Source of the DNA: a virus | Length of the DNA stretch: 19,283 nt | Reading direction: 5' to 3' (one strand) | UHGV virus genome: UHGV-1601451 | Shown: one piece after another, positions 1 to 19,283 of the stretch | How the letters are laid out: each line of letters begins with the position of its first letter | Position numbering within the stretch: the stretch's first letter is position 1 | The notes under the pieces: generated by a model | What the model saw: only the letters and a program-made list of their open reading frames with translations | Databases searched by the model: none | What the model was told of the DNA's origin: nothing | Made by a program: the position numbers and the translations under genes

Positions 1-209
1 TCAATCGATTCAGAGATCTCTAACGCATCATCGACTTCAATGCCCAGATAACGGAATGTGCTTTCCAGTTTCTTATGACCCAACAGAAGTTGAATCACCC
101 GAAGATTCTTGGTCAGCGGACAATAGGTGCAACGCCATATTGAACCCTTAAGACTAAAGTGGACCGATATAGTAAGCGTTACACTGGCCCATTGCCAGCA
201 TCGAAATGC
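1..209 (-). pseudogene. tyrosine recombinase (phage-integrase family) C-terminal fragment; N-terminal part missing; 3' end runs off window start
   Basis: Minus-strand frame is open from 209 down to position 1, bounded upstream by an in-frame TAG at 210-212, with no long minus-strand ORF in 212-447. Translation ...PLTKNLRVIQLLLGHKKLESTFRYLGIEVDDALEISESI has the LLGH-x(6)-T-x-RY box-II pattern around the catalytic Tyr of tyrosine recombinases. Only about 70 codons are present. Confidence 0.5.
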
Positions 210-393
210 CTAAGCTACGAAAACTCTTTGACGGACATAATGTTCCTCATGTTTGCCACATGTCTCCGATTGAGCACAACTATAGTCTGCTGATGAGACT
301 AATTATGGCACTGAGCAGACCTGCTCGCTAGGCGAGATCCGCTGTGAGCGAATTGCAGAGGTCTCGAATATGCTTGATCATAATGCTTGAAGA

Positions 394-399
394 TATAAT
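394..399 (+). promoter_or_regulatory. candidate sigma70 -10 hexamer (TATAAT) upstream of the AT-rich cargo gene; -35 element poor
   Basis: Perfect TATAAT at 394-399 in an AT-rich tract about 90 bp upstream of the 487 start. No good TTGACA at 16-18 bp spacing. Speculative. Confidence 0.25.
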
Positions 400-486
400 T
401 GGTATGAGCCTGAAAATTTATTTTTAAAGAATTATTAAATACTGCCGATGTTAATAATTACACTAAAAAAAAGGAGCATGAAATTT

Positions 487-984
487 ATGTTAAATTTAGA
501 CGAAATGTGCAGCGCATTAAGAAAACAATACTCTATAACGGCTGGTCAAGATGGTGAGAAATATGCTAGTAGATGGCTGGAAAAATCCAAGTGGAAATTT
601 GAACATGTTGAGCAAGGAATAAATACCTTATCTGCAAACTTGAAATCGTATGGGAGGAAACGCCCCGATTTTATTATTGACATTGACGAATCCTCTTATA
701 TTCTTTTAGATGCGAAGTATCACTCAACAGATGGGTGTACCTCCTTTACACTTACTGATTGTGAAATAGGAAAATATAGAGCACTTCAGCAATTCTTAAA
801 AAATGTGTATAGTGATTGTACTTTCGAAGTAGTCTTTATGGTGTTTCCGAAAGAAAAAAATGGTGACGAATTTACATTTGTGAGTCTAGATGAGTTTGAT
901 AAAGGAGAGTGTACGACTCTAGCATCAAAAGATGCAACGAAAATTAGTCTACTCTATCGAGATGACTTATGGTTTAAAAGTTGA
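487..984 (+). CDS. small PD-(D/E)xK nuclease-like protein (restriction-endonuclease / NERD-like core), AT-rich cargo gene
   Basis: ORF in track as 448..984. Start at 487 preferred because AGGAG (472-476) lies 10 nt upstream; the ATG at 478 is only 1 nt from the SD and 448 has no SD. Translation has an acidic helix (GEKYASRWLEK) followed by RPDFIIDID...SSYILLDAKYH, i.e. a D ... D-x-K arrangement with nuclease-like spacing. Codon composition is much more AT-rich than the flanking phage genes. Opposite strand to the late operon. Confidence 0.7.
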   Translation: MLNLDEMCSALRKQYSITAGQDGEKYASRWLEKSKWKFEHVEQGINTLSANLKSYGRKRPDFIIDIDESSYILLDAKYHSTDGCTSFTLTDCEIGKYRALQQFLKNVYSDCTFEVVFMVFPKEKNGDEFTFVSLDEFDKGECTTLASKDATKISLLYRDDLWFKS

Positions 985-1326
985 TTAATAAAAAACAATT
1001 GGCTTTCACCATTTTTAATTACTTTTCCCAGCATGCCGAAAATGTCTCATTTATTTGAATGATTGTATCTTTAATAGATATATCGCGACTATTCCTAAAC
1101 TTATTTCTAGTTGTTAACAAAACTGTGTGCTATGAATGTCTGCTGTTGGCACATAGCAGTTCTAGAGACAGTGGCGTAAAGTCATGGAGAATCGGTGGAA
1201 GGAGGTGCAAACCCTCTCATACAAAAATGCGTAAAATCAGTAACGGCTGGAAATCATTCAATACTCGCACTATCAAAAGTTCACCAGCCAACCGCGACAC
1301 CTCCTGCATACGACATGTCTGCGGTT

Positions 1327-1881
1327 TTATATAACCCTGGCTGGAAACCTCTTATACAAAGTTGACACACCAACATCATAGATAATAGCCACCTTCTGGC
1401 GAGGAACGCCTGATGCAATTAATCGCCCGGCCTGCGCCCATTGTTCTGGTGTAAGTTTGAGACGACGTCCACCAATTCGTCCCTGTGCGCGAGCAGCTTC
1501 CAGTCCAGCTTTTGTTCGTTCAACAATCAGTTCTCGTTCCATTTCAGCCAGGGCACCCATCACATGAAAGAAAAAACGCCCCATCGGTGTGCTGGTATCA
1601 ATAGCATCCGTCAGGCTGCGAAAATTAACGCCACGTTCGCGCAACTCCTCAACCAGAATGACCAGATGCCGCATACTACGCCCCAGCCGATCCAGCTTCC
1701 AGACAACCAGAGTGTCACCTGCCGATAATGTCCTGAGCAGTTTTTTCAGTCCCGGCCTTTCGGACTTTGTGCCGCTTATCTTGTCTTCAAAAATCAGCTC
1801 GCATCCTGCACAGTTCAGCGCATTACGTTGTAGATCTGTGTTCTGGTCATTTGTTGACACACGTACATAGCCAATAAGCAT
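1327..1881 (-). CDS. pin: DNA invertase, serine recombinase of the Gin/Pin/Hin/Cin family
   Basis: Translation from the ATG at 1881, MLIGYVRVSTNDQNTDLQRNAL...VVWKLDRLGRSM...MGRFFFHVMGALAEMERELIVERT...GRIGGR, matches the resolvase/invertase catalytic domain (active-site Ser in RVSTNDQ) plus a C-terminal HTH. AGGGAG SD 7 nt upstream of 1881. The 12-codon extension in the track ORF (to 1917) is not supported. Confidence 0.93.
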   Translation of the reverse strand: MLIGYVRVSTNDQNTDLQRNALNCAGCELIFEDKISGTKSERPGLKKLLRTLSAGDTLVVWKLDRLGRSMRHLVILVEELRERGVNFRSLTDAIDTSTPMGRFFFHVMGALAEMERELIVERTKAGLEAARAQGRIGGRRLKLTPEQWAQAGRLIASGVPRQKVAIIYDVGVSTLYKRFPARVI

Positions 1882-1935
1882 GGTAGATCTCCCTGACAAA
1901 AGCAGGAATGATGCCATTTGCTCGTTATTTCTGCA

Positions 1936-1961
1936 TTTTCATAAACGTTGGTTTGGGAGAA
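1936..1961. repeat. gix/hix-like 26-bp recombination crossover site (right site), between invertase start and invertible segment
   Basis: TTTTCATAAACG-TT-GGTTTGGGAGAA: two 12-bp half-sites around a 2-bp core. The inner half-site is a perfect inverted repeat of the inner half-site at 3797-3808. The core TT is the reverse complement of the AA core at 3809-3810. Confidence 0.8.
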
Positions 1962-2300
1962 GCGGCCAAATTGCCTGCGATTAGTGGCTCTTTATCATCA
2001 TCTGGCTGGATAAAAATCCCTGTTATAGAGGGGAAGTCTTTTATTATCCAATGGGGAAGAATCGGACCTTCTGATAGTAAAACTGGTGTTGCAACAGGAA
2101 GTTATCCTATTGCTTTTCCAAATTCTGCATTTATGGCATTTATTGCTGAAAAAACCGCAGTATCCACAGGCCCAATAGGTATTAATTCCTGGGGAGTATC
2201 CGAACTAACAAAAACAGAATTAAAGGCCATTTGTGCTGCAAGGACTATATCAACTTCAGCCGCAACTGAAACAGGTGATTTTCTGGTACTGGGATATTGA
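1950..2300 (+). CDS. alternative tail-fibre C-terminal variable part (Sv'-like), no own start; expressed only after inversion as a fusion to the constant N-terminal part
   Basis: The frame is open through the right crossover site. GGT TTG GGA GAA (GLGE) at 1950-1961 is in frame with the downstream ORF ...AAKLPAISGSL...IIQWGRIG...LVLGY, stop at 2298-2300. The same GLGE codons occur in the minus-strand fibre gene at the left site, so inversion gives an in-frame fusion. Confidence 0.75.
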   Translation, partial: GLGEAAKLPAISGSLSSSGWIKIPVIEGKSFIIQWGRIGPSDSKTGVATGSYPIAFPNSAFMAFIAEKTAVSTGPIGINSWGVSELTKTELKAICAARTISTSAATETGDFLVLGY

Positions 2301-2320
2301 GCTTCCATAAGGATTATAAA

Positions 2321-2770
2321 ATGTCGAGCATAATATACTACAGCTCTATAAATAATGCATTTTACCCTGAGCATTTGAAACAAGAATATATTAAATCTAA
2401 TTCTTTTCCAGCAGATGCAAAACCCGTTAAATATTCTGTTTTCGAAGAATTTGCACTTAAACCAGCACCAGAAGGAAAATACAGGTGCGTTGGTGAAGAT
2501 GGAATGCCATCATGGGCAGATATTCCACCACCAACACATGAGGAACAGATTGCCGCAGCCGAATTGAAAAAGCAGCAATTGATTAACCAGGTCAACGAAT
2601 ACATGAACAGTAAACAATGGCCCGGTAAAGCGGCTATTGGTCGTCTGAAAGGTGAGGAACTGGCGCAATATAATCTGTGGCTGGATTACCTGGACGCACT
2701 GGAAATGGTCGATACTTCCAGTGCTCCAGATATTGAATGGCCTACGCCTCCGGCAGTTCAGGCCAGATGA
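2321..2770 (+). CDS. tail fibre assembly protein (Tfa/U'-like), cognate to the alternative fibre tip
   Basis: MSSIIYYSSINNAFYPEH...DTSSAPDIEWPTPPA has a typical Tfa N-terminus and the conserved C-terminal D-T-S-x-A-P-D-x-x-W-P motif. AAGGA SD 7 nt upstream of the ATG at 2321. The track ORF begins at a TTG at 2297. Confidence 0.8.
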   Translation: MSSIIYYSSINNAFYPEHLKQEYIKSNSFPADAKPVKYSVFEEFALKPAPEGKYRCVGEDGMPSWADIPPPTHEEQIAAAELKKQQLINQVNEYMNSKQWPGKAAIGRLKGEELAQYNLWLDYLDALEMVDTSSAPDIEWPTPPAVQAR

Positions 2771-3344
2771 CATCTGGCGCGGTGCTGGTATCAGTTGCCG
2801 TCACCGCGTCAATGTAATCCAGCACAGCGTTAAGGCGGGTTGTTTCTGTCTGCGTCAGTTTACGTCCGGCCTGCAATTTCAGTTGAATCAGACTGATGGA
2901 AGCCATAGCAGCATCAATCAGATACTGGCGCTGTGCTTCTGCCGCTTCTACTGCGGCGCTATGCTGTGCCTCAGTATCCGTCACCCATTTCTCACCATCC
3001 CATTTATCGTATGGCGTTAATGGGGCGATAGTGGTTGTATTATCAGGGTAATCACCCGGAGCTGTGATTTCTTTTGATTCTCCTGTTTCGGTGCTAAAGA
3101 CGATTTCACCGCGATGGTCTGGCACATATTCCCATGAGTTAAAATCTGCAGAACGGCAGATTGCATAACCAGCTTTGTATGCGCCTGGAGCATCTAAACA
3201 GGAACATGCCGGAATGCCGACACCAACGGCAAGATATTCAGTTGATATGGAAATATATTCCCGTGTTTCACCATCATAATTATAGACAGTAATATTCCCC
3301 GCCTTCGTGGCAATAAACTCGCTATTTAATACAGCGCTATCCAT
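2742..3344 (-). CDS. tail fibre assembly protein (Tfa/U-like), cognate to the currently expressed fibre tip
   Basis: 200 aa ending ...LDYIDAVTATDTSTAPDVIWPELPEA, the conserved Tfa C-terminal motif. Start ATG overlaps the fibre stop (TAATG). Its 3' end overlaps the convergent Tfa' gene by 29 nt. Confidence 0.85.
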   Translation of the reverse strand: MDSAVLNSEFIATKAGNITVYNYDGETREYISISTEYLAVGVGIPACSCLDAPGAYKAGYAICRSADFNSWEYVPDHRGEIVFSTETGESKEITAPGDYPDNTTTIAPLTPYDKWDGEKWVTDTEAQHSAAVEAAEAQRQYLIDAAMASISLIQLKLQAGRKLTQTETTRLNAVLDYIDAVTATDTSTAPDVIWPELPEA

Positions 3345-4099
3345 TATGCAGCCCTCACAATGTAGTTAAATGCGATGTTGCGTGGACGGACACCGAAATA
3401 AGAAGTAACACCATTCATTGTCAAATTTCCAGAGCCAAAAGCGGTAAAACCAGAACCAGCATTAACTGCCGAATCCGCGTTTCTGACAAAGTTTTTGGGA
3501 GGTGAACCGGAGACACCAGCCGAAATATCATCAGCATTACCGCCATTGCCGTGGTGGTTAGTTATCTTTGTTTCCGCCTGCGCCGTCAACAAACCTCGTC
3601 CAGAGTCAACCCCGCGCCCGTCATCCCAGCCGCGAATAAACTCACCACGTAAATCAGGCAATTTATTTGTCGGATAAGCCTTTGCCAGTTCCGGGTATTC
3701 TTCAGCAGAAAAAGCCGCGCCGTTGCATTTCAGCCAGCCTGTTGGCGGAGTGGCGGAAGGCCATGGAACAGGGACACCAACGGGTAATGCAGAGCCTTCT
3801 CCCAAACCAAGGTTTTCGAGAGCCGTTTTCACCGTGCCATCCGATTTGATATCACCAAACGGATTCTTGCGGCTTAACAGCAGCGCACGAAGCGCGGTAA
3901 GCAGCTGGTCGTGCCGCGCCTTCTCCAGGCTGGCACCGGATGCCTCCACAACACTGCAAAGTTCCTCCTGCAACATGTCAAAGTAGTCATCATCCAGATC
4001 GGTGGCAGGTGTGCCGTTCTGGGGGTTACCACGGGTAAAACCGTTCTTACCCGCGCCGAACTTATCCTTCTGCGCGGTTTTCGTATCTATACGATGCAT
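3344..4099 (-). CDS. tail fibre protein: constant N-terminal part fused to variable tip carrying a phage tail-collar domain
   Basis: 251 aa. GGAG SD 6 nt upstream of the ATG at 4099. The tip downstream of the crossover site has PVGVPVPWP...[24 protein letters not shown]...[12 protein letters not shown], matching the tail-collar fibre domain signature. Crossover site lies inside the gene at 3797-3822. Confidence 0.9.
3797..3822. repeat. gix/hix-like 26-bp recombination crossover site (left site), inside the tail-fibre gene
   Basis: TTCTCCCAAACC-AA-GGTTTTCGAGAG. Near-palindromic 12-bp half-sites resembling the TTnnnnnAAACC half-site of Gin/Hin systems. 15 bp are identical to the inverted right site. 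Confidence 0.8.
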
Positions 4100-4102
4100 G
4101 GA

Positions 4103-4687
4103 TTACTCCGGATATTTAAAAATTACGTAGGTATGCGACGGGCAGAGTTTGTTAAGCACACACTCGACAACGGTGTCGCCCCAGATACGCAGTGCGGAAT
4201 CACAGGGATCGCCACATGTCATCCAGGTGGTGTTGGTGGCGGCTGGCATGTTGACCTGCCAGTAATACCGCCATTCCGGCGCATTCACCGCGTCAGTACA
4301 GGCCGATGAGCAGGTGAACGTGCTTTTGTCGTATCGCGTGATGGTGGCGTCTGGTCTGCCCAGGGCAGCAAGCTGTGCAAGGTAAAAATCCTCATTGATG
4401 CCGCCCGCCAGGTTAACCTTCGCATCCAGTCGTTGCTGACGCTGGCGAAGGGTCTGTGTCCCTGCGGGAATACATTCATCCGGCAGGCCGCACAGACGCT
4501 CCCAGCGATTTATCAGTTCGGTGGTGGTGCGCGGATCCAGCTCCCGCATCAGGGCATCCGCACGCTGATGAACGCGGGTTAATGACGGTGCCGCACCGGC
4601 AATCGCCGGATCGCTGGCTGACCACGCCGGACCGGGGGGCAACAGTGCCGACAACAGATGGATGTAATCATCGTTTGTCACGTCCAT
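4103..4687 (-). CDS. tail/baseplate protein, YmfQ / Mu gp48-like (DUF2313 family)
   Basis: 194 aa, immediately upstream of the tail fibre and downstream of the baseplate J-like gene, as in Mu and e14. Recognised by position and overall resemblance. Confidence 0.7.
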
Positions 4688-5736
4688 GAAATCGTCCCCA
4701 GTACCGCCAGTTCATTTTTTGCAATGGAGATATTGTCCGCCGGTGCAAGCAACTGATGGCTGTATTCCCCGTTCGCACCGGAAATCGCCTCACTGATACG
4801 CGACACCTTCAGTTCACCCTGCGGATAACCATCACGCAGCAGGAACGAACGCAACTCGGCGGTGATGGCAGCCCGTATTTCCGGTGTGTCCGGCGTCACG
4901 CGGATATGAAAATCCACTTTATGCGCCACCGGCCTGAATACATACAAATCAGAGCCTGCCACCGGGGCCAGTGGCTCAATGTGTTGTCTTGCCGCCGTTT
5001 CCGTTGATTCTTCCGGAATGGGATTAATCAGGTCACTGCTGGCAATCATCACACCGACAGTCCCCGTTCCCATCCAGTGGCGGTATGTCCATGCACGGGT
5101 AATGCCTGGCACTTCTTTAGCCCAGACAACATAGTCCCCGTCAGCCCCGCCCTGAGGCGTCCAGTAATACCGCTCAATGACGCGGGCGCGCCACGTTTCC
5201 AGCTCTTCAGTATCAAATCCACCTGTCAGAGTGTCTGCCACGCCGGAAGACGGCAGACCATTCACCGGCGTGACCAGGATTAATGACGTACCGTCGTCAG
5301 CATTACCGACCGCTCCTGCACTTGAGCAGGCGATCGGCACGCGCAGGACACCACCGGAGCTGGTTGCATCGGCAGTTGCCGTGTACTGAACCAGGTCATC
5401 GCGCTGAATAACACTCCCGGCGGTCACCTTCAGGCCATCGCTGACACCTTCCCAGCGCATATACCCGCTGGCAGCCGTGGCCCCCTTGCGCGGACACCGT
5501 TTCATCGCAGCATGTCGCGCCAGCCAGGACTCATCGCACAGGTCAGGCAGCATGTTCATTGCCAGATAATCGATGTAACCGTAAACCGTATGCAGCGCCG
5601 CCGCATACACCTTTGCCCGCACGTCTTCATCCATGCGCCGGAGCGTATCGCTGACGTCCAGCCTGGCGAATAAATCGTTACGGAGCATACTGATATTTTC
5701 TGCCAGCGTCGGGCGCTGAAATTCACTGTCCGCCAT
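4678..5736 (-). CDS. baseplate J-like protein (Mu gp47-like)
   Basis: 352 aa in the conserved position between the W-like and gp48-like genes. Small overlap with both neighbours, typical of a tightly packed tail operon. Confidence 0.8.
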
Positions 5737-6151
5737 GCGTTATCGCACTCCACAGATCATCAAAAGAAATCATTACCGGTCCGTCACGACGCCAGAGAGT
5801 GATACTGTTACCCAGTTCATTAATCCCGGTGCGGCGGATATCCAGATCAATACGGGACACCACACCGTCATCAATCATCCATTGCAGGCATTCGCGGATA
5901 TACCCCCTTACCGTCTGCACCAGCTGATTGGTCAGTTTGCCGCGCTGAAGCAGCCACAGCCGGGAGCCGTAACGGTCATTCTGTACCGCAGGCCAGGTAT
6001 CCCCCCACCATCCCATCGGGACGTCGGCATTGTCATCAGGCTCCGCCCGCCGCCAGGTGAACAGGGAAATCACCACGGCGCGGGTCAGCGGATCCAGCGG
6101 TGCGCTGGCGCAGGTGCGTTTACCGTTCACCGTCAGCCACAGTTCCATCAT
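5723..6151 (-). CDS. baseplate protein, Mu gp46 / GP46-family (W-like)
   Basis: 142 aa, positioned between the spike and J-like genes. Overlapping starts and stops with neighbours. Confidence 0.7.
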   Translation of the reverse strand: MMELWLTVNGKRTCASAPLDPLTRAVVISLFTWRRAEPDDNADVPMGWWGDTWPAVQNDRYGSRLWLLQRGKLTNQLVQTVRGYIRECLQWMIDDGVVSRIDLDIRRTGINELGNSITLWRRDGPVMISFDDLWSAITHGGQ

Positions 6152-6696
6152 GCCTCCATCGCTTTATCCGGTTTGTCGGTGTTACTGCCCTGACCGTTCT
6201 CTCTGTGACGATGGCCGTTATAGGCAAGCCGCATCGCTGACATGGTGGTGCCGCCGGAGTCGCACAGGTCTTTCACCTGTCCGGTCACTTCCAGGTCCAT
6301 TTCAAAACGTGCTCTGGGCGCATTGCGAAACGTGATCGTTTTACCTGCACCGTCCACCACGATCCCCTCCCGGGTCAGCGTCACAGACTGCCCCTGATCG
6401 TCATAGACAGCCACCTCCCCCGTCTGCAGCCCTTTCAGGCGGTAGCGCCGGTCCGACACCGTAACAACCACCGCATGAGAACGGTCGCCATCCGGAAACA
6501 ACACCACCGCTTCCGCACCGCTGTTTGCCCTTGCGGTAAAACCGTAGGGTTCAAGATGTTCAACCCCGGCTTTGGGTTCACCGGCAATCAGGGACACATC
6601 CACGGTCTGACATTTCGTGGCGGCACTGATGCTTTTCACCACTGCCCGCCCAATCAGGCCGAGAAGTTGTCGCTGCATGGCTTCAATCGTCCTCAT
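6148..6696 (-). CDS. baseplate assembly protein V-like (central spike), Mu gp45-like
   Basis: 182 aa, N-terminal OB-fold-like region followed by a Gly-rich C-terminus. Start overlaps the hub gene stop. Confidence 0.75.
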   Translation of the reverse strand: MRTIEAMQRQLLGLIGRAVVKSISAATKCQTVDVSLIAGEPKAGVEHLEPYGFTARANSGAEAVVLFPDGDRSHAVVVTVSDRRYRLKGLQTGEVAVYDDQGQSVTLTREGIVVDGAGKTITFRNAPRARFEMDLEVTGQVKDLCDSGGTTMSAMRLAYNGHRHRENGQGSNTDKPDKAMEA

Positions 6697-7775
6697 CAGA
6701 ACGGGTCCTCCTGTACTCTGGCTTTTTTCTTTTTCCGCGCGCCGGGGTCTTCAGGTTCAGGCAGATAAGCATCAGGCGGGCCGACACGGATTTCCGTCAG
6801 GGTGCCGTTCTGGTCCTGAGTAAACGTGACTTCCGAAACAAGCAGTTCGGTATTGTCAAAACCACAGACCGGATCAAAGACAATCACCCGCTGGTTGGGT
6901 TGCCACAGCGTACCGTTACCCTGTCGCCAGCCCTGCACCACATAGGTGGTTTCATCCGTCCGCGCCGCCCGTTGCCGGGCTTCAAAGTCAGCACGCGCAA
7001 TACAGCCTGCCCCCGTAGCCTGCCCTGTCTGCCTGATATACATCGGACGGTAACGGGCAATAAATGCGTCCTCTGTGCGGGCCCGCAGCGCGGTGGTGGT
7101 GGCCTCACCGAAATCATCGTCGTTTCCGGCACGCTGCCCCGCCACCTGGTAAACAGAAAACCGCTCCCGGATACTCTTCTCCGTATCGCAGGAAAGGATG
7201 TTTTCCCCAAGTACCAGCGCGGTATGTGCCCGCGTTGAGCCAATACCACCAATCACCAGCCTGCCGTGCGGGTCGTCGTAAGCCAGCGCCTGCTGCTGAC
7301 CGAGTATTTTGTTGATCACCTCGATCACCGTTTCACCGTGATCAGGCTGGACATCAGGAATAACACCCGACGGCGCACCGCTGTTCACCACCTCAATGCC
7401 GAAAGGCGCAGCAAGCGCCTGCGCAATCTGTACCAGCGATCGTCCGTTAAACTGTGTCGGTTCGGCTGCACAGTCAATCAGGTCAGCGGTCAGACTACGT
7501 CCGGCAATACCGGTGCTGACCGAACGGGCATCGTAACGAACGGGCGTCGCCTCCACCCAGCCGGTGATCACCAGCTCATCACCAATCAGCACCTCCACTT
7601 TTGAACCGTTTTTAATGCGCGACTGAAGCGTGGTAATACCCTCATCTCCCGGCCACTGGCGGGTGATCTCCACACTGAAATCCCGCGCCAGTCGTTCAAC
7701 ACCGGCACCGATGCGCACCGATGTCCAGCCATTCCACTCCCGGCCATTTACCCGTAGCGTGACGTTATCGTTCAT
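6696..7775 (-). CDS. baseplate hub protein, phage late control D-like (Mu gp44/P-like)
   Basis: 359 aa starting MNDNVTLRVNGREWNGWTSVRIG..., typical of the GPD family. ATGA overlap with the upstream DNA circulation gene. Confidence 0.85.
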   Translation of the reverse strand: MNDNVTLRVNGREWNGWTSVRIGAGVERLARDFSVEITRQWPGDEGITTLQSRIKNGSKVEVLIGDELVITGWVEATPVRYDARSVSTGIAGRSLTADLIDCAAEPTQFNGRSLVQIAQALAAPFGIEVVNSGAPSGVIPDVQPDHGETVIEVINKILGQQQALAYDDPHGRLVIGGIGSTRAHTALVLGENILSCDTEKSIRERFSVYQVAGQRAGNDDDFGEATTTALRARTEDAFIARYRPMYIRQTGQATGAGCIARADFEARQRAARTDETTYVVQGWRQGNGTLWQPNQRVIVFDPVCGFDNTELLVSEVTFTQDQNGTLTEIRVGPPDAYLPEPEDPGARKKKKARVQEDPF

Positions 7776-9100
7776 TGCACTGGCACCTTCAGAGGGATCA
7801 CCGGCACAAAGCCGGGATGCGTAATGGCATTACGCCGGATAATGTCCGCGTCACGCGCCGCGTTATCAAACCAGGTCGCCGCCAGCACCAGCGCGGGTAA
7901 AACCTCATCCGGCGTGCGCTGAATGATCCGTGCAGACTGTTCAAGGCGCGTGTTGATATCCGCATTCAGATCTGCTTTCACCCGGCGCAGCGCCAGAAAC
8001 AGCGCATCACTGGTTGTTCGGGACAACTCCTTATCAATTGCCGTATTCAGTGTGTCGCGAATGTCAGTCAGTTCTTCCCACGTCGGCAGGTCAACCGTGC
8101 TTTTCACCGCCGGTGCATTGTTCAGTGCCGGATGCGTGACGGAGGGCCAGCCAGTGCTCTGCGCGGGTGTTGTTGCCTGCCCCACTGCGGCATTCTGCAT
8201 CACCGCGGAAGTTGTTGGCGCAGGCAATCGGGTGACGGCATACGCCGCTTCGCTGATTGCGGTCGTACGAAGGGTGCTGGCAACCACGTTACGCTGCTGC
8301 GTCGCCGTGGCGGTGGTTTTACTGTCCGTTTTCCAGACGCCGCGCGGTTGCAGATCGCTGCCGAGGCTGACACCGGAAAGCGTTTTGATCATGGTGACCA
8401 GGTCGCTGGCGTTACCATAAAGGCGTTTCCCGGTACGCCACATTTTCTGCACCTGCTCAACGAAATTTTTGCCTGACGATGGCGGCGGCAGAAGTACCGA
8501 GATATCCCCCTGCAACAGCCTGGCGGCATCCGATACGGCAGAATCCACCACTTTCATCGCATCAGAAACATACCCAAGCATTGTGCTGGCATTACCGACG
8601 ACGTCGTTCTGCACAAAATCTGCCACGCCATCGATACTGAAACCACTGAAGCTGTCACTGATGCAGTCATCCAGTGCAGAACAGGATGACATCAGCGTCT
8701 GCGCCGTCGCCGCACCTGAAGTGGGGTAAGAGAGTTCTCCCGCTTCGACAAACTTCAGGTCAAAGCGGACAATACGCCCTTCACTCTTCGATGTGCTGAC
8801 CCGAACTTCCCCGTCAACACAGACTTTCAGCTCACCGTAAGTCGGATGGACAAGTGTGCCGGGACCGGGTTTATTCAGCGCGTCAATCAGGCGATCGCGC
8901 TGGTCAAAGCAGTCATCTCCCACCACATAAGCTGTGATGGACGGGCGGAAAGTGATTTTCCCCAGGTCTTCGGTATAGGGTTTGTCGCGGTTCGGGTATT
9001 CGTGCGTTTCCACACGACGACCGGTTCCCGCACTTTCTTCTTCAACCTTAAACGGCACACCGCGAAATGACGCGTCCTGAAGTCTGTCTTTCCACGTCAT
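7772..9100 (-). CDS. DNA circulation protein (Mu N-like)
   Basis: Contains MTWKDRLQDASFRGVPF... near the N-terminus. Start placed at the ATG at 9100 (GGAG SD 5 nt upstream); the track ORF begins at 9142 with no SD, and its first 14 codons overlap a terminator-like hairpin. Confidence 0.8.
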   Translation of the reverse strand: MTWKDRLQDASFRGVPFKVEEESAGTGRRVETHEYPNRDKPYTEDLGKITFRPSITAYVVGDDCFDQRDRLIDALNKPGPGTLVHPTYGELKVCVDGEVRVSTSKSEGRIVRFDLKFVEAGELSYPTSGAATAQTLMSSCSALDDCISDSFSGFSIDGVADFVQNDVVGNASTMLGYVSDAMKVVDSAVSDAARLLQGDISVLLPPPSSGKNFVEQVQKMWRTGKRLYGNASDLVTMIKTLSGVSLGSDLQPRGVWKTDSKTTATATQQRNVVASTLRTTAISEAAYAVTRLPAPTTSAVMQNAAVGQATTPAQSTGWPSVTHPALNNAPAVKSTVDLPTWEELTDIRDTLNTAIDKELSRTTSDALFLALRRVKADLNADINTRLEQSARIIQRTPDEVLPALVLAATWFDNAARDADIIRRNAITHPGFVPVIPLKVPVQ

Positions 9101-9115
9101 ATAAACTCCGTACAT

Positions 9116-9137
9116 AAAAAATCCCACCGGAGTGGGA
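9116..9137 (-). terminator. short hairpin followed by T6 (intrinsic-terminator-like) between tape measure stop and DNA circulation start
   Basis: Minus strand reads TCCCAC-TCCG-GTGGGA followed by TTTTTT. Stem is only 6 bp, so at most a weak or partial terminator. Confidence 0.3.
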
Positions 9138-9160
9138 CTCATTAACAGATTAATTTTTCA

Positions 9161-10996
9161 TTACCTGCCAAAGCGCGTATAGCCAACATCATGGCTGACA
9201 TCAAAACCGCTGGATCGCGTTTCCATAACCCGCATACCCGGAGGCGAATTCACAAAAGAGACCTTGATCTCACCATCAACTTTTGGCGCAGAAGCTTTGT
9301 TAATCATGAAGGGATTCGGGCCTGTGGCATCGGAGGCGTTGTTTGACTGAGCCGGATCTACCGCCTGATAAGGTGTGTATCCCCGTGCCGGTATTCCCGT
9401 CCCATAAGCATCATAAGCACCCGCGCCCCACTGCGCAGAGTTAATGACATCGACCGTGTCACCGGAACTGTCGGTAAACCACTCAATAATTGGCTTCAGC
9501 TTGTCCCACATATCCTGAAACCACTTAACAACCGGTCCCCAGTTATTGATTACCATCCCCAGCGGCGACCAGGCAAAAACCTTCTTCAGAAGTTCCCAGC
9601 CAGCCTCAAAATAAGGACCAATGGTTTCCCAGAGCTTCTTGAAATAAGGTCCGACAACATCCCAGTTAGTGATAATTAATCCCGCAGCCAGGGCTATCGC
9701 CGTCGCAATCATTCCAATCGGCGTCATCGACATGATCCTGCTGACAATACTGATGGCACCGCCAACGCCCATCAATCCCAGTTTCAGAATCGCAAAACCG
9801 GCAGCAAGCCCGACGACGCCGCGAATAACCCGGGGATTTTCATCCGCAAACTTCGTGAATTTTTCCCCTAACTCCCCCAGCCATTGCGTGATATTTTTGG
9901 CGTCACCAGAAAATGCGCCGCCAATAGCCGCAAGGCCGTTAGTTGCGGTCCCCGTCATTGCCTCCCACAGGTTGGACAGCGTACCAAGCTGGGCCTGAAC
10001 ACGTTTATTCAGGCTGGCCTGTTTATTCATCTTCTGCTGGATCTGATCGTAACCATCTTTTCCTTTATCGATCAGAGCATTGACCACCTGAAGGGTTTCA
10101 GCATCATCACCAAATATTGCCTTAAGTACACCGGTTCGCTTAACGTCGGTCAGTTTTCGCAGCTTTGCCAGTTGCCTGAACATGTTATCAAGACCGCCAA
10201 AACTCCCTTTGCCGTCAGTAAAATCGAGCTGCACTCCGAGTTTCTGGCGGGCCATGACTTTATTGACGTCCCTGATTTTCTTAACGCTTAATCCGGACTG
10301 GATAACTTTTCGCAGGGCATTACCTGCCGACTCCCCGTTCATCCCCATCTGATCCATCATGACGCTGATAGGGGCAAGGCTCTGTGCAGCCTGAAGACCG
10401 TCCTTATTCACCATCTTCAGAACAGAACTGGTTTTAGTGAAGAAGGACAACATGTTGGTATCGTCAACGCCCAGATAAAACGCCTTCTGGATAGTGTCGA
10501 ACAGCCCCATCATGTCTTCTGACGCCGTTCCGGTAGCATCCTGCATCTTTGCAGCAAACTCAGCAGCCGCTTCTGGTGTTTTTTTCAGTTGTACCGCAAG
10601 ATAAGCTGTCGCTTTACCCACACCACCCAGAATGTTTTCTGCCGGGATCCCCTGACGCACCAGCATCTGCATCATGTTCTGGAAATCAGCCGTTGTACCG
10701 GGTAGCTGGTTACCCAGGCCAATAGCCAGTTTATTGATGTCCTGAAAGCGCTTTCCAACCTCGCCGTTCGCATCCATCATGGCGACTTTCAGCCCGGTGG
10801 CGGCGTTTTCCTGATCGGCATAAGATTTCAGGGAAAGCGTCAGACCCGCTGCCAGTCCGCCACCAAGCGCCAGCCCACCCTGTGACGCTTCTTCCGCCTG
10901 GCGTTTAAATCCCCGGATTTTCTTTTGCATTTTCGACAGCGCCGGAGAAAGCCTGTCGACACCGGTGATCAACGCCTTAAGCTCAAATTCAGCCAT
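9161..10996 (-). CDS. tail tape measure protein
   Basis: 611 aa, helical and Ala/Gly/Leu-rich with a Trp-rich C-terminal region. Located directly after the frameshifted chaperone pair and before the baseplate genes. Confidence 0.85.
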   Translation of the reverse strand: MAEFELKALITGVDRLSPALSKMQKKIRGFKRQAEEASQGGLALGGGLAAGLTLSLKSYADQENAATGLKVAMMDANGEVGKRFQDINKLAIGLGNQLPGTTADFQNMMQMLVRQGIPAENILGGVGKATAYLAVQLKKTPEAAAEFAAKMQDATGTASEDMMGLFDTIQKAFYLGVDDTNMLSFFTKTSSVLKMVNKDGLQAAQSLAPISVMMDQMGMNGESAGNALRKVIQSGLSVKKIRDVNKVMARQKLGVQLDFTDGKGSFGGLDNMFRQLAKLRKLTDVKRTGVLKAIFGDDAETLQVVNALIDKGKDGYDQIQQKMNKQASLNKRVQAQLGTLSNLWEAMTGTATNGLAAIGGAFSGDAKNITQWLGELGEKFTKFADENPRVIRGVVGLAAGFAILKLGLMGVGGAISIVSRIMSMTPIGMIATAIALAAGLIITNWDVVGPYFKKLWETIGPYFEAGWELLKKVFAWSPLGMVINNWGPVVKWFQDMWDKLKPIIEWFTDSSGDTVDVINSAQWGAGAYDAYGTGIPARGYTPYQAVDPAQSNNASDATGPNPFMINKASAPKVDGEIKVSFVNSPPGMRVMETRSSGFDVSHDVGYTRFGR

Positions 10997-11407
10997 GTGT
11001 GCGTTTCTCCTGCTCTATCCTGTTTGCCTGACTGACCAGCAAGGGAATTTCACTGATCGGCATATTCAGCAATTCGAAGGGATTAATGCGCCAGTAACTG
11101 GCGCAGTCAAAGAAGCGATCAGTGAGGTATTCAGCCGTCAGGCCTGGAGGAAAAAACCAGCCACAAGCCACGCCGCTGCATTCAGGTCTGCCGGAGACAT
11201 CTGGTCGACAGAGCTTTGCGGCACTTTCGCCAGCCGCACAATGTATTTCGACACCACATGCGCCAGAAGTCTGACGGACTCATCCTGATTCATCTGGTAA
11301 GGATACCCCAGCTCGCGGACATCCTTCCCGGTGGGTTCATCAAACTCCAGTACGGAGAGTGTCTCGCCATGAGCGATAATCGGTTTCTTTAACTCAAGCT
11401 CTTTCAT
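10989..11407 (-). CDS. tail assembly chaperone, long form produced by -1 programmed ribosomal frameshift
   Basis: Slippery heptamer T-TTT-TTC on the minus strand (plus coords 11150-11156). The -1 frame continues as FFPPGLTAEYLTDRFFDCASYW...EKRTHG and stops at 10989, overlapping the tape measure start. Same architecture as the lambda G/GT and P2 E/E' chaperone pairs. Confidence 0.7.
11138..11407 (-). CDS. tail assembly chaperone, short (in-frame) form
   Basis: 89 aa ending ...AAWLVAGFFLQA, directly upstream of the tape measure. Contains the slippery heptamer near its 3' end. Confidence 0.8.
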   Translation of the reverse strand: MKELELKKPIIAHGETLSVLEFDEPTGKDVRELGYPYQMNQDESVRLLAHVVSKYIVRLAKVPQSSVDQMSPADLNAAAWLVAGFFLQA

Positions 11408-11763
11408 TACTGGTAATCCCCTTCTTCACCGTGGAACTCAAGATCAACCGTGCCTTCTTCGGCATTATGGTTCGCTTCGCCGTGCACCCAGGCTGACGAC
11501 AATACATAGACCTGACCGTTCGCCAGCTCAGCAGTGATGGTCATCTCATCAGACGAGGTGATTTTGCTCACAGGAAAATTCTTCGGCACCTTGAAGGTCC
11601 CTTTAACATAGGGCGCACGGTGAGTTTCCTTGCGGTCCACTGAACCGTCCAGGCCGATGATGTCATCATTGACCGTCCTGTTCATGGGCACCTCAATGCC
11701 GCCGGTCAGCGATAGCTGCTGACCGTCAATTTTGAAATAACAGGTTCCCCCGATACGGGCCAT
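11407..11763 (-). CDS. tail tube protein (Mu-type)
   Basis: 118 aa, immediately downstream of the sheath gene with overlapping stop and start. Confidence 0.8.
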   Translation of the reverse strand: MARIGGTCYFKIDGQQLSLTGGIEVPMNRTVNDDIIGLDGSVDRKETHRAPYVKGTFKVPKNFPVSKITSSDEMTITAELANGQVYVLSSAWVHGEANHNAEEGTVDLEFHGEEGDYQ

Positions 11764-13259
11764 TATGCAGACTCCTCTGAATACTGAAGACGGAACTGGT
11801 TAACCACGGCAAAGACACGCAACTGGTTAACATAGTCAGGCGGGAACAGCGTGTTCAGGCGGTTCGGATCGCTGGCATCACGCTCCACAACCAGGTACTG
11901 CTTGAACAGTTCGTAGTTTTCCACGATCCCCGCACGCTCGAGCTGACGGTAGGTTGCCAGCAGTTCCCCTTTGATCACTGCCGGGGTGACAATCGCCTGA
12001 CCGGGACCAAAGCGGGTACCGTCACTGGCAAGCTTGTGACGCCCGTACTTACTGGTAATGACGGATTTCAGTTTGCGCAGTACATACGCGCTGGTATGCA
12101 ACGTCTCGCTGTCGAGGTAGCTGTTATCCGCAACCCCGTAAGCGTTTTTCCTGTACGTGGTGACATCACGCTGAATGCGCAGTACCCCGCTTTCGACATA
12201 CGCCGTTGCCACGCCATGAGACAGCAGGGTCTGTTGTTCGGTCATCGTGAACCGTTTCCCCTTCGGCGCAGGCAGCATACCCACCAGCTCACCGGTCTGC
12301 GTGGGACGTGCCGGATCGTTGCGGATAAACACCGCTGCGCGGGCGGTACGGCTTGCCGCCAGCTCATCGGCAGGCGTCTGGGTGTCTTTTTCGTACCCCG
12401 CCAGGGTAATGTGCTGCTGGTTAAACTGGTCACCTGCGGTCACCAGTTCTGACAGCGTGCCGATCTTTGCCGTATACACATGGCCATACAGCTGACGCGC
12501 ATAGCTCCAGCGACCGCTGGTATCGTTCATCTCGGTCACCAGCGTGTTAAGGGAGGCCGTGTCGTTGAACGGCAGACCGATATAATCAAACGGCTCATCC
12601 GCCATTGCAGCCACCGCGCCGGTGAGAACCGGAGCGCCCGTTCCGGCGGTCCCCGCCGCCACGGCAATCTGTACGCCCGCAGGCAGCACTTCTCCCCCAC
12701 CGAAGCCGTAGTAATTGAGGCTGACAGGAATTTCATTCCCGCAAAGCCCCTTATGACGCGCGGTCAGTGTGACCACGCCAGCCGAAGATGAGGCCGTAAA
12801 CGGCAGGGCCGGAACGGCATTGATGGCATCCTGGATACTGCTGGCAATCGTCGCGACGTTATCGCCGTTGGTCACCGGTGCCTGCACGCGGGTACGTCCC
12901 ACATAAACATTCACCGTGCCGGTTTCGGTTGCCGCGCCGGTCACCGTCAGCGTAACTGTTGCCGCCGCGCCCGTGGATTCAGGAACGGCAATCACATACA
13001 GTTCACCAAACGGGTCGGTCTGGCGATAAGCCTCGACCATACGCGCCAGCTGACTTCCCGCACCACAAATCTGGCGTGCATAGTCTGCCGATGGCATCAG
13101 CACCAGACTGTTGGCAACAATCTCTGCACCGTTATTGGCATGACCAATCAGCAGCGATGCCCCGCTGTCCTGTGCAGTATTCGCCGCCTGGTTATCCATT
13201 TCCGCATAAAACAGCGGAACCAGCGTATTCGACGGAATGGTGTTAAAGCTTATCGTCAT
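11763..13259 (-). CDS. contractile tail sheath protein (Mu-type)
   Basis: 498 aa starting MTISFNTIPSNTLVPLFYAEMDN..., characteristic of Mu-family sheath proteins. Followed by the tube gene. Confidence 0.9.
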   Translation of the reverse strand: MTISFNTIPSNTLVPLFYAEMDNQAANTAQDSGASLLIGHANNGAEIVANSLVLMPSADYARQICGAGSQLARMVEAYRQTDPFGELYVIAVPESTGAAATVTLTVTGAATETGTVNVYVGRTRVQAPVTNGDNVATIASSIQDAINAVPALPFTASSSAGVVTLTARHKGLCGNEIPVSLNYYGFGGGEVLPAGVQIAVAAGTAGTGAPVLTGAVAAMADEPFDYIGLPFNDTASLNTLVTEMNDTSGRWSYARQLYGHVYTAKIGTLSELVTAGDQFNQQHITLAGYEKDTQTPADELAASRTARAAVFIRNDPARPTQTGELVGMLPAPKGKRFTMTEQQTLLSHGVATAYVESGVLRIQRDVTTYRKNAYGVADNSYLDSETLHTSAYVLRKLKSVITSKYGRHKLASDGTRFGPGQAIVTPAVIKGELLATYRQLERAGIVENYELFKQYLVVERDASDPNRLNTLFPPDYVNQLRVFAVVNQFRLQYSEESA

Positions 13260-13413
13260 CGGTATTCACCTTTTTATTCACGCGCCGGATATCACCCGCT
13301 GCTTCACGGCGCAGCCAGTAGTTGTTCTCATCAACATTTCGCCCTTCGGCGGGCAAAAGGTCGCCGCGGGCAGGGTCAGGAACTGACCGCCCTTTAACAG
13401 GTTTGACAAACAT
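13243..13413 (-). CDS. small hypothetical protein (56 aa), not in the supplied ORF track
   Basis: ATG at 13413 preceded by GAGGA (5-nt spacer) overlapping the upstream gene stop. Translation MFVKPVKGRSVPDPARGDLLPAEGRNVDENNYWLRREAAGDIRRVNKKVNTDDDKL, stop at 13243-13245. It fills the otherwise non-coding 160-bp gap and overlaps the sheath start by 17 nt. Confidence 0.5.
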   Translation of the reverse strand: MFVKPVKGRSVPDPARGDLLPAEGRNVDENNYWLRREAAGDIRRVNKKVNTDDDKL

Positions 13414-13421
13414 GAGGATCC

Positions 13422-13982
13422 TCAGGAAGGAAGGGTTATTTCGGTGTGATGTTCGATATCGCCGTCAGGCCCGTTACCGGGCTCGAGATAATCAACATCA
13501 ATCGCCAGCGTTTGCAGTTCATCCAGACTGTTCAGATCATCCTGCTGGCGGGTATCGTCTTCAGTCAGCTCGCTGATGACCGAAAAATCGAACTGATAAA
13601 TCAGCTCATGACGATTCAGATCCAGCAGCGTGCCGCCGTCATAGGTAATCGGGTTACCGCACGCCTCCGGGTTCCAGCCCAGCAGAGCCTTAAAGAGCAT
13701 CTGCCGGACATCGTCAACCACATCATACGAGGCAAACTGACCGCGCTCATCACGCCCGTTACTCAGTATGACAACCACGGAGAAACCCTCTTTCAGCTCC
13801 TGCCAGTAGTCGGTCTGGCTTTTGTTTTCTCCCGGAGAATCATCACCCGGTACAACATATGCCGCCGGGAGTTTCAGCTTTCCGACCTCCGGCAGATTTT
13901 TGAACTGGGCCGCGCCTGCAACCCGGTTTTCAAAATACGGACAGCGGGCACGCAGTGCAGCAATAACAGGCGTCAGTTTCAT
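13422..13982 (-). CDS. neck / tail-completion protein (Mu gp37-like family, tentative)
   Basis: 186 aa, acidic, between the head-tail connector genes and the sheath. 4-nt overlap with the upstream gene. Family assignment by position only. Confidence 0.5.
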   Translation of the reverse strand: MKLTPVIAALRARCPYFENRVAGAAQFKNLPEVGKLKLPAAYVVPGDDSPGENKSQTDYWQELKEGFSVVVILSNGRDERGQFASYDVVDDVRQMLFKALLGWNPEACGNPITYDGGTLLDLNRHELIYQFDFSVISELTEDDTRQQDDLNSLDELQTLAIDVDYLEPGNGPDGDIEHHTEITLPS

Positions 13983-14485
13983 CTGTGTCGTCGCTCCGGC
14001 TTCAGTGATTTACGCAATTCCCGCGCCAGAAAATAGCGTGTCCAGCTGCGGTTCTTTTCAAGCGTTTCCACCATAAAGTTATTACGTGGAGCCAGTCGCC
14101 AGCCGCTGCCACCGGATGCACCACGATGATGGCTGCGACGACGCTTTGCTCCTCCCCGGACACCAAAAAACAGAAACGCCGGATAGAAGTCACCAGAGAT
14201 CATCCGGTTCCCCTTCCCGTTGCGCTGGTTAGGGGCAATGCGTGTCATAAAACCGGCTCGCTTTTTACTGGCTCCCGGCACCATGTAACCAATCGAACGA
14301 GCCAGGCGTCCGGTCTGATAACCGGGGTTTTCACCCGGTGCCGACCGCGCACGGCGCATCACCAGCCGACGGGCATCACGCATATGACGCTGCCCAATCG
14401 TGACAAACGCCCGCCGGACACGGGCGCGGTTAAAGCGCATCTCGGCGGGCTGCTGAACATCAACGTGAAAAAAGGAAGTCGCCAT
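13979..14485 (-). CDS. virion morphogenesis / tail-completion protein (tentative)
   Basis: 168 aa, strongly basic (Arg-rich). Packed with overlaps between its neighbours in the connector cluster. Confidence 0.5.
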   Translation of the reverse strand: MATSFFHVDVQQPAEMRFNRARVRRAFVTIGQRHMRDARRLVMRRARSAPGENPGYQTGRLARSIGYMVPGASKKRAGFMTRIAPNQRNGKGNRMISGDFYPAFLFFGVRGGAKRRRSHHRGASGGSGWRLAPRNNFMVETLEKNRSWTRYFLARELRKSLKPERRHR

Positions 14486-14870
14486 TGTTGCCTCCGTGAC
14501 TCTGCGTAAATTCGCCCAGCTCCGTACATTCCAGCAGCAGAAAGCGCCGCGCCCCGTTCAGATCGCGCTGACGTTTTACCCGGTACACACTATCACCGCA
14601 GACCACCTCATAATCAGCGGTGATCCCCCGGCGGTAACGAATGGTGATGTAATGGGTGATGGCGTCCCCGGTCTGCGCGGTTTCCTGCCTGGTGGTGGCA
14701 CTGGTCTGGATAACCTTCGCCCATGTCCGGAACGTAACCGGGTATTGAGGCTCCACGCCAAAGTTATCCGCGGGCATATCCACCCGCAGGCGGATCAGGA
14801 CGCGTTTATTCAGTTCACCGGGGTCCGGCAGAATGTAGGTTGCGCTGGTCTGCGCCTGACGAATTTTCAT
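14460..14870 (-). CDS. head-tail adaptor / head closure protein (tentative)
   Basis: 136 aa, in the connector cluster downstream of the gp6-like gene. ATGA-type overlap with the upstream gene. Confidence 0.5.
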   Translation of the reverse strand: MKIRQAQTSATYILPDPGELNKRVLIRLRVDMPADNFGVEPQYPVTFRTWAKVIQTSATTRQETAQTGDAITHYITIRYRRGITADYEVVCGDSVYRVKRQRDLNGARRFLLLECTELGEFTQSHGGNNGDFLFSR

Positions 14871-15190
14871 TGCGGAAAGTACCTGTACGGGCCGACAAGC
14901 CAGCCAAAACTCTGCGGCATGTCGAGTTTCTCCACTTCCGTAACCGACGAGCGGTTTTCGTAAAAATGGCTGATAAGCATCAGCATCCCCAGACGAATAT
15001 CATCCGGCAGGTGCAGCCCGTCCGGATCGCTGTCCGGAATGGTTTCATCCGGTGCATAGAGCTTCCGGTTCAGATACGTTTCCGTCCGCTTTTGTGCCGC
15101 ACATGCCAGCAGTTGCAGATGGCGGTCATCAGTATCGAAATCCTCATCCAGCCGGAGTTGGGCTTTAATCTCTTCCATTGTCAGAAGCAT
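14867..15190 (-). CDS. head-tail connector protein, gp6-like
   Basis: 107 aa, MLLTMEEIKAQLRLDEDFDTDD..., typical of the small gp6-like connector family that follows capsid genes. Confidence 0.6.
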   Translation of the reverse strand: MLLTMEEIKAQLRLDEDFDTDDRHLQLLACAAQKRTETYLNRKLYAPDETIPDSDPDGLHLPDDIRLGMLMLISHFYENRSSVTEVEKLDMPQSFGWLVGPYRYFPQ

Positions 15191-15192
15191 AC

Positions 15193-15393
15193 TCAGCCCT
15201 CTTTACTGGTCGTGGCTTTTTTCTCTTTTGCCGCTTTACTGCTTTTTGCACTGATTCCGCGCTCTGCTAACCCGGCCTGAAGTGCAATCTCCTGCACCCG
15301 GGCAGGAAGCGCCCCGTCGTCATACTCACCGGCCCGAATGACCTCAACACGCATACCGTCCGGTGACCATTTCAGATCTTGTTTCAGGATCAT
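15193..15393 (-). CDS. small hypothetical protein (66 aa), Lys/Ala-rich C-terminus
   Basis: Tightly packed between the capsid gene and the connector gene. Function unknown. Confidence 0.45.
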   Translation of the reverse strand: MILKQDLKWSPDGMRVEVIRAGEYDDGALPARVQEIALQAGLAERGISAKSSKAAKEKKATTSKEG

Positions 15394-15415
15394 GATTCTT
15401 CACCCGTCAGAACAG

Positions 15416-15435
15416 GGGGCGCGGTTCCGCGCCCC
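15416..15435 (-). terminator. GC-rich stem-loop just downstream of the major capsid gene (no U-tract)
   Basis: GGGGCGC ... GCGCCCC perfect inverted repeat, 8-11 nt after the capsid stop. Not followed by a T-run on the transcribed strand, so more likely an attenuator or stability element than a full terminator. Confidence 0.35.
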
Positions 15436-15442
15436 TGAGTGA

Positions 15443-16648
15443 TTACGCCGCTGCAATCTTCAGCAGTTTGATGGCCTGCGAATCGACCAGCATCCCGCCG
15501 GTGCGCTTGGTGGTATAAAAACCGACAAACGGTTTATTGGTGTACGGGTCACGCAGAATGCGGGTGCCGATACGGTCAACGATGGTGTAACCCCGTTTGA
15601 AGTTACCAAATGCAATGGCTTTCGCATCAGCGGCGATATCCGGCATCTGTTCGTTTTCAGCGATACCGTAACCCGCCAGAGAGGACGGCTGCCCCAGTTC
15701 CAGCCCCGGACGCCACAGATAGTTACCCTCGGTGTCTTTCAGCAGACGGATGGCAAACAGGCTGTTGTTGTTCATCATGAACTTCGCGCCAGTGCGGTGT
15801 GCCTTACGCAGCGTGTAAATCAGTTTGATAATGGCGTCTGCGGTCACCGCGGTCGCTTCGCCGGATACAATATGCTGAAGTTTGCCGAACGCCCGGACCT
15901 TGTCGGTTTCATCAGTGGATTCATACGCCAGGAACCCTTTCGGCTTCTTGGTGCCATCGCCTGAGGTAAAGGCAATTTCTTCCTGTTCGGCAAATTCGGT
16001 TGCCAGCTCGCTGTTGATCCAGGCCTCCACGTTGAAGAAGGCATCGTCCAGCATTTTCTGGGTAGCCTGCGGGTTGCCGTAGATTTCCCCCATGAGAGGT
16101 TCAATCAGCTCCAGTCTGGAGGTGGCAGTCTGGGCTCGCGTATCCGTTTCCCCCACCCATCCGGAAGCCGTACCGCCCAGATTCACCAGTTTTTTGTAGT
16201 CGGAACCGCCAACGGTGATCACCGTGGCTTCCTGACGCATCACCACTTCATCTTTCAGCAGGTTAAGAATGTTGCGATCCAGTTCTTCCGGCACGGCGTA
16301 GCCACCGTCTTCATCGGTACCCACCTGCAATGCCTTACGCTCCAGATCGCGCAGACCGTCTTCACGGCCTTTACGCAGGAAGCCCACAAACGCCTCTTTA
16401 TGCTCGGTGGCCAGTTTATTTTGCGCTCCACCTGCCGGACGTTTCAGCTCAAGCAGCTCTTTTTCAAGGTCGCTTTTGAGATTTTCCAGCTCGCTGAGTT
16501 TCCCGTTCAGGGTTTCCACCTGCCCGGCAAGCTTGCCTTTTTCCTGCTCAATCGCATCCACGCGCTTGTCGTTCTTTGCTTTGAAGTCGTCAAACTTCTG
16601 CTGCAGCTCCTGCGCGACCTGTTCCACATCTTTAATATCAACCGCCAT
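15443..16648 (-). CDS. major capsid protein, HK97 family, with N-terminal coiled-coil scaffolding (delta) domain
   Basis: 401 aa. The N-terminal ~100 aa is a charged heptad-rich coiled coil (DIKDVEQVAQELQQKFDDFKAKNDKRVDAIEQEKGKL...). The C-terminal part resembles the HK97 fold core. AGGAG SD 7 nt upstream. Directly downstream of the prohead protease. Confidence 0.9.
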   Translation of the reverse strand: MAVDIKDVEQVAQELQQKFDDFKAKNDKRVDAIEQEKGKLAGQVETLNGKLSELENLKSDLEKELLELKRPAGGAQNKLATEHKEAFVGFLRKGREDGLRDLERKALQVGTDEDGGYAVPEELDRNILNLLKDEVVMRQEATVITVGGSDYKKLVNLGGTASGWVGETDTRAQTATSRLELIEPLMGEIYGNPQATQKMLDDAFFNVEAWINSELATEFAEQEEIAFTSGDGTKKPKGFLAYESTDETDKVRAFGKLQHIVSGEATAVTADAIIKLIYTLRKAHRTGAKFMMNNNSLFAIRLLKDTEGNYLWRPGLELGQPSSLAGYGIAENEQMPDIAADAKAIAFGNFKRGYTIVDRIGTRILRDPYTNKPFVGFYTTKRTGGMLVDSQAIKLLKIAAA

Positions 16649-16662
16649 CGTATTTCTCCTGA

Positions 16663-17313
16663 TTAGAAGTTCAGATTTTTCAGTGCATTCAGTGCAGAGC
16701 CCACATCCTCAGCGTCGCGCAGGGACAGTGCGCCATAGCCCCCGGCCATGAATGCTTTGGCCTGGGTACGGGAGAGTCCGACATCACGCAGGACTCTTTC
16801 GATTTTTTTCTGTTCGGGGATTTCCCCGCGGGCCAGTGCGTTCTTGACGTCGCTGATCCGCGCCTCGTCGTTAGACGGGAACGTCACCAGGCTGACTTCC
16901 CAGAGGTCGATTTCTTTCAGCAGAAAGGCTTCTTTGCTCCGGTCGTATTCCCAGTCTTTCAGGACGTACCCAATAGAAAGGCCGGTTAACGAACCGGCCT
17001 TCATGTGTGCATGTGCGCGTTTTGCGAGGGGATCATCATCAATAAGCAACCGTCCCCTGACGTAAAGCCCGACATCGTCTTCCTTCATTTCGGTGTAAAC
17101 ACCGATGGGTTCATCCATGCGGTGCTGCCAGAGCAGCGCAGGTAACGCTTTTCTGTCACTCCACGCCCGCAGGGAAGCAGCAAATGCCCCGGACATCACC
17201 ACATCATCGTGGCTGTCCTTTACACCAAAGACGGAGCCATACCCTTCAAACTCACCGGAGTCACTGACAGATTTCAGACTCAGCGGTACATCAAGACGTT
17301 GTTTCGTCTGCAT
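16663..17313 (-). CDS. prohead protease, HK97 family
   Basis: Protease-like sequence between portal and capsid genes. Start at the ATG at 17313 (AAGGA SD 8 nt upstream) preferred over the track start at 17349, which lacks an SD. Confidence 0.85.
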   Translation of the reverse strand: MQTKQRLDVPLSLKSVSDSGEFEGYGSVFGVKDSHDDVVMSGAFAASLRAWSDRKALPALLWQHRMDEPIGVYTEMKEDDVGLYVRGRLLIDDDPLAKRAHAHMKAGSLTGLSIGYVLKDWEYDRSKEAFLLKEIDLWEVSLVTFPSNDEARISDVKNALARGEIPEQKKIERVLRDVGLSRTQAKAFMAGGYGALSLRDAEDVGSALNALKNLNF

Positions 17314-18532
17314 TGGCGTTATCCTTCTGCTTACCGGCTTTACTGCCATCGGAGGGTTTCGTGGTCATGTTCATCGGTGTGAGATAGACATCACCACCGG
17401 GACGTGGATTCATATCTTCCAGGTCGCGGCAGTCATTGGGAGAGTAAATTCCCCAGTTGATCCCGGTGGCGTAGGCTTCAAAACGGGACTTCATATCCCC
17501 GCGCAGTAACGCCCCGGCGTTAAATTTGGCGTAATAAACGCCCTGCTTACTTTTTCGTACCAGTCCGGTGTTGATCCGCTGTTCGATGCGGGTCAGATAC
17601 GGCACCAGTGAATAGTTGATAAATCCCAGCCCCAGCTCTTCGATATTGTTGAAGGTGGCGCGATCGGTGTTCTGCACCATGTGCAACGGCACCCGGAACA
17701 GACGACAGATTTCTTCAAGCTGAAACTTGCGGGTTTCCAGGAACTGGCTGTCCTCGGCGTTCAGCGCCATCGACTTCCAGTCCAGCCCCATCTCAAGGAT
17801 CATCGGGCGGTGAGCATTGCCAAGCCCGGTGTGACGCTCCTCAAAATCTTTCTTCAGGCGCTCATAAGCCTGATCTGACAGCGTCTGCTCTGTACGCAAC
17901 ACACCCGACGTCACCGCGCCATTGCTGAACAGTCTGGCCCCGTGCTCTTCGGTCGCTGCCGCCAGCGATATTGCCTCGCGGGCATAGGCGATGGGATTCA
18001 GCCCCACCAGTCCGTCCAGCGTCAGCGTGCGCACATGCCAGATATCCTCTTGGCTCAGTACATCCGTGGAGCCATCCGGGAATGTGACCTGATAGACCGG
18101 CTCCCAGCTACTGTTAAGCTTCGGTACCACACAGCCGGGATCGACGGGCAGCAGTTCAGCCACTTCGCCAAATGCTTTCACTTTGTAGGCGTAAAAGTTT
18201 CCCCGCAGGCACAGACAGGTGACCACCAGCTCCCAGAACTCCTGCGGCGTCATATAGCCATTGGGATGCGTGGAGATCAGCTTATGCAGACGTTCGCCAG
18301 TGGCTCTCTGCTTCAGGCTGCCGTTCAGGTGATACAGGTTGCAGGGCAACATCCCGACCGACTCCGCCAGCACCCTGACACAGGAAAAAACCGCCGTCAG
18401 TCGCATGGCCCGCTGGCTGCTGATCTGCTTTCCGGTATAGGTGTCGTAGGACAACCCGATAGCATCCGCCAGCTCTGCTGGCGTGGTCACCGGTGCGTCA
18501 CTTTTTCGTTGAAATAATCCCGAAAAGAACAC
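17291..18532 (-). CDS. portal protein, HK97 family
   Basis: 413 aa with N-terminal FFSGLF...AMRLTAVFSCVRVLAESVGMLP, typical of HK97-type portals. GTG start at 18532 with GGAGG 6 nt upstream, overlapping the stop of the small membrane ORF. Confidence 0.9.
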   Translation of the reverse strand: MFFSGLFQRKSDAPVTTPAELADAIGLSYDTYTGKQISSQRAMRLTAVFSCVRVLAESVGMLPCNLYHLNGSLKQRATGERLHKLISTHPNGYMTPQEFWELVVTCLCLRGNFYAYKVKAFGEVAELLPVDPGCVVPKLNSSWEPVYQVTFPDGSTDVLSQEDIWHVRTLTLDGLVGLNPIAYAREAISLAAATEEHGARLFSNGAVTSGVLRTEQTLSDQAYERLKKDFEERHTGLGNAHRPMILEMGLDWKSMALNAEDSQFLETRKFQLEEICRLFRVPLHMVQNTDRATFNNIEELGLGFINYSLVPYLTRIEQRINTGLVRKSKQGVYYAKFNAGALLRGDMKSRFEAYATGINWGIYSPNDCRDLEDMNPRPGGDVYLTPMNMTTKPSDGSKAGKQKDNANADETTS

Positions 18533-18714
18533 TATTTACCTCCGCCGACAGACGACTGTGTACGGTCGAGATATCGCGCCACCAGCCACGACCAGAACAG
18601 GCACAACGCCCCGGCAACAACAAACCCCGCCGGGGGATAAATCAGCCAGGCACCATACGCCAGCAAAAGCGCCCCCAGCACGCCCACCAGAGGCGCGAGA
18701 ATCAGCATGATCAT
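18532..18714 (-). CDS. small integral membrane protein (60 aa, two predicted TM helices)
   Basis: [26 protein letters not shown] / [23 protein letters not shown]: two hydrophobic helices. GAGG SD 5 nt upstream of the ATG. Exactly fills the gap between the terminase stop (18726) and the portal start. Confidence 0.6.
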
Positions 18715-18725
18715 AATTACCTCAG

Positions 18726-19247
18726 TTAAAGCGAGCGGATCCCATAGGACTCAATGTGGTCAGACAGCGTGTCTTCTTTCTCGTACAGCATGGCTCTGCC
18801 AACCGCCATAATCAGCGCAACTGCACCATCGATTTTGTTTTCCGCCTGCTCTTTGACGGGCTTCACCACATCATCGTTACCCGGAATGGTTTTGCCGACC
18901 ACGTTGCCTATACACCAGGTCATGATGGGATTGCCATCATGATGAAAGCGCCCCGATTCAATTGCCGCTTCCAGCTCTTTCATCGGGTCGGACATGTTGG
19001 TGTAGTTCTGAATGATAGTGACGGGATTCAGGTCTTCATCAGCAAGGTCATGTGACAACCCGGTCGCCCCGAAGGGGTCGATGGGTGACTCACTGACCGG
19101 GCTGATTTTGTTCGCCGCTTTGGCCTCCTCGAGGATATAGCGATAATCCACCTCCGCACCATCGGTAACGGTCAGAACGCCCATTTCCACCCATTTCTGA
19201 AAGCGTTCGGCTGTCCGTCGATCTTCATTTTTCTCGACGCTGTACAC
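18726..19247 (-). CDS. terminase large subunit, C-terminal (nuclease) part only; N-terminal part lost at the contig end
   Basis: ...[52 protein letters not shown]..., the terminase nuclease-domain region with acidic residues. The first five codons of the track ORF (MYKRQ, 19248-19262) are encoded by adapter sequence and are not real. Confidence 0.85.
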
Positions 19248-19283
19248 CTGTCTCTTATACACATCTCCGAGCCCACGAGACAG
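19248..19283. other. Illumina Nextera / Tn5 mosaic-end adapter sequence (library artefact)
   Basis: CTGTCTCTTATACACATCTCCGAGCCCACGAGAC matches the Nextera read-2 adapter over 34 bp, followed by AG. It is at the very end of the window. Confidence 0.9.

Follow-up and report, generated by a model that had tools for sequence, protein, structure and literature searches.

The 19,283-nt stretch of DNA that we analyzed (the window) is 100% identical to positions 3947701–3966983 of E. coli UPEC_U013 (NZ_CP058596.1), where its surroundings form a 41-kb e14/SfV-like lambdoid prophage that has a Mu-like tail module and is inserted at thrW. The prophage encodes terminase, portal, capsid, sheath, tube, tape measure, baseplate, tail fibres, and the pinE invertase. 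Its own intact integrase (372 aa) abuts the tRNA-Thr gene (thrW) by proA at the far end of the element, 37 kb to the right, and the att copy, a 40-bp perfect match to the 3′ end of thrW, is found 3.2 kb left of window position 1 (L001 8732–8771). A circular sequence of 41,492 bp deposited as “plasmid p4D31-5” (CP085522.1) is the same phage with a contiguous attP. The beginning of the window belongs to a low-GC cargo region (35–40% GC versus ∼55%) located between the tail-fibre/invertase module and attP, and this region holds the 3′ stump of a tyrosine recombinase gene; in CP085522.1 the stump is found between pinE and attP, on the phage side of attP. Throughout the lineage with the stump the cargo is the same, as seen in 13 E. 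coli genomes of varied host origin, in four contigs of IMG/VR, and in the circular copy. Besides genes, the cargo region contains copies of a 24-bp palindromic site, GTCYGCT-N10-AGCRGAC, with two types of spacer: A (YTGTGCCAGR) and an inverted variant, B (YTTCGCTCAW). The features of this part of the window are the following.

1–113, minus strand: recombinase 3′ stump, residues 162–198 (tblastn identity 97.4%; DNA identity of 92–97% ends at 113)
114–209, minus strand: read-through extension of the open frame, part of the orphan segment, with no recombinase similarity in DNA or protein
115–121, minus strand: perfect 7-bp arm GTCCGCT, one base (G114) from the start of the recombinase homology
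122–284, no strand: orphan non-coding segment of 163 bp that separates the composite from the recombinase junction
285–360, minus strand: composite junction, which aligns with the canonical B-18-A junctions of other loci
285–320, minus strand: A-type site in the composite junction, GTCTGCT CAGTGCCA...AGCAGAC, its spacer carrying an insertion of ∼12 nt
337–360, minus strand: B-type site in the composite junction, CTCTGCA ATTCGCTCAC AGCGGAT, then a 16-nt linker
448–984, plus strand: cargo gene of 178 aa (RefSeq start 487, 165 aa), GC ∼35%, an open reading frame annotated in RefSeq as a hypothetical protein
1138–1161, minus strand: A-type site where the conserved pin/tail-fibre module gives way to the variable cargo, AACTGCT ATGTGCCAAC AGCAGAC
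1327–1917, minus strand: pinE-type serine DNA invertase (RefSeq; phage invertase matches), the first conserved phage gene beside the cargo

A first-pass annotation of this DNA had described positions 1–209 as a truncated tyrosine recombinase with box II and the catalytic Tyr. The minus-strand frame, preceded by a TAG at 210–212, does stay open from 209 as far as the window edge and reads ...TKNLRVIQLLLGHKKLESTFRYLGIEVDDALEISESI (also written out as ...CPLTKNLRVIQLLLGHKKLESTFRYLGIEVDDALEISESI), and the assignment to tyrosine recombinases stands, although the recombinase part is confined to 1–113. When the intact 200-aa homologue WP_023147793.1 (E. coli AMA1167; L004 5997–6596) was used as the tblastn query (E≤10), the sole alignment covered residues 162–200, with all 39 residues aligned at 97.4% identity. 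The DNA is 92–97% similar to “site-specific integrase” genes present in ∼855 of 5426 complete E. coli genomes, and both the DNA and the protein similarity stop sharply at 113. The truncation point is located at 113/114 and not, as had been assumed from the stop codon, at 209/210; positions 114–209 are unrelated sequence that is open by chance, restricted to the 13 E. coli genomes of this phage lineage and its one circular copy. The larger stretch 114–337 had no match in plasmids, phages, or E. coli genomes outside the lineage, and no Rfam family.

At its other end the gene is complete. The possibility had been raised that the C terminus was cut by the window edge, but in the source genome the frame ends after two further codons (...ESIEV*), as intact homologues do, with these codons and the stop occupying 1–9 nt beyond the window start. 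In full, the stump comprises the last 39 codons of a 200-aa gene, that is, window 1–113 plus 8 nt past the edge. The conserved DNA block begins 51 nt to the left of position 1, ends at 113, and is sharp at both edges; the portion in common with intact genes runs ∼50 nt beyond the stop codon. The UPEC_U013 genome contains two further copies of this 3′ block. The N-terminal part is absent, as proposed: no N-terminal recombinase segment was detected in any frame of the window plus 4 kb upstream, and no further recombinase pieces were detected in the window, in L001 8001–13300, or in the rest of the prophage (tblastn, E≤10).

The box II motif LLGH...Y is present at the C terminus of the stump and aligns to the same motif of XerD. 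The intact protein has the catalytic set R51, K79, H148-x-x-R151, H174, and Y183, of which the stump retains the box-II His (H174) and the catalytic Tyr (Y183), two of the six residues of a complete R-K-H-x-x-R-H/W-Y set. As it begins at residue 162 and keeps only these two, it cannot be an active recombinase. The 71-aa frame alone scores below threshold against PF00589 (12.5 bits, E = 0.13; cutoff 27.1), whereas the intact homologue scores 63.9 bits (E = 2e-17); thus, the parent gene is a member of PF00589 and the stump a fragment of one, and its identification derives from near-identity to intact genes, not from its own Pfam score. Amino-acid changes are already found in the stump, V to F beside the catalytic Tyr and another in L002. 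The stump is an ordinary pseudogene fragment without protein function, and the 34-aa CDS that RefSeq places on it (GTG at window 98, named “hypothetical protein” or “integrase”) is misleading.

The parent gene product has 200 aa and consists of the catalytic domain only, with PF00589 covering residues 35–184; the arm-binding/core-binding N-terminal domain (integrase length ∼330–450 aa) is absent from the intact 200-aa homologues. The family comprises at least 8000 clusters at 90% identity. Among the best 120 of these, from which the domain make-up was taken, all are ∼200 aa with PF00589 only and bear generic names. Homologues at ≥60% identity are spread over Gamma-, Beta-, and Alphaproteobacteria, and PADLOC and NCBIfam hold no specific family for the small recombinase. 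The best named relatives are XerA (54.6 bits) and XerC (44.7 bits), against equivalog cutoffs of 220–335 bits. The closest solved structure is XerD, with which the H-x-x-R, His, and Tyr motifs align. The likeness to XerC/XerD/XerA is one of score and catalytic motifs; unlike these proteins, the parent lacks the N-terminal core-binding domain, resides on mobile elements, and has no dif-like site. We also considered whether the gene might be the intact form of K-12 intK/ydfW and rejected this: the ydfW translation is unrelated, and tblastn of the Qin region was empty.

In the related thrW phages L021, L023, and L025 (IMG/VR), an intact recombinase gene occupies the position of the stump, with the pin module on one side and the att region on the other as in the stump lineage, and L045 has a longer remnant (residues 100–200) at the same position. 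The flanking cargo varies among L021, L023, and L025 and is defence-like, including PD-T4-3, Mrr-type and MTES-type nucleases, dCTP deaminase, and DUF4365. Variable flanks also accompany the intact gene in other E. coli genomes (e.g., a HEPN protein, an ETEC_3214-family protein, and a dynamin-like system); strains with an intact copy include ABU 83972 and AMA1167. The recombinase unit measures 700–718 bp and is seated inside a junction: a degenerate B-type site precedes the ATG by 63 nt, and a hairpin plus half an A-type site comes after the stop codon. The hairpin has a 9-bp stem and a folding energy of −27.4 kcal/mol (z = −3.7) and is without a U-tract; together with TGTGCCAGGAGCGGACGT, which follows it, it makes up the ∼47 nt downstream of the stop, and variable DNA starts directly afterwards. 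No intrinsic terminators were predicted around the stump.

The motif that follows the stop codon, G(G/T)GCCA-N3-GC(R)G(A/C)C (also written GCCA-N3-GCRGAC), corresponds to the right two-thirds of the 24-bp palindrome. It is kept after the stop in 60%-identity homologues from other orders, and it persists across Proteobacteria while the sequence of the 3′ hairpin differs between homologues. A second copy in the window is located at 1136–1153, with 0.01 expected by chance. A different palindrome, 15 bp long and perfect, spans the start codon of the intact gene. We considered whether it might serve as a lox-like site; each locus has a single copy and there is none anywhere else, and it is more likely a regulatory hairpin than a cassette site.

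Sites of the 24-bp type are enriched around the recombinase genes. Nine loci contain 26 of them, compared to 2.4 in shuffles, and 80 GTDB loci contain 75, compared to 17, the signal coming mainly from Enterobacterales and some marine Gammaproteobacteria; in distant homologues the strict site pattern finds few full sites. Typed sites are co-oriented with the recombinase gene (∼36 versus 3). The two types are often combined (B-18 nt-A) into a composite junction of 66 bp that can be aligned across loci. With a 75-nt junction as the query, 861 of the 5426 E. coli genomes were hit at one to three places each, always intergenic; this number and the 855 for the recombinase 3′ block compare totals, not per-genome overlap. 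In the examples listed, the junction lies 2–3 kb from the recombinase gene.

Two further observations connect the sites with the mosaic structure of these regions. Of the 457 distinct homology breakpoints in 58 loci, 83 lie within a site; 4.3 would be expected, and 200 randomisations gave at most 10. Moreover, a 1.57-kb cassette (97% identity) precedes the recombinase gene in L027 and is located on its downstream side in Providencia L092, and in both it starts right after the right arm of an A-type site and stops at the left arm of a B-type site. Sites are found both upstream and downstream of cargo genes and are thus not simply terminators. Their architecture and placement suggest that they are the substrates of the small recombinase.

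The stump region can be laid out in these terms. Read in the sense of the recombinase, the window contains the pin module, the A-type site 1161–1138, a nuclease-like cassette (1137–361), the B-type site 360–337, the A-type site 320–285, the orphan segment 284–122, the arm 121–115, G114, and, from 113, recombinase codon 162 onward. To the left of the window follow the hairpin with the half A-type site (−13 to −50), a Ppl/TrlF cassette (−113 to −2866), a B-type site (−2957 to −2979), and the att core (−3229 to −3268). This phage parts from its relatives at three boundaries, and each of them coincides with a site. The A-type site at 1138–1161 lies exactly where homology to other phages resumes (1132–1139); related phages have the same A-type site at the same boundary (L021 2383, L025 2766).

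The 178-aa cargo gene is a candidate nuclease or defence gene, in which a PD-(D/E)xK-type motif (RPDF...LLDAKY) can be read. It matches RmuC weakly (E = 0.003) and no specific family in PADLOC or NCBIfam; its homologues adjoin DUF3800, AbiV, and SMODS genes. The cassette has a counterpart in L013 that is 75% identical in DNA from site to site and stands in an unrelated context. The left neighbour of the stump, convergent with it, is a gene for an anti-phage ATPase of the Ppl/TrlF family, intact in strain IZSBS22 and split into two annotated CDS in UPEC_U013. The intact copy in L002 is a full-length member of the TrlF family (NF045780 TrlF_fam_ATP, 651 bits; cutoff 350) and matches Ppl in PADLOC (5e-157), whereas its score of 630 bits lies under the cutoff of 1000 of the Ppl equivalog NF042955. 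The orphan segment 122–284 may be a short or decayed cassette. A degenerate B-like site at ∼144–167 was noticed by eye only, and we make no claim for it.

We consider it probable that the stump is the 3′ remnant of a gene in such a site-bounded cassette array, and that the recombinase was killed by a deletion of ∼539 bp. In the related phages, the intact recombinase belongs to an array in which co-oriented 24-bp sites delimit every single-gene cassette. The arm at 115–121 would then be the left arm of the B-type site preceding the recombinase gene, a reading based on the order of sites in other arrays and not on alignment, as MAFFT places this arm ambiguously between A-type and B-type. Codons 1–161 would have been deleted together with the start region and what remained of the B-type site, its spacer and right arm; the size of the deletion follows from the intact arrangement, which puts the B-type site 63 nt before the ATG. 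The start of the deletion would coincide exactly with the arm/spacer boundary of the B-type site, the position at which tyrosine recombinases cleave. The cause would be an aberrant event mediated by the recombinase itself, in which a true site recombined with a secondary site within the recombinase's own gene. The Ppl/TrlF cassette would still be bounded by the hairpin and half-site that are left, and the array would be frozen in this lineage unless recombinase was supplied in trans. Relatives with an intact gene are few and differ among themselves, in contrast to the identical cargo of the stump lineage, a pattern that, in this small sample, fits a frozen array.

The main competing explanation, which we regard as unlikely, is an ordinary illegitimate deletion or cargo replacement, with the palindromes acting as conserved boundaries or as hairpins for homologous recombination and the recombinase having an unrelated role. 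Recombination in conserved linkers would also be expected to produce the breakpoint enrichment and the sharing of cassettes from site to site, and with 66 bp the composite junctions offer sufficient length to phage recombinases of the Red/RecET type. The sites, however, have the core architecture of tyrosine recombinase targets (7-bp inverted arms and an asymmetric 10-bp spacer) and share the orientation of the recombinase gene, and the genome totals are nearly equal (861/855). In addition, the half-site is fused to the 3′ end of the gene across Proteobacteria even though the hairpin sequence varies, and the presence of sites on both sides of cargo genes argues against simple terminators. As for the deletion itself, GTCYGCT occurs eight times in the 19-kb window, four of these in the first 1.15 kb, and from the background density in the window such an arm would abut a given breakpoint by chance with a probability of ∼1e-3. 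We infer from the perfect arm at the endpoint that a recombinase-mediated deletion is favoured over an ordinary illegitimate one; because the secondary site in the gene is a poor match (CCAAGA versus CCAGGA, 3 nt out of register), the ordinary deletion retains part of the probability.

Much less probable is that the intact proteins are invertases like FimB/FimE that flip cargo genes, in which case the stump would be a dead phase-variation switch. The resemblance consists of a length of ∼200 aa, a protein made of the catalytic domain only, and a weak match to the invertase model NF007371 (E = 2e-6), and A- and B-type sites are mutual inverses that bracket each cassette. However, the score of 27.5 bits is far under the family cutoff of 222, and no cassette occurs in both orientations relative to the recombinase gene in 58 loci; the same cassette occurs instead at different array positions. 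A fimS-like invertible promoter was sought downstream of the intact genes, and no consistent inverted-repeat pair was found around the intergenic region there.

The first-pass annotation itself had suggested as a possibility the leftover of an integrase belonging to the AT-rich cargo island or to an adjacent decayed element, marking an old integration or island boundary in the chromosome. This account, which we hold to be very improbable, is already contradicted by the position of the stump, 3.2 kb within the prophage and also within the circular phage genome, where it lies between the tail-fibre/invertase module and attP and not at the boundary of a chromosomal island. The phage integrase is intact elsewhere, the parent protein has neither an arm-binding nor a core-binding domain, and relatives hold the intact gene at the same internal position. 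No att repeat adjoins the stump, and no tRNA gene lies beside it or anywhere in L001. What survives is that the stump comes from a recombinase of the cargo region, although not from the integrase of an island or an adjacent element, and that it is plausibly a footprint of cargo exchange. Decayed integrases do exist nearby, outside the prophage, consistent with tandem accretion at thrW: an Arm-domain fragment by the att copy (L001 8237–8572) and an integrase 3′ fragment near yagU (L001 1373–1516), which bracket the vat toxin island and come from genes distinct from that of the stump.

Least credible of all, despite the RefSeq CDS and the precedent of e14, which duplicates the 3′ end of icd at its att site, is that the 34-aa reading frame is a functional small protein or that the fragment is the duplicated target end from an insertion into the recombinase gene, since a peptide with two of six catalytic residues and nothing else has already changed in sequence, and the 3′ block is single in the prophage, with no second copy of the gene or its 3′ end there or in 12 kb of flanking DNA, on which ground we rejected the att-duplication model.

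Returning to the cassette array as the preferred reading, we compared its organization with known systems. As in integrons, a tyrosine recombinase lies beside a polar array of mostly single-gene, defence-rich cassettes; the imperfect palindromic junctions of ∼66 bp consist of two inverted sites, and cassettes occupy varying array positions. Chromosomal integrons include ones that store anti-phage cassettes. The co-oriented palindromic sites between cassettes are a resemblance only, as their cores differ from attC: as far as can be read from the DNA, they lack the RYYYAAC/GTTRRRY cores. The recombinase also falls outside the IntI clade, scoring 17.2 bits with TIGR02249 (cutoff 265) and 17.6 bits with NF011946 (cutoff 435), and, at 200 aa, is without the core-binding domain and the IntI-specific insertion. 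Furthermore, the cassettes flank the recombinase gene on both sides, with the gene itself inside a junction; cassette genes stand in either orientation with their own upstream regions; and the host element is a temperate phage or island.

The pdif modules of Acinetobacter plasmids are similar in that small cargo is located between short palindromic sites of the tyrosine-recombinase type, in alternating orientation, and is shuffled among replicons. These modules are flanked by inverted XerC/XerD sites of 28 bp (11-6-11) and depend on the host XerC/XerD. By comparison, the sites described here are 24 bp long (7-10-7), are unrelated to dif in sequence, and co-occur with a dedicated small recombinase. 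The location beside attP and the variable, defence-related content agree with the moron or defence hotspots of prophages (gtr genes of the SfV type; P2/P4), from which the present region differs by its resident small recombinase and the 24-bp sites bounding its cargo. In the hotspot descriptions that we searched, neither a resident small tyrosine recombinase nor repeated 24-bp sites bounding cargo genes are described, and the published literature searched gave no description of the small recombinase or its sites, which is not proof of novelty. It is plausible that the site-bounded cassette organization represents a novel form of integron-like or pdif-like system.

The stump itself is ordinary, and the possible cassette system is what makes it of interest. 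Tentatively, and with less confidence than we place in the deletion within a cassette array, the stump may represent the dead recombinase of a previously undescribed integron-like system, in which 200-aa recombinases with cognate 24-bp sites would capture and reshuffle single-gene cassettes, many of them anti-phage, in temperate phages, islands, and plasmids, and in which the truncation would have been self-inflicted. The pattern that it revealed is that of a small, unnamed tyrosine recombinase in a phage defence hotspot, with co-oriented sites at cargo genes and at mosaic breakpoints. If the recombinase acts on these sites, it would provide a mechanism for the gain, loss, and reshuffling of genes in prophage defence hotspots. 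Such a system would explain why 13 unrelated E. coli strains share identical cargo while relatives with an intact recombinase differ, and the recombinase together with its sites would constitute a sequence signature for mining new defence genes.

The DNA around the stump, the last 39 codons of the small recombinase at the window start, carries the following features, with L001 denoting the UPEC_U013 region that includes the DNA left of the window:

L001 1373-1527 and 8237-8572, two more integrase fragments flanking the vat autotransporter island, outside the window and left of the prophage
L001 9134-11887 (window-relative -2866 to -113), Ppl/TrlF-family anti-phage ATPase gene adjoining the stump
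Window 448-984, AT-rich 178-aa gene with a PD-(D/E)xK-like motif (RPDF...LLDAKY), without family assignment
Window 1327-3344, pinE-type invertase with tail-fibre and tail-fibre-assembly genes in opposite orientations
Window 1908-2770 (+) and 2742-3344 (-), the tail-fibre/tail-fibre-assembly pair beside that invertase

Of the two fragments around the vat island, that near yagU is an integrase 3' end, 93% identical to the 3' end of the prophage integrase, and that directly adjoining the prophage's att copy is N-terminal and carries the Arm domain; together they indicate successive insertions at thrW. The Ppl/TrlF gene is a single 917-aa ORF in strain IZSBS22, where the copy is intact (L002 5134-7887), and is split in UPEC_U013, where a frameshift is probable, into two annotated CDS, one for a PHP-domain protein and one for a TrlF ATPase. 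On the window side, homologues of the 178-aa gene (66–72% identity) adjoin AbiV, SMODS, and DUF3800 genes in other viral contigs (L013 and L014), and its product is, as judged from sequence, a candidate anti-phage nuclease. The segment at 1327-3344 is the putative invertible host-range segment usual in Mu/P1/e14-type phages. The UPEC_U013 phage is also represented by a circular genome of 41,492 bp (CP085522.1), sparsely annotated and deposited as E. coli plasmid p4D31-5, in which attP is contiguous at ~18076-18216; the entry probably represents the phage in excised or replicating form, not a plasmid.

In intact small-recombinase genes, two perfectly matched 15-bp inverted arms stand 9 nt apart (CATACTCAAATCTCC N9 GGAGATTTGAGTATG; 6594-6632 in the AMA1167 locus, L004); this inverted repeat recurs at the equivalent position in ~30 other loci (e.g., L025 3965-4003) and spans the start codon together with its Shine-Dalgarno sequence. 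Because only one copy is present per locus, the repeat probably serves, as a hairpin, in translational control or autoregulation and not in recombination. Separately, the Qin prophage of E. coli K-12 holds a single degenerate A-type site, the putative cassette-bounding palindrome (GTCCGCTTTGTGCCAGGAGCAGCC; L008 4982-5005), within the annotated ydfV ORF and beside relBE, with no small recombinase nearby; in strain AMA1167, this Qin region is occupied by the recombinase together with an array of sites.

A stump-region query matches three places in UPEC_U013 (NZ_CP058596.1), and the genome therefore contains two further copies of the recombinase 3' block, possibly intact genes able to act in trans. 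Several loci carry two small-recombinase copies or remnants, in tandem or divergent (L036 1237-1824 and 4001-4588; L020 5897-6118; L043 1131-1351; L083 ~9794-10486). Independent remnants occur in many viral contigs with differing truncation points, retaining residues 25–102, 100–200, 157–200, 170–200, or 179–200. Decay of the small-recombinase gene is recurrent.

Follow-up and report, generated by a model that had tools for sequence, protein, structure and literature searches.

The variable slot beside the DNA invertase gene at the end of an e14-like E. coli prophage (viral genome UHGV-1601451) carries a single gene whose 165-aa product (WP_023351493.1) represents, in our judgement, a new and unnamed family of PD-(D/E)xK nucleases. 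We analysed the whole stretch of 19,283 nucleotides, referred to here as the window, and assign the coding sequence to positions 487-984 on the plus strand from its RefSeq match, its predicted fold and its conserved residues. Structural modelling suggests that the product is probably a minimal, stand-alone, metal-dependent endonuclease with a core like those of Hjc and YraN. Its nuclease activity, its expression in the lysogen and any protective phenotype are things that we infer; judging only from the fold and the genomic context, the best reading is that it acts as a single-gene exclusion or defence nuclease, a reading in which our confidence and our doubt are about equal.

The slot contains one long open reading frame, 448-984 on the plus strand, and the start codon is the ATG at 487. 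This is the only ATG kept in all six of the aligned homologous cassettes, it agrees with the start of the RefSeq CDS WP_023351493.1 (165 aa), and it lies 10 nt past the Shine-Dalgarno sequence AGGAG (472-476) that a preliminary description of this DNA had pointed out. The nuclease motifs named in that description are there as well, the product reading ...DGEKYASRWLEK...YGRKRPDFIIDIDESSYILLDAKYH.... Between homologues, identity is 80-91% at codon positions 1 and 2 and 64-75% at position 3, and among the 16 E. coli genomes with the gene, 15 have a full-length frame. These comparisons show that the nuclease ORF behaves as a real coding sequence under purifying selection. The window allele carries a G57R substitution where every close relative keeps the glycine, and we count this against the defence reading.

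The AF2 model of the protein (pLDDT 81, pTM 0.78) places its elements in the order helix 23-33, strand 38-40, strand 62-67, strand 70-79, helix 91-107 and strand 112-121, and contains the alpha-beta-beta-beta-alpha-beta core of the PD-(D/E)xK superfamily. When the model was compared with the PDB using Foldseek, Hjc and Hje came first and HincII next; in BFVD the structural matches are viral Hjc-like proteins, and the best structural matches overall are the Hjc, Hje and RecU resolvases. Together, the structure prediction and the Foldseek search recover the restriction-endonuclease-like core that had been proposed from the sequence. E24, D61 and K77 are invariant among 62 relatives with identity as low as ~20%, D75 is kept in 61 of the 62, and K58, R59, P60 and E93 are each kept in at least 90%. 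The active-site candidates are E24, D61, D75 and K77, together with the conserved E93 and Y97; the positions of E24, D61 and D75-x-K77 agree with helix 23-33 and strands 62-67 and 70-79 as in the superfamily arrangement, and the E...PD...DxK catalytic arrangement claimed earlier is conserved family-wide. The N-terminal 21 residues are also conserved (LRKQ motif) but poorly modelled.

Although Hjc/Hje, RecU and YraN/UPF0102 share the predicted core, the window protein is not a member of any of them at the sequence level. Compared to Hjc/Hje, it adds a helix (47-55) between strands 1 and 2 and a beta-alpha-beta-beta C-terminal extension (128-154), and its family is acidic and resides in prophage cargo slots, outside recombination modules. 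Members of the family are small, solo and mostly acidic (pI 5.1 for the window protein; family median 5.5), and they make up 155 clusters among 1.84 billion representatives. As had been suspected, no named family accounts for them: searches of Pfam, NCBIfam and PADLOC with the window protein and the 62 relatives gave nothing above threshold. Against PADLOC-DB v2.0.0 the window protein has no match at E <= 1, and the 62 relatives yield only two chance-level matches. The resemblance to NERD domains that had been suggested finds no match at E <= 1 for the window protein, nor one for the 62 relatives, and we have dropped it. The Hjc family likewise is not matched by the window protein (E <= 1) or by any of the 62 relatives (E <= 0.01). 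Searches of PDB sequences, single and profile, returned nothing significant, with the McrC active-site stretch at E 0.07, and no Hjc chain was among the profile matches. The match in PHROGs is to PHROG 28481, labelled 'unknown function', and the longer relatives (P0021, P0025, P0031, P0037, P0129 and others) have no informative extra domains. We found no paper naming WP_023351493, keyword searches gave no study of the family, and none of five family accessions is in the DefensePredictor supplements.

Assignment to a named family was considered for RmuC, McrBC, DpnII, PDDEXK_7, GapS1, HYExAFE and PRK14681 and rejected, all of these matches being sub-threshold. Residues 17-108 of the window protein align to RmuC at E 0.0038, with 16.8 bits against a gathering threshold of 26, and the N-terminal coiled-coil region of RmuC is absent. 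Two of the 62 relatives, the window protein included, match RmuC at E <= 0.01; for P0037, a relative outside the 62, the RmuC score is 17.2 bits. The motif KRPDF...(I/L)DAKY aligns to the catalytic KPDYVV...LDAKY of McrC with 11.4 bits against 23.9; McrB is missing as a partner, the nuclease gene having no neighbouring gene within the window slot. The weak RmuC and McrC matches both fall on the catalytic regions of those proteins and are the closest resemblances at the level of sequence.

On its left, the slot is bounded by what is left of a tyrosine integrase gene (1-98, minus strand): the last ~32 codons at its 3' end, with the stop just outside the window. Positions 3-98 of the minus strand encode ...IQLLLGHKKLESTFRYLGIEVDDALEISESI, by eye the catalytic-Tyr box from the C-terminus of such an integrase; RefSeq places CDS WP_015364432.1 here, and the annotation of strain IZSBS22 (H12) has an 'integrase' feature beneath the matching DNA, in keeping with the recombinase remnant of the preliminary description. 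The right flank is a pinE-type serine DNA invertase gene (1327-1881, minus strand; Pfam Resolvase 8.5e-52 plus HTH_7; annotated pinE), which is convergent with the nuclease gene and 93% identical to pinE of e14. The statement that the nuclease gene runs opposite to the late operon holds only in that the late genes are on the minus strand; with respect to pin, the two genes converge.

In K-12, the gene order of e14 is ymfQ-stfP-tfaP-tfaE-stfE-pinE-mcrA-attR, and the homology of the window to e14 DNA breaks off precisely at position 1326, the stop codon of pin. A sister prophage in strain GF3-3 has an unrelated cargo, a membrane-like protein, between the same flanks; its homology to the window stops at 110-113 and picks up again at 1138. 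The equivalence to the mcrA slot of e14, proposed earlier, is borne out by this gene order, the stop at 1326 and the alternative cargo in GF3-3. Comparison of the DNA shows that cargo is swapped in the slot at the pin-adjacent end of e14-type prophages, with contents so far of mcrA (K-12), this cassette (13 genomes) and the membrane-like protein (GF3-3). McrA, the type IV restriction enzyme of e14, occupies the same place, directly beyond pinE at the prophage end, and is likewise encoded by a single accessory nuclease gene without a methylase. McrA belongs to the HNH enzymes and has a domain that reads 5mC, whereas the window protein has no HNH match and the PD-(D/E)xK fold instead, and mcrA is co-directional with pin where the window gene is convergent.

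The span of 212-1326 given in the preliminary description was too wide: the gene is 487-984, it lies in a transferable cassette at ~338-1140, and the variable slot covers 114-1326. Homology to copies from Citrobacter, Rahnella and viral contigs starts at 338-381 and ends at 1123-1143, and we take this ~0.8-kb unit to be transferable prophage cargo. To its left, slot DNA with no recognised feature (114-337) is found in E. coli only alongside this cassette; blastn of 100-345 matched only the same 13 genomes, and 114-337 has no homology to the cassette copies from other species. To its right, the spacer adjoining pin (1141-1326) is common to the sister prophage with different cargo and is not in e14. 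The sharp drop in composition that had been noticed is real, with a GC content of 0.31 (338-486), 0.35 (487-984) and 0.29 (985-1140) compared to 0.50 in the invertase gene and 0.56 in the late genes (4103-19283). Deviant GC, borders at 338 and 1140 and alternative cargo in GF3-3 and e14 are what is found in a moron or accessory cassette. With phage morons and the P2/P4 hotspots the cassette shares AT-richness, a leader of its own, orientation against the late genes and a position between conserved phage genes; as a difference, the searches found neither a clear sigma-70 -35 element nor an intrinsic terminator.

The AT-rich 5' non-coding leader (338-486, plus strand), which includes the AGGAG, travels with the gene and is homologous to other copies. 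It contains the TATAAT at 394-399 that had been described, exact in three of the six aligned cassettes. A promoter scan did not report this TATAAT and found no acceptable -35 hexamer. Because there is no -35 element, the native promoter cannot be called strong; for the same reason expression in the lysogen is a presumption, and we count this against the defence reading. Given the umuDC genes near some relatives (see below), we also looked by eye for a LexA box in the leader and rejected the one candidate, a CTG-N11-CAG at 342-358 that is off by one. Leader identity between cassettes is 0.56-0.73, close to that of third codon positions; the cassette flanks evolve at a roughly synonymous rate. 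The small ORFs present in these flanks are not conserved, and the conserved flanks have no Rfam match. The 3' non-coding tail (985-1140, plus strand), defined by the end of homology to other contexts at 1123-1143, has no significant RNA fold (folding z-score -0.65), and there is no intrinsic terminator on the plus strand in 985-1326.

The cassette is carried by 16 of 5,426 complete E. coli genomes. The version in this slot is present in 13 of the 5,426, a pin-type match in 4,404, and the cassette is found in none of 50,697 phage records. Relatives occur in several other settings: an icd-integrated prophage, adjoining int and Septu (PtuA/PtuB); the S-V slot of a P2-like prophage, in Rahnella antisense to the late operon; the gpA-gpQ hotspot of a P2-like prophage; and locus L022, in a cluster with a ThsB-like TIR, a TIR effector and DUF3800. 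A strain identical to the window has Ppl immediately upstream. Defence systems are documented to collect at the P2 gpA-gpQ hotspot, and the variable regions of phages can also carry anti-defence genes (PMC9122126, the latter in its introduction). With Septu, Ppl, the ThsB-like TIR and the P2 hotspots, the neighbourhoods are rich in defence; anti-defence genes or accessory genes of other kinds could be co-located in the same way. Three relatives from different taxa lie 1-1.5 kb from umuDC, with dinI near two and an SRAP gene in one, and two of these umuDC contexts are not independent because they have homologous DNA in common. No conserved partner gene emerged, the 14 neighbouring proteins from 11 loci having no similarity to one another; some distant relatives have an upstream gene that adjoins or overlaps that of the nuclease, and these upstream genes are mutually unrelated. 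As a test for Type II restriction-modification, we looked for an adjoining methyltransferase and found none, either in the window or in six further contexts; the dcm/vsr pair of L012 lies at a distance of 4 kb, with housekeeping-type genes between.

Because the accessory slots of prophages in which it occurs include several that adjoin known anti-phage systems, the gene is a reasonable candidate for phage defence. It stands outside the phage's own life-cycle modules, and the cassette (338-1140), with its own leader and ribosome-binding site, has been moved by horizontal exchange into the moron slots of several unrelated prophages. In the defence reading, the product of the gene would be expressed in the lysogen and cut incoming foreign nucleic acid. 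Since there is no cognate methylase, partner gene or recognisable sensor domain, discrimination of self from non-self would have to come from the substrate, through a cue such as DNA modification, DNA structure or a rare sequence; alternatively, the enzyme might be activated during infection. There is precedent for such loci: six of eight tested genes of unknown function in P4 satellite defence loci were protective (PMC13586616). There is also precedent for such an enzyme in GAPS1, a PD-(D/E)xK defence made of one protein (bioRxiv 10.1101/2023.03.28.534373). Several observations speak against defence. There is no PADLOC match and no obvious sensor or specificity domain, three relatives adjoin umuDC/dinI instead of defence genes, and the acidity of the family would be unusual for a DNA-junction binder.

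We also considered a more specific version, in which this sensor-less, acidic, Hjc-like mini-nuclease of 165 residues would be a complete single-gene anti-phage system that reads DNA structure or modification, a 0.8-kb plug-in used across P2-like, lambdoid and e14/Mu-tailed defence slots. If it reads structure, it might recognise branched replication or recombination intermediates with no dedicated sensor domain. We regard this version as a long shot. Were the protein protective, it would rank with the smallest nuclease defences that are complete in themselves, and being so small it would offer a tractable way to study how a bare PD-(D/E)xK core can discriminate self from non-self without a methylase, partner or sensor.

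An abortive-infection effector of the GAPS1 type would behave differently: inactive in the lysogen, it would be triggered by a phage protein or a phage-induced state to degrade nucleic acid indiscriminately, leading to dormancy or death. GAPS1 (GapS1), from Vibrio GMT islands, is a validated single-protein anti-phage defence whose PD-(D/E)xK site is essential; the T7 capsid protein acts as its trigger, and dormancy follows (bioRxiv 10.1101/2023.03.28.534373). It is also a single gene on mobile elements, one of the 62 relatives weakly matches the NCBIfam GapS1 model (E 8.9e-5), and the conserved N-terminal 21 residues with the LRKQ motif could be a regulatory tail. In GAPS1, however, the active site is C-terminal, at residues 313-328 (D313, K328), after a long N-terminal part presumed to be the phage sensor (bioRxiv 10.1101/2023.03.28.534373), whereas the window protein, less than half as long at 165 aa, is nearly all core and has no match to the GapS1 model (NF047931). 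We consider this mechanism unlikely.

The structural matches raise another possibility, that the protein is an accessory factor in DNA repair or recombination. As a structure-specific endonuclease, it would resolve Holliday junctions or branched DNA and so help the prophage or the host to process intermediates of recombination or damage. That Hjc, Hje and RecU are the top structural matches is consistent with this, as are the weak match of one relative to PHROG 843, 'Holliday junction resolvase', and the proximity to umuDC in three loci, with dinI at two and the SRAP gene at one, although two of these three contexts are homologous DNA. The resolvases known to us are basic, however, whereas this family is acidic, and by sequence it does not belong to the Hjc, RecU or RusA families. 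The gene sits in variable end slots and not in recombination modules, sister prophages do without it, and its cassette is absent from the 50,697 phage records; we judge a repair role to be quite improbable.

A selfish cassette, like a homing endonuclease, would spread by cutting cassette-free alleles and being copied into them, to no advantage for the host. There is no common target site because the insertion contexts (the int/icd junction, P2 S-V, P2 gpA-gpQ and the pin end) are not homologous, and the flanks are unrelated in five contexts, so that a shared cognate target was not found. Nor has the cassette swept through related prophages, being rare at 16 of 5,426 genomes. We tried border repeats as a candidate, with ATGTCTGCTGTTG-like copies at 260, 283, 1136 and 1315, and rejected them: the motif is not significant window-wide, with 10 copies compared to 5.8 expected and 17 of 200 shuffles reaching 10. 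Homing is very unlikely on these grounds. An anti-defence factor that destroys host or competitor immune nucleic acid to the benefit of the carrier phage has the slightest chance of all, for although variable phage regions can house such genes, the late genes on the minus strand run away from the nuclease gene with its own leader, the Rahnella copy is likewise antisense to the late operon, the layout is that of lysogen-expressed cargo and unlike that of early anti-defence genes, and we know of no PD-(D/E)xK anti-defence protein that has been described.

Should the gene prove not to be protective, it would still exemplify an unnamed nuclease family of 155 metagenome clusters that carries the database label 'hypothetical'. 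Outside the cassette, the invertase gene is followed by an invertible tail-fibre segment (1943-3815) with a 20-nt inverted repeat at either end (1943-1962 and 3796-3815); UPEC_U013 matches the window at 99.9% identity but with this segment flipped.

The only substantial open reading frame that an ORF scan finds in the first 2 kb of the window, besides the flanking genes, lies at 448-984 on the plus strand. To its left a tyrosine-integrase gene is represented by its last ~32 codons (3-98, minus strand; translation ending ...LLGHKKLESTFRYLGIEVDDALEISESI), and to its right, across a 343-bp spacer, is the convergent serine invertase gene pin (1327-1881, minus strand; Pfam Resolvase, 8.5e-52, and HTH_7). 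The transition from AT-poor to AT-rich DNA falls between the integrase remnant and this frame. As the preliminary description had stated, the gene between remnant and invertase is AT-rich: GC is 0.29-0.35 across 338-1140 (0.31 at 338-486, 0.35 at 487-984, 0.29 at 985-1140) compared to 0.50 in pin and 0.56 in the late genes. The remainder of the window encodes the late module of a myovirus prophage whose tail is of the Mu/e14 type: Gp48/YmfQ, baseplate J, DNA circularisation protein, tape measure, sheath, and HK97-type capsid. The invertible tail-fibre segment controlled by pin spans 1943-3815, with 20-nt inverted repeats at 1943-1962 and 3796-3815. The chromosome of E. coli UPEC_U013 is ~100% identical to the window apart from this segment, which is flipped, suggesting that the invertase is active now or was until recently.

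The functional start of the nuclease gene is ATG 487, the sole start kept in all six homologous cassettes that we aligned and the position where the RefSeq CDS begins (WP_023351493.1, 165 aa, 'hypothetical protein'). A Shine-Dalgarno sequence, AGGAG, lies at 472-476 with 10-nt spacing to the ATG, and a TATAAT lies at 394-399; both are exactly where the preliminary description placed them. Three of the six cassettes preserve the TATAAT without change. Given that it has no usable -35 hexamer and that a consensus promoter scan did not report the site, a promoter here is plausible, though a weak assignment. An 11-mer resembling ATGCCGATAAT, the consensus of the aligned cassettes, occurs on both sides of the CDS, upstream at ~441-451 and downstream at ~1031-1041.

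BLAST of the window against homologue-encoding loci restricts DNA similarity with other contexts to ~338-1140: matches cover 338-1123 in Citrobacter amalonaticus, 381-1143 in a Rahnella P2-like prophage, 338-1140 in a viral contig, and 420-975 in an E. coli icd-integrated prophage. Because similarity is confined in this way, the transferred unit comprises a ~150 nt leader, the CDS, and a ~155 nt trailer. Between cassettes, identity is 0.80-0.91 at codon positions 1 and 2, 0.64-0.75 at third positions, and 0.51-0.73 in the flanks. Since the flanks diverge roughly like third positions and positions 1 and 2 are more conserved, the protein is under purifying selection and the flanks were just transferred along with it; the flanks contain no conserved small ORF, Rfam match, or significant RNA fold. 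Copies of a GTCYGCTGNTG-like motif lie close to each cassette edge and next to the stop codon of pin (260-295, 336-348, 1136-1148, 1315-1327); window-wide, the motif is not significantly enriched (10 observed, 5.8 expected).

The nuclease product contains, in order, DGEKYASRWLEK, KRPDFII, and ILLDAKYH. In 20 close homologues, P60, D61, D75, K77, Y78, H79, E93, K96, and Y97 are invariant. We searched 1.84 billion cluster representatives exhaustively with a profile (E <= 1e-3) and obtained 155 clusters, nearly all stand-alone proteins of 160-210 aa. In a diverse alignment of 62 of these, with identity to the window protein down to ~20%, E24, D61, and K77 are invariant and conservation reaches 90% or more at G20, G23, K58, R59, P60, D75, and E93. 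The AlphaFold2 model (mean pLDDT 81, pTM 0.78) places E24 in helix 23-33, D61 at the beginning of strand 62-67, D75-A-K77 in strand 70-79, and E93 and Y97 in helix 91-107, which is followed by strand 112-121; these are the positions that the PD-(D/E)xK fold demands. Foldseek against the PDB returns Hjc/Hje first, then HincII, EcoRV, and DpnI, and the BFVD structure search returns viral Hjc-like proteins. With conserved residues, model, and both searches in agreement, the restriction-endonuclease-like core that had been proposed by eye is confirmed. Outside the minimal core, the model has an extra helix (47-55) and a C-terminal beta-alpha-beta-beta extension (128-154); residues 1-21 are poorly modelled yet hold a conserved LRKQ motif.

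The window protein is claimed by no curated family. Its Pfam matches to RmuC (16.8 bits, cut-off 26) and McrBC (11.4 bits, cut-off 23.9) are sub-threshold, NCBIfam and PADLOC scans gave no match, and all 62 relatives fall in phrog_28481, 'unknown function', so the earlier judgement that no named family could be assigned holds. The resemblance to NERD-type domains suggested at that stage is not supported: no match to NERD appears in Pfam at E <= 1. Isolated weak matches among the 62 relatives are to DpnII, PDDEXK_7, REase_II, HYExAFE, and YraN-type PRK14681. A profile search of PDB sequences gave no significant match; the best biologically sensible alignment was to the McrC catalytic stretch KPDYVV...LDAKY (E 0.07). 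Public annotation goes furthest in UniProt's automatic label for the Rahnella member, 'PD-(D/E)XK endonuclease-like domain-containing protein'. The family is uncharacterised and outside current defence catalogues. Codon 57 (655-657), four residues before the predicted catalytic D61, encodes Arg in the window allele and Gly in all other close relatives (GGKRPDF to GRKRPDF); the exact allele is common, occurring on 79 contigs, and residue 57 is variable among distant relatives.

The slot beside pin holds different cargo in different prophages. In K-12 e14, homology to the window reaches precisely as far as the pin stop codon at 1326; beyond it come mcrA and then attR, an order that bears out the proposed equivalence to the mcrA position. 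In E. coli GF3-3, homology ends at 113 and restarts at 1138, and the slot (6494-7120 of that locus) encodes an unrelated 208-aa protein, WP_000721149.1, with a hydrophobic N-terminus and no Pfam or PADLOC match; a DUF4365 protein (4674-5669) adjoins the integrase remnant there, and both are candidates for further slot cargo. Of 5,426 complete E. coli genomes, 4,404 have a pin-type match, just 13 have the window's version of the slot, and 16 have the nuclease family, which is absent from all 50,697 deposited phage genomes searched.

Several relatives lie beside defence genes. In UPEC_U013, a Ppl system (Gao_Ppl; 9134-11887 of that locus, just left of window position 1) follows immediately beyond the integrase remnant, comprising a 202-aa PHP-domain protein and a 712-aa TrlF-type ATPase, split into two ORFs. 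The cassette thus occupies the boundary between the end of a prophage and a small defence island; 5 kb beyond Ppl is the gene for the vat autotransporter toxin. A 69%-identical E. coli homologue comes directly after the integrase in a lambdoid prophage located at icd, where e14 also attaches, and adjoins an AAA_21/AAA_15 ATPase and an HNH protein matching Septu PtuA (E 5e-195) and PDC-M01B. The viral-contig homologue lies among a ThsB-like TIR protein, a TIR effector, and a DUF3800 protein, and an Acinetobacter copy follows what is, by eye, a candidate type III R-M pair. No conserved partner gene recurs across these contexts.

We give about an even chance to the best-supported reading, a prophage-borne accessory nuclease acting against incoming foreign nucleic acid as a single-gene exclusion or defence function. 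It draws on a predicted active site that is intact and under selection, on the AT-rich, self-contained nature of the cassette, on its presence/absence polymorphism in the accessory slots of three or more types of prophage, on repeated occurrences next to bona fide defence systems, and on the position that a restriction nuclease occupies in e14. The gene has no methylase, partner, or recognisable sensor. The host might be spared through the substrate, which could be modified DNA, an option taken from McrA, branched intermediates, given the Hjc-like fold, or a rare sequence; alternatively, infection might trigger the nuclease. Such triggering is known from GAPS1, a validated single-protein defence with an essential PD-(D/E)xK site and a capsid protein trigger (bioRxiv 10.1101/2023.03.28.534373). 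A GAPS1-type abortive-infection effector is unlikely here; one of the 62 relatives matches GapS1 weakly.

A repair or recombination accessory, which we consider improbable, would fit the resolvase-like fold and the umuDC genes found 1-1.5 kb from the copy in three loci: Citrobacter (8859-11481), a metagenomic enterobacterial prophage (7001-9369), and Pseudoalteromonas (8920-11732). dinI is nearby in two of the three, and one has an SRAP gene. Two of these loci have homologous DNA in common and so are not independent; the third is arranged differently. The neighbours could reflect a real SOS/translesion cargo link or just shared accessory regions. The pI of the window protein is 5.1 (median 5.5 over the 62 relatives, 89% below 7), an acidity that is unexpected for a junction-binding enzyme. 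A selfish homing-type cassette is highly improbable, and an anti-defence factor is the least likely of all.

The defence or exclusion reading has a good contextual case, and the cassette is a clean, testable unit. Finding nuclease genes of no known function in prophage hotspots is familiar, and so far the case implies no new principle. When loci of no known function were randomly chosen from the P4-satellite defence hotspot, six of eight were protective (PMC13586616). The P2 gpA-portal (gpA-gpQ) hotspot is likewise a reservoir of defence systems (Rousset et al., PMC9122126), and a second P2-like element carries a nuclease copy between gpA and the portal gene, shortened to 114 codons (ORF from 8154, 8154-8498), with an in-frame stop near codon 39 by eye in the cassette alignment. 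Other cargo in that hotspot (4712-5997) includes proteins of 169 aa and 259 aa, the latter nucleotidyltransferase-like by eye. The Rahnella homologue lies between tail genes S and V of its P2-like prophage, antisense to the late operon. Just upstream in the same orientation (6844-7833) is a candidate second cargo nuclease, a 329-aa protein of no known family; it has a weak DUF3226 match and an E-A-K-W stretch similar, by eye, to restriction-endonuclease-type motifs.

Follow-up and report, generated by a model that had tools for sequence, protein, structure and literature searches.

The stretch of DNA analysed here (the window, i.e. all 19,283 nucleotides of the UHGV virus genome UHGV-1601451) very probably carries a two-site inversion switch of the Gin/Cin/Hin/Pin (Din) family and, more specifically, the Pin/P-segment system of e14. 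The host element is an intact SfV-like myovirus prophage of E. coli, with the switch at the end of its tail gene module. A Gin/Pin-type switch had been proposed in the initial annotation, and this reading is supported by an intact recombinase, paired inverted sites, convergent cassettes and in-frame fusions (Table 1). This e14-type Pin switch is real but ordinary and was known before: descriptions of the e14 P segment, with the same mechanism, sites and genes, date from the 1980s, and the same sequence, in the other orientation, is already in RefSeq with pinE annotated. We think that the locus counts for little as a discovery. It is of practical use as a clean positive control, the sites and the frame having been found correctly in the initial annotation from the raw sequence.

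Table 1. Features of the inversion switch and of the genes around it (positions in the window)
Feature	Positions	Strand	Details
Pin-proximal crossover site, 26 bp	1936-1961		core TT at 1948-1949; TTTTCATAAACG-TT-GGTTTGGGAGAA
Fibre-gene crossover site, 26 bp	3797-3822		core AA at 3809-3810; TTCTCCCAAACC-AA-GGTTTTCGAGAG
Invertible segment	1950-3808		1859 bp between the two cores
Tail fibre gene, present state, 251 aa	3344-4099	minus	Pfam Collar 1.2e-15
Fibre constant part, residues 1-97	3809-4099	minus	
Variable collar-type tip A	3344-3808	minus	
tfa chaperone for tip A, 200 aa, TfaE-like	2742-3344	minus	Pfam Caudo_TAP 1.5e-32; 90% to K-12 TfaE
Cassette B, leader ORF + GLGE + gp53-like tip	1908-2300	plus	Pfam Gp53-like_C 2e-09; CDS annotated in relatives
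Tip-coding part of cassette B	1950-2300	plus	
tfa chaperone for tip B, 149 aa	2321-2770	plus	Pfam Caudo_TAP 1.5e-35
pin invertase gene, 184 aa	1327-1881	minus	Pfam Resolvase 8.5e-52, HTH_7 9.4e-13
Putative recombinational enhancer	1792-1863		pin nt 19-90; homology to the P1-annotated enhancer at cin nt 19-90

The two 26-bp crossover sites are exactly those of the initial annotation, in position as in sequence. They are inverted, imperfect dyads of the 12-2-12 type that show the same core once aligned, as in the Din family. Their inner half-sites, already said to be identical, are indeed reverse-complementary at 12 of 12 positions, and the 2-bp cores are complementary as claimed: the plus strand reads TT at the pin-proximal site and AA at the other, so that alignment of the sites as inverted repeats gives TT for both cores. 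Over their whole length the two sites are identical at 21 of 26 positions, and the centre AAAC(C/G)-NN-GGTTT of both is common to gix and cix. The top inverted repeat between positions 1200 and 4300 pairs 1943-1962 with 3796-3815 (20 nt, 95%), and an exact 15-bp inverted repeat occurs only once in the whole window. Since at least one exact 15-bp inverted pair within 5 kb was obtained in 13 of 200 dinucleotide shuffles, such a repeat is only mildly unusual, and the case for a switch rests on its context, not on repeat length. A third crossover site, which would permit multiple inversions as in p15B Min, was not found in the window.

The crossover core falls in codon 97 of the fibre gene, and the constant part is therefore 97 aa long; the initial annotation was right about its shortness, and its figure of about 96 aa is corrected accordingly. 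The fibre sequence is common to both states through residue 101 (97 + GLGE). As had been noticed, GLGE recurs on the plus strand, where the reading frame from 1950 begins GLGEAAKLPA and stops at 2300. The in-frame fusion expected after inversion stood up to re-checking, the flip performed in silico giving a single ORF of 213 aa that agrees fully with the CDS annotated in the same position in E. coli UPEC_U013; the fusion is in frame in either orientation. In the orientation of the window, cassette B is not joined to the fibre gene, and its short leader ORF (MMPFARYFCIFINV) crosses the pin-proximal site without a change of frame and continues into GLGE. Pfam places the two tips in different families (Collar and Gp53-like_C); neither PADLOC nor NCBIfam assigned the fibre proteins to a specific family. 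Each tip is followed by a Caudo_TAP gene, i.e. by a Tfa chaperone of its own as first described. The tip-B chaperone is 59% identical to K-12 TfaP over its C-terminal 98 aa, and the two tfa genes overlap tail to tail by 29 nt. Some caution is called for in the annotation of such loci: the orientation fixed by the assembler decides whether the fibre gene is called with 251 or with 213 aa, and a protein of its own is called from the cassette left unjoined.

The invertase has 184 aa; the 196-aa ORF from position 1917 is an upstream extension, the true start being the ATG at 1881, which follows a GGAG. The Resolvase domain covers residues 3-135 and HTH_7 residues 138-181. This is the build typical of the Din family, whose small serine recombinases (about 180-190 aa) have a catalytic domain with the nucleophilic serine at the N-terminus and an HTH at the C-terminus. 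Y5, R7 and S9 (in GYVRVST), R42, D64, R65 and R68 are all present. Among solved structures the best match is Gin (3UJ3, 1.7e-92), and an identical gene in UPEC_U013 has been named pinE by PGAP. Residues unique to Fis-dependent invertases have been reported in Hin (K47/R48/K51 and Q151/R154/L155; PMC3798978). Pin is of the same recombinase subclass as Hin and has kept these residues for contact with Fis and the enhancer, in the basic helix B (K46/K47/R50) and as the Q/R/L of helix 1 of the DNA-binding domain (Q150/R153/L154). No convincing sigma-70 promoter for pin came out of a consensus scan. Beyond pin, in place of the mcrA gene of K-12 e14, lies a cargo ORF of 165 aa, for which neither PADLOC nor NCBIfam gave a match.

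The initial annotation had described the switch as driven by a serine invertase and dependent on Fis. The first part fits the intact Pin, and for the second it is homology that suggests a Fis-dependent enhancer in the 5' end of pin, the P1 enhancer being annotated inside the first 90 nt of cin. The stretch contains two Fis-like, G/C-bounded 15-bp cores, at 1845-1859 (pin nt 23-37) and 1797-1811 (nt 71-85), which are 48 bp apart; the first is about 97 bp from the crossover site, to be compared with the 99 bp reported between hix1 and the enhancer for Hin. The stretch as a whole is identical to cin at 55, to gin at 54 and to K-12 pinE at 70 of its 72 positions. With 75-76% identity to cin and gin in the stretch and 71-73% in the rest of the gene, i.e. 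no higher in the stretch, conservation cannot separate an enhancer from coding constraint.

The likeness to the e14 element of K-12 is considerable. Both 26-bp sites are identical to those of e14 (26/26), the gene order ymfQ-stfP-tfaP-tfaE-stfE-pinE is that of the window, and identity reaches 96% for PinE (over 181 aa), 98% for YmfQ, 90% for TfaE and, for the N-terminal 105 aa of the fibre protein of the window, 95% to StfP. The window thus combines, as e14 does, a PinE ortholog and identical sites with the arrangement ymfQ, constant part, convergent tip/tfa cassettes and pin, and its RefSeq relatives are annotated with the names pinE, tfaE and ymfQ. The end repeats reported for the e14 segment, TTGGTTTGGGAGAAGG and CCTTCTCCCAAACCAA (PMC12529663), match the window, the fibre-side repeat being identical at 3795-3810. 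The leader ORF through the pin-proximal site, MMPFARYFCIFINVGLGE in the window, is kept in K-12 as MPFACYFFIFINVGLGE. We cannot follow the initial annotation in considering the sites and the short constant part as specific to this element: K-12 e14 has both sites and a constant part that is 95% identical, and phage SfII has the same constant part and the 26-bp site of the fibre gene. There are also differences. The tips have diverged from those of K-12 (56% identity to StfE for the collar tip, 39% to the StfP tip for the gp53-like one), the head and tail module is complete here whereas only remnants are left in K-12 e14, and the near-identical prophage of UPEC_U013 has neighbouring genes other than those found at icd, where e14 sits in K-12. 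Phage vB_EcoM-689R6, in which pin seemed to be on the strand opposite to the tail genes, turned out to be uninformative: the record covers just part of the genome, with pinE and mcrA directly beside a fibre gene that is cut short.

Natural examples of inversion at precisely these sites exist. Once the segment has been flipped in silico, the window matches UPEC_U013 (NZ_CP058596.1) at 100% over 3101 nt, and the BLAST segments in direct and in inverted orientation share no more than 1943-1962 and 3796-3815, where the breakpoints lie; the segment thus occurs in both orientations and breaks within the sites, as in the Din family. The sibling soil isolates MEI2B-1023 and MEI1-1023 have chromosomes of equal length and, over the 9.1-kb locus compared, differ solely by the inverted 1.9 kb, the flanks being 100% identical. 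Both types of junction are common: at a query coverage of at least 80%, the junction between constant part and collar tip is present in 517 complete E. coli genomes and that between pin and collar tip in 951. One could try to explain such differences by RecA recombination between short repeats or by assembly error, given that an exact 15-bp inverted repeat does exist and that the window is a short-read contig ending in adapter sequence. We find this scarcely credible: 15 bp is too short for efficient RecA exchange, the breakpoints are canonical 12-2-12 invertase sites adjoining an intact invertase, independent assemblies, deposited as complete genomes, show the same flip, and inversion of e14 by PinE has been detected by whole-genome sequencing and demonstrated by PCR (PMC4272514).

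It could also be argued that the switch is a fossil, the segment no longer inverting and the orientations in databases being old fixed states. Pin indeed differs from K-12 PinE by P141L, at a position that is variable in the family (L in Pin, P in K-12 PinE, Cin and Gin, and R in Hin according to our own alignment), and an insertion sequence has cut the invertase short in the related strain 1008S13, whose segment is presumably locked. Nevertheless, the invertase ORF of the window is intact with all its catalytic residues, and the siblings with equal-length chromosomes differ by the flip. Moreover, the 3.1 kb shared with UPEC_U013 are 100% identical apart from the flip, whereas the neighbouring 15.4 kb have diverged by 7 base differences and 1 indel, which indicates that the flip is younger than this divergence. 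We therefore consider a fossil switch highly improbable.

Din-family invertases need negative supercoiling and Fis, and they exchange strands by subunit rotation. In a working switch, Pin dimers would bind both 26-bp sites, the bound sites would come together in a synapse at an enhancer occupied by Fis, within the 5' part of pin, and Pin would cleave the 2-bp cores, rotate and rejoin the strands, leaving 1950-3808 inverted. Catalysis would presumably be by the Pin of the window itself, and dependence on Fis and the enhancer is probable by homology; other Pin-family invertases of the host could also flip the segment in trans, such trans inversion having been reported for PinQ (PMC12529663). In the orientation of the window, the minus-strand late tail operon would produce the 97-aa constant part with the collar tip (251 aa) and the TfaE-like chaperone, and in the inverted orientation the same 97 aa with the gp53-like tip (213 aa) and the other chaperone. 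With two fibre versions made by inversion, a population of lysogens would release phages with two receptor specificities, and the two orientations thus probably differ in host range.

A quite different role has to be considered, in which inversion in the lysogen is mainly a matter of defence, the pin-adjacent cassette being translated from its own ATG (1908/1911) as a free tip that masks a receptor. In K-12, the equivalent chimera, StfE2, is reported to block a surface receptor against phage T2 (PMC12529663). The leader ORF points in the same direction: it reads in frame through the pin-proximal site, K-12 has kept it, and relatives have it annotated as a CDS. However, the AGGA abuts the first ATG and is 3 nt from the second, a poor spacing for initiation, a consensus scan found no plus-strand promoter-like site just upstream of this cassette (the nearest is at 1700-1729), and the tips are unlike those of K-12 (39-56% identity). 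We think this role unlikely; because the virion module of the prophage is complete, from terminase to fibre, a host-range role is the simpler reading.

Beyond e14, there is a likeness to the Shigella flexneri serotype-converting phages SfII, SfI, SfIV and SfV, whose structural module is about 97% identical to 3796-19252 of the window and whose homology with it breaks off right at the crossover site. In SfII the fibre constant part is the same, and an identical 26-bp site lies at the boundary between constant and variable parts; there is only one tip with one chaperone, and no invertase gene adjoins the fibre genes. A site without a neighbouring invertase, at which the homology stops, suggests that Pin acting in trans could recombine sites across prophages. 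That the 26-bp site may also be a point of cassette exchange between prophages, a proposal related to that of the pin-adjacent cassette translated alone as a receptor mask, seems to us doubtful at best. If it were true, Pin acting in trans in a polylysogen might move tips between phages or invert large stretches of the chromosome.

Among the other inversion systems, the G segment of Mu with Gin shares with the window the serine invertase, the 12-2-12 sites with their AAACC-NN-GGTTT centre and the two convergent cassettes of tip plus chaperone. The crossover site is 67 bp upstream of the invertase start codon in both, and Mu-like baseplate genes (gp45-48) are found upstream in the window. However, the constant part is about 169 aa long in Mu as opposed to 97 aa, Mu S has 504 aa as compared with 251 and 213 aa for the two fibres of the window, the core dinucleotide is TC/GA in Mu instead of TT/AA, and the head genes of the window are HK97-like, not Mu-like. 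The C segment of P1 with Cin has the same recombinase family and site architecture, and the cix cores are also TT/AA; cin, however, ends at cixL, so that the site is 3' of the invertase gene there and 5' in the window, and P1 has a constant part of S of about 450 aa and a segment of 4.2 kb. Finally, in the H segment of Salmonella, Hin inverts a promoter in the flagellin gene switch and does not fuse coding segments, unlike the switch of the window.

The observation of an invertible segment at the fibre end of this prophage is confirmed by comparison with complete E. coli genomes, which were searched with the window as given and with a flipped version. The unflipped query found no match above 97.7% among them, while the flipped query matched E. 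coli UPEC_U013 (NZ_CP058596.1) at 100% across all 3101 nt. When the whole window is aligned to this locus by BLAST, positions 1-1962 match directly (100%), 1943-3815 inverted and 3796-19252 directly (7 mismatches, 1 indel), with the overlaps confined to the 20-bp repeats. The initial annotation had predicted an in-frame fusion after inversion; indeed, flipping 1950-3808 in silico yields a single 213-aa ORF, to which the CDS annotated at the UPEC_U013 locus is identical. We think it unlikely that this is a fossil switch, no longer inverting: the 3.1 kb are the same as in UPEC_U013 except for the flip, whereas 8 positions differ in the neighbouring module.

Segment orientation also differs among three soil isolates of equal chromosome length (4,839,683 bp). 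When the 9.1-kb loci of MEI2B-1023 and MEI1-1023 are compared, the flanks are 100% identical and the middle 1.9 kb is inverted, with breakpoints within the repeats, as for UPEC_U013. Neither recombination by RecA nor faulty assembly accounts for breakpoints that fall in canonical invertase sites across independent assemblies deposited as complete genomes. The junction of the fibre constant part with the collar tip (the state of the window) occurs in 517 genomes at at least 80% coverage of a 301-nt query, and the pin-collar junction of the other state in 951 at at least 80% query coverage, both counts being approximate because prophages that lack an invertase may also have the former junction. 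The closest relative in the same orientation, E. coli 1008S13 (97.7%), retains only a fragment of the invertase gene (positions 5992-6105 of its region, L001), with an IS1 transposase nearby; in that strain the switch is presumably locked.

Crossover sites (read from the sequence) and fibre-region genes
Feature	Position	Strand	Sequence or setting
Left crossover site	1936-1961		TTTTCATAAACG-TT-GGTTTGGGAGAA
Fibre-gene crossover site	3797-3822		TTCTCCCAAACC-AA-GGTTTTCGAGAG
gp53-like tip	1950-2300	+	faces late tail operon genes
Caudo_TAP chaperone, 149 aa	2321-2770	+	faces late tail operon genes
Caudo_TAP chaperone, 200 aa	2742-3344	-	late tail operon
Fibre gene, 251 aa, Collar domain	3344-4099	-	late tail operon
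Mu gp48/YmfQ-like gene	4103-4687	-	late tail operon
Baseplate J gene, Mu gp47-like	4678-5736	-	late tail operon

Both 26-bp sites read exactly as first annotated. Their inner half-sites are reverse-complementary at 12/12 positions, and the plus-strand cores, TT and AA, both become TT once the two sites are set against each other in inverted orientation, as religation demands; over their full length the sites match at 21/26. The top inverted repeat within 1200-4300 is 1943-1962/3796-3815, and a search across the window found no third crossover site. A 15-bp exact inverted repeat within 5 kb is by itself only mildly unusual (13 of 200 dinucleotide shuffles yield one), and the argument for a switch therefore rests on context. 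The shared stretch of the fibre protein ends before GSALP..., codon 97 of its gene contains the core TT, and the plus strand from 1950 reads GLGE, then AAKLP.... Each tip is accompanied, as had been proposed, by its own Caudo_TAP (Tfa) chaperone gene; these converge on opposite strands with a 29-nt tail-to-tail overlap (2742-2770), likewise 29 nt in K-12 e14. Beyond the left site, on the minus strand, lies a serine recombinase gene (Resolvase and HTH_7 domains), whose true start is the ATG at 1881, with GGAG just before it, giving 184 aa; a 196-aa ORF from 1917 was rejected as an upstream extension.

All features accessible from sequence place the switch in the e14 Pin/P-segment family, and it is thus already known. 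Gene order is that of K-12 e14 (ymfQ-stfP-tfaP-tfaE-stfE-pinE), with 96% identity for the invertase (PinE), 98% for YmfQ and 90% for the TfaE-like chaperone. Contrary to the initial annotation, neither the pair of sites nor the short constant part is specific to this element: both sites equal those of e14 (26/26 each) and the constant part is 95% identical to that of K-12. The tips have diverged (collar tip, 56% to StfE; gp53-like tip, 39% to the StfP tip), and the window prophage differs from e14 in having all structural genes, terminase to fibre. Inversion of the e14 segment adjoining pinE was found by whole-genome sequencing and PCR (PMC4272514). A 2025 paper (PMC12529663) describes a P segment of 1797 bp with end repeats TTGGTTTGGGAGAAGG / CCTTCTCCCAAACCAA, the fibre-side one identical to window 3795-3810; its authors found the segment inverted in 33% of 562 genomes and report PinQ as a further invertase able to flip it. 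The mechanism named initially is right, being that of the e14 switch of these two papers, and the initial interpretation is supported.

Fis dependence of the switch we infer from a putative enhancer. The Cin enhancer, annotated at cin nt 19-90 in the P1 record, corresponds to window 1792-1863 within pin (identity 55/72 to cin, 54/72 to gin, 70/72 to K-12 pinE); this stretch is no more conserved than the gene is elsewhere (71-73%), and conservation alone is therefore no proof of an enhancer. Two 15-mers 48 bp apart (pin nt 23-37 and 71-85), each fitting a Fis core at its outer positions, are conserved among pin, gin and cin, and between them lies TAATG, one of two AT-rich patches named in the Hin enhancer (PMC3798978). 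Pin also keeps K46, K47, R50, Q150, R153 and L154, residues described as unique to Fis-dependent invertases (PMC3798978), which lends the enhancer independent support. The geometry fits this reading: 67 bp separate the site core from the pin start, the same distance as in Mu, and between the site centre and the closest Fis-like core there are ~97 bp, compared with a reported 99 bp from hix1 to the enhancer in Hin.

The serotype-converting phages SfII, SfI, SfIV and SfV of Shigella flexneri share ~97% identity with window 3796-19252, and this homology ends exactly at the crossover site (3796). The SfII fibre gene has the same constant part and an identical 26-bp site (1762-1787 of its region, L010), followed by only one tip (gp53-like) and one chaperone gene, and no invertase lies close by; the site is therefore a module boundary in this phage group. 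In the window prophage the virion module is SfV-like, with an HK97-like head and a contractile tail resembling that of Mu, and terminates in an e14-type invertible cassette.

The pin-proximal cassette could conceivably have a defence role, its K-12 equivalent being reported to block T2 adsorption (PMC12529663). A short leader ORF, MMPFARYFCIFINVGLGE (1908-1961, plus strand), starts at an ATG of its own (1908/1911) and crosses the pin-proximal site in frame, which explains why RefSeq relatives annotate the unjoined tip cassette as a stand-alone protein; its ribosome-binding site, however, is poorly spaced, and a scan found no promoter for the cassette. The leader ORF is conserved in K-12.

Directly beyond the invertase gene is a 165-aa ORF (487-984, plus strand), in the position of mcrA in K-12 e14 and of FRG, AAA-ATPase and HNH genes in MEI strains; this region may be a variable slot for defence cargo. 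The ORF's sole Pfam match, to RmuC, is sub-threshold, and PADLOC and NCBIfam gave no hit; judged by eye, its PDFIIDIDE...LDAKY motif resembles a PD-(D/E)XK nuclease. At the right end, the last ~31 bases (19253-19283) match no relative and, with the bases immediately before, read CTGTCTCTTATACACATCTCCGAGCCCACGAGAC, the Nextera (Tn5 mosaic-end) adapter of Illumina libraries; the window is thus a short-read contig from which the adapter was not trimmed there. At the left end, 1-98 (minus strand) encodes the C-terminus of a tyrosine-recombinase-like ORF (...LLLGHKKLESTFRYLGIEVDDALEISESI*) running off the contig, annotated in UPEC_U013 as a 34-aa hypothetical protein.

Follow-up and report, generated by a model that had tools for sequence, protein, structure and literature searches.

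Background

The G segment of phage Mu (S/U and S'/U', with Gin) and the C segment of phage P1 (with Cin) combine a serine invertase, a crossover point within the fibre gene, a constant fibre N-terminus and two convergent cassettes, each with a tip and a tfa gene. Cassettes of the Mu G type confer alternative host ranges, according to Grundy and Howe (1984) as cited in PMC9881135. The P segment of the e14 prophage of Escherichia coli K-12 carries stfP-tfaP and tfaE-stfE together with the invertase PinE, and pairs a gp53-like tip with a collar tip (PMC12529663). In certain P2-like prophages (e.g. Escherichia phage 500465-2, Peduoviridae) an invertase likewise lies beside a silent gp53-like tip and tfa gene, opposite an expressed tfa and fibre. 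The Tfa proteins themselves, in the summary of North et al. 2019 given in PMC9608196, have an N-domain that varies and binds the fibre, and a helical C-domain that is conserved and trimerises. Outside these switches, the foot of the R-pyocin fibre is a lectin-fold domain, R pyocins adsorb via the core LPS, and their fibres too require a chaperone of the Tfa type (PMC6363177).

The window analysed here is the whole 19,283-nt stretch of the viral genome UHGV-1601451. We consider it highly probable (about 85%) that the region studied belongs to an invertible tail-fibre switch of the Pin/Gin type and forms its unexpressed half, the switch being the P segment of a prophage that resembles e14 and has a Mu-type baseplate. 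The e14/Mu-type tail-fibre switch of E. coli prophages is already known as a kind of system; within it, the silent module at 1962-2463 is well supported as a rare AT-rich allele that recombination has brought in, an ordinary event in phage tail fibres.

An e14-like tail-fibre switch

A Pfam search of the window recovered an invertase, two Caudo_TAP genes, one Collar tip and one Gp53-like_C tip, arranged as follows:

1327..1881, minus strand: PinE-like serine DNA invertase, 184 aa from ATG 1881; frame open up to 1917
1908..2300, plus strand: ORF of the unexpressed position, 130 aa, with a 17-aa leader MMPFARYFCIFINVGLGE followed by the silent tip
1936..1961, no strand: invertase-proximal 26-bp crossover site (outer half 1936-1947, central TT 1948-1949, inner half 1950-1961)
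1962..2300, plus strand: silent alternative fibre tip, 112 aa plus stop, predicted gp53-like_C / R-pyocin foot type
1962..2463, plus strand: rare AT-rich allele-specific module (silent tip and N-terminal domain of Tfa')
2321..2770, plus strand: tfa', tail-fibre assembly protein of the silent cassette, 149 aa from ATG 2321; ORF open from TTG 2297; PF02413 1.9e-35
2742..3344, minus strand: TfaE-like tail-fibre assembly protein of the expressed cassette, 200 aa; PF02413 1.5e-32; 90% aa identity to K-12 TfaE
3344..3796, minus strand: expressed variable fibre tip, with collar domain, hypervariable insert (~3389-3605) and conserved C-terminal strand
3797..3822, no strand: fibre-side 26-bp crossover site (inner half 3797-3808, central dinucleotide 3809-3810, outer half 3811-3822)
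3797..4099, minus strand: constant N-terminal fibre part, aa 1-101, of tail-gene-like composition

The invertase matches Resolvase (PF00239, 1e-51) and a C-terminal HTH_7 domain (PF02796, 1e-12), and is identical in 96% of its residues to K-12 PinE and in 100% to PinE of the E. coli UPEC_U013 (locus L005). Its gene has 93% nucleotide identity to K-12 pinE, an identity that points to a putative Fis-dependent recombinational enhancer in its 5' part. The two tip and tfa cassettes are convergent, each variable part being followed by its own tfa gene, and the TfaE-like gene and tfa' overlap by 29 nt. The most likely start of tfa' is ATG 2321, since an AAGGA lies 7 nt upstream and the identical gene has this start in RefSeq (the product is identical to WP_023351511 in loci L002-L005).

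An inverted repeat of 20 nt, 95% complementary (1943-1962 versus 3796-3815), marks the two crossover sites. The sites are inverted with respect to each other, their inner halves GGTTTGGGAGAA are identical and both have TT at the centre; the fibre-side one falls within the ENLGLGE codons, inside the fibre ORF. The invertase-proximal site was delimited from the inverted repeat, the plain sequence and comparison of the joints with UPEC_U013 and K-12. At both sites the core, TTGGTTTGGGAGAAG, matches that published for e14 (PMC12529663).

Gene order is the same as in the K-12 P segment, as is the pair of domain types, and the constant fibre part is 96% identical in nucleotide sequence to the 5' part of K-12 stfP and ymfQ. 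The differences from K-12 e14 are that the window has the orientation opposite to the MG1655 reference; that its gp53-like tip and Tfa N-domain are another allele, the N-terminal 65 residues of Tfa' being unrelated; that the distal insert of the collar tip (3389-3605) is not the same; that mcrA is replaced by a different cargo gene; and that the window prophage appears complete, with head and tail genes, whereas K-12 e14 is cryptic. With the Mu G and P1 C segments the locus shares the principle of the switch. Between the constant fibre part and Mu S there is a weak similarity (5yvq/8ju3, E about 0.01), the fibre has 251 or 213 residues as against about 500 in Mu and P1, and the families of its tip domains are other than those with solved structures in Mu. 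The P2-like prophages have the same cassette arrangement as the window; unlike the window, however, they have as constant part an H-type fibre of ~500 aa that carries PF12571, and their baseplate is of the P2 type. This same segment is present at 91-95% identity in some P2-like prophages of E. coli; the whole invertible segment also travels as one unit.

Both orientations of the segment

The evidence for inversion is comparative: the segment occurs in both orientations. UPEC_U013, which carries the same prophage, matches positions 1-1962 and 3796-6000 of the window at 100% and positions 1943-3815 at 99.9% in the opposite orientation. Its joints are the reciprocal products of an exchange at the central TT, with the outer half-sites kept and the inner halves swapped. 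In the window itself, LGLGE is read in frame at both joints. The fibre of 213 residues predicted for the alternative state, i.e. the constant part joined to the silent tip, exists as the natural proteins P0039-P0042 (97-99% identity), and the natural alternative fibre is annotated as WP_157276978. In the mechanism that we propose, the PinE-like serine invertase would recombine the two inverted 26-bp sites and, one of these being inside the fibre gene, the constant 101-residue N-terminus would be joined in frame to either tip. The present state combines the constant part with a collar/gp37-type tip and the other state would combine it with a gp53-like, lectin-fold foot tip, each tip being followed by its own predicted Tfa chaperone.

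The ORF at 1908-2300, named 'gp53-like domain-containing protein' in RefSeq, is the architectural counterpart of K-12 StfE2 (PMC12529663), which raises the question of whether it is made in the present orientation. StfE2 has been reported to lower T2 adsorption and to protect against several phages after inversion of the P segment (PMC12529663), and on this model the ORF would be translated from its own start and act as StfE2 does, the tip allele being selected also as a host defence. The window orientation indeed corresponds to the 'inverted' K-12 state, the build is the same, with a leader (MMPFARYFCIFINVGLGE here, MPFACYFFIFINVGLGE in K-12) followed by a gp53-like domain, and the block reported for StfE2 extends to adsorption of other phages besides T2. 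We nevertheless regard such a role as unlikely. A promoter scan of 1700-3500 returned 4 promoter-like sites against 4.0 expected by chance from shuffles, which leaves independent expression of the silent genes unsupported, and the AGGA before ATG 1908 is separated from it by just 1 nt, a poor spacing. The experiments on StfE2 at the protein level used over-expression from a plasmid (PMC12529663). Neither PADLOC nor NCBIfam assigned a family to orf178, to the silent ORF or to either Tfa protein. As DNA, the silent tip is not matched to the K-12 tip by blastn, so that any specificity would differ.

Two unrelated tip domains

The earlier note had assigned the expressed tip to a collar-type domain and the silent tip to another family, and the domain searches agree. 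The sequence motifs that it quoted are present, and the expressed tip matches Pfam Collar (PF07484) at 57.7 bits (1.2e-15; cut-off 24) and does not match Gp53-like_C, while the silent tip matches Gp53-like_C (PF21882) at 37.9 bits (cut-off 24.9) and does not match Collar. A BLASTP comparison of the two tips aligned nothing beyond the common GLGE joint.

Against the PDB the expressed tip retrieves 2xgf, the distal tip of T4 gp37 (1e-16), and 9cuy (1e-15), and the alignment takes in the C-terminal strand, which leads back to the collar. Both tips have the collar domain and end in a NIAFNYIVR(A/L)A strand. T4 gp37 has a long His-x-His iron-binding needle, in place of which the expressed tip has ~70 variable residues between the collar and the C-terminal strand. 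A search of the expressed tip for the His-x-His needle gave a single HH and no repeats, and a second HMMER stretch there was insignificant. This insert (3389-3605) is hypervariable among relatives (alignment A2) and has no counterpart in K-12 or in loci L006-L009. An AlphaFold monomer model of the expressed fibre, built from alignment A2, reached a mean pLDDT of just 44.9, as expected for an interwoven trimer, and was left out of the fold search as unusable.

In the PDB, phmmer with single sequences found no match for either the silent tip or Tfa', but a profile of the silent-tip relatives (alignment A1) did: 4mtm at 6.7e-7 and 6cxb at 1.3e-6, with the 6cxb/6cl5 range from 1e-6 to 2e-5, i.e. 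AP22 gp53 and the R1/R2 pyocin feet. An AlphaFold (AF2) model of the silent tip has pLDDT values mostly of 76-95 (60-69 in two 10-residue blocks), and its top five Foldseek matches are 6ct8, 6cl6, 6cxb, 6cl5 and 4mtm (probability 1.00, E 1.6e-7 to 1e-5). By profile and predicted fold, the silent tip is a lectin-fold foot domain of the R-pyocin-fibre type, sharing with the R-pyocin foot and AP22 gp53 this C-terminal domain at ~18-22% identity only; unlike the R-pyocin fibre, the fibre here has a very short shaft and an invertible cassette. The two tips thereby appear structurally unrelated, the expressed one being placed by its sequence homology to 2xgf; the unusable monomer model precluded comparison of model with model. 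The two unrelated folds, a gp37-type tip and a lectin-fold pyocin foot, make it a reasonable inference that the two states would confer different receptor specificities. By analogy with the R pyocins, the ligand of the foot-type tip is probably a carbohydrate or LPS.

The Tfa proteins

Both Tfa proteins match Caudo_TAP (PF02413) over nearly the whole profile (122.3 and 112.9 bits; cut-off 22.1), and over the final 80 residues of the two BLASTP gives 34% identity (E = 7e-12). The proposal that they share only a D-T-S-x-A-P-D-x-x-W-P motif is therefore too narrow. Compared to K-12 TfaP, Tfa' has 59% identity over the C-terminal 92-98 residues and an N-terminal part that cannot be aligned. The sequence pattern of both proteins fits a conserved C-terminal and a variable N-terminal domain, and the latter may be inferred to be the tip-specific part. 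Relatives of the Tfa' N-domain (46-56% aa identity) adjoin gp53-like_C tips in the P2-like phage 500465-2 and in the podovirus APSE-2.

Composition of the segment

The 5' part of the tfa' gene had been described as clearly AT-rich, and quantitatively this is so: GC is 0.307 for 2301-2463 and 0.376 for the module 1962-2463, against 0.560 for the tail genes (4103-13259), and the GC3 of the module is 0.236 against ~0.62. In terms of same-length windows of 16 head/tail genes (mean GC3 0.63, sd about 0.06), the silent tip (0.24, z = -7.2) and the Tfa' N part (0.26, z = -5.8) lie below anything reached by a reference window, and the constant fibre part (0.604, z = -0.5) is ordinary. GC climbs from 0.31 to 0.49 where similarity to other tfa genes sets in. 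The claim that the silent cassette is compositionally distinct holds in that it is the most extreme but not in that it is the sole atypical part, as the expressed cassette, the invertase and the cargo gene deviate too, albeit less so. GC3 is 0.42 in the expressed tip, 0.34 in the expressed Tfa N part and 0.44 in the invertase, all under every reference window, and 0.29 in the atypical downstream cargo gene orf178, whose region (197-1390) is the one other equally AT-rich place over 502 nt in the window. The strongest single GC change point is at ~3573, within the expressed tip, and segmentation at a strict threshold places one break in the segment, at this point, and does not split off 1962-2463.

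Receptor-binding modules of this kind are in general low in GC. Those of K-12 are low as well (GC3 0.35 in the StfP tip, 0.29 in the TfaP N part and 0.30 in mcrA), so composition alone neither dates the acquisition nor names the donor. Searches for relatives of the silent tip bear on the same point. A word-indexed protein search with the tip alone found near-identical copies only, and an exhaustive HMMER search gave just 30 representatives with E <= 1e-3, of which the closest is 57% identical. The distant relatives belong to clusters named Mixta and uncultured Caudoviricetes; they identify no donor, and no low-GC donor lineage was found among them. Searching a phage collection with the DNA of 1963-2602 returned the conserved 3' part of tfa only, and tblastn with the silent tip gave matches of 32-36% in parts of Cronobacter phage JK004 and Erwinia phage ENT90 that carry no annotation.

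The low GC may accordingly be the standing composition of a pool of receptor-binding modules shared among enterobacterial phages, perhaps in part an effect of amino-acid content, rather than the mark of a recent foreign acquisition, and we hold the odds of this to be about even. Everything distal to the fibre-side site falls under the tail-gene range, as do the K-12 alleles, and the nearest of the distant relatives come from no obviously low-GC group. However, the silent module is more AT-rich than the rest of the segment (0.376 versus 0.489, Fisher p = 1.6e-5) and than the expressed module in GC3 (0.236 versus 0.381, p = 0.002). A shared pool is, moreover, compatible with the mosaic evidence for exchange given below and does not replace it; if it is the true source, compositional distinctness tells little on the time or source of the cassette's arrival.

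Modular exchange of tips and chaperone domains

Acquisition of the silent cassette by modular exchange, as the earlier note had proposed, is proven by mosaic evidence and not by composition. K-12 e14 and the window share 89-96% identity over the invertase, tfaE and the constant part of the fibre, but blastn of e14 finds no match to 1963-2602, though both flanks match. Similarity at the DNA level to hundreds of other tfa genes begins at ~2464-2511. Among 5426 complete E. coli genomes, 12 contain the silent-specific DNA, none of them at less than 98.6% identity. The tip itself is joined at the crossover site to at least 6 different fibre shafts: a database search finds it fused at NLGLGE to those of e14-like, other Mu-like, P2-like and unrelated myovirus (Phage_Wedge1-type) tails (alignment A1).

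The same copies speak to the notion that the silent cassette is a decaying, non-functional remnant whose odd composition and rarity follow from lost constraint. K-12 stfE is annotated as a pseudogene, and the invertase or tfa genes are truncated in some carriers (L002, L004, L006). Both frames are, however, intact here and ungapped in every full-length copy (11 of 12 loci for each gene, the remaining copy of each running off the end of a contig or record), the Pfam scores of both proteins clear the thresholds by a wide margin and the silent-tip domain is modelled with high confidence. In several prophages the tip lies in the expressed orientation, fused to complete fibres; contradicted by these intact copies, the idea of decay is highly improbable and was rejected. 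Among the 11 full-length copies per gene, synonymous and non-synonymous changes are too few to infer selection.

Taking exchange as the origin of the silent module, the functional and evolutionary unit would be the tip together with the N-terminal, tip-binding domain of Tfa. Its limits would be the crossover site on one side and the DNA for the conserved C-terminal Tfa domain on the other, both conserved sequences where recombination could replace module by module. Sequence comparison gives good support to modular exchange at three nested levels, i.e. the whole segment, the tip with its Tfa N-domain, and the hypervariable insert of the collar tip. The significance of this is small beyond annotation. 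The locus is a clean example of host-range module swapping in which a tip appears to travel with the matching N-domain of its chaperone, and the alternative tip of this prophage family can now be identified as a predicted lectin domain of the pyocin-foot type. This may be of use in engineering the specificity of phages or tailocins, and in reading assemblies in which the segment is flipped or forms a separate small contig.

In locus L014 identity to the window (99.1%) begins and ends inside the two 26-bp sites (1940-3816), and the outer half-sites, fibre shaft and baseplate are unrelated to those of the window, with an invertase just 54% identical. Whole segments might conceivably be exchanged between unrelated prophages at the crossover sites, mediated in trans by the invertase between co-resident elements, a suggestion that we advance tentatively and think doubtful; if correct, the switch would act as a docking point that accepts receptor-binding modules in ready-made pairs. 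As a separate observation, the expressed cassette is equally modular.

Layout of the invertible segment

The leftmost 4.1 kb of the window are arranged like the P segment of E. coli K-12 e14:

1327-1881 (-): serine invertase
1936-1961: 26-bp crossover site, inverted-repeat core
1962-2300 (+): frame encoding a tip but no fibre N-terminus (silent tip)
2321-2770 (+): tfa', a tail-fibre assembly gene
2742-3344 (-): second tfa gene, convergent with tfa'
3344-4099 (-): complete fibre gene, 251 aa
3797-3822: 26-bp crossover site, inverted-repeat core
4103-5736 (-): genes for a Mu gp48-like protein and for baseplate J, followed by the remaining tail and head module

A 20-nt inverted repeat (1943-1962 and 3796-3815) forms the core of the two crossover sites. 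Inner half (GGTTTGGGAGAA) and central TT are the same in both, and the core is that published for e14 (PMC12529663). Both joints lie within the LGLGE codons and are in frame, so inversion would swap the C-terminal 150 fibre residues for the 112 residues encoded at 1962-2297. The convergent tfa genes overlap by 29 nt (2742-2770), and an 18-nt inverted repeat (89%; 2680-2697 and 2806-2823) at the segment centre corresponds to their homologous C-terminal coding regions. The invertase frame stays open for 12 codons upstream of the K-12/RefSeq start (MLIGYVRV at 1881; window 1881-1917), and at 1908-1917 this extension overlaps the start (1908) of a 130-aa ORF on the opposite strand. It seems unlikely that this "silent" ORF is itself expressed in an StfE2-like role in phage defence, as no promoter evidence for its expression was found.

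The two tips belong to different fold families

The sequence motifs quoted for both tips in the earlier note are present, and its view that the tips are structurally unrelated is borne out. The expressed tip scores 57.7 bits against Pfam Collar, and the homology of the fibre to the T4 gp37 tip (2xgf, 1e-16) extends to the terminal NIAFNYIVR strand. The silent tip matches Pfam Gp53-like_C (37.9 bits), with no Collar match in the Pfam search, and a profile built from 25 fibres with gp53-like tips matches AP22 gp53 (4mtm, 6.7e-7) and R1/R2 pyocin fibre feet. When the alternative fibre is modelled with AlphaFold, the tip is well predicted (pLDDT mostly 76-95, with two 10-residue blocks at 60-69), and its best five Foldseek hits in the PDB are the same AP22 gp53 and R1/R2 pyocin foot entries. 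No similarity between the tips is detectable apart from the joint. On all this evidence they represent different fold families, as already remarked for K-12 StfE2/StfP (PMC12529663). By analogy with its R-pyocin homologues (PMC6363177), the foot-type tip may bind a carbohydrate such as LPS core, and the two switch states presumably differ in receptor.

Both orientations occur in nature

E. coli UPEC_U013 has this prophage too: 1-1962 and 3796-6000 of the window match it at 100% identity, and 1943-3815 matches at 99.9% but inverted. Its joints are reciprocal products, in which the inner halves are exchanged at the central TT and the outer half-sites retained, and the gp53-like tip now belongs to a 213-aa fibre; four near-identical fibres of this kind were found. 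Such natural copies in both orientations, with reciprocal joints, are sequence evidence that the switch works, and the idea of a decaying remnant is most improbable given the intact copies of the cassette and those in the expressed orientation. A RefSeq "plasmid" of E. coli Z1323HEC0475 (NZ_CP148330.1, 1878 bp) consists solely of the invertible segment in circular form, with the gp53-like tip, the two tfa genes and the collar tip. Most likely it arose as an artefact when a population containing both orientations was assembled, which makes it indirect evidence for active inversion.

The best explanation, to which we assign a probability of roughly 0.85, is a host-range switch of the ordinary Pin type, with a rare allele brought in through recombination as its off-state module. 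Inversion would switch the fibre between the collar tip and the gp53-like tip, and the off-state allele would have entered via recombination at a crossover site and the conserved 3' region of tfa. Switches of this kind, this pairing of domain types and mosaic fibre tips are all already known; the silent allele is annotated in RefSeq and uncharacterised.

Composition and the Tfa proteins

Base composition of the segment and its surroundings (GC; GC3 where calculated)
5' part of tfa', 2301-2463: 0.307
Silent-specific module (silent tip and Tfa' N-domain), 1962-2463: 0.376; 0.236
Silent tip: 0.410; 0.24
Tfa' N part: 0.343; 0.26
Tfa' C part: 0.488; 0.44
Expressed Tfa N part: 0.437; 0.34
Expressed Tfa C part: 0.553; 0.55
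Expressed tip: 0.508; 0.42
Constant fibre part: 0.541; 0.60
Invertase: 0.494; 0.44
Invertible segment apart from silent-specific module: 0.489
Tail genes: 0.560; 0.62

The 5' part of tfa' is indeed more AT-rich than the tail genes. The claim that the silent cassette is compositionally distinct holds only in part: it is the most AT-rich, but the expressed cassette and the invertase are also atypical, as is everything past the fibre-side crossover site. In each cassette the tip and Tfa N-domain are low and the Tfa C-domain higher. Same-length windows from 16 head/tail genes have a GC3 of 0.63 ± 0.06, and none falls to any of the low values of the segment. The silent module is thus the extreme end of a gradient. 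There is about an even chance that low GC is a property of the pool and not a sign of recent import, which would be compatible with the recombinational switch favoured here; the K-12 alleles show a like pattern (GC3 0.35 in the StfP tip, 0.29 in the TfaP N part).

The earlier note credits the two Tfa proteins with only one shared motif, at the C-terminus, but an alignment of their final 80 residues shows 34% identity, and each protein matches Caudo_TAP over the entire profile. This agrees with the published model, in which the N-domain is variable and binds the fibre tip, and the helical C-domain is conserved and trimerises (PMC9608196, summarising North et al. 2019).

Modular exchange at three levels

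The proposed acquisition of the silent cassette by modular exchange is supported by comparison with other prophages and phages. K-12 e14 is 89-96% identical to the window in the invertase, 2603-3388, 3606-3815 and the constant fibre part, with no match to 1963-2602. Of 5426 complete E. coli genomes just 12 contain this DNA, none of them below 98.6% identity. Hundreds of other tfa genes are similar to the window from 2464-2511 onwards, precisely the point at which GC goes up. Relatives of the Tfa' N-domain adjoin gp53-like tips in one P2-like phage and in podovirus APSE-2. The APSE-2 tail spike P36 (locus L011, 1914-2942) joins a P22-type Head_binding N-terminus to a foot of the gp53-like_C type. 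After it comes a Tfa with an N-domain similar to that of Tfa', so one receptor-binding module is in use across tail morphotypes.

P2-like prophages have a copy of the segment and of the invertase (91-95% identity), with the segment fused to a ~500-aa fibre, and other Mu-like tails carry the silent tip in the expressed orientation. NLGLGE is the fusion point of both tip types to at least five unrelated N-termini in alignments of gp53-like and collar-tip fibres. The least ordinary case is a prophage of an unrelated baseplate type (L014; Phage_Wedge1, Sheath_initiator), where 7261-9137 matches window 1940-3816, exactly the invertible segment, at 99.1%, with flanks lacking identity and an invertase only 54% identical. 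That the identity stops within the 26-bp crossover sites hints that whole segments may be exchanged through them. The collar tip, in turn, contains a hypervariable insert (~3389-3605, -) that varies among otherwise similar segments, K-12 included, between an invariant collar domain and an invariant C-terminal stretch; it is probably the receptor-contacting part of the expressed tip. These comparisons are evidence for exchange of the tip with the Tfa N-domain, of the whole segment and of the collar-tip insert.

A cargo ORF beyond the invertase

Downstream of the invertase, at the position of mcrA in K-12 e14, lies one further ORF within an AT-rich island (~367-1137):

448-984 (+): ORF of 178 aa, GC 0.34, GC3 0.29

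It has no family in PADLOC or NCBIfam, and its one Pfam match, to RmuC, is sub-threshold (E = 0.003). It contains a D...(D/E)xK-like stretch (DFIIDIDESSYILLDAKY). A role as a nuclease-type gene, for cargo or defence, is possible.

Follow-up and report, generated by a model that had tools for sequence, protein, structure and literature searches.

In the class of tail assembly chaperones that Xu and colleagues reportedly defined, each pair of proteins has the same N-terminal part and is produced at a fixed ratio, and both members are said to be needed for tail assembly and to be absent from virions. The −1 frameshift of phage P2 has reportedly been established by experiment. The chaperones of lambda and P2 need a few percent frameshifting. 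The P2 reference record (RefSeq NC_001895) marks the −1 site, and the P2 E/E′ site has no downstream RNA structure (PMC3091744). In lambda, the G/GT pair arises from a low-level, heptamer-driven −1 shift at G_GGA_AAG (PMC5009743). In Mu, the +1 frame of the gp41 chaperone is reached by a −2 shift (PMC2628397, PMC5009743).

The stretch of DNA analysed here (19,283 nucleotides; hereafter the window) corresponds to the morphogenesis region of an E. coli prophage that resembles SfV and has a head of the HK97 type and a contractile tail of the Mu type. We consider it highly probable (roughly 0.86) that the tail assembly chaperone gene of this prophage contains a programmed −1 ribosomal frameshift of the P2 E/E+E′ type. 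A frameshift of this kind had been proposed in a preliminary description of the same DNA, and the proposal is supported by gene position, membership in the family PF10109, homology to P2, conservation, coding in the −1 frame and missing start codons.

The chaperone gene pair and its probable slip site

The features discussed below are all on the minus strand.

11407..11763, minus strand: tail tube gene, 118 aa (PF10618 Tail_tube, E 3e-33; phrog_185)
11138..11407, minus strand: short chaperone open reading frame (ORF), 89 aa plus stop, the zero-frame, gpE-like product (PF10109)
11150..11156, minus strand: slippery heptamer T_TTT_TTC in X_XXY_YYZ phase, chaperone codons 85-86
10989..11150, minus strand: −1 extension, E′-like, 53 codons plus TGA (phrog_32181, E 4e-40)
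join(11407..11150, 11150..10989), minus strand: predicted trans-frame product, 139 aa
11133..11144, minus strand: weak 4-bp hairpin GGCC-UGAC-GGCU whose loop contains the zero-frame TGA, spaced 5 nt from the heptamer on the 3′ side
9161..10996, minus strand: tape measure gene, 611 aa (PF10145, E 5e-27; TIGR01760, E 3e-51)

The genes follow one another on the minus strand in the order tail tube, chaperone, −1 extension and tape measure, and the ORF pair therefore occupies the position of the lambda G/GT type, between the tube gene and the tape measure gene. The TAA stop of the tube gene, which is labelled "tail tube protein" in SfV and in E. coli RefSeq records, overlaps the ATG of the chaperone (TAATG). 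The chaperone ORF runs from the ATG at 11407 to the TGA at 11140-11138 and belongs to PF10109 (Phage_TAC_7, the family of P2 gpE, Mu gp41 and gp14), with a score of 55.3 bits against a cut-off of 25 (E 6.8e-15) and residues 4-86 aligned on profile positions 2-78 of 79. Public records label it "phage tail assembly protein". No NCBIfam model matched the chaperone, and a sequence search of the PDB returned no relative with a solved structure.

The zero-frame 3′ end of the chaperone is GCT GGT TTT TTC CTC CAG GCC TGA. Because the zero frame is read GGT TTT TTC, the heptamer T_TTT_TTC (11156..11150) stands in X_XXY_YYZ phase, and its TTC is the fourth codon ahead of the stop, with three sense codons between them. 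The preliminary description had placed an in-phase heptamer at exactly this point of an 89-aa ORF, and the sequence confirms it. After the slip, the first codon of the −1 frame is CCT (11150-11148), and the frame continues for 53 codons (PPGLTAEY...EKRTHG) to a TGA at 10991-10989. The earlier estimate of about 50 codons thus holds, but the accompanying statement that the frame is open from exactly the heptamer does not, since it is already open 41 codons upstream and has a GTG at 11171, 5 codons upstream of the heptamer. Between the −1 stop and the tape measure ATG (10996) there is an overlap of 8 nt (ATGGCTGA), which bears out the claim that the extension ends on the tape measure start. The slip junction of the 139-aa product is predicted to read ...AAAWLVAGFFPPGLTAEYLTDR, and the predicted tryptic peptide across the junction is VPQSSVDQMSPADLNAAAWLVAGFFPPGLTAEYLTDR.

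Taken alone, the heptamer could be due to chance. The sequence TTTTTTY occurs 16 times in the window against an expectation of 7.4, and an open frame of 53 codons has a chance of about 8% in random sequence (a rough estimate). However, the combination of the heptamer with a long −1 frame is not chance. There are 14 in-phase X_XXY_YYZ heptamers in the 27 genes of the window, and at only one of them, the chaperone site, does the −1 frame pass the zero-frame stop; at the others, it closes after 0-32 codons. The chaperone T_TTT_TTC is also the sole such heptamer in the overlap zone.

Comparison with P2, Mu and lambda

According to its sequence, the site is of the P2 E/E+E′ subtype: a −1 heptamer in a T run lies at a conserved Gly-Phe, and the E′ domain that follows is homologous. 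A pairwise BLASTP comparison with P2 E+E′ was not significant (E 0.41), and a profile comparison was therefore needed. When 28 trans-frame proteins were compared with P2 E+E′ by hhalign, the match reached 94% probability (E 1.4e-7) across 120 columns that cover both parts of the fusion, and the slip residues GFF fell in the same column of the alignment. As in P2, a PF10109 chaperone stands directly upstream of the tape measure gene of a phage with a contractile tail. P2 has T_TTT_TTG at codon 84 of the 91-aa gpE and the window has T_TTT_TTC at codon 85 of 89, with the same aligned GF|F; the extensions are 57 aa (E′) and 53 aa, respectively, and both phages have an 8-nt overlap between the end of the −1 ORF and the tape measure gene. 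Folding of the window for pseudoknot-free structures predicted no significant or conserved RNA structure downstream of the heptamer, as is reported for P2. The two differ in the last base of the heptamer, which is G in P2 and C or T in the SfV-like lineage, and in the surrounding tail genes, which in the window are Mu-like (homologues of gp38, L, M and gp43-48). In addition, the P2 site has been proven by experiment, whereas the window site is predicted from sequence.

The window and Mu share a homologous tail module (sheath, tube, DUF2635, DNA circularisation protein and the baseplate gp44-48 families), and the chaperone family in Pfam includes gp41, which occupies the same gene position. However, the gp41 chaperone has 144 aa and no T run, and its extension is in the other frame. 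A Mu-type −2 shift was rejected for the window because it is the −1 frame that encodes the extension, and the +1 frame meets a stop 2 codons beyond that of the zero frame. With lambda, the locus shares the plan of a protein pair that has one N-terminus, lies between the genes for the major tail and tape measure proteins and is produced at a fixed ratio, the ratio being an expectation in the window. It differs from lambda in that the lambda tail is non-contractile and the heptamer and tRNAs are other ones, and our search found no sequence similarity between the window chaperone and lambda G/GT.

These comparisons suggest how the pair would be made and used. The majority of ribosomes would stay in frame and produce the 89-aa protein. 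In a minority, with tRNA-Phe in the P site on UUU and in the A site on UUC of U_UUU_UUC, both tRNAs would move back by one base and pair anew, each with UUU; the post-slip codons still specify Phe and are read by the same tRNA. Translation would continue in the −1 frame for 53 further codons and terminate just within the tape measure gene, giving a protein of 139 aa that shares its first 86 residues with the short form and carries a new C-terminal domain. By analogy with lambda G/GT and P2 E/E+E′, the shared N-terminus would serve to coat the tape measure protein and the additional domain to recruit the tail tube protein, and the slip would fix the ratio of the two proteins, neither of which would be present in the virion. 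The roles of the G (tape measure-binding) and T (tube-binding) domains were shown for lambda, and we infer them for the window proteins.

Conservation, coding and alternative readings

The chaperone alignment is too divergent for scanning, and the loci of relatives were therefore located with the tail tube alignment, which reached relatives with as little as 35% tube identity. The heptamer T_TTT_TTY (TTC or TTT) is present at the equivalent codon in 50 of 53 related loci and, among IMG/VR prophages, in 77 of 80. The 50 loci span four bacterial orders (Enterobacterales, Burkholderiales, Pseudomonas and Succinivibrio), with one additional Vampirovibrionales MAG. The codon before the heptamer keeps its wobble T whether it encodes Gly, Ser, Asn, Arg or His, and the last base of the heptamer is only ever C or T across the set. 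This restriction fits the observation that H_HH.U_UU.Y heptamers are among the most shift-prone in E. coli (PMC4066793). In the relatives, the −1 extension has 49-62 codons, and its end lies no more than a few nucleotides from the start of the tape measure gene; beyond the slip site, the zero frame continues for a variable 3 to 27 codons, which are not conserved. Some prophage copies have indels at the slip site, and there are natural variants with one T inserted.

The same product could also arise if RNA polymerase stuttered on T6 (template A6) and added one U. The product would be identical, since GGU UUU UUU CCU is read G F F P, and an mRNA with the additional U encodes the same 139-aa protein; sequence therefore does not separate ribosomal from transcriptional slippage. 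Slippage by the polymerase would accord with the strong avoidance of UUUUUUU in all three phases of E. coli genes, which the authors of that survey put down partly to transcriptional slippage or indel mutation (PMC4066793), and with the weakness of the bare heptamer as a ribosomal shifter (0.12%; PMC4066793 supplement). Relatives with T6 and T7 runs, and one with T8, point the same way. However, E. coli RNA polymerase slips markedly only on homopolymer runs of about 8-9 bases or longer. The run in the window is 6 T and in nearly all relatives 6-7 T, lengths that speak against more than a low level of slippage. Furthermore, the restriction of the last base to C or T fits re-pairing by tRNA and is irrelevant to a polymerase in the T6 members, and both annotation and literature treat the homologous site of P2 as translational. 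We therefore regard polymerase slippage as an improbable source of the long protein and a ribosomal shift as the probable one.

In the 141-nt gap before the tape measure gene, dN/dS lies at 0.03-0.31 when the −1 frame is read and at about 1-3 for either of the remaining frames, and the variable sites of the −1 extension are distributed 27/16/41 over the three codon positions. Judged by these ratios, purifying selection acts in the gap only in the −1 frame. An alternative reading is an independent gene in that frame (10989..11171, 60 aa, translated separately from a GTG start), to which the GTG that lies 5 codons upstream of the heptamer is available; an ORF of 60-63 aa has been called there in vB_EcoM-689R6 and in many E. 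coli records. However, the GTG at 11171 is not preceded by a Shine-Dalgarno motif, and no such motif was found at any candidate −1 start in 54 distinct loci. In 34 of these 54 loci, the −1 frame contains no ATG, GTG or TTG between the upstream stop and the conserved Trp, although its coding remains under purifying selection, and homology links the protein to the C-terminal portion of P2 E+E′. Independent initiation was rejected on this survey of start codons, and we hold a separate gene to be very improbable.

It is scarcely credible that the heptamer with its open −1 frame is due to chance or is a relic in decay, and that the 89-aa protein alone has a function: TTTTTTY is frequent in the window, with one in-phase occurrence within the invertase gene, and this is a prophage of which certain copies have indels at the site, but site, frame, length and end point have been kept across the four orders, dN/dS is far under 1 solely in the −1 frame, and the viable phages SfV, SfI, SfII, phiP27, ST64B, YeP1, AH07 and EPP-1 have the arrangement.

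The preliminary description had suggested looking for a stem-loop or pseudoknot shortly downstream of the heptamer. Folding for pseudoknot-free structures predicted none there that was significant or conserved. Folds of 50 and 97 nt 3′ of the heptamer did not outdo those of shuffled sequence (z −1.17 and +0.71). Among 52 distinct relatives folded locus by locus, there was no common hairpin at a spacing of 4-10 nt, and RNAalifold placed no pairs near the slip site in 15 relatives of the T6C type and 20 of the T7A type. The hairpin at 11133..11144 is the only structure with the right spacing, but it was rejected as a stimulator because the fold is comparable to shuffled sequence and is not kept in relatives. 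The sole consensus helix is an 8-bp hairpin at 11087..11105, 44 nt downstream of the heptamer; it lies in the conserved C-A-S-Y-W-R codons, is broken in the most distant members and has no real covariation, and it was likewise rejected. A Shine-Dalgarno-like stimulator upstream is absent from the window, and none is conserved in the relatives. Across more than 50 diverged relatives, the heptamer alone is conserved at the RNA level.

The lack of a predicted stimulator does not weaken the frameshift reading because P2 E/E′ is reported to be without one (PMC3091744). In an E. coli reporter, the bare U_UUU_UUC gave 0.121% frameshifting, and 7.6% with a pseudoknot (PMC4066793 supplement). Given this value and the lack of a conserved structure or Shine-Dalgarno-like motif, the native efficiency is possibly very low, or an undetected factor is needed. 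If the native ratio is a few percent, as against about 0.1% for the bare heptamer, another factor must raise shifting. We think it rather doubtful that the slip site relies on a so far unrecognised kind of stimulator. Such an enhancer may be the nascent peptide immediately ahead of the slip, which is hydrophobic and conserved (W/M-x-[IV]-x-G-F-F), or RNA polymerase slippage on the T run may contribute.

Annotation and occurrence

Signals of this type are well known in phages, and this instance is omitted from public annotations. All of the records examined either have a hole of 141 nt before the tape measure gene or give the second frame as a separate "hypothetical protein". Because these records omit the −1 fusion, a predicted essential tail assembly protein is absent from the corresponding proteomes. 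A literature search, with Christie et al. (2002) and Xu, Hendrix & Duda (2004) outside its reach, returned no description of the slip site in SfV-like phages.

The value of the case is chiefly one of annotation, and it raises no new question for the biology of recoding. A tail module of the Mu type can bear a P2-type −1 signal in a T run instead of the −2 signal of Mu, and this pairing fits the known picture in which the need for two chaperone forms is conserved and the recoding device varies. The 901-nt stretch around the gene pair is matched in 1099 of 5426 complete E. coli genomes, and the reference phages SfV, SfI, SfII, SfIV, phiP27 and ST64B carry it as well.

The slip site and its genomic setting

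A programmed -1 ribosomal frameshift in the tail assembly chaperone pair was proposed in the preliminary description, and this interpretation is supported by the P2-type geometry of the locus, by 50 of 53 related loci and by the coding signal in the -1 frame. The elements involved are as follows.

11407-11138, minus strand: chaperone ORF of 89 aa, ATG at 11407 to TGA at 11140-11138, read from the sequence
11156-11150, minus strand: heptamer T_TTT_TTC in X_XXY_YYZ phase, from the chaperone's terminal codons
11150-10989, minus strand: -1 extension (E') of 53 open codons, PPGLTAEYLTDRFFDCASYWRINPFELLNMPISEIPLLVSQANRIEQEKRTHG, to TGA at 10991-10989

The chaperone ATG shares bases with the TAA stop of the preceding gene (TAATG), and its 3′ codons are GCT GGT TTT TTC CTC CAG GCC TGA; the in-phase heptamer described near the end of this ORF is therefore confirmed. 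The first codon after the slip is CCT at 11150, and the predicted trans-frame protein has 139 aa. The -1 frame, expected to run about 50 codons to the tape measure start, ends 8 nt inside that gene (ATG 10996). The statement that this frame opens exactly at the heptamer was wrong, because it is already open 41 codons upstream, with a GTG five codons before the heptamer.

The morphogenesis region of an SfV-like prophage makes up the window, which shares 99.8% identity with several E. coli chromosomes and about 98% with phages SfV, SfI and SfII. Of the 5426 complete E. coli genomes, 1099 gave a match to a 901-nt query around the slip site. All genes between 2742 and the high end of the window lie on the minus strand. 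After the HK97-type head genes (terminase nuclease domain, portal, S78 protease, capsid protein) come genes for the connector, for head completion and for the tail terminator; the tail module itself is Mu-type (DUF2635, sheath, tube, tape measure, DNA circularisation protein, homologues of baseplate gp44-gp48). PF10109 ("tail assembly chaperone proteins E, or 41 or 14") is the family of the chaperone ORF, which scored 55.3 bits where the cut-off is 25. For the -1 peptide the match is phrog_32181 (63-aa ORFs, "unknown function"), meaning that the second frame is sometimes annotated as a separate gene.

Evidence beyond chance

The window contains TTTTTTY at 16 positions. The heptamer taken alone is no more than chance, whereas the heptamer combined with an open -1 frame is more than chance: among 14 in-phase slippery heptamers in the 27 window genes, the chaperone site is the one whose -1 frame passes the zero-frame stop, and the -1 frames of the other 13 close after 0-32 codons. 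This baseline includes a second in-phase T_TTT_TTC (1570-1576, minus strand; codon 115 of 196 of the invertase gene), which looks like a chance occurrence because a stop ends its -1 frame after 8 codons.

We consider the comparative evidence to be decisive on this point. Seven annotated phage relatives (SfV, Pantoea AH07, Edwardsiella EPP-1, phiP27, ST64B, SfIV and Yersinia YeP1), whose chaperones are as little as 28% identical, have either T_TTT_TTC or T_TTT_TTT at the corresponding codon, and their -1 extensions of 52-53 aa stop 8-11 nt into the tape measure gene. A scan with the tail tube protein as query, one genome per species, yielded 53 loci (tube identity 98%-35%) from Enterobacterales, Burkholderiales, Pseudomonas, Succinivibrio and Vampirovibrionales MAGs. 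T_TTT_TTY in the same position and a 49-62-aa -1 extension ending at the tape measure start are present in 50 of them. The exceptions are a contig ending right after T_TTT_TTG, a locus with a truncated tube gene, and L051, from an uncultured Candidatus Pantoea bathycoeliae MAG, with a 1-nt frame change beside the run (about 2097). In the 53-locus set the zero-frame tail past the heptamer is unconserved (3 to 27 codons). The codon preceding the heptamer (Gly, Ser, Asn, Arg or His) ends in T in every case, and the last base of the heptamer is C or T only across the lineage.

The 141 nt between the chaperone and tape measure genes are empty in public annotation. Among 11 relatives, variable sites in this gap number 27, 16 and 41 at -1-frame codon positions 1, 2 and 3. 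Pairwise dN/dS in the -1 frame is 0.03-0.31, and in the other two frames about 1-3; three further pairs gave no value because synonymous sites were saturated (pN 0.035-0.34). These substitution patterns indicate that the gap codes for protein in the -1 frame alone. This frame lacks any ATG, GTG or TTG from the upstream stop to the conserved Trp of the extension in 34 of 54 distinct loci, and no Shine-Dalgarno motif was found at candidate -1-frame starts in the 54 loci, including GTG 11171 of the window. We infer that the -1 frame has no independent start.

The canonical site is kept in 77 of 80 near-identical IMG/VR prophages. Rare variants of such prophages, each at about 2105-2115, are G_TTT_TTC (L137), G_TTT_TTT (L101) and L126, in which the slip site has lost every run of at least five Ts and the E' frame thus becomes +1. 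These three copies and L051 are probably weakened or defective.

Mechanism and relation to known frameshifts

One tRNA-Phe reads both UUU and UUC, and a tandem -1 slip on U_UUU_UUC leaves both tRNAs paired with Phe codons. Heptamers of the form H_HH.U_UU.Y are among the most shift-prone classes in E. coli (PMC4066793). A stem-loop downstream of the heptamer, which the preliminary description had suggested looking for, was not found: folds in the window were no better than those of shuffled sequence, and no hairpin was common to the relatives. An upstream Shine-Dalgarno-like motif is also absent from the window. A stimulator is likewise reported to be absent in P2 and its relatives (PMC3091744). 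The only consensus helix is a stable 8-bp hairpin within the E' coding region, UGCGCCAG-UUA-CUGGCGCA (11087-11105, minus strand), which is kept in close relatives through conserved C-A-S-Y-W-R codons, broken in distant ones, and lacks covariation. We rejected it as a stimulator because 44 nt on the 3′ side of the heptamer is too distant to affect a ribosome at the slip site. In a reporter without stimulator, bare U_UUU_UUC gave 0.121% and U_UUU_UUU 0.326% frameshifting (PMC4066793); these low rates and the lack of a detected stimulator leave real uncertainty about native efficiency. Slippage of RNA polymerase at these Ts, which would lead to the same protein as a ribosomal slip, may make a low contribution.

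P2 gpE has 91 aa, with T_TTT_TTG at codon 84 and an E' of 57 aa that ends in an 8-nt overlap with the tape measure gene T; the -1 site is marked in RefSeq. Pairwise BLAST against P2 E+E' was not significant. When 28 trans-frame proteins of the lineage were combined into a profile, it aligned with P2 E+E' over 120 columns (94% probability, E 1.4e-7), spanning both parts, and the Gly-Phe-Phe slip sites share one column. Mu has otherwise the nearest tail module, but its frameshift is -2 and enters the other frame at a G-rich site (PMC2628397, PMC5009743). The site in the window is therefore of P2 type and not of Mu type, and the sequence comparisons support its reading as a so far unannotated case of the already known P2-type chaperone frameshift. 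By analogy with lambda and P2, binding of the tape measure protein would fall to the shared N-terminal part and recruitment of the tube protein to the extra C-terminal domain, and the slip would set the ratio between short and long forms (PMC5009743). To be set against the reporter rates above, the ratio required in lambda is about 1 GT for every 30 G, and the P2 frameshift frequency is 2-3 times that of lambda (PMC5009743).

Annotation, natural variants and other features

A joined chaperone CDS is absent from the annotated records examined, which include SfV (NC_003444), SfI, SfII, SfIV, phiP27, ST64B, YeP1, AH07, EPP-1 and PGAP-annotated E. coli. The equivalent of 10997-11137 is either left empty or called as a -1-frame "hypothetical protein" of 60-63 aa (phrog_32181); vB_EcoM-689R6 and many E. 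coli records are examples of the latter. NCBI lists a protein identical to the 139-aa trans-frame product as a normal CDS (KDU40741.1, STK26617.1) because one nucleotide is inserted at the slip site in three assemblies (equivalent to window 11150-11160):

L145, 1225-1292: insertion copy
L146, 1225-1292: insertion copy
L147, 1225-1292: insertion copy

Two independent assemblies carry GGGTTTTTTCC, and one carries T7, which is probably a sequencing error because neighbouring genes are also broken. Insertion copies would yield the long form only.

The window also contains a Gin/Pin-type invertible tail-fibre switch (1327-4099), with two ORFs beyond the invertase:

448-984 and 1059-1334, plus strand: two ORFs, 178 and 91 aa
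1327-1917, minus strand: serine invertase gene
1943-1962 and 3796-3815: inverted repeats, 20 nt, 95% complementary, core AAACCAAGGTTT
1908-2300, plus strand: alternative fibre C-terminus
2297-2770, plus strand: fibre-assembly gene beside it
2742-3344, minus strand: assembly gene of the expressed fibre
3344-4099, minus strand: expressed fibre, facing the alternative C-terminus

The ORFs at 448-984 and 1059-1334 gave no Pfam family, the sole match being a weak RmuC hit below cut-off (E 0.003); they may be prophage cargo or flanking genes.

Follow-up and report, generated by a model that had tools for sequence, protein, structure and literature searches.

The gene that lies between the large terminase (TerL) and portal genes of SfII/SfIV/e14-type prophages is already known: it has been an Escherichia coli K-12 gene, ymfR, since the 1990s, it is L37 in the Shiga-toxin phage phiP27, and its family is catalogued as PHROG 502. 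In K-12 it sits in the defective prophage e14, between terminase and portal remnants. SfII_03, phiP27 L37, ST64B Sb3 and phiKO2 gp3 are the same gene in the same slot between TerL and portal, SfII_03 and L37 being labelled "putative integral membrane protein". We found no published function for YmfR in the full-text literature searched. In K-12 treated with an SOS-inducing drug, ymfR mRNA has been seen to rise by 4.5 log2 together with other lytic genes of e14 (PMC10012262), and deletion of ymfR in K-12 has been reported to be phenotypically neutral (PMC9145139).

Class II holins and the pinholin S21 share with YmfR two transmembrane (TM) helices, a length of about 60-70 residues and a basic C terminus; in contrast to them, YmfR is encoded outside the lysis cassette and has no profile similarity to S21. 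HK97 gp15, an inner-membrane superinfection-exclusion moron, resembles YmfR in being small, in residing in the inner membrane and in having its gene within an operon for virion structure. However, gp15 belongs to the tail region and the prophage expresses it, whereas YmfR is portal-coupled and rises with the lytic genes; ymfR is, moreover, absent from HK97. An earlier note on the DNA studied here had started from the premise that membrane proteins stand outside head assembly, to which phage T4 offers a counter-example: there gp40 helps the portal initiator to assemble at the inner membrane (PMC9958956). As a phage factor aiding portal assembly at the inner membrane, gp40 with gp20 provides a functional model for YmfR, by analogy only. 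T4 gene 40 is not known to lie next to gene 20.

Here we describe the ymfR locus of a 19,283-nucleotide stretch of the virus genome UHGV-1601451 (the window, meaning that whole stretch). Because ymfR is already catalogued, no new entity is reported; what the analysis adds is the context of the gene, and the cross-phylum synteny and portal coupling of its family were not found described in the literature searched.

Identity of the gene and its junctions

The product of the ORF and YmfR of the E. coli K-12 prophage e14 (YMFR_ECOLI) share 100% identity, the translation of the K-12 gene matching the window protein exactly. An exact-sequence look-up returned "Uncharacterized protein YmfR, YMFR_ECOLI" on at least 1000 contigs. 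The RefSeq name in E. coli is "ymfR: protein YmfR", a ymfR-matching stretch occurs in 1610 of 5426 complete E. coli genomes, and among the rows examined its slot was always the same. The protein matched PHROG 502, "membrane protein", over residues 1-55 of 60 (E=2.5e-28), a family placed in the PHROG category "moron, auxiliary metabolic gene and host takeover". Neither Pfam nor NCBIfam gave a match above noise, and no related solved structure was found in the PDB (best E=0.61). The 2.3 kb around the ORF are 95.8-99.5% identical to 15 records among the matches listed, including Escherichia phages vB_EcoM-720R4 and vB_EcoM-689R6, Shigella phages SfIV, SfII and SfI and Salmonella phage ST64B; identity to phiP27 over 2.3 kb around ymfR is 83%. 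The window is a prophage head and tail region read on the minus strand, which also encodes a tail sheath, a baseplate J protein and a Pin-type invertase, and the gene belongs to a contractile-tailed prophage of the SfII/SfIV/e14 type. The features of the locus are as follows.

18726..19248, minus strand: 3' part of the large terminase gene with the TerL nuclease domain (PF20441 TerL_nuclease), truncated by the contig end
18719..18723, minus strand: ymfR Shine-Dalgarno (SD) GAGGT, 4 nt before the ATG, within the 11-nt spacer after the TerL stop
18532..18714, minus strand: ymfR coding sequence (60 codons plus TAG), ATG start, identical to E. coli K-12 YmfR, PHROG 502
18640..18711, minus strand: predicted TM helix 1, residues ~2-25, with small-residue positions G11, G14 and G21
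18625..18639, minus strand: tight turn Y26-P-P-A-G30, the family's most conserved motif, predicted to lie on the periplasmic side
18568..18624, minus strand: predicted TM helix 2, residues ~31-49, with conserved G35, C38 and W41-S-W43
18535..18567, minus strand: C-terminal tail, residues 50-60, variable, polar/basic, predicted to be cytoplasmic
18539..18543, minus strand: portal SD GGAGG, inside ymfR codons 57-59, 6 nt before the portal GTG
17291..18532, minus strand: portal gene, HK97 type (PF04860 Phage_portal, E=4e-108)
16663-17349, minus strand: prohead protease gene (PF04586)
15443-16648, minus strand: capsid gene (PF05065)

The earlier note had described a 60-codon ORF with its own SD that fills the terminase-portal gap and abuts both neighbours, and this was confirmed at 18532-18714. 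The TerL stop TAA occupies 18728-18726 and is followed by the 11-nt spacer CTGAGGTAATT and by the ymfR ATG at 18714; at the other end the ymfR stop TAG (18534-18532) and the portal start GTG (18532-18530) have one G in common (TAGTG). The 3' end of ymfR reads GGC GGA GGT AAA TAG TG, so that the portal ribosome-binding site GGAGG is written in the last Gly-Gly codons. The GAGGT SD of ymfR is the same in all close relatives and GAGGC in diverged ones. Of 20 sequences compared, 19 have a purine-rich portal SD at the matching place, and Mangrovibacter locus L011 has GGGAGAT. The C-terminal Gly-Gly-(Lys/Glu/Asp) codons of YmfR are invariant because they double as the ribosome-binding site of the portal gene. 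The GC content of ymfR is 61%, and its GC3 (0.69) is close to that of portal (0.68), TerL (0.63) and capsid (0.64). No promoter-like site was found upstream of ymfR on the coding strand, where the spacer is just 11 nt long. The strand of the ORF, left unstated by the earlier note, is minus.

Coding evidence and predicted topology

Conservation of the frame among relatives, which the earlier note had proposed as a check, bears the gene out. Among the related enterobacterial loci recovered, ymfR was found in all 19 and its frame is intact in 18, the remaining copy being frameshifted by a 1-nt deletion in one Shigella flexneri genome that also holds an intact copy. Loss or disruption of the ORF, which would have spoken against it, was seen among these loci only in that single Shigella copy. 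Pairwise dN/dS values of ymfR (for pairs with unsaturated dS) range from 0.13 to 0.45, compared with 0.04-0.12 for portal; selection on ymfR is therefore purifying, though more relaxed than that acting on structural genes. Variable sites at codon positions 1, 2 and 3 number 20, 12 and 33. The 65 distinct DNA sequences compared retain the core Y-G-A-W-x-x-Y-x-P-A-G, with Gly, Pro, Ala and Tyr written in all their synonymous codons; the viral set was searched by the pattern Y-x-P-A-G, so that only the upstream Y-G-A-W is unbiased there, and a pattern-free profile search recovers the same Y-G-A-W...Y-x-P-A-G motif.

These data bear on two readings in which the peptide itself would not matter. The ORF is short and hydrophobic, belongs to no Pfam family and has 61% GC, as might be expected of a spurious ORF in a GC-rich spacer, the alternative raised by the earlier note; nevertheless, selection and deep conservation refute it, with the synonymous codon use, the 20/12/33 site pattern and the recovery of 384 cluster representatives, nearly all 45-110 residues long, and we regard it as exceedingly improbable. 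The short ORF might otherwise serve mainly as a translational relay that reloads ribosomes after TerL for the portal start, the peptide being incidental. The SD of its own, the portal SD in its last codons and the conserved stop/start overlap would agree with a relay, as would a C-terminal Gly-Gly-(Asp/Glu/Lys) that is invariant only because of the SD. However, at many positions the amino acid is conserved but its synonymous codons change freely, dN/dS stays below 0.5, members from different phyla retain a hairpin of two helices with the same motif, and HK97 couples TerL straight to portal with no relay; a role mainly of this kind is improbable.

Within the same interval, an antisense 78-aa ORF (18493-18729, plus strand) is not conserved and is broken in diverged relatives. 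An RNA element in place of the gene was likewise rejected, the segment 18520-18740 folding no better than shuffled sequences (z=0.41). A rho-independent terminator is annotated within ymfR in SfII, and our scan found two terminator-like hairpins inside the ORF. Neither the hairpin structure nor the T-runs are retained in diverged homologues; the hairpins are by-products of Gly/Ala/Pro/Leu/Phe codons.

The two hydrophobic helices and short polar tail reported in the earlier note, which had suggested a check by TM-helix prediction, were borne out both by hydropathy and by AlphaFold2. The GRAVY of YmfR is +1.22, hydrophobic blocks at about residues 2-25 and 31-49 flank the Y-P-P-A-G turn, and a polar tail follows. 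AlphaFold2, run on a 53-sequence alignment, predicts helices at residues 2-25 and 27-56 with a mean pLDDT of 78.6. By the positive-inside rule both termini would be cytoplasmic and the Y-P-P-A-G turn periplasmic. In this two-helix hairpin YmfR carries the family core G-x2-G ... Y-G-A-W-x-x-Y-x-P-A-G-[FY].

Spread of the family and linkage to the portal gene

The YmfR family is widespread in Pseudomonadota and Actinomycetota. A profile search run exhaustively over 1.84 billion cluster representatives recovered 384 relatives at E<=1e-3, these being representatives at 50% identity. The distant members sampled all matched PHROG 502 (53/53), and a word-indexed search with a query from a distant subfamily gave more than 1500 clusters at 90% identity, all of them unnamed or "hypothetical". 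Among the matches listed no fusion to portal or TerL domains was seen, the longest one (122 residues) resembling a tandem duplicate. The order TerL-ymfR-portal was found in 16 of 16 loci from species-representative genomes. Similarly, on IMG/VR contigs with distant relatives (n=80), the downstream ORF is a PF04860 portal in 46 of 46 testable cases and the upstream ORF is TerL in 34 of 34; these portals are mostly 27-40% identical to the window portal, with one exception at 82%. YmfR homologues that are 30-50% identical hold the same slot in several phyla, and independent gene calls place the same arrangement in prophages of Bradyrhizobium, Sphingomonadales and Streptomyces. The stop/start overlap with portal (TAGTG, TAATG, TGATG or a 4-nt overlap) is present in the enterobacterial loci and in most viral loci, as is a purine-rich SD within the last codons of the small gene. 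Bound to the portal gene by overlapping translation signals from E. coli to Streptomyces, ymfR ranks among the accessory genes of HK97-type head modules whose place is most stable.

When terminases are exchanged, the small gene co-segregates with the portal gene, as is shown by four mosaic cases (Serratia, some E. coli prophages, Streptomyces and SfV). In Serratia loci TerL is 40% identical, portal 73% and YmfR 52-66%, and some E. coli prophages lose homology 15 nt inside TerL. The Streptomyces prophage has a TerL of another type, Terminase_6N. In phiP27 a patch of 93-98% identity covers the end of TerL, ymfR and the first 150 nt of portal, with flanks at about 77%. SfV shares the TerL 3' region at 94% and then has a different 53-residue two-helix ORF, of PHROG 7105, followed by a different portal. 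PHROG 7105 ORFs, found in SfV and in Ralstonia phage Dina, have the slot, size, two helices, SD and stop overlapping the portal start in common with ymfR, and the profile similarity between PHROG 7105 and PHROG 502 is weak (E=5.7e-6). They differ in that they have no Y-P-P-A-G turn and are partnered with a different portal subfamily; the SfV copy is unannotated.

A ymfR-type gene is optional among HK97-type phages. In HK97, TerL is joined directly to portal. From a ranking of 2059 portal matches (portal tblastn) we took 15 phage records at even steps, and 4 of the 15 have a small two-helix ORF in the slot (Vibrio K233, Mycobacterium KashFlow gp5, labelled "membrane protein", Ralstonia Dina and Pseudomonas phi_D3, the last with no detectable similarity), the other 11 having none. 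Since HK97 and 11 of the 15 sampled phages with a PF04860 portal do without one, the small gene is no general requirement. Presence is not patchy among close relatives, as SfII, SfIV, SfI, ST64B, phiP27 and e14 all carry ymfR, which is absent only at large evolutionary distance. As for a portal signal of co-occurrence, the M-x-G-L-F N-terminal motif of coupled portals is also found in portals without the small gene, and for that reason it is not evidence of interaction.

Possible roles of YmfR

The earlier note preferred a moron; such a gene is an insert with transcription of its own, which the repressed prophage expresses to the benefit of the lysogen. YmfR is indeed small, membrane-located and encoded within a structural operon, and the PHROG category label agrees. 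We nevertheless found no support for this reading, given that there is no promoter-like site in an 11-nt upstream spacer, that the stop overlaps the portal start, that GC3 is like that of the neighbours and that the slot is constant, ymfR being present in all related loci recovered apart from the frameshift in one Shigella copy. The terminator-like hairpins inside the ORF are unconserved, the gene is co-induced with lytic genes in e14 (PMC10012262) and its deletion is reportedly neutral (PMC9145139), so that a moron is very improbable. The holin-like option of the same note, extended here to antiholins and pinholin-like lysis proteins, draws on a build resembling class II holins, namely two TM helices, N and C termini that are both predicted to be inside, and a C-terminal tail of basic character, and on a Met1-Ile2-Met3 start that superficially recalls a dual start. 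Against it, SfII, whose order is Q, lysis genes and terminase, has an identical YmfR and a full S-R-Rz/Rz1 cassette directly after Q (37.5-38.8 kb), with ymfR about 2.4 kb downstream, between TerL and portal (2.36-2.54 kb, after TerL). As this near-identical phage carries its complete lysis cassette elsewhere, a lysis role is unlikely. Moreover, the M-x-M start is unconserved, hhalign against S21 (the only holin compared) gave a probability of 0.7%, and the same slot is kept in phages of Gram-positive and Gram-negative hosts; altogether we hold a lysis function to be quite improbable. A late membrane effector directed at the host, whose place next to portal would be historical, is harder to set aside. 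It might exclude superinfecting DNA in the lytic cycle, act on membrane potential or lysis timing, or inhibit a conserved host membrane protein. Conservation is highest in the bilayer and the periplasmic turn, so that an intramembrane target or self-association fits better than a cytoplasmic portal; the gene is also optional among HK97-type phages, evolves faster than structural genes, falls in the PHROG category of morons and host takeover, and no co-variation with portal was found. On the other side, the same slot and stop/start coupling from Enterobacteria to Streptomyces are unusual for host-directed accessory genes, none of 53 family members matched PADLOC defence models at E<=0.01, and the K-12 deletion is reported to be neutral (PMC9145139). 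We consider such an effector somewhat unlikely; if YmfR does act on the host, it would be a very widespread late membrane effector.

The reading that we tentatively put forward is that YmfR may be a late inner-membrane accessory serving portal or prohead function, a possibility for which we claim limited confidence. We infer the role at the membrane from the translational coupling of ymfR to portal and from its linkage to that gene. The gene lies in the late operon, and late expression accords with its co-induction with e14 lytic genes and with the order Q, lysis genes and terminase in SfII. Once inserted in the cytoplasmic membrane, YmfR would have its two ends facing inwards and the Y-P-P-A-G turn facing out, and would be made only during lytic growth, at a fixed ratio to portal owing to translational coupling. 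At the membrane it could tether or chaperone the nascent portal, or site the translation of late mRNA there; alternatively, it might aid head assembly or packaging in some other way. It would improve assembly without being essential, in loose analogy to T4 gp40 with gp20. If YmfR does act in portal assembly or packaging, there would be a membrane step in a capsid lineage whose assembly is usually described as taking place freely within the cytoplasm; for HK97-type heads no such step is known.

Several observations count against a portal role. YmfR exposes very little, namely the turn of 5 residues and the variable tail of some 11, so that there is not much surface for a soluble portal to bind. 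The gene evolves faster than its neighbours, and its fixed position and coupling could reflect a permissive slot inherited with portal.

An extension of the portal reading to the whole family, by which its members would be dedicated membrane partners of HK97-type portals and coupled translation would put nascent portal or late mRNA at the membrane, strikes us as unlikely. If true, prohead initiation or packaging would be membrane-associated, as in T4, across a large cross-phylum set of HK97-like phages. Such a step could have gone unnoticed because HK97 is without the gene and because annotation pipelines often skip or mislabel it. YmfR should be easy to test, since K-12 carries the gene and so do Shigella, Salmonella and Klebsiella phages that form plaques.

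In several reference genomes the gene in this slot is overlooked or wrongly named: ymfR is unannotated in PY54, as is the corresponding ORF of SfV, and ymfR is called "protein W" in some records. In the comparison with lambda gpW, gpW matched phrog_75 at 2.9e-36 and YmfR matched phrog_502, with no cross-match. The "W" label of ymfR in some GenBank records is a positional mis-annotation: with the lambda head-tail joining protein, the hydrophobic YmfR shares only a position between large terminase and portal.

Small ORFs and probable portal starts in other phages

Small open reading frames lying beside the portal gene were found in the published genomes of three other phages, assigned in two of them to either PHROG 502, the YmfR family, or PHROG 7105, the small two-helix ORFs of the equivalent slot:

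Yersinia phage PY54 (AJ564013), 2295-2492: YmfR homologue of 65 residues, unannotated (PHROG 502, E=1.7e-17)
Shigella phage SfV (U82619.2), 2262-2423, minus strand: two-helix ORF of 53 residues, unannotated (PHROG 7105, E=3e-22)
Pseudomonas phage phi_D3 (PP944329), region 1227-1549: two-helix ORF of 54 residues, after TerL

In PY54, terminase gene 2 and portal gene 3 are separated by a 190-nt "gap"; the homologue occupies it and overlaps both genes. In SfV the ORF has TerL on one side and the portal on the other. The annotated start of the SfV portal is probably too far upstream, the likely start being a GTG preceded by AAGGGGGA, within the final codons of the PHROG 7105 ORF. In phi_D3 the portal frame stays open back to a GTG overlapping the stop of the two-helix ORF, and the annotated portal start (1549) accordingly looks to be about 50 codons too late.

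Possible exchange, frameshift and naming of ymfR

Between about 18380 and 18745 the window is 93-98% identical at the nucleotide level to phage phiP27, over the final 30 nt of TerL, the entire ymfR and the initial 150 nt of the portal gene, while identity in the flanking regions is about 75-80%. From these alignments, the shared stretch looks like a recombination patch. Three further records concern single copies or their attribution:

CP182557.1 (Shigella flexneri SFBU0723), 3001-3216: frameshifted ymfR copy (locus L013)
JAEWTL010000102.1 ("MAG: Bacillota bacterium"): proteins 96-100% identical to those of the E. coli prophage
OR844959.1 ("Enterococcus phage Efm 3-10"): 92.5% DNA identity to the E. 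coli prophage

At L013, a 1-nt deletion changes the frame after Pro27 and yields a 71-residue product; the second copy in the same genome (L008) is intact. A few other 71-residue variants occurred as singleton clusters. The other two records, both attributed to Firmicutes, carry terminase-ymfR-portal DNA nearly identical to that of the E. coli prophage, and the attribution probably reflects contamination or mis-binning. In four GenBank records (ON470603, ON470584, ON470580 and PQ793804) the ymfR ORF is named "head-tail joining protein W". Lambda W belongs to PHROG 75, which is unrelated to ymfR, and we rejected this identity; judged by family assignment, the name is a positional mislabel.

Two ends of the window

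The window terminates in a Nextera transposase adapter (CTGTCTCTTATACACATCTCCGAGCCCACGAGAC, 19249-19283), which makes the end of the contig an artefact of the library. A GTG at 19262 was rejected as the start of the terminase ORF, being only apparent. In a nucleotide search with the region around ymfR, unrelated phage records were matched through the adapter sequence alone.

Tail-fibre genes lie elsewhere in the window:

1327-1917 (minus strand) and 2742-4099: Pin-type serine invertase (Resolvase and HTH_7), tail-fibre and tail-fibre-assembly genes

The invertase adjoins the tail-fibre and tail-fibre-assembly genes, a neighbourhood that suggests an invertible host-range segment, like those of e14 and Mu.

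Follow-up and report, generated by a model that had tools for sequence, protein, structure and literature searches.

In a Tn5 tagmentation product, an intact adapter is joined to target DNA by its 3′ mosaic end, and the transposed mosaic end is always complete. The 19-bp mosaic end was engineered from the natural Tn5/IS50 ends; it is a synthetic hybrid, unlike the natural IS50 outside end (CTGACTCTTATACACAAGT) and inside end (CTGTCTCTTGATCAGATCT). Adapter contamination is an error class screened for by UniVec/VecScreen and NCBI FCS-adaptor, and a literature search on adapter contamination at contig ends found nothing specific. For NexteraXT libraries, exactly CTGTCTCTTATACACATCTCCGAGCCCACGAGAC is given as the read 1 trim sequence, and the library molecule is described in the order CTGTCTCTTATACACATCTCCGAGCCCACGAGAC, then index, then PCR primer (Turner 2014, PMC3906532). 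This 34-mer consists of the 19-bp Tn5 mosaic end and 15 Illumina-specific bases, and a literature string search found the exact string in 111 papers. The window, i.e., the whole 19,283-base stretch of viral DNA analysed here, carries the same 34-mer at its right end.

Identity of the Terminal Sequence

Bases 19248–19283 of the window read CTGTCTCTTATACACATCTCCGAGCCCACGAGACAG. The original prediction placed a Nextera adapter here, and a pattern search of the whole window bore this out: the Nextera 34-mer matches 19248–19281 on the + strand with 0 mismatches (34/34). It is the single match in the window, even when up to 3 mismatches are allowed. The adapter was also expected to open with the Tn5 mosaic end, and the 19-bp mosaic end CTGTCTCTTATACACATCT is indeed exact at 19248–19266 (+ strand); a search across the window that tolerated up to 3 mismatches turned up no further copy of it. 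This end is complete, abuts the genomic DNA directly and is followed, without a gap, by the Illumina read-2 specific bases CCGAGCCCACGAGAC at 19267–19281 (+ strand), the identity of the sequence being that given in PMC3906532. The 19248 adapter was the only one found in the window when TruSeq, the other Nextera arm, P5 and P7 were also sought. Read on the − strand, the contig end runs CT, GTCTCGTGGGCTCGGAGATGTGTATAAGAGACAG and then genomic GTGTACAGCGTCGAG... Tagmentation yields products of this layout, in which target DNA follows directly on the 3′ mosaic end of an intact adapter.

After the 34-mer, only AG remains before the contig end (19282–19283, + strand). The 34-mer precedes an 8-base index in IMG/VR, and the AG is most likely the first two bases of an i7 index, though two bases cannot identify one. 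The IMG/VR adapter copies with a tail starting in AG (n = 3) read AGGCAG(AA), which is presumably the Nextera N703 index, and the AG of the window is compatible with it.

Position at the Contig End

When the partial protein was looked up by exact match, the hit was a single public contig, ena:ERZ654312:NODE_99_length_19283_cov_5.132671, of which the window is the entirety; the DNA returned for NODE_99 was identical to window 8726–19283. Because the window is the whole of contig NODE_99, the adapter is located at a genuine end of the contig and points outward. The terminase gene is called at the extreme end of NODE_99 and runs off it. No adapter was present at the left contig end. The contig bears a SPAdes-style name and has a low coverage of 5.1. 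No paper mentioning the accession ERZ654312 was found in the literature, and the exact genome–adapter junction (CTCGACGCTGTACACCTGTCTCTTATACACATCT) was absent from both IMG/VR and the JGI metagenome contigs.

Homologous Genomes at the Break

The complete chromosome of E. coli UPEC_U013 (NZ_CP058596.1) carries the same prophage, with 99.9–100% identity up to base 19248. By segment, the identity is 100% for window 1–1962, 99.9% for window 1943–3815, which is inverted, and 99.95% for window 3796–19252. A three-way alignment shows no difference between the window, UPEC_U013 and phage vB_EcoM-720R4 up to the end of ...GACGCTGTACACC at window 19248. Past this base UPEC_U013 and vB_EcoM-720R4 both read GTGTCATACGGTACCCAGAAACG..., and the window reads TGTCTCTTATACAC..., which is unrelated. 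The sequence of both genomes beyond 19248 is GTGTCATACGGTACCC...; in UPEC_U013, the DNA after the break, GTGTCATACGG..., leads into a 577-aa terminase large subunit, and vB_EcoM-720R4 also continues with GTGTCATACGG...

The reach of the BLAST alignment to 19252 results from a one-base gap, beyond which TGTC matches by coincidence. When the terminal 1.5 kb of the window was compared with 1,599 E. coli genomes, all 20 of the 20 matches listed stopped at query 1453, which corresponds to window 19252. The full 36-mer was not found in any of the 5,426 complete E. coli genomes searched.

Base 19248 (C) is the first base of the adapter and also the genomic base at this position. A transposed mosaic end is never partial, which puts the molecular junction at 19247|19248; from the sequence, its exact place is ambiguous by one base, the C fitting both adapter and genome. 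Trimming at 19247, as proposed originally, therefore gives a correct sequence, but the choice is not unique, and trimming at 19248 is equally correct.

Terminase Large Subunit Gene

The genuine 3′ part of the terminase large subunit gene occupies 18726–19247 (− strand) and encodes residues 405–577 of 577 aa, together with the stop codon. Residues 13–185 of the window's partial protein are identical to residues 405–577 of the UPEC_U013 terminase (WP_000088153.1) at 173/173 positions, and residues 1–12 align to nothing in that protein. The full-length UPEC_U013 terminase contains an ATPase domain (PF03354, residues 86–256) and a nuclease domain (PF20441, residues 268–558). The window fragment matches PF20441 (TerL_nuclease) at profile positions 139–284 of 286 only (E = 2.3e-21), and the profile search found no PF03354 ATPase domain in it. 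This genuine stretch covers the nuclease domain's C-terminal half; with the contig ending where it does, the N-terminal half of that domain and the whole ATPase domain are lost. The portion of the terminase outside the contig comprises 404 N-terminal codons, or about 70% of the gene. The near-identical UPEC_U013 prophage continues into the full 577-aa gene, which supports the earlier view that the terminase is cut by the contig end and not by biology.

The terminase reading frame meets no stop in all 36 terminal bases, so it runs off the contig end and 12 of its codons are adapter-derived. These spurious codons (19248–19283, − strand) include a false GTG start at 19262–19260, as seen from the translation, the list of open reading frames and the public gene call. 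The earlier statement that the first five codons come from the adapter is right for the mechanical ORF 18726..19262 (−), whose GTG start falls inside the adapter and whose product begins V Y K R Q; it fails for the open frame and the partial gene call, which hold 12 adapter codons. The public gene call on NODE_99 is a 185-aa partial terminase at 18726–19283 (− strand), and its first 12 residues are translated adapter; the artefact has thus entered a public protein collection. These 12 residues should be kept out of alignments and of start-site inference. The right trim point for the contig is 19247 or 19248, and the terminase should be marked as a 5′-partial gene.

The Same Adapter in Other Collections

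The adapter string also turned up in 43 GenBank records of phages whose hosts are unrelated, among them Streptococcus, Bacillus, Listeria, Pseudomonas, Staphylococcus and Acinetobacter. In these records, most copies lie no more than about 100 bases from the record end, and several records have internal copies. In IMG/VR, at least 120 contigs carry the adapter; 124 of 125 copies are located within 80 bases of the locus end and face outward, and a median of 14 bases follows the 34-mer (n = 125 copies read). The tails begin with a few 8-mers, e.g., CGTACTAG, GTAGAGGA, GGACTCCT, TAGGCATG and TAAGGCGA, which we take to be Nextera i7 indexes. Among the 22 copies with long enough tails, the index is followed by ATCTCGTATGCCGTCTTCTGCTTG in 19; two others differ from ATCTCGTATGCCGTCTTCTGCTTG by one base, and the last is an internal copy (L014). 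A contig-end sequence that occurs in unrelated organisms, precedes index and P7 there and is lacking in the host species' finished genomes is a library artefact.

Most of the IMG/VR adapter contigs (loci L004–L123) come from one dataset, 3300045988. The internal copy L014 lies at 3701–3734 of the 190,684-bp contig IMGVR_UViG_3300010234_000504 and suggests a chimeric join there. RefSeq NC_054919.1 (L125; Escherichia phage vB_EcoM_G4507, deposited as a 'complete genome') contains an internal full adapter read-through within record positions 76326–77159, in the order 34-mer, CGAGGCTG, ATCTCGTATGCCGTCTTCTGCTTG and long A runs. The insert is placed between two adjacent CDSs, both annotated 'baseplate hub subunit and tail lysozyme', and this gene appears to be split by it. 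Dozens of phage records in RefSeq and GenBank carry the adapter, and it should be masked before the phage collections of GenBank, RefSeq and IMG/VR are scanned for conserved terminal motifs or terminal repeats.

Origin of the Terminal Bases

We put the probability that the terminal 36 bases are untrimmed Illumina Nextera (Tn5 tagmentation) adapter, an ordinary assembly artefact, at about 97%. They are not a biological feature and are a matter of data hygiene only. Four points were observed directly: what the sequence is, that it stands at a true end of the contig, that homologous genomes part from the window exactly there, and that the complete genomes searched lack it. The history of read-through and contig-tip extension that we infer would be as follows. 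In a library fragment with an insert shorter than the read length, the read would leave the prophage DNA, enter the complete mosaic end and continue through the read-2 adapter to the first index bases. Adapters would have been left in the reads before assembly, and at a coverage as low as 5.1 the assembler may have extended the contig end with the adapter-bearing read, the path stopping there.

A real disruption of the terminase in the source strain, be it prophage decay or a laboratory insertion of a Tn5 mosaic end, is very improbable as the cause of the break. A terminase truly truncated or rearranged in a decayed prophage, with the adapter merely present on the last read, would agree with a contig that holds no source genome beyond 19248, with phage records of which some cover only 64% of the 17800–19283 query, and with the fact that prophage remnants of this family, e.g., e14, are common in E. 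coli. It is hardly to be expected in a contig that is 99.9–100% identical to an intact prophage across all 19.2 kb, that has a complete head, tail and baseplate module and whose break matches the start of a synthetic adapter to the base. The low coverage, moreover, accounts for the contig end without biology, and we regard true truncation as highly unlikely.

Fainter still is the prospect that a Tn5-derived mosaic-end transposon entered the terminase gene in vivo, e.g., in a laboratory mutant. The hyperactive Tn5 transposome does insert the 19-bp mosaic end, but the 15 bases past it are Illumina read-2 sequence and not IS50 or a marker cassette. A search for a transposon body (IS50 or cassette) after the 19-bp end found none: the 15 Illumina bases are followed by AG and then by the contig end. 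The synthetic nature of the mosaic end, which sets it apart from both IS50 ends, also speaks against such an insertion, as do the termination of the contig with this sequence and the lack of the 36-mer in the complete E. coli genomes searched. A natural Tn5 end was rejected on sequence, the 34-mer being an exact Nextera match.

An adapter internal to a longer chimeric contig, at which the window merely stops, has precedents in one of the 125 IMG/VR copies (L014) and in RefSeq NC_054919.1; here it was rejected, since the source contig and the window both have 19,283 bases and the gene runs off the end. Chance resemblance of phage DNA to the adapter was dismissed, given ~1.3e-16 exact 34-mer matches expected by chance when both strands of 19,283 bases are counted, no match (0/200) in dinucleotide-preserving shuffles of the window and an unrelated sequence in homologous genomes at this place.

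The Surrounding Prophage

The window is an E. coli prophage of the SfII/SfIV/ST64B/phiP27-like myovirus type. The − strand encodes the terminase large subunit, a small ymfR-like ORF, portal, prohead protease, major capsid protein and connectors, and further the sheath, tube, tape measure and baseplate.

A 1.87-kb segment (window 1943–3815) is in the opposite orientation to the otherwise 99.9–100% identical UPEC_U013 prophage and is flanked by the 20-nt inverted repeats AAACGTTGGTTTGGGAGAAG / CTTCTCCCAAACCAAGGTTT. It is adjoined by a gene for a Pin-type serine invertase (1327–1917, − strand; PF00239 and HTH_7). The segment is a Pin/Gin-like tail-fibre switch caught in its other state; owing to the inversion, the tail-fibre gene is joined to an alternative C-terminal part and a different assembly protein.

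At the left side, window 1–122 (− strand) encodes a 34-aa remnant resembling a tyrosine recombinase C-terminus (...LLGHKKLESTFRYLGIEVDDALEISESI). The contig breaks off here 7 nt short of the remnant's stop, and no Pfam match was found for the remnant at its length. In UPEC_U013 (L003, 1–4100), the remnant abuts a PHP-domain gene and a gene for a TrlF-family AAA-like ATPase, followed by an integrase Arm-domain pseudogene, an arrangement that may represent a cargo insertion at the prophage end. GenBank OR844959.1, a 1,764-bp record labelled 'Enterococcus phage Efm 3-10', is 92.5% identical to the E. coli prophage terminase region and is probably a mis-assigned or contaminating sequence.

Comparison with Known Systems

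The terminases of SfII/SfIV/ST64B/phiP27-like prophages of E. coli, Shigella and Salmonella are 95–99% identical at the DNA level to the genuine part found in the window, which differs from them in having no N-terminal 404 residues, including PF03354. Most of the 19-bp end is common to the natural Tn5/IS50 ends and the adapter; the window differs from the natural ends in carrying the synthetic mosaic end, followed by Illumina sequence instead of IS50. Compared with Illumina Nextera/Nextera XT read-through (the reverse complement of GTCTCGTGGGCTCGGAGATGTGTATAAGAGACAG), the terminal sequence is 34/34 identical, follows genomic DNA in the read-1 orientation and is alike in its outward contig-end position and in trailing bases compatible with an index. 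No difference from such read-through was found, the index and P7 part being cut off after two bases. The contig end likewise resembles adapter contamination of public assemblies, in which the same 34-mer stands at the ends of the IMG/VR contigs and in the GenBank phage records described above. It differs from ordinary contamination of this kind in that the adapter has here also supplied a false start codon and placed 12 false residues in a public protein collection.
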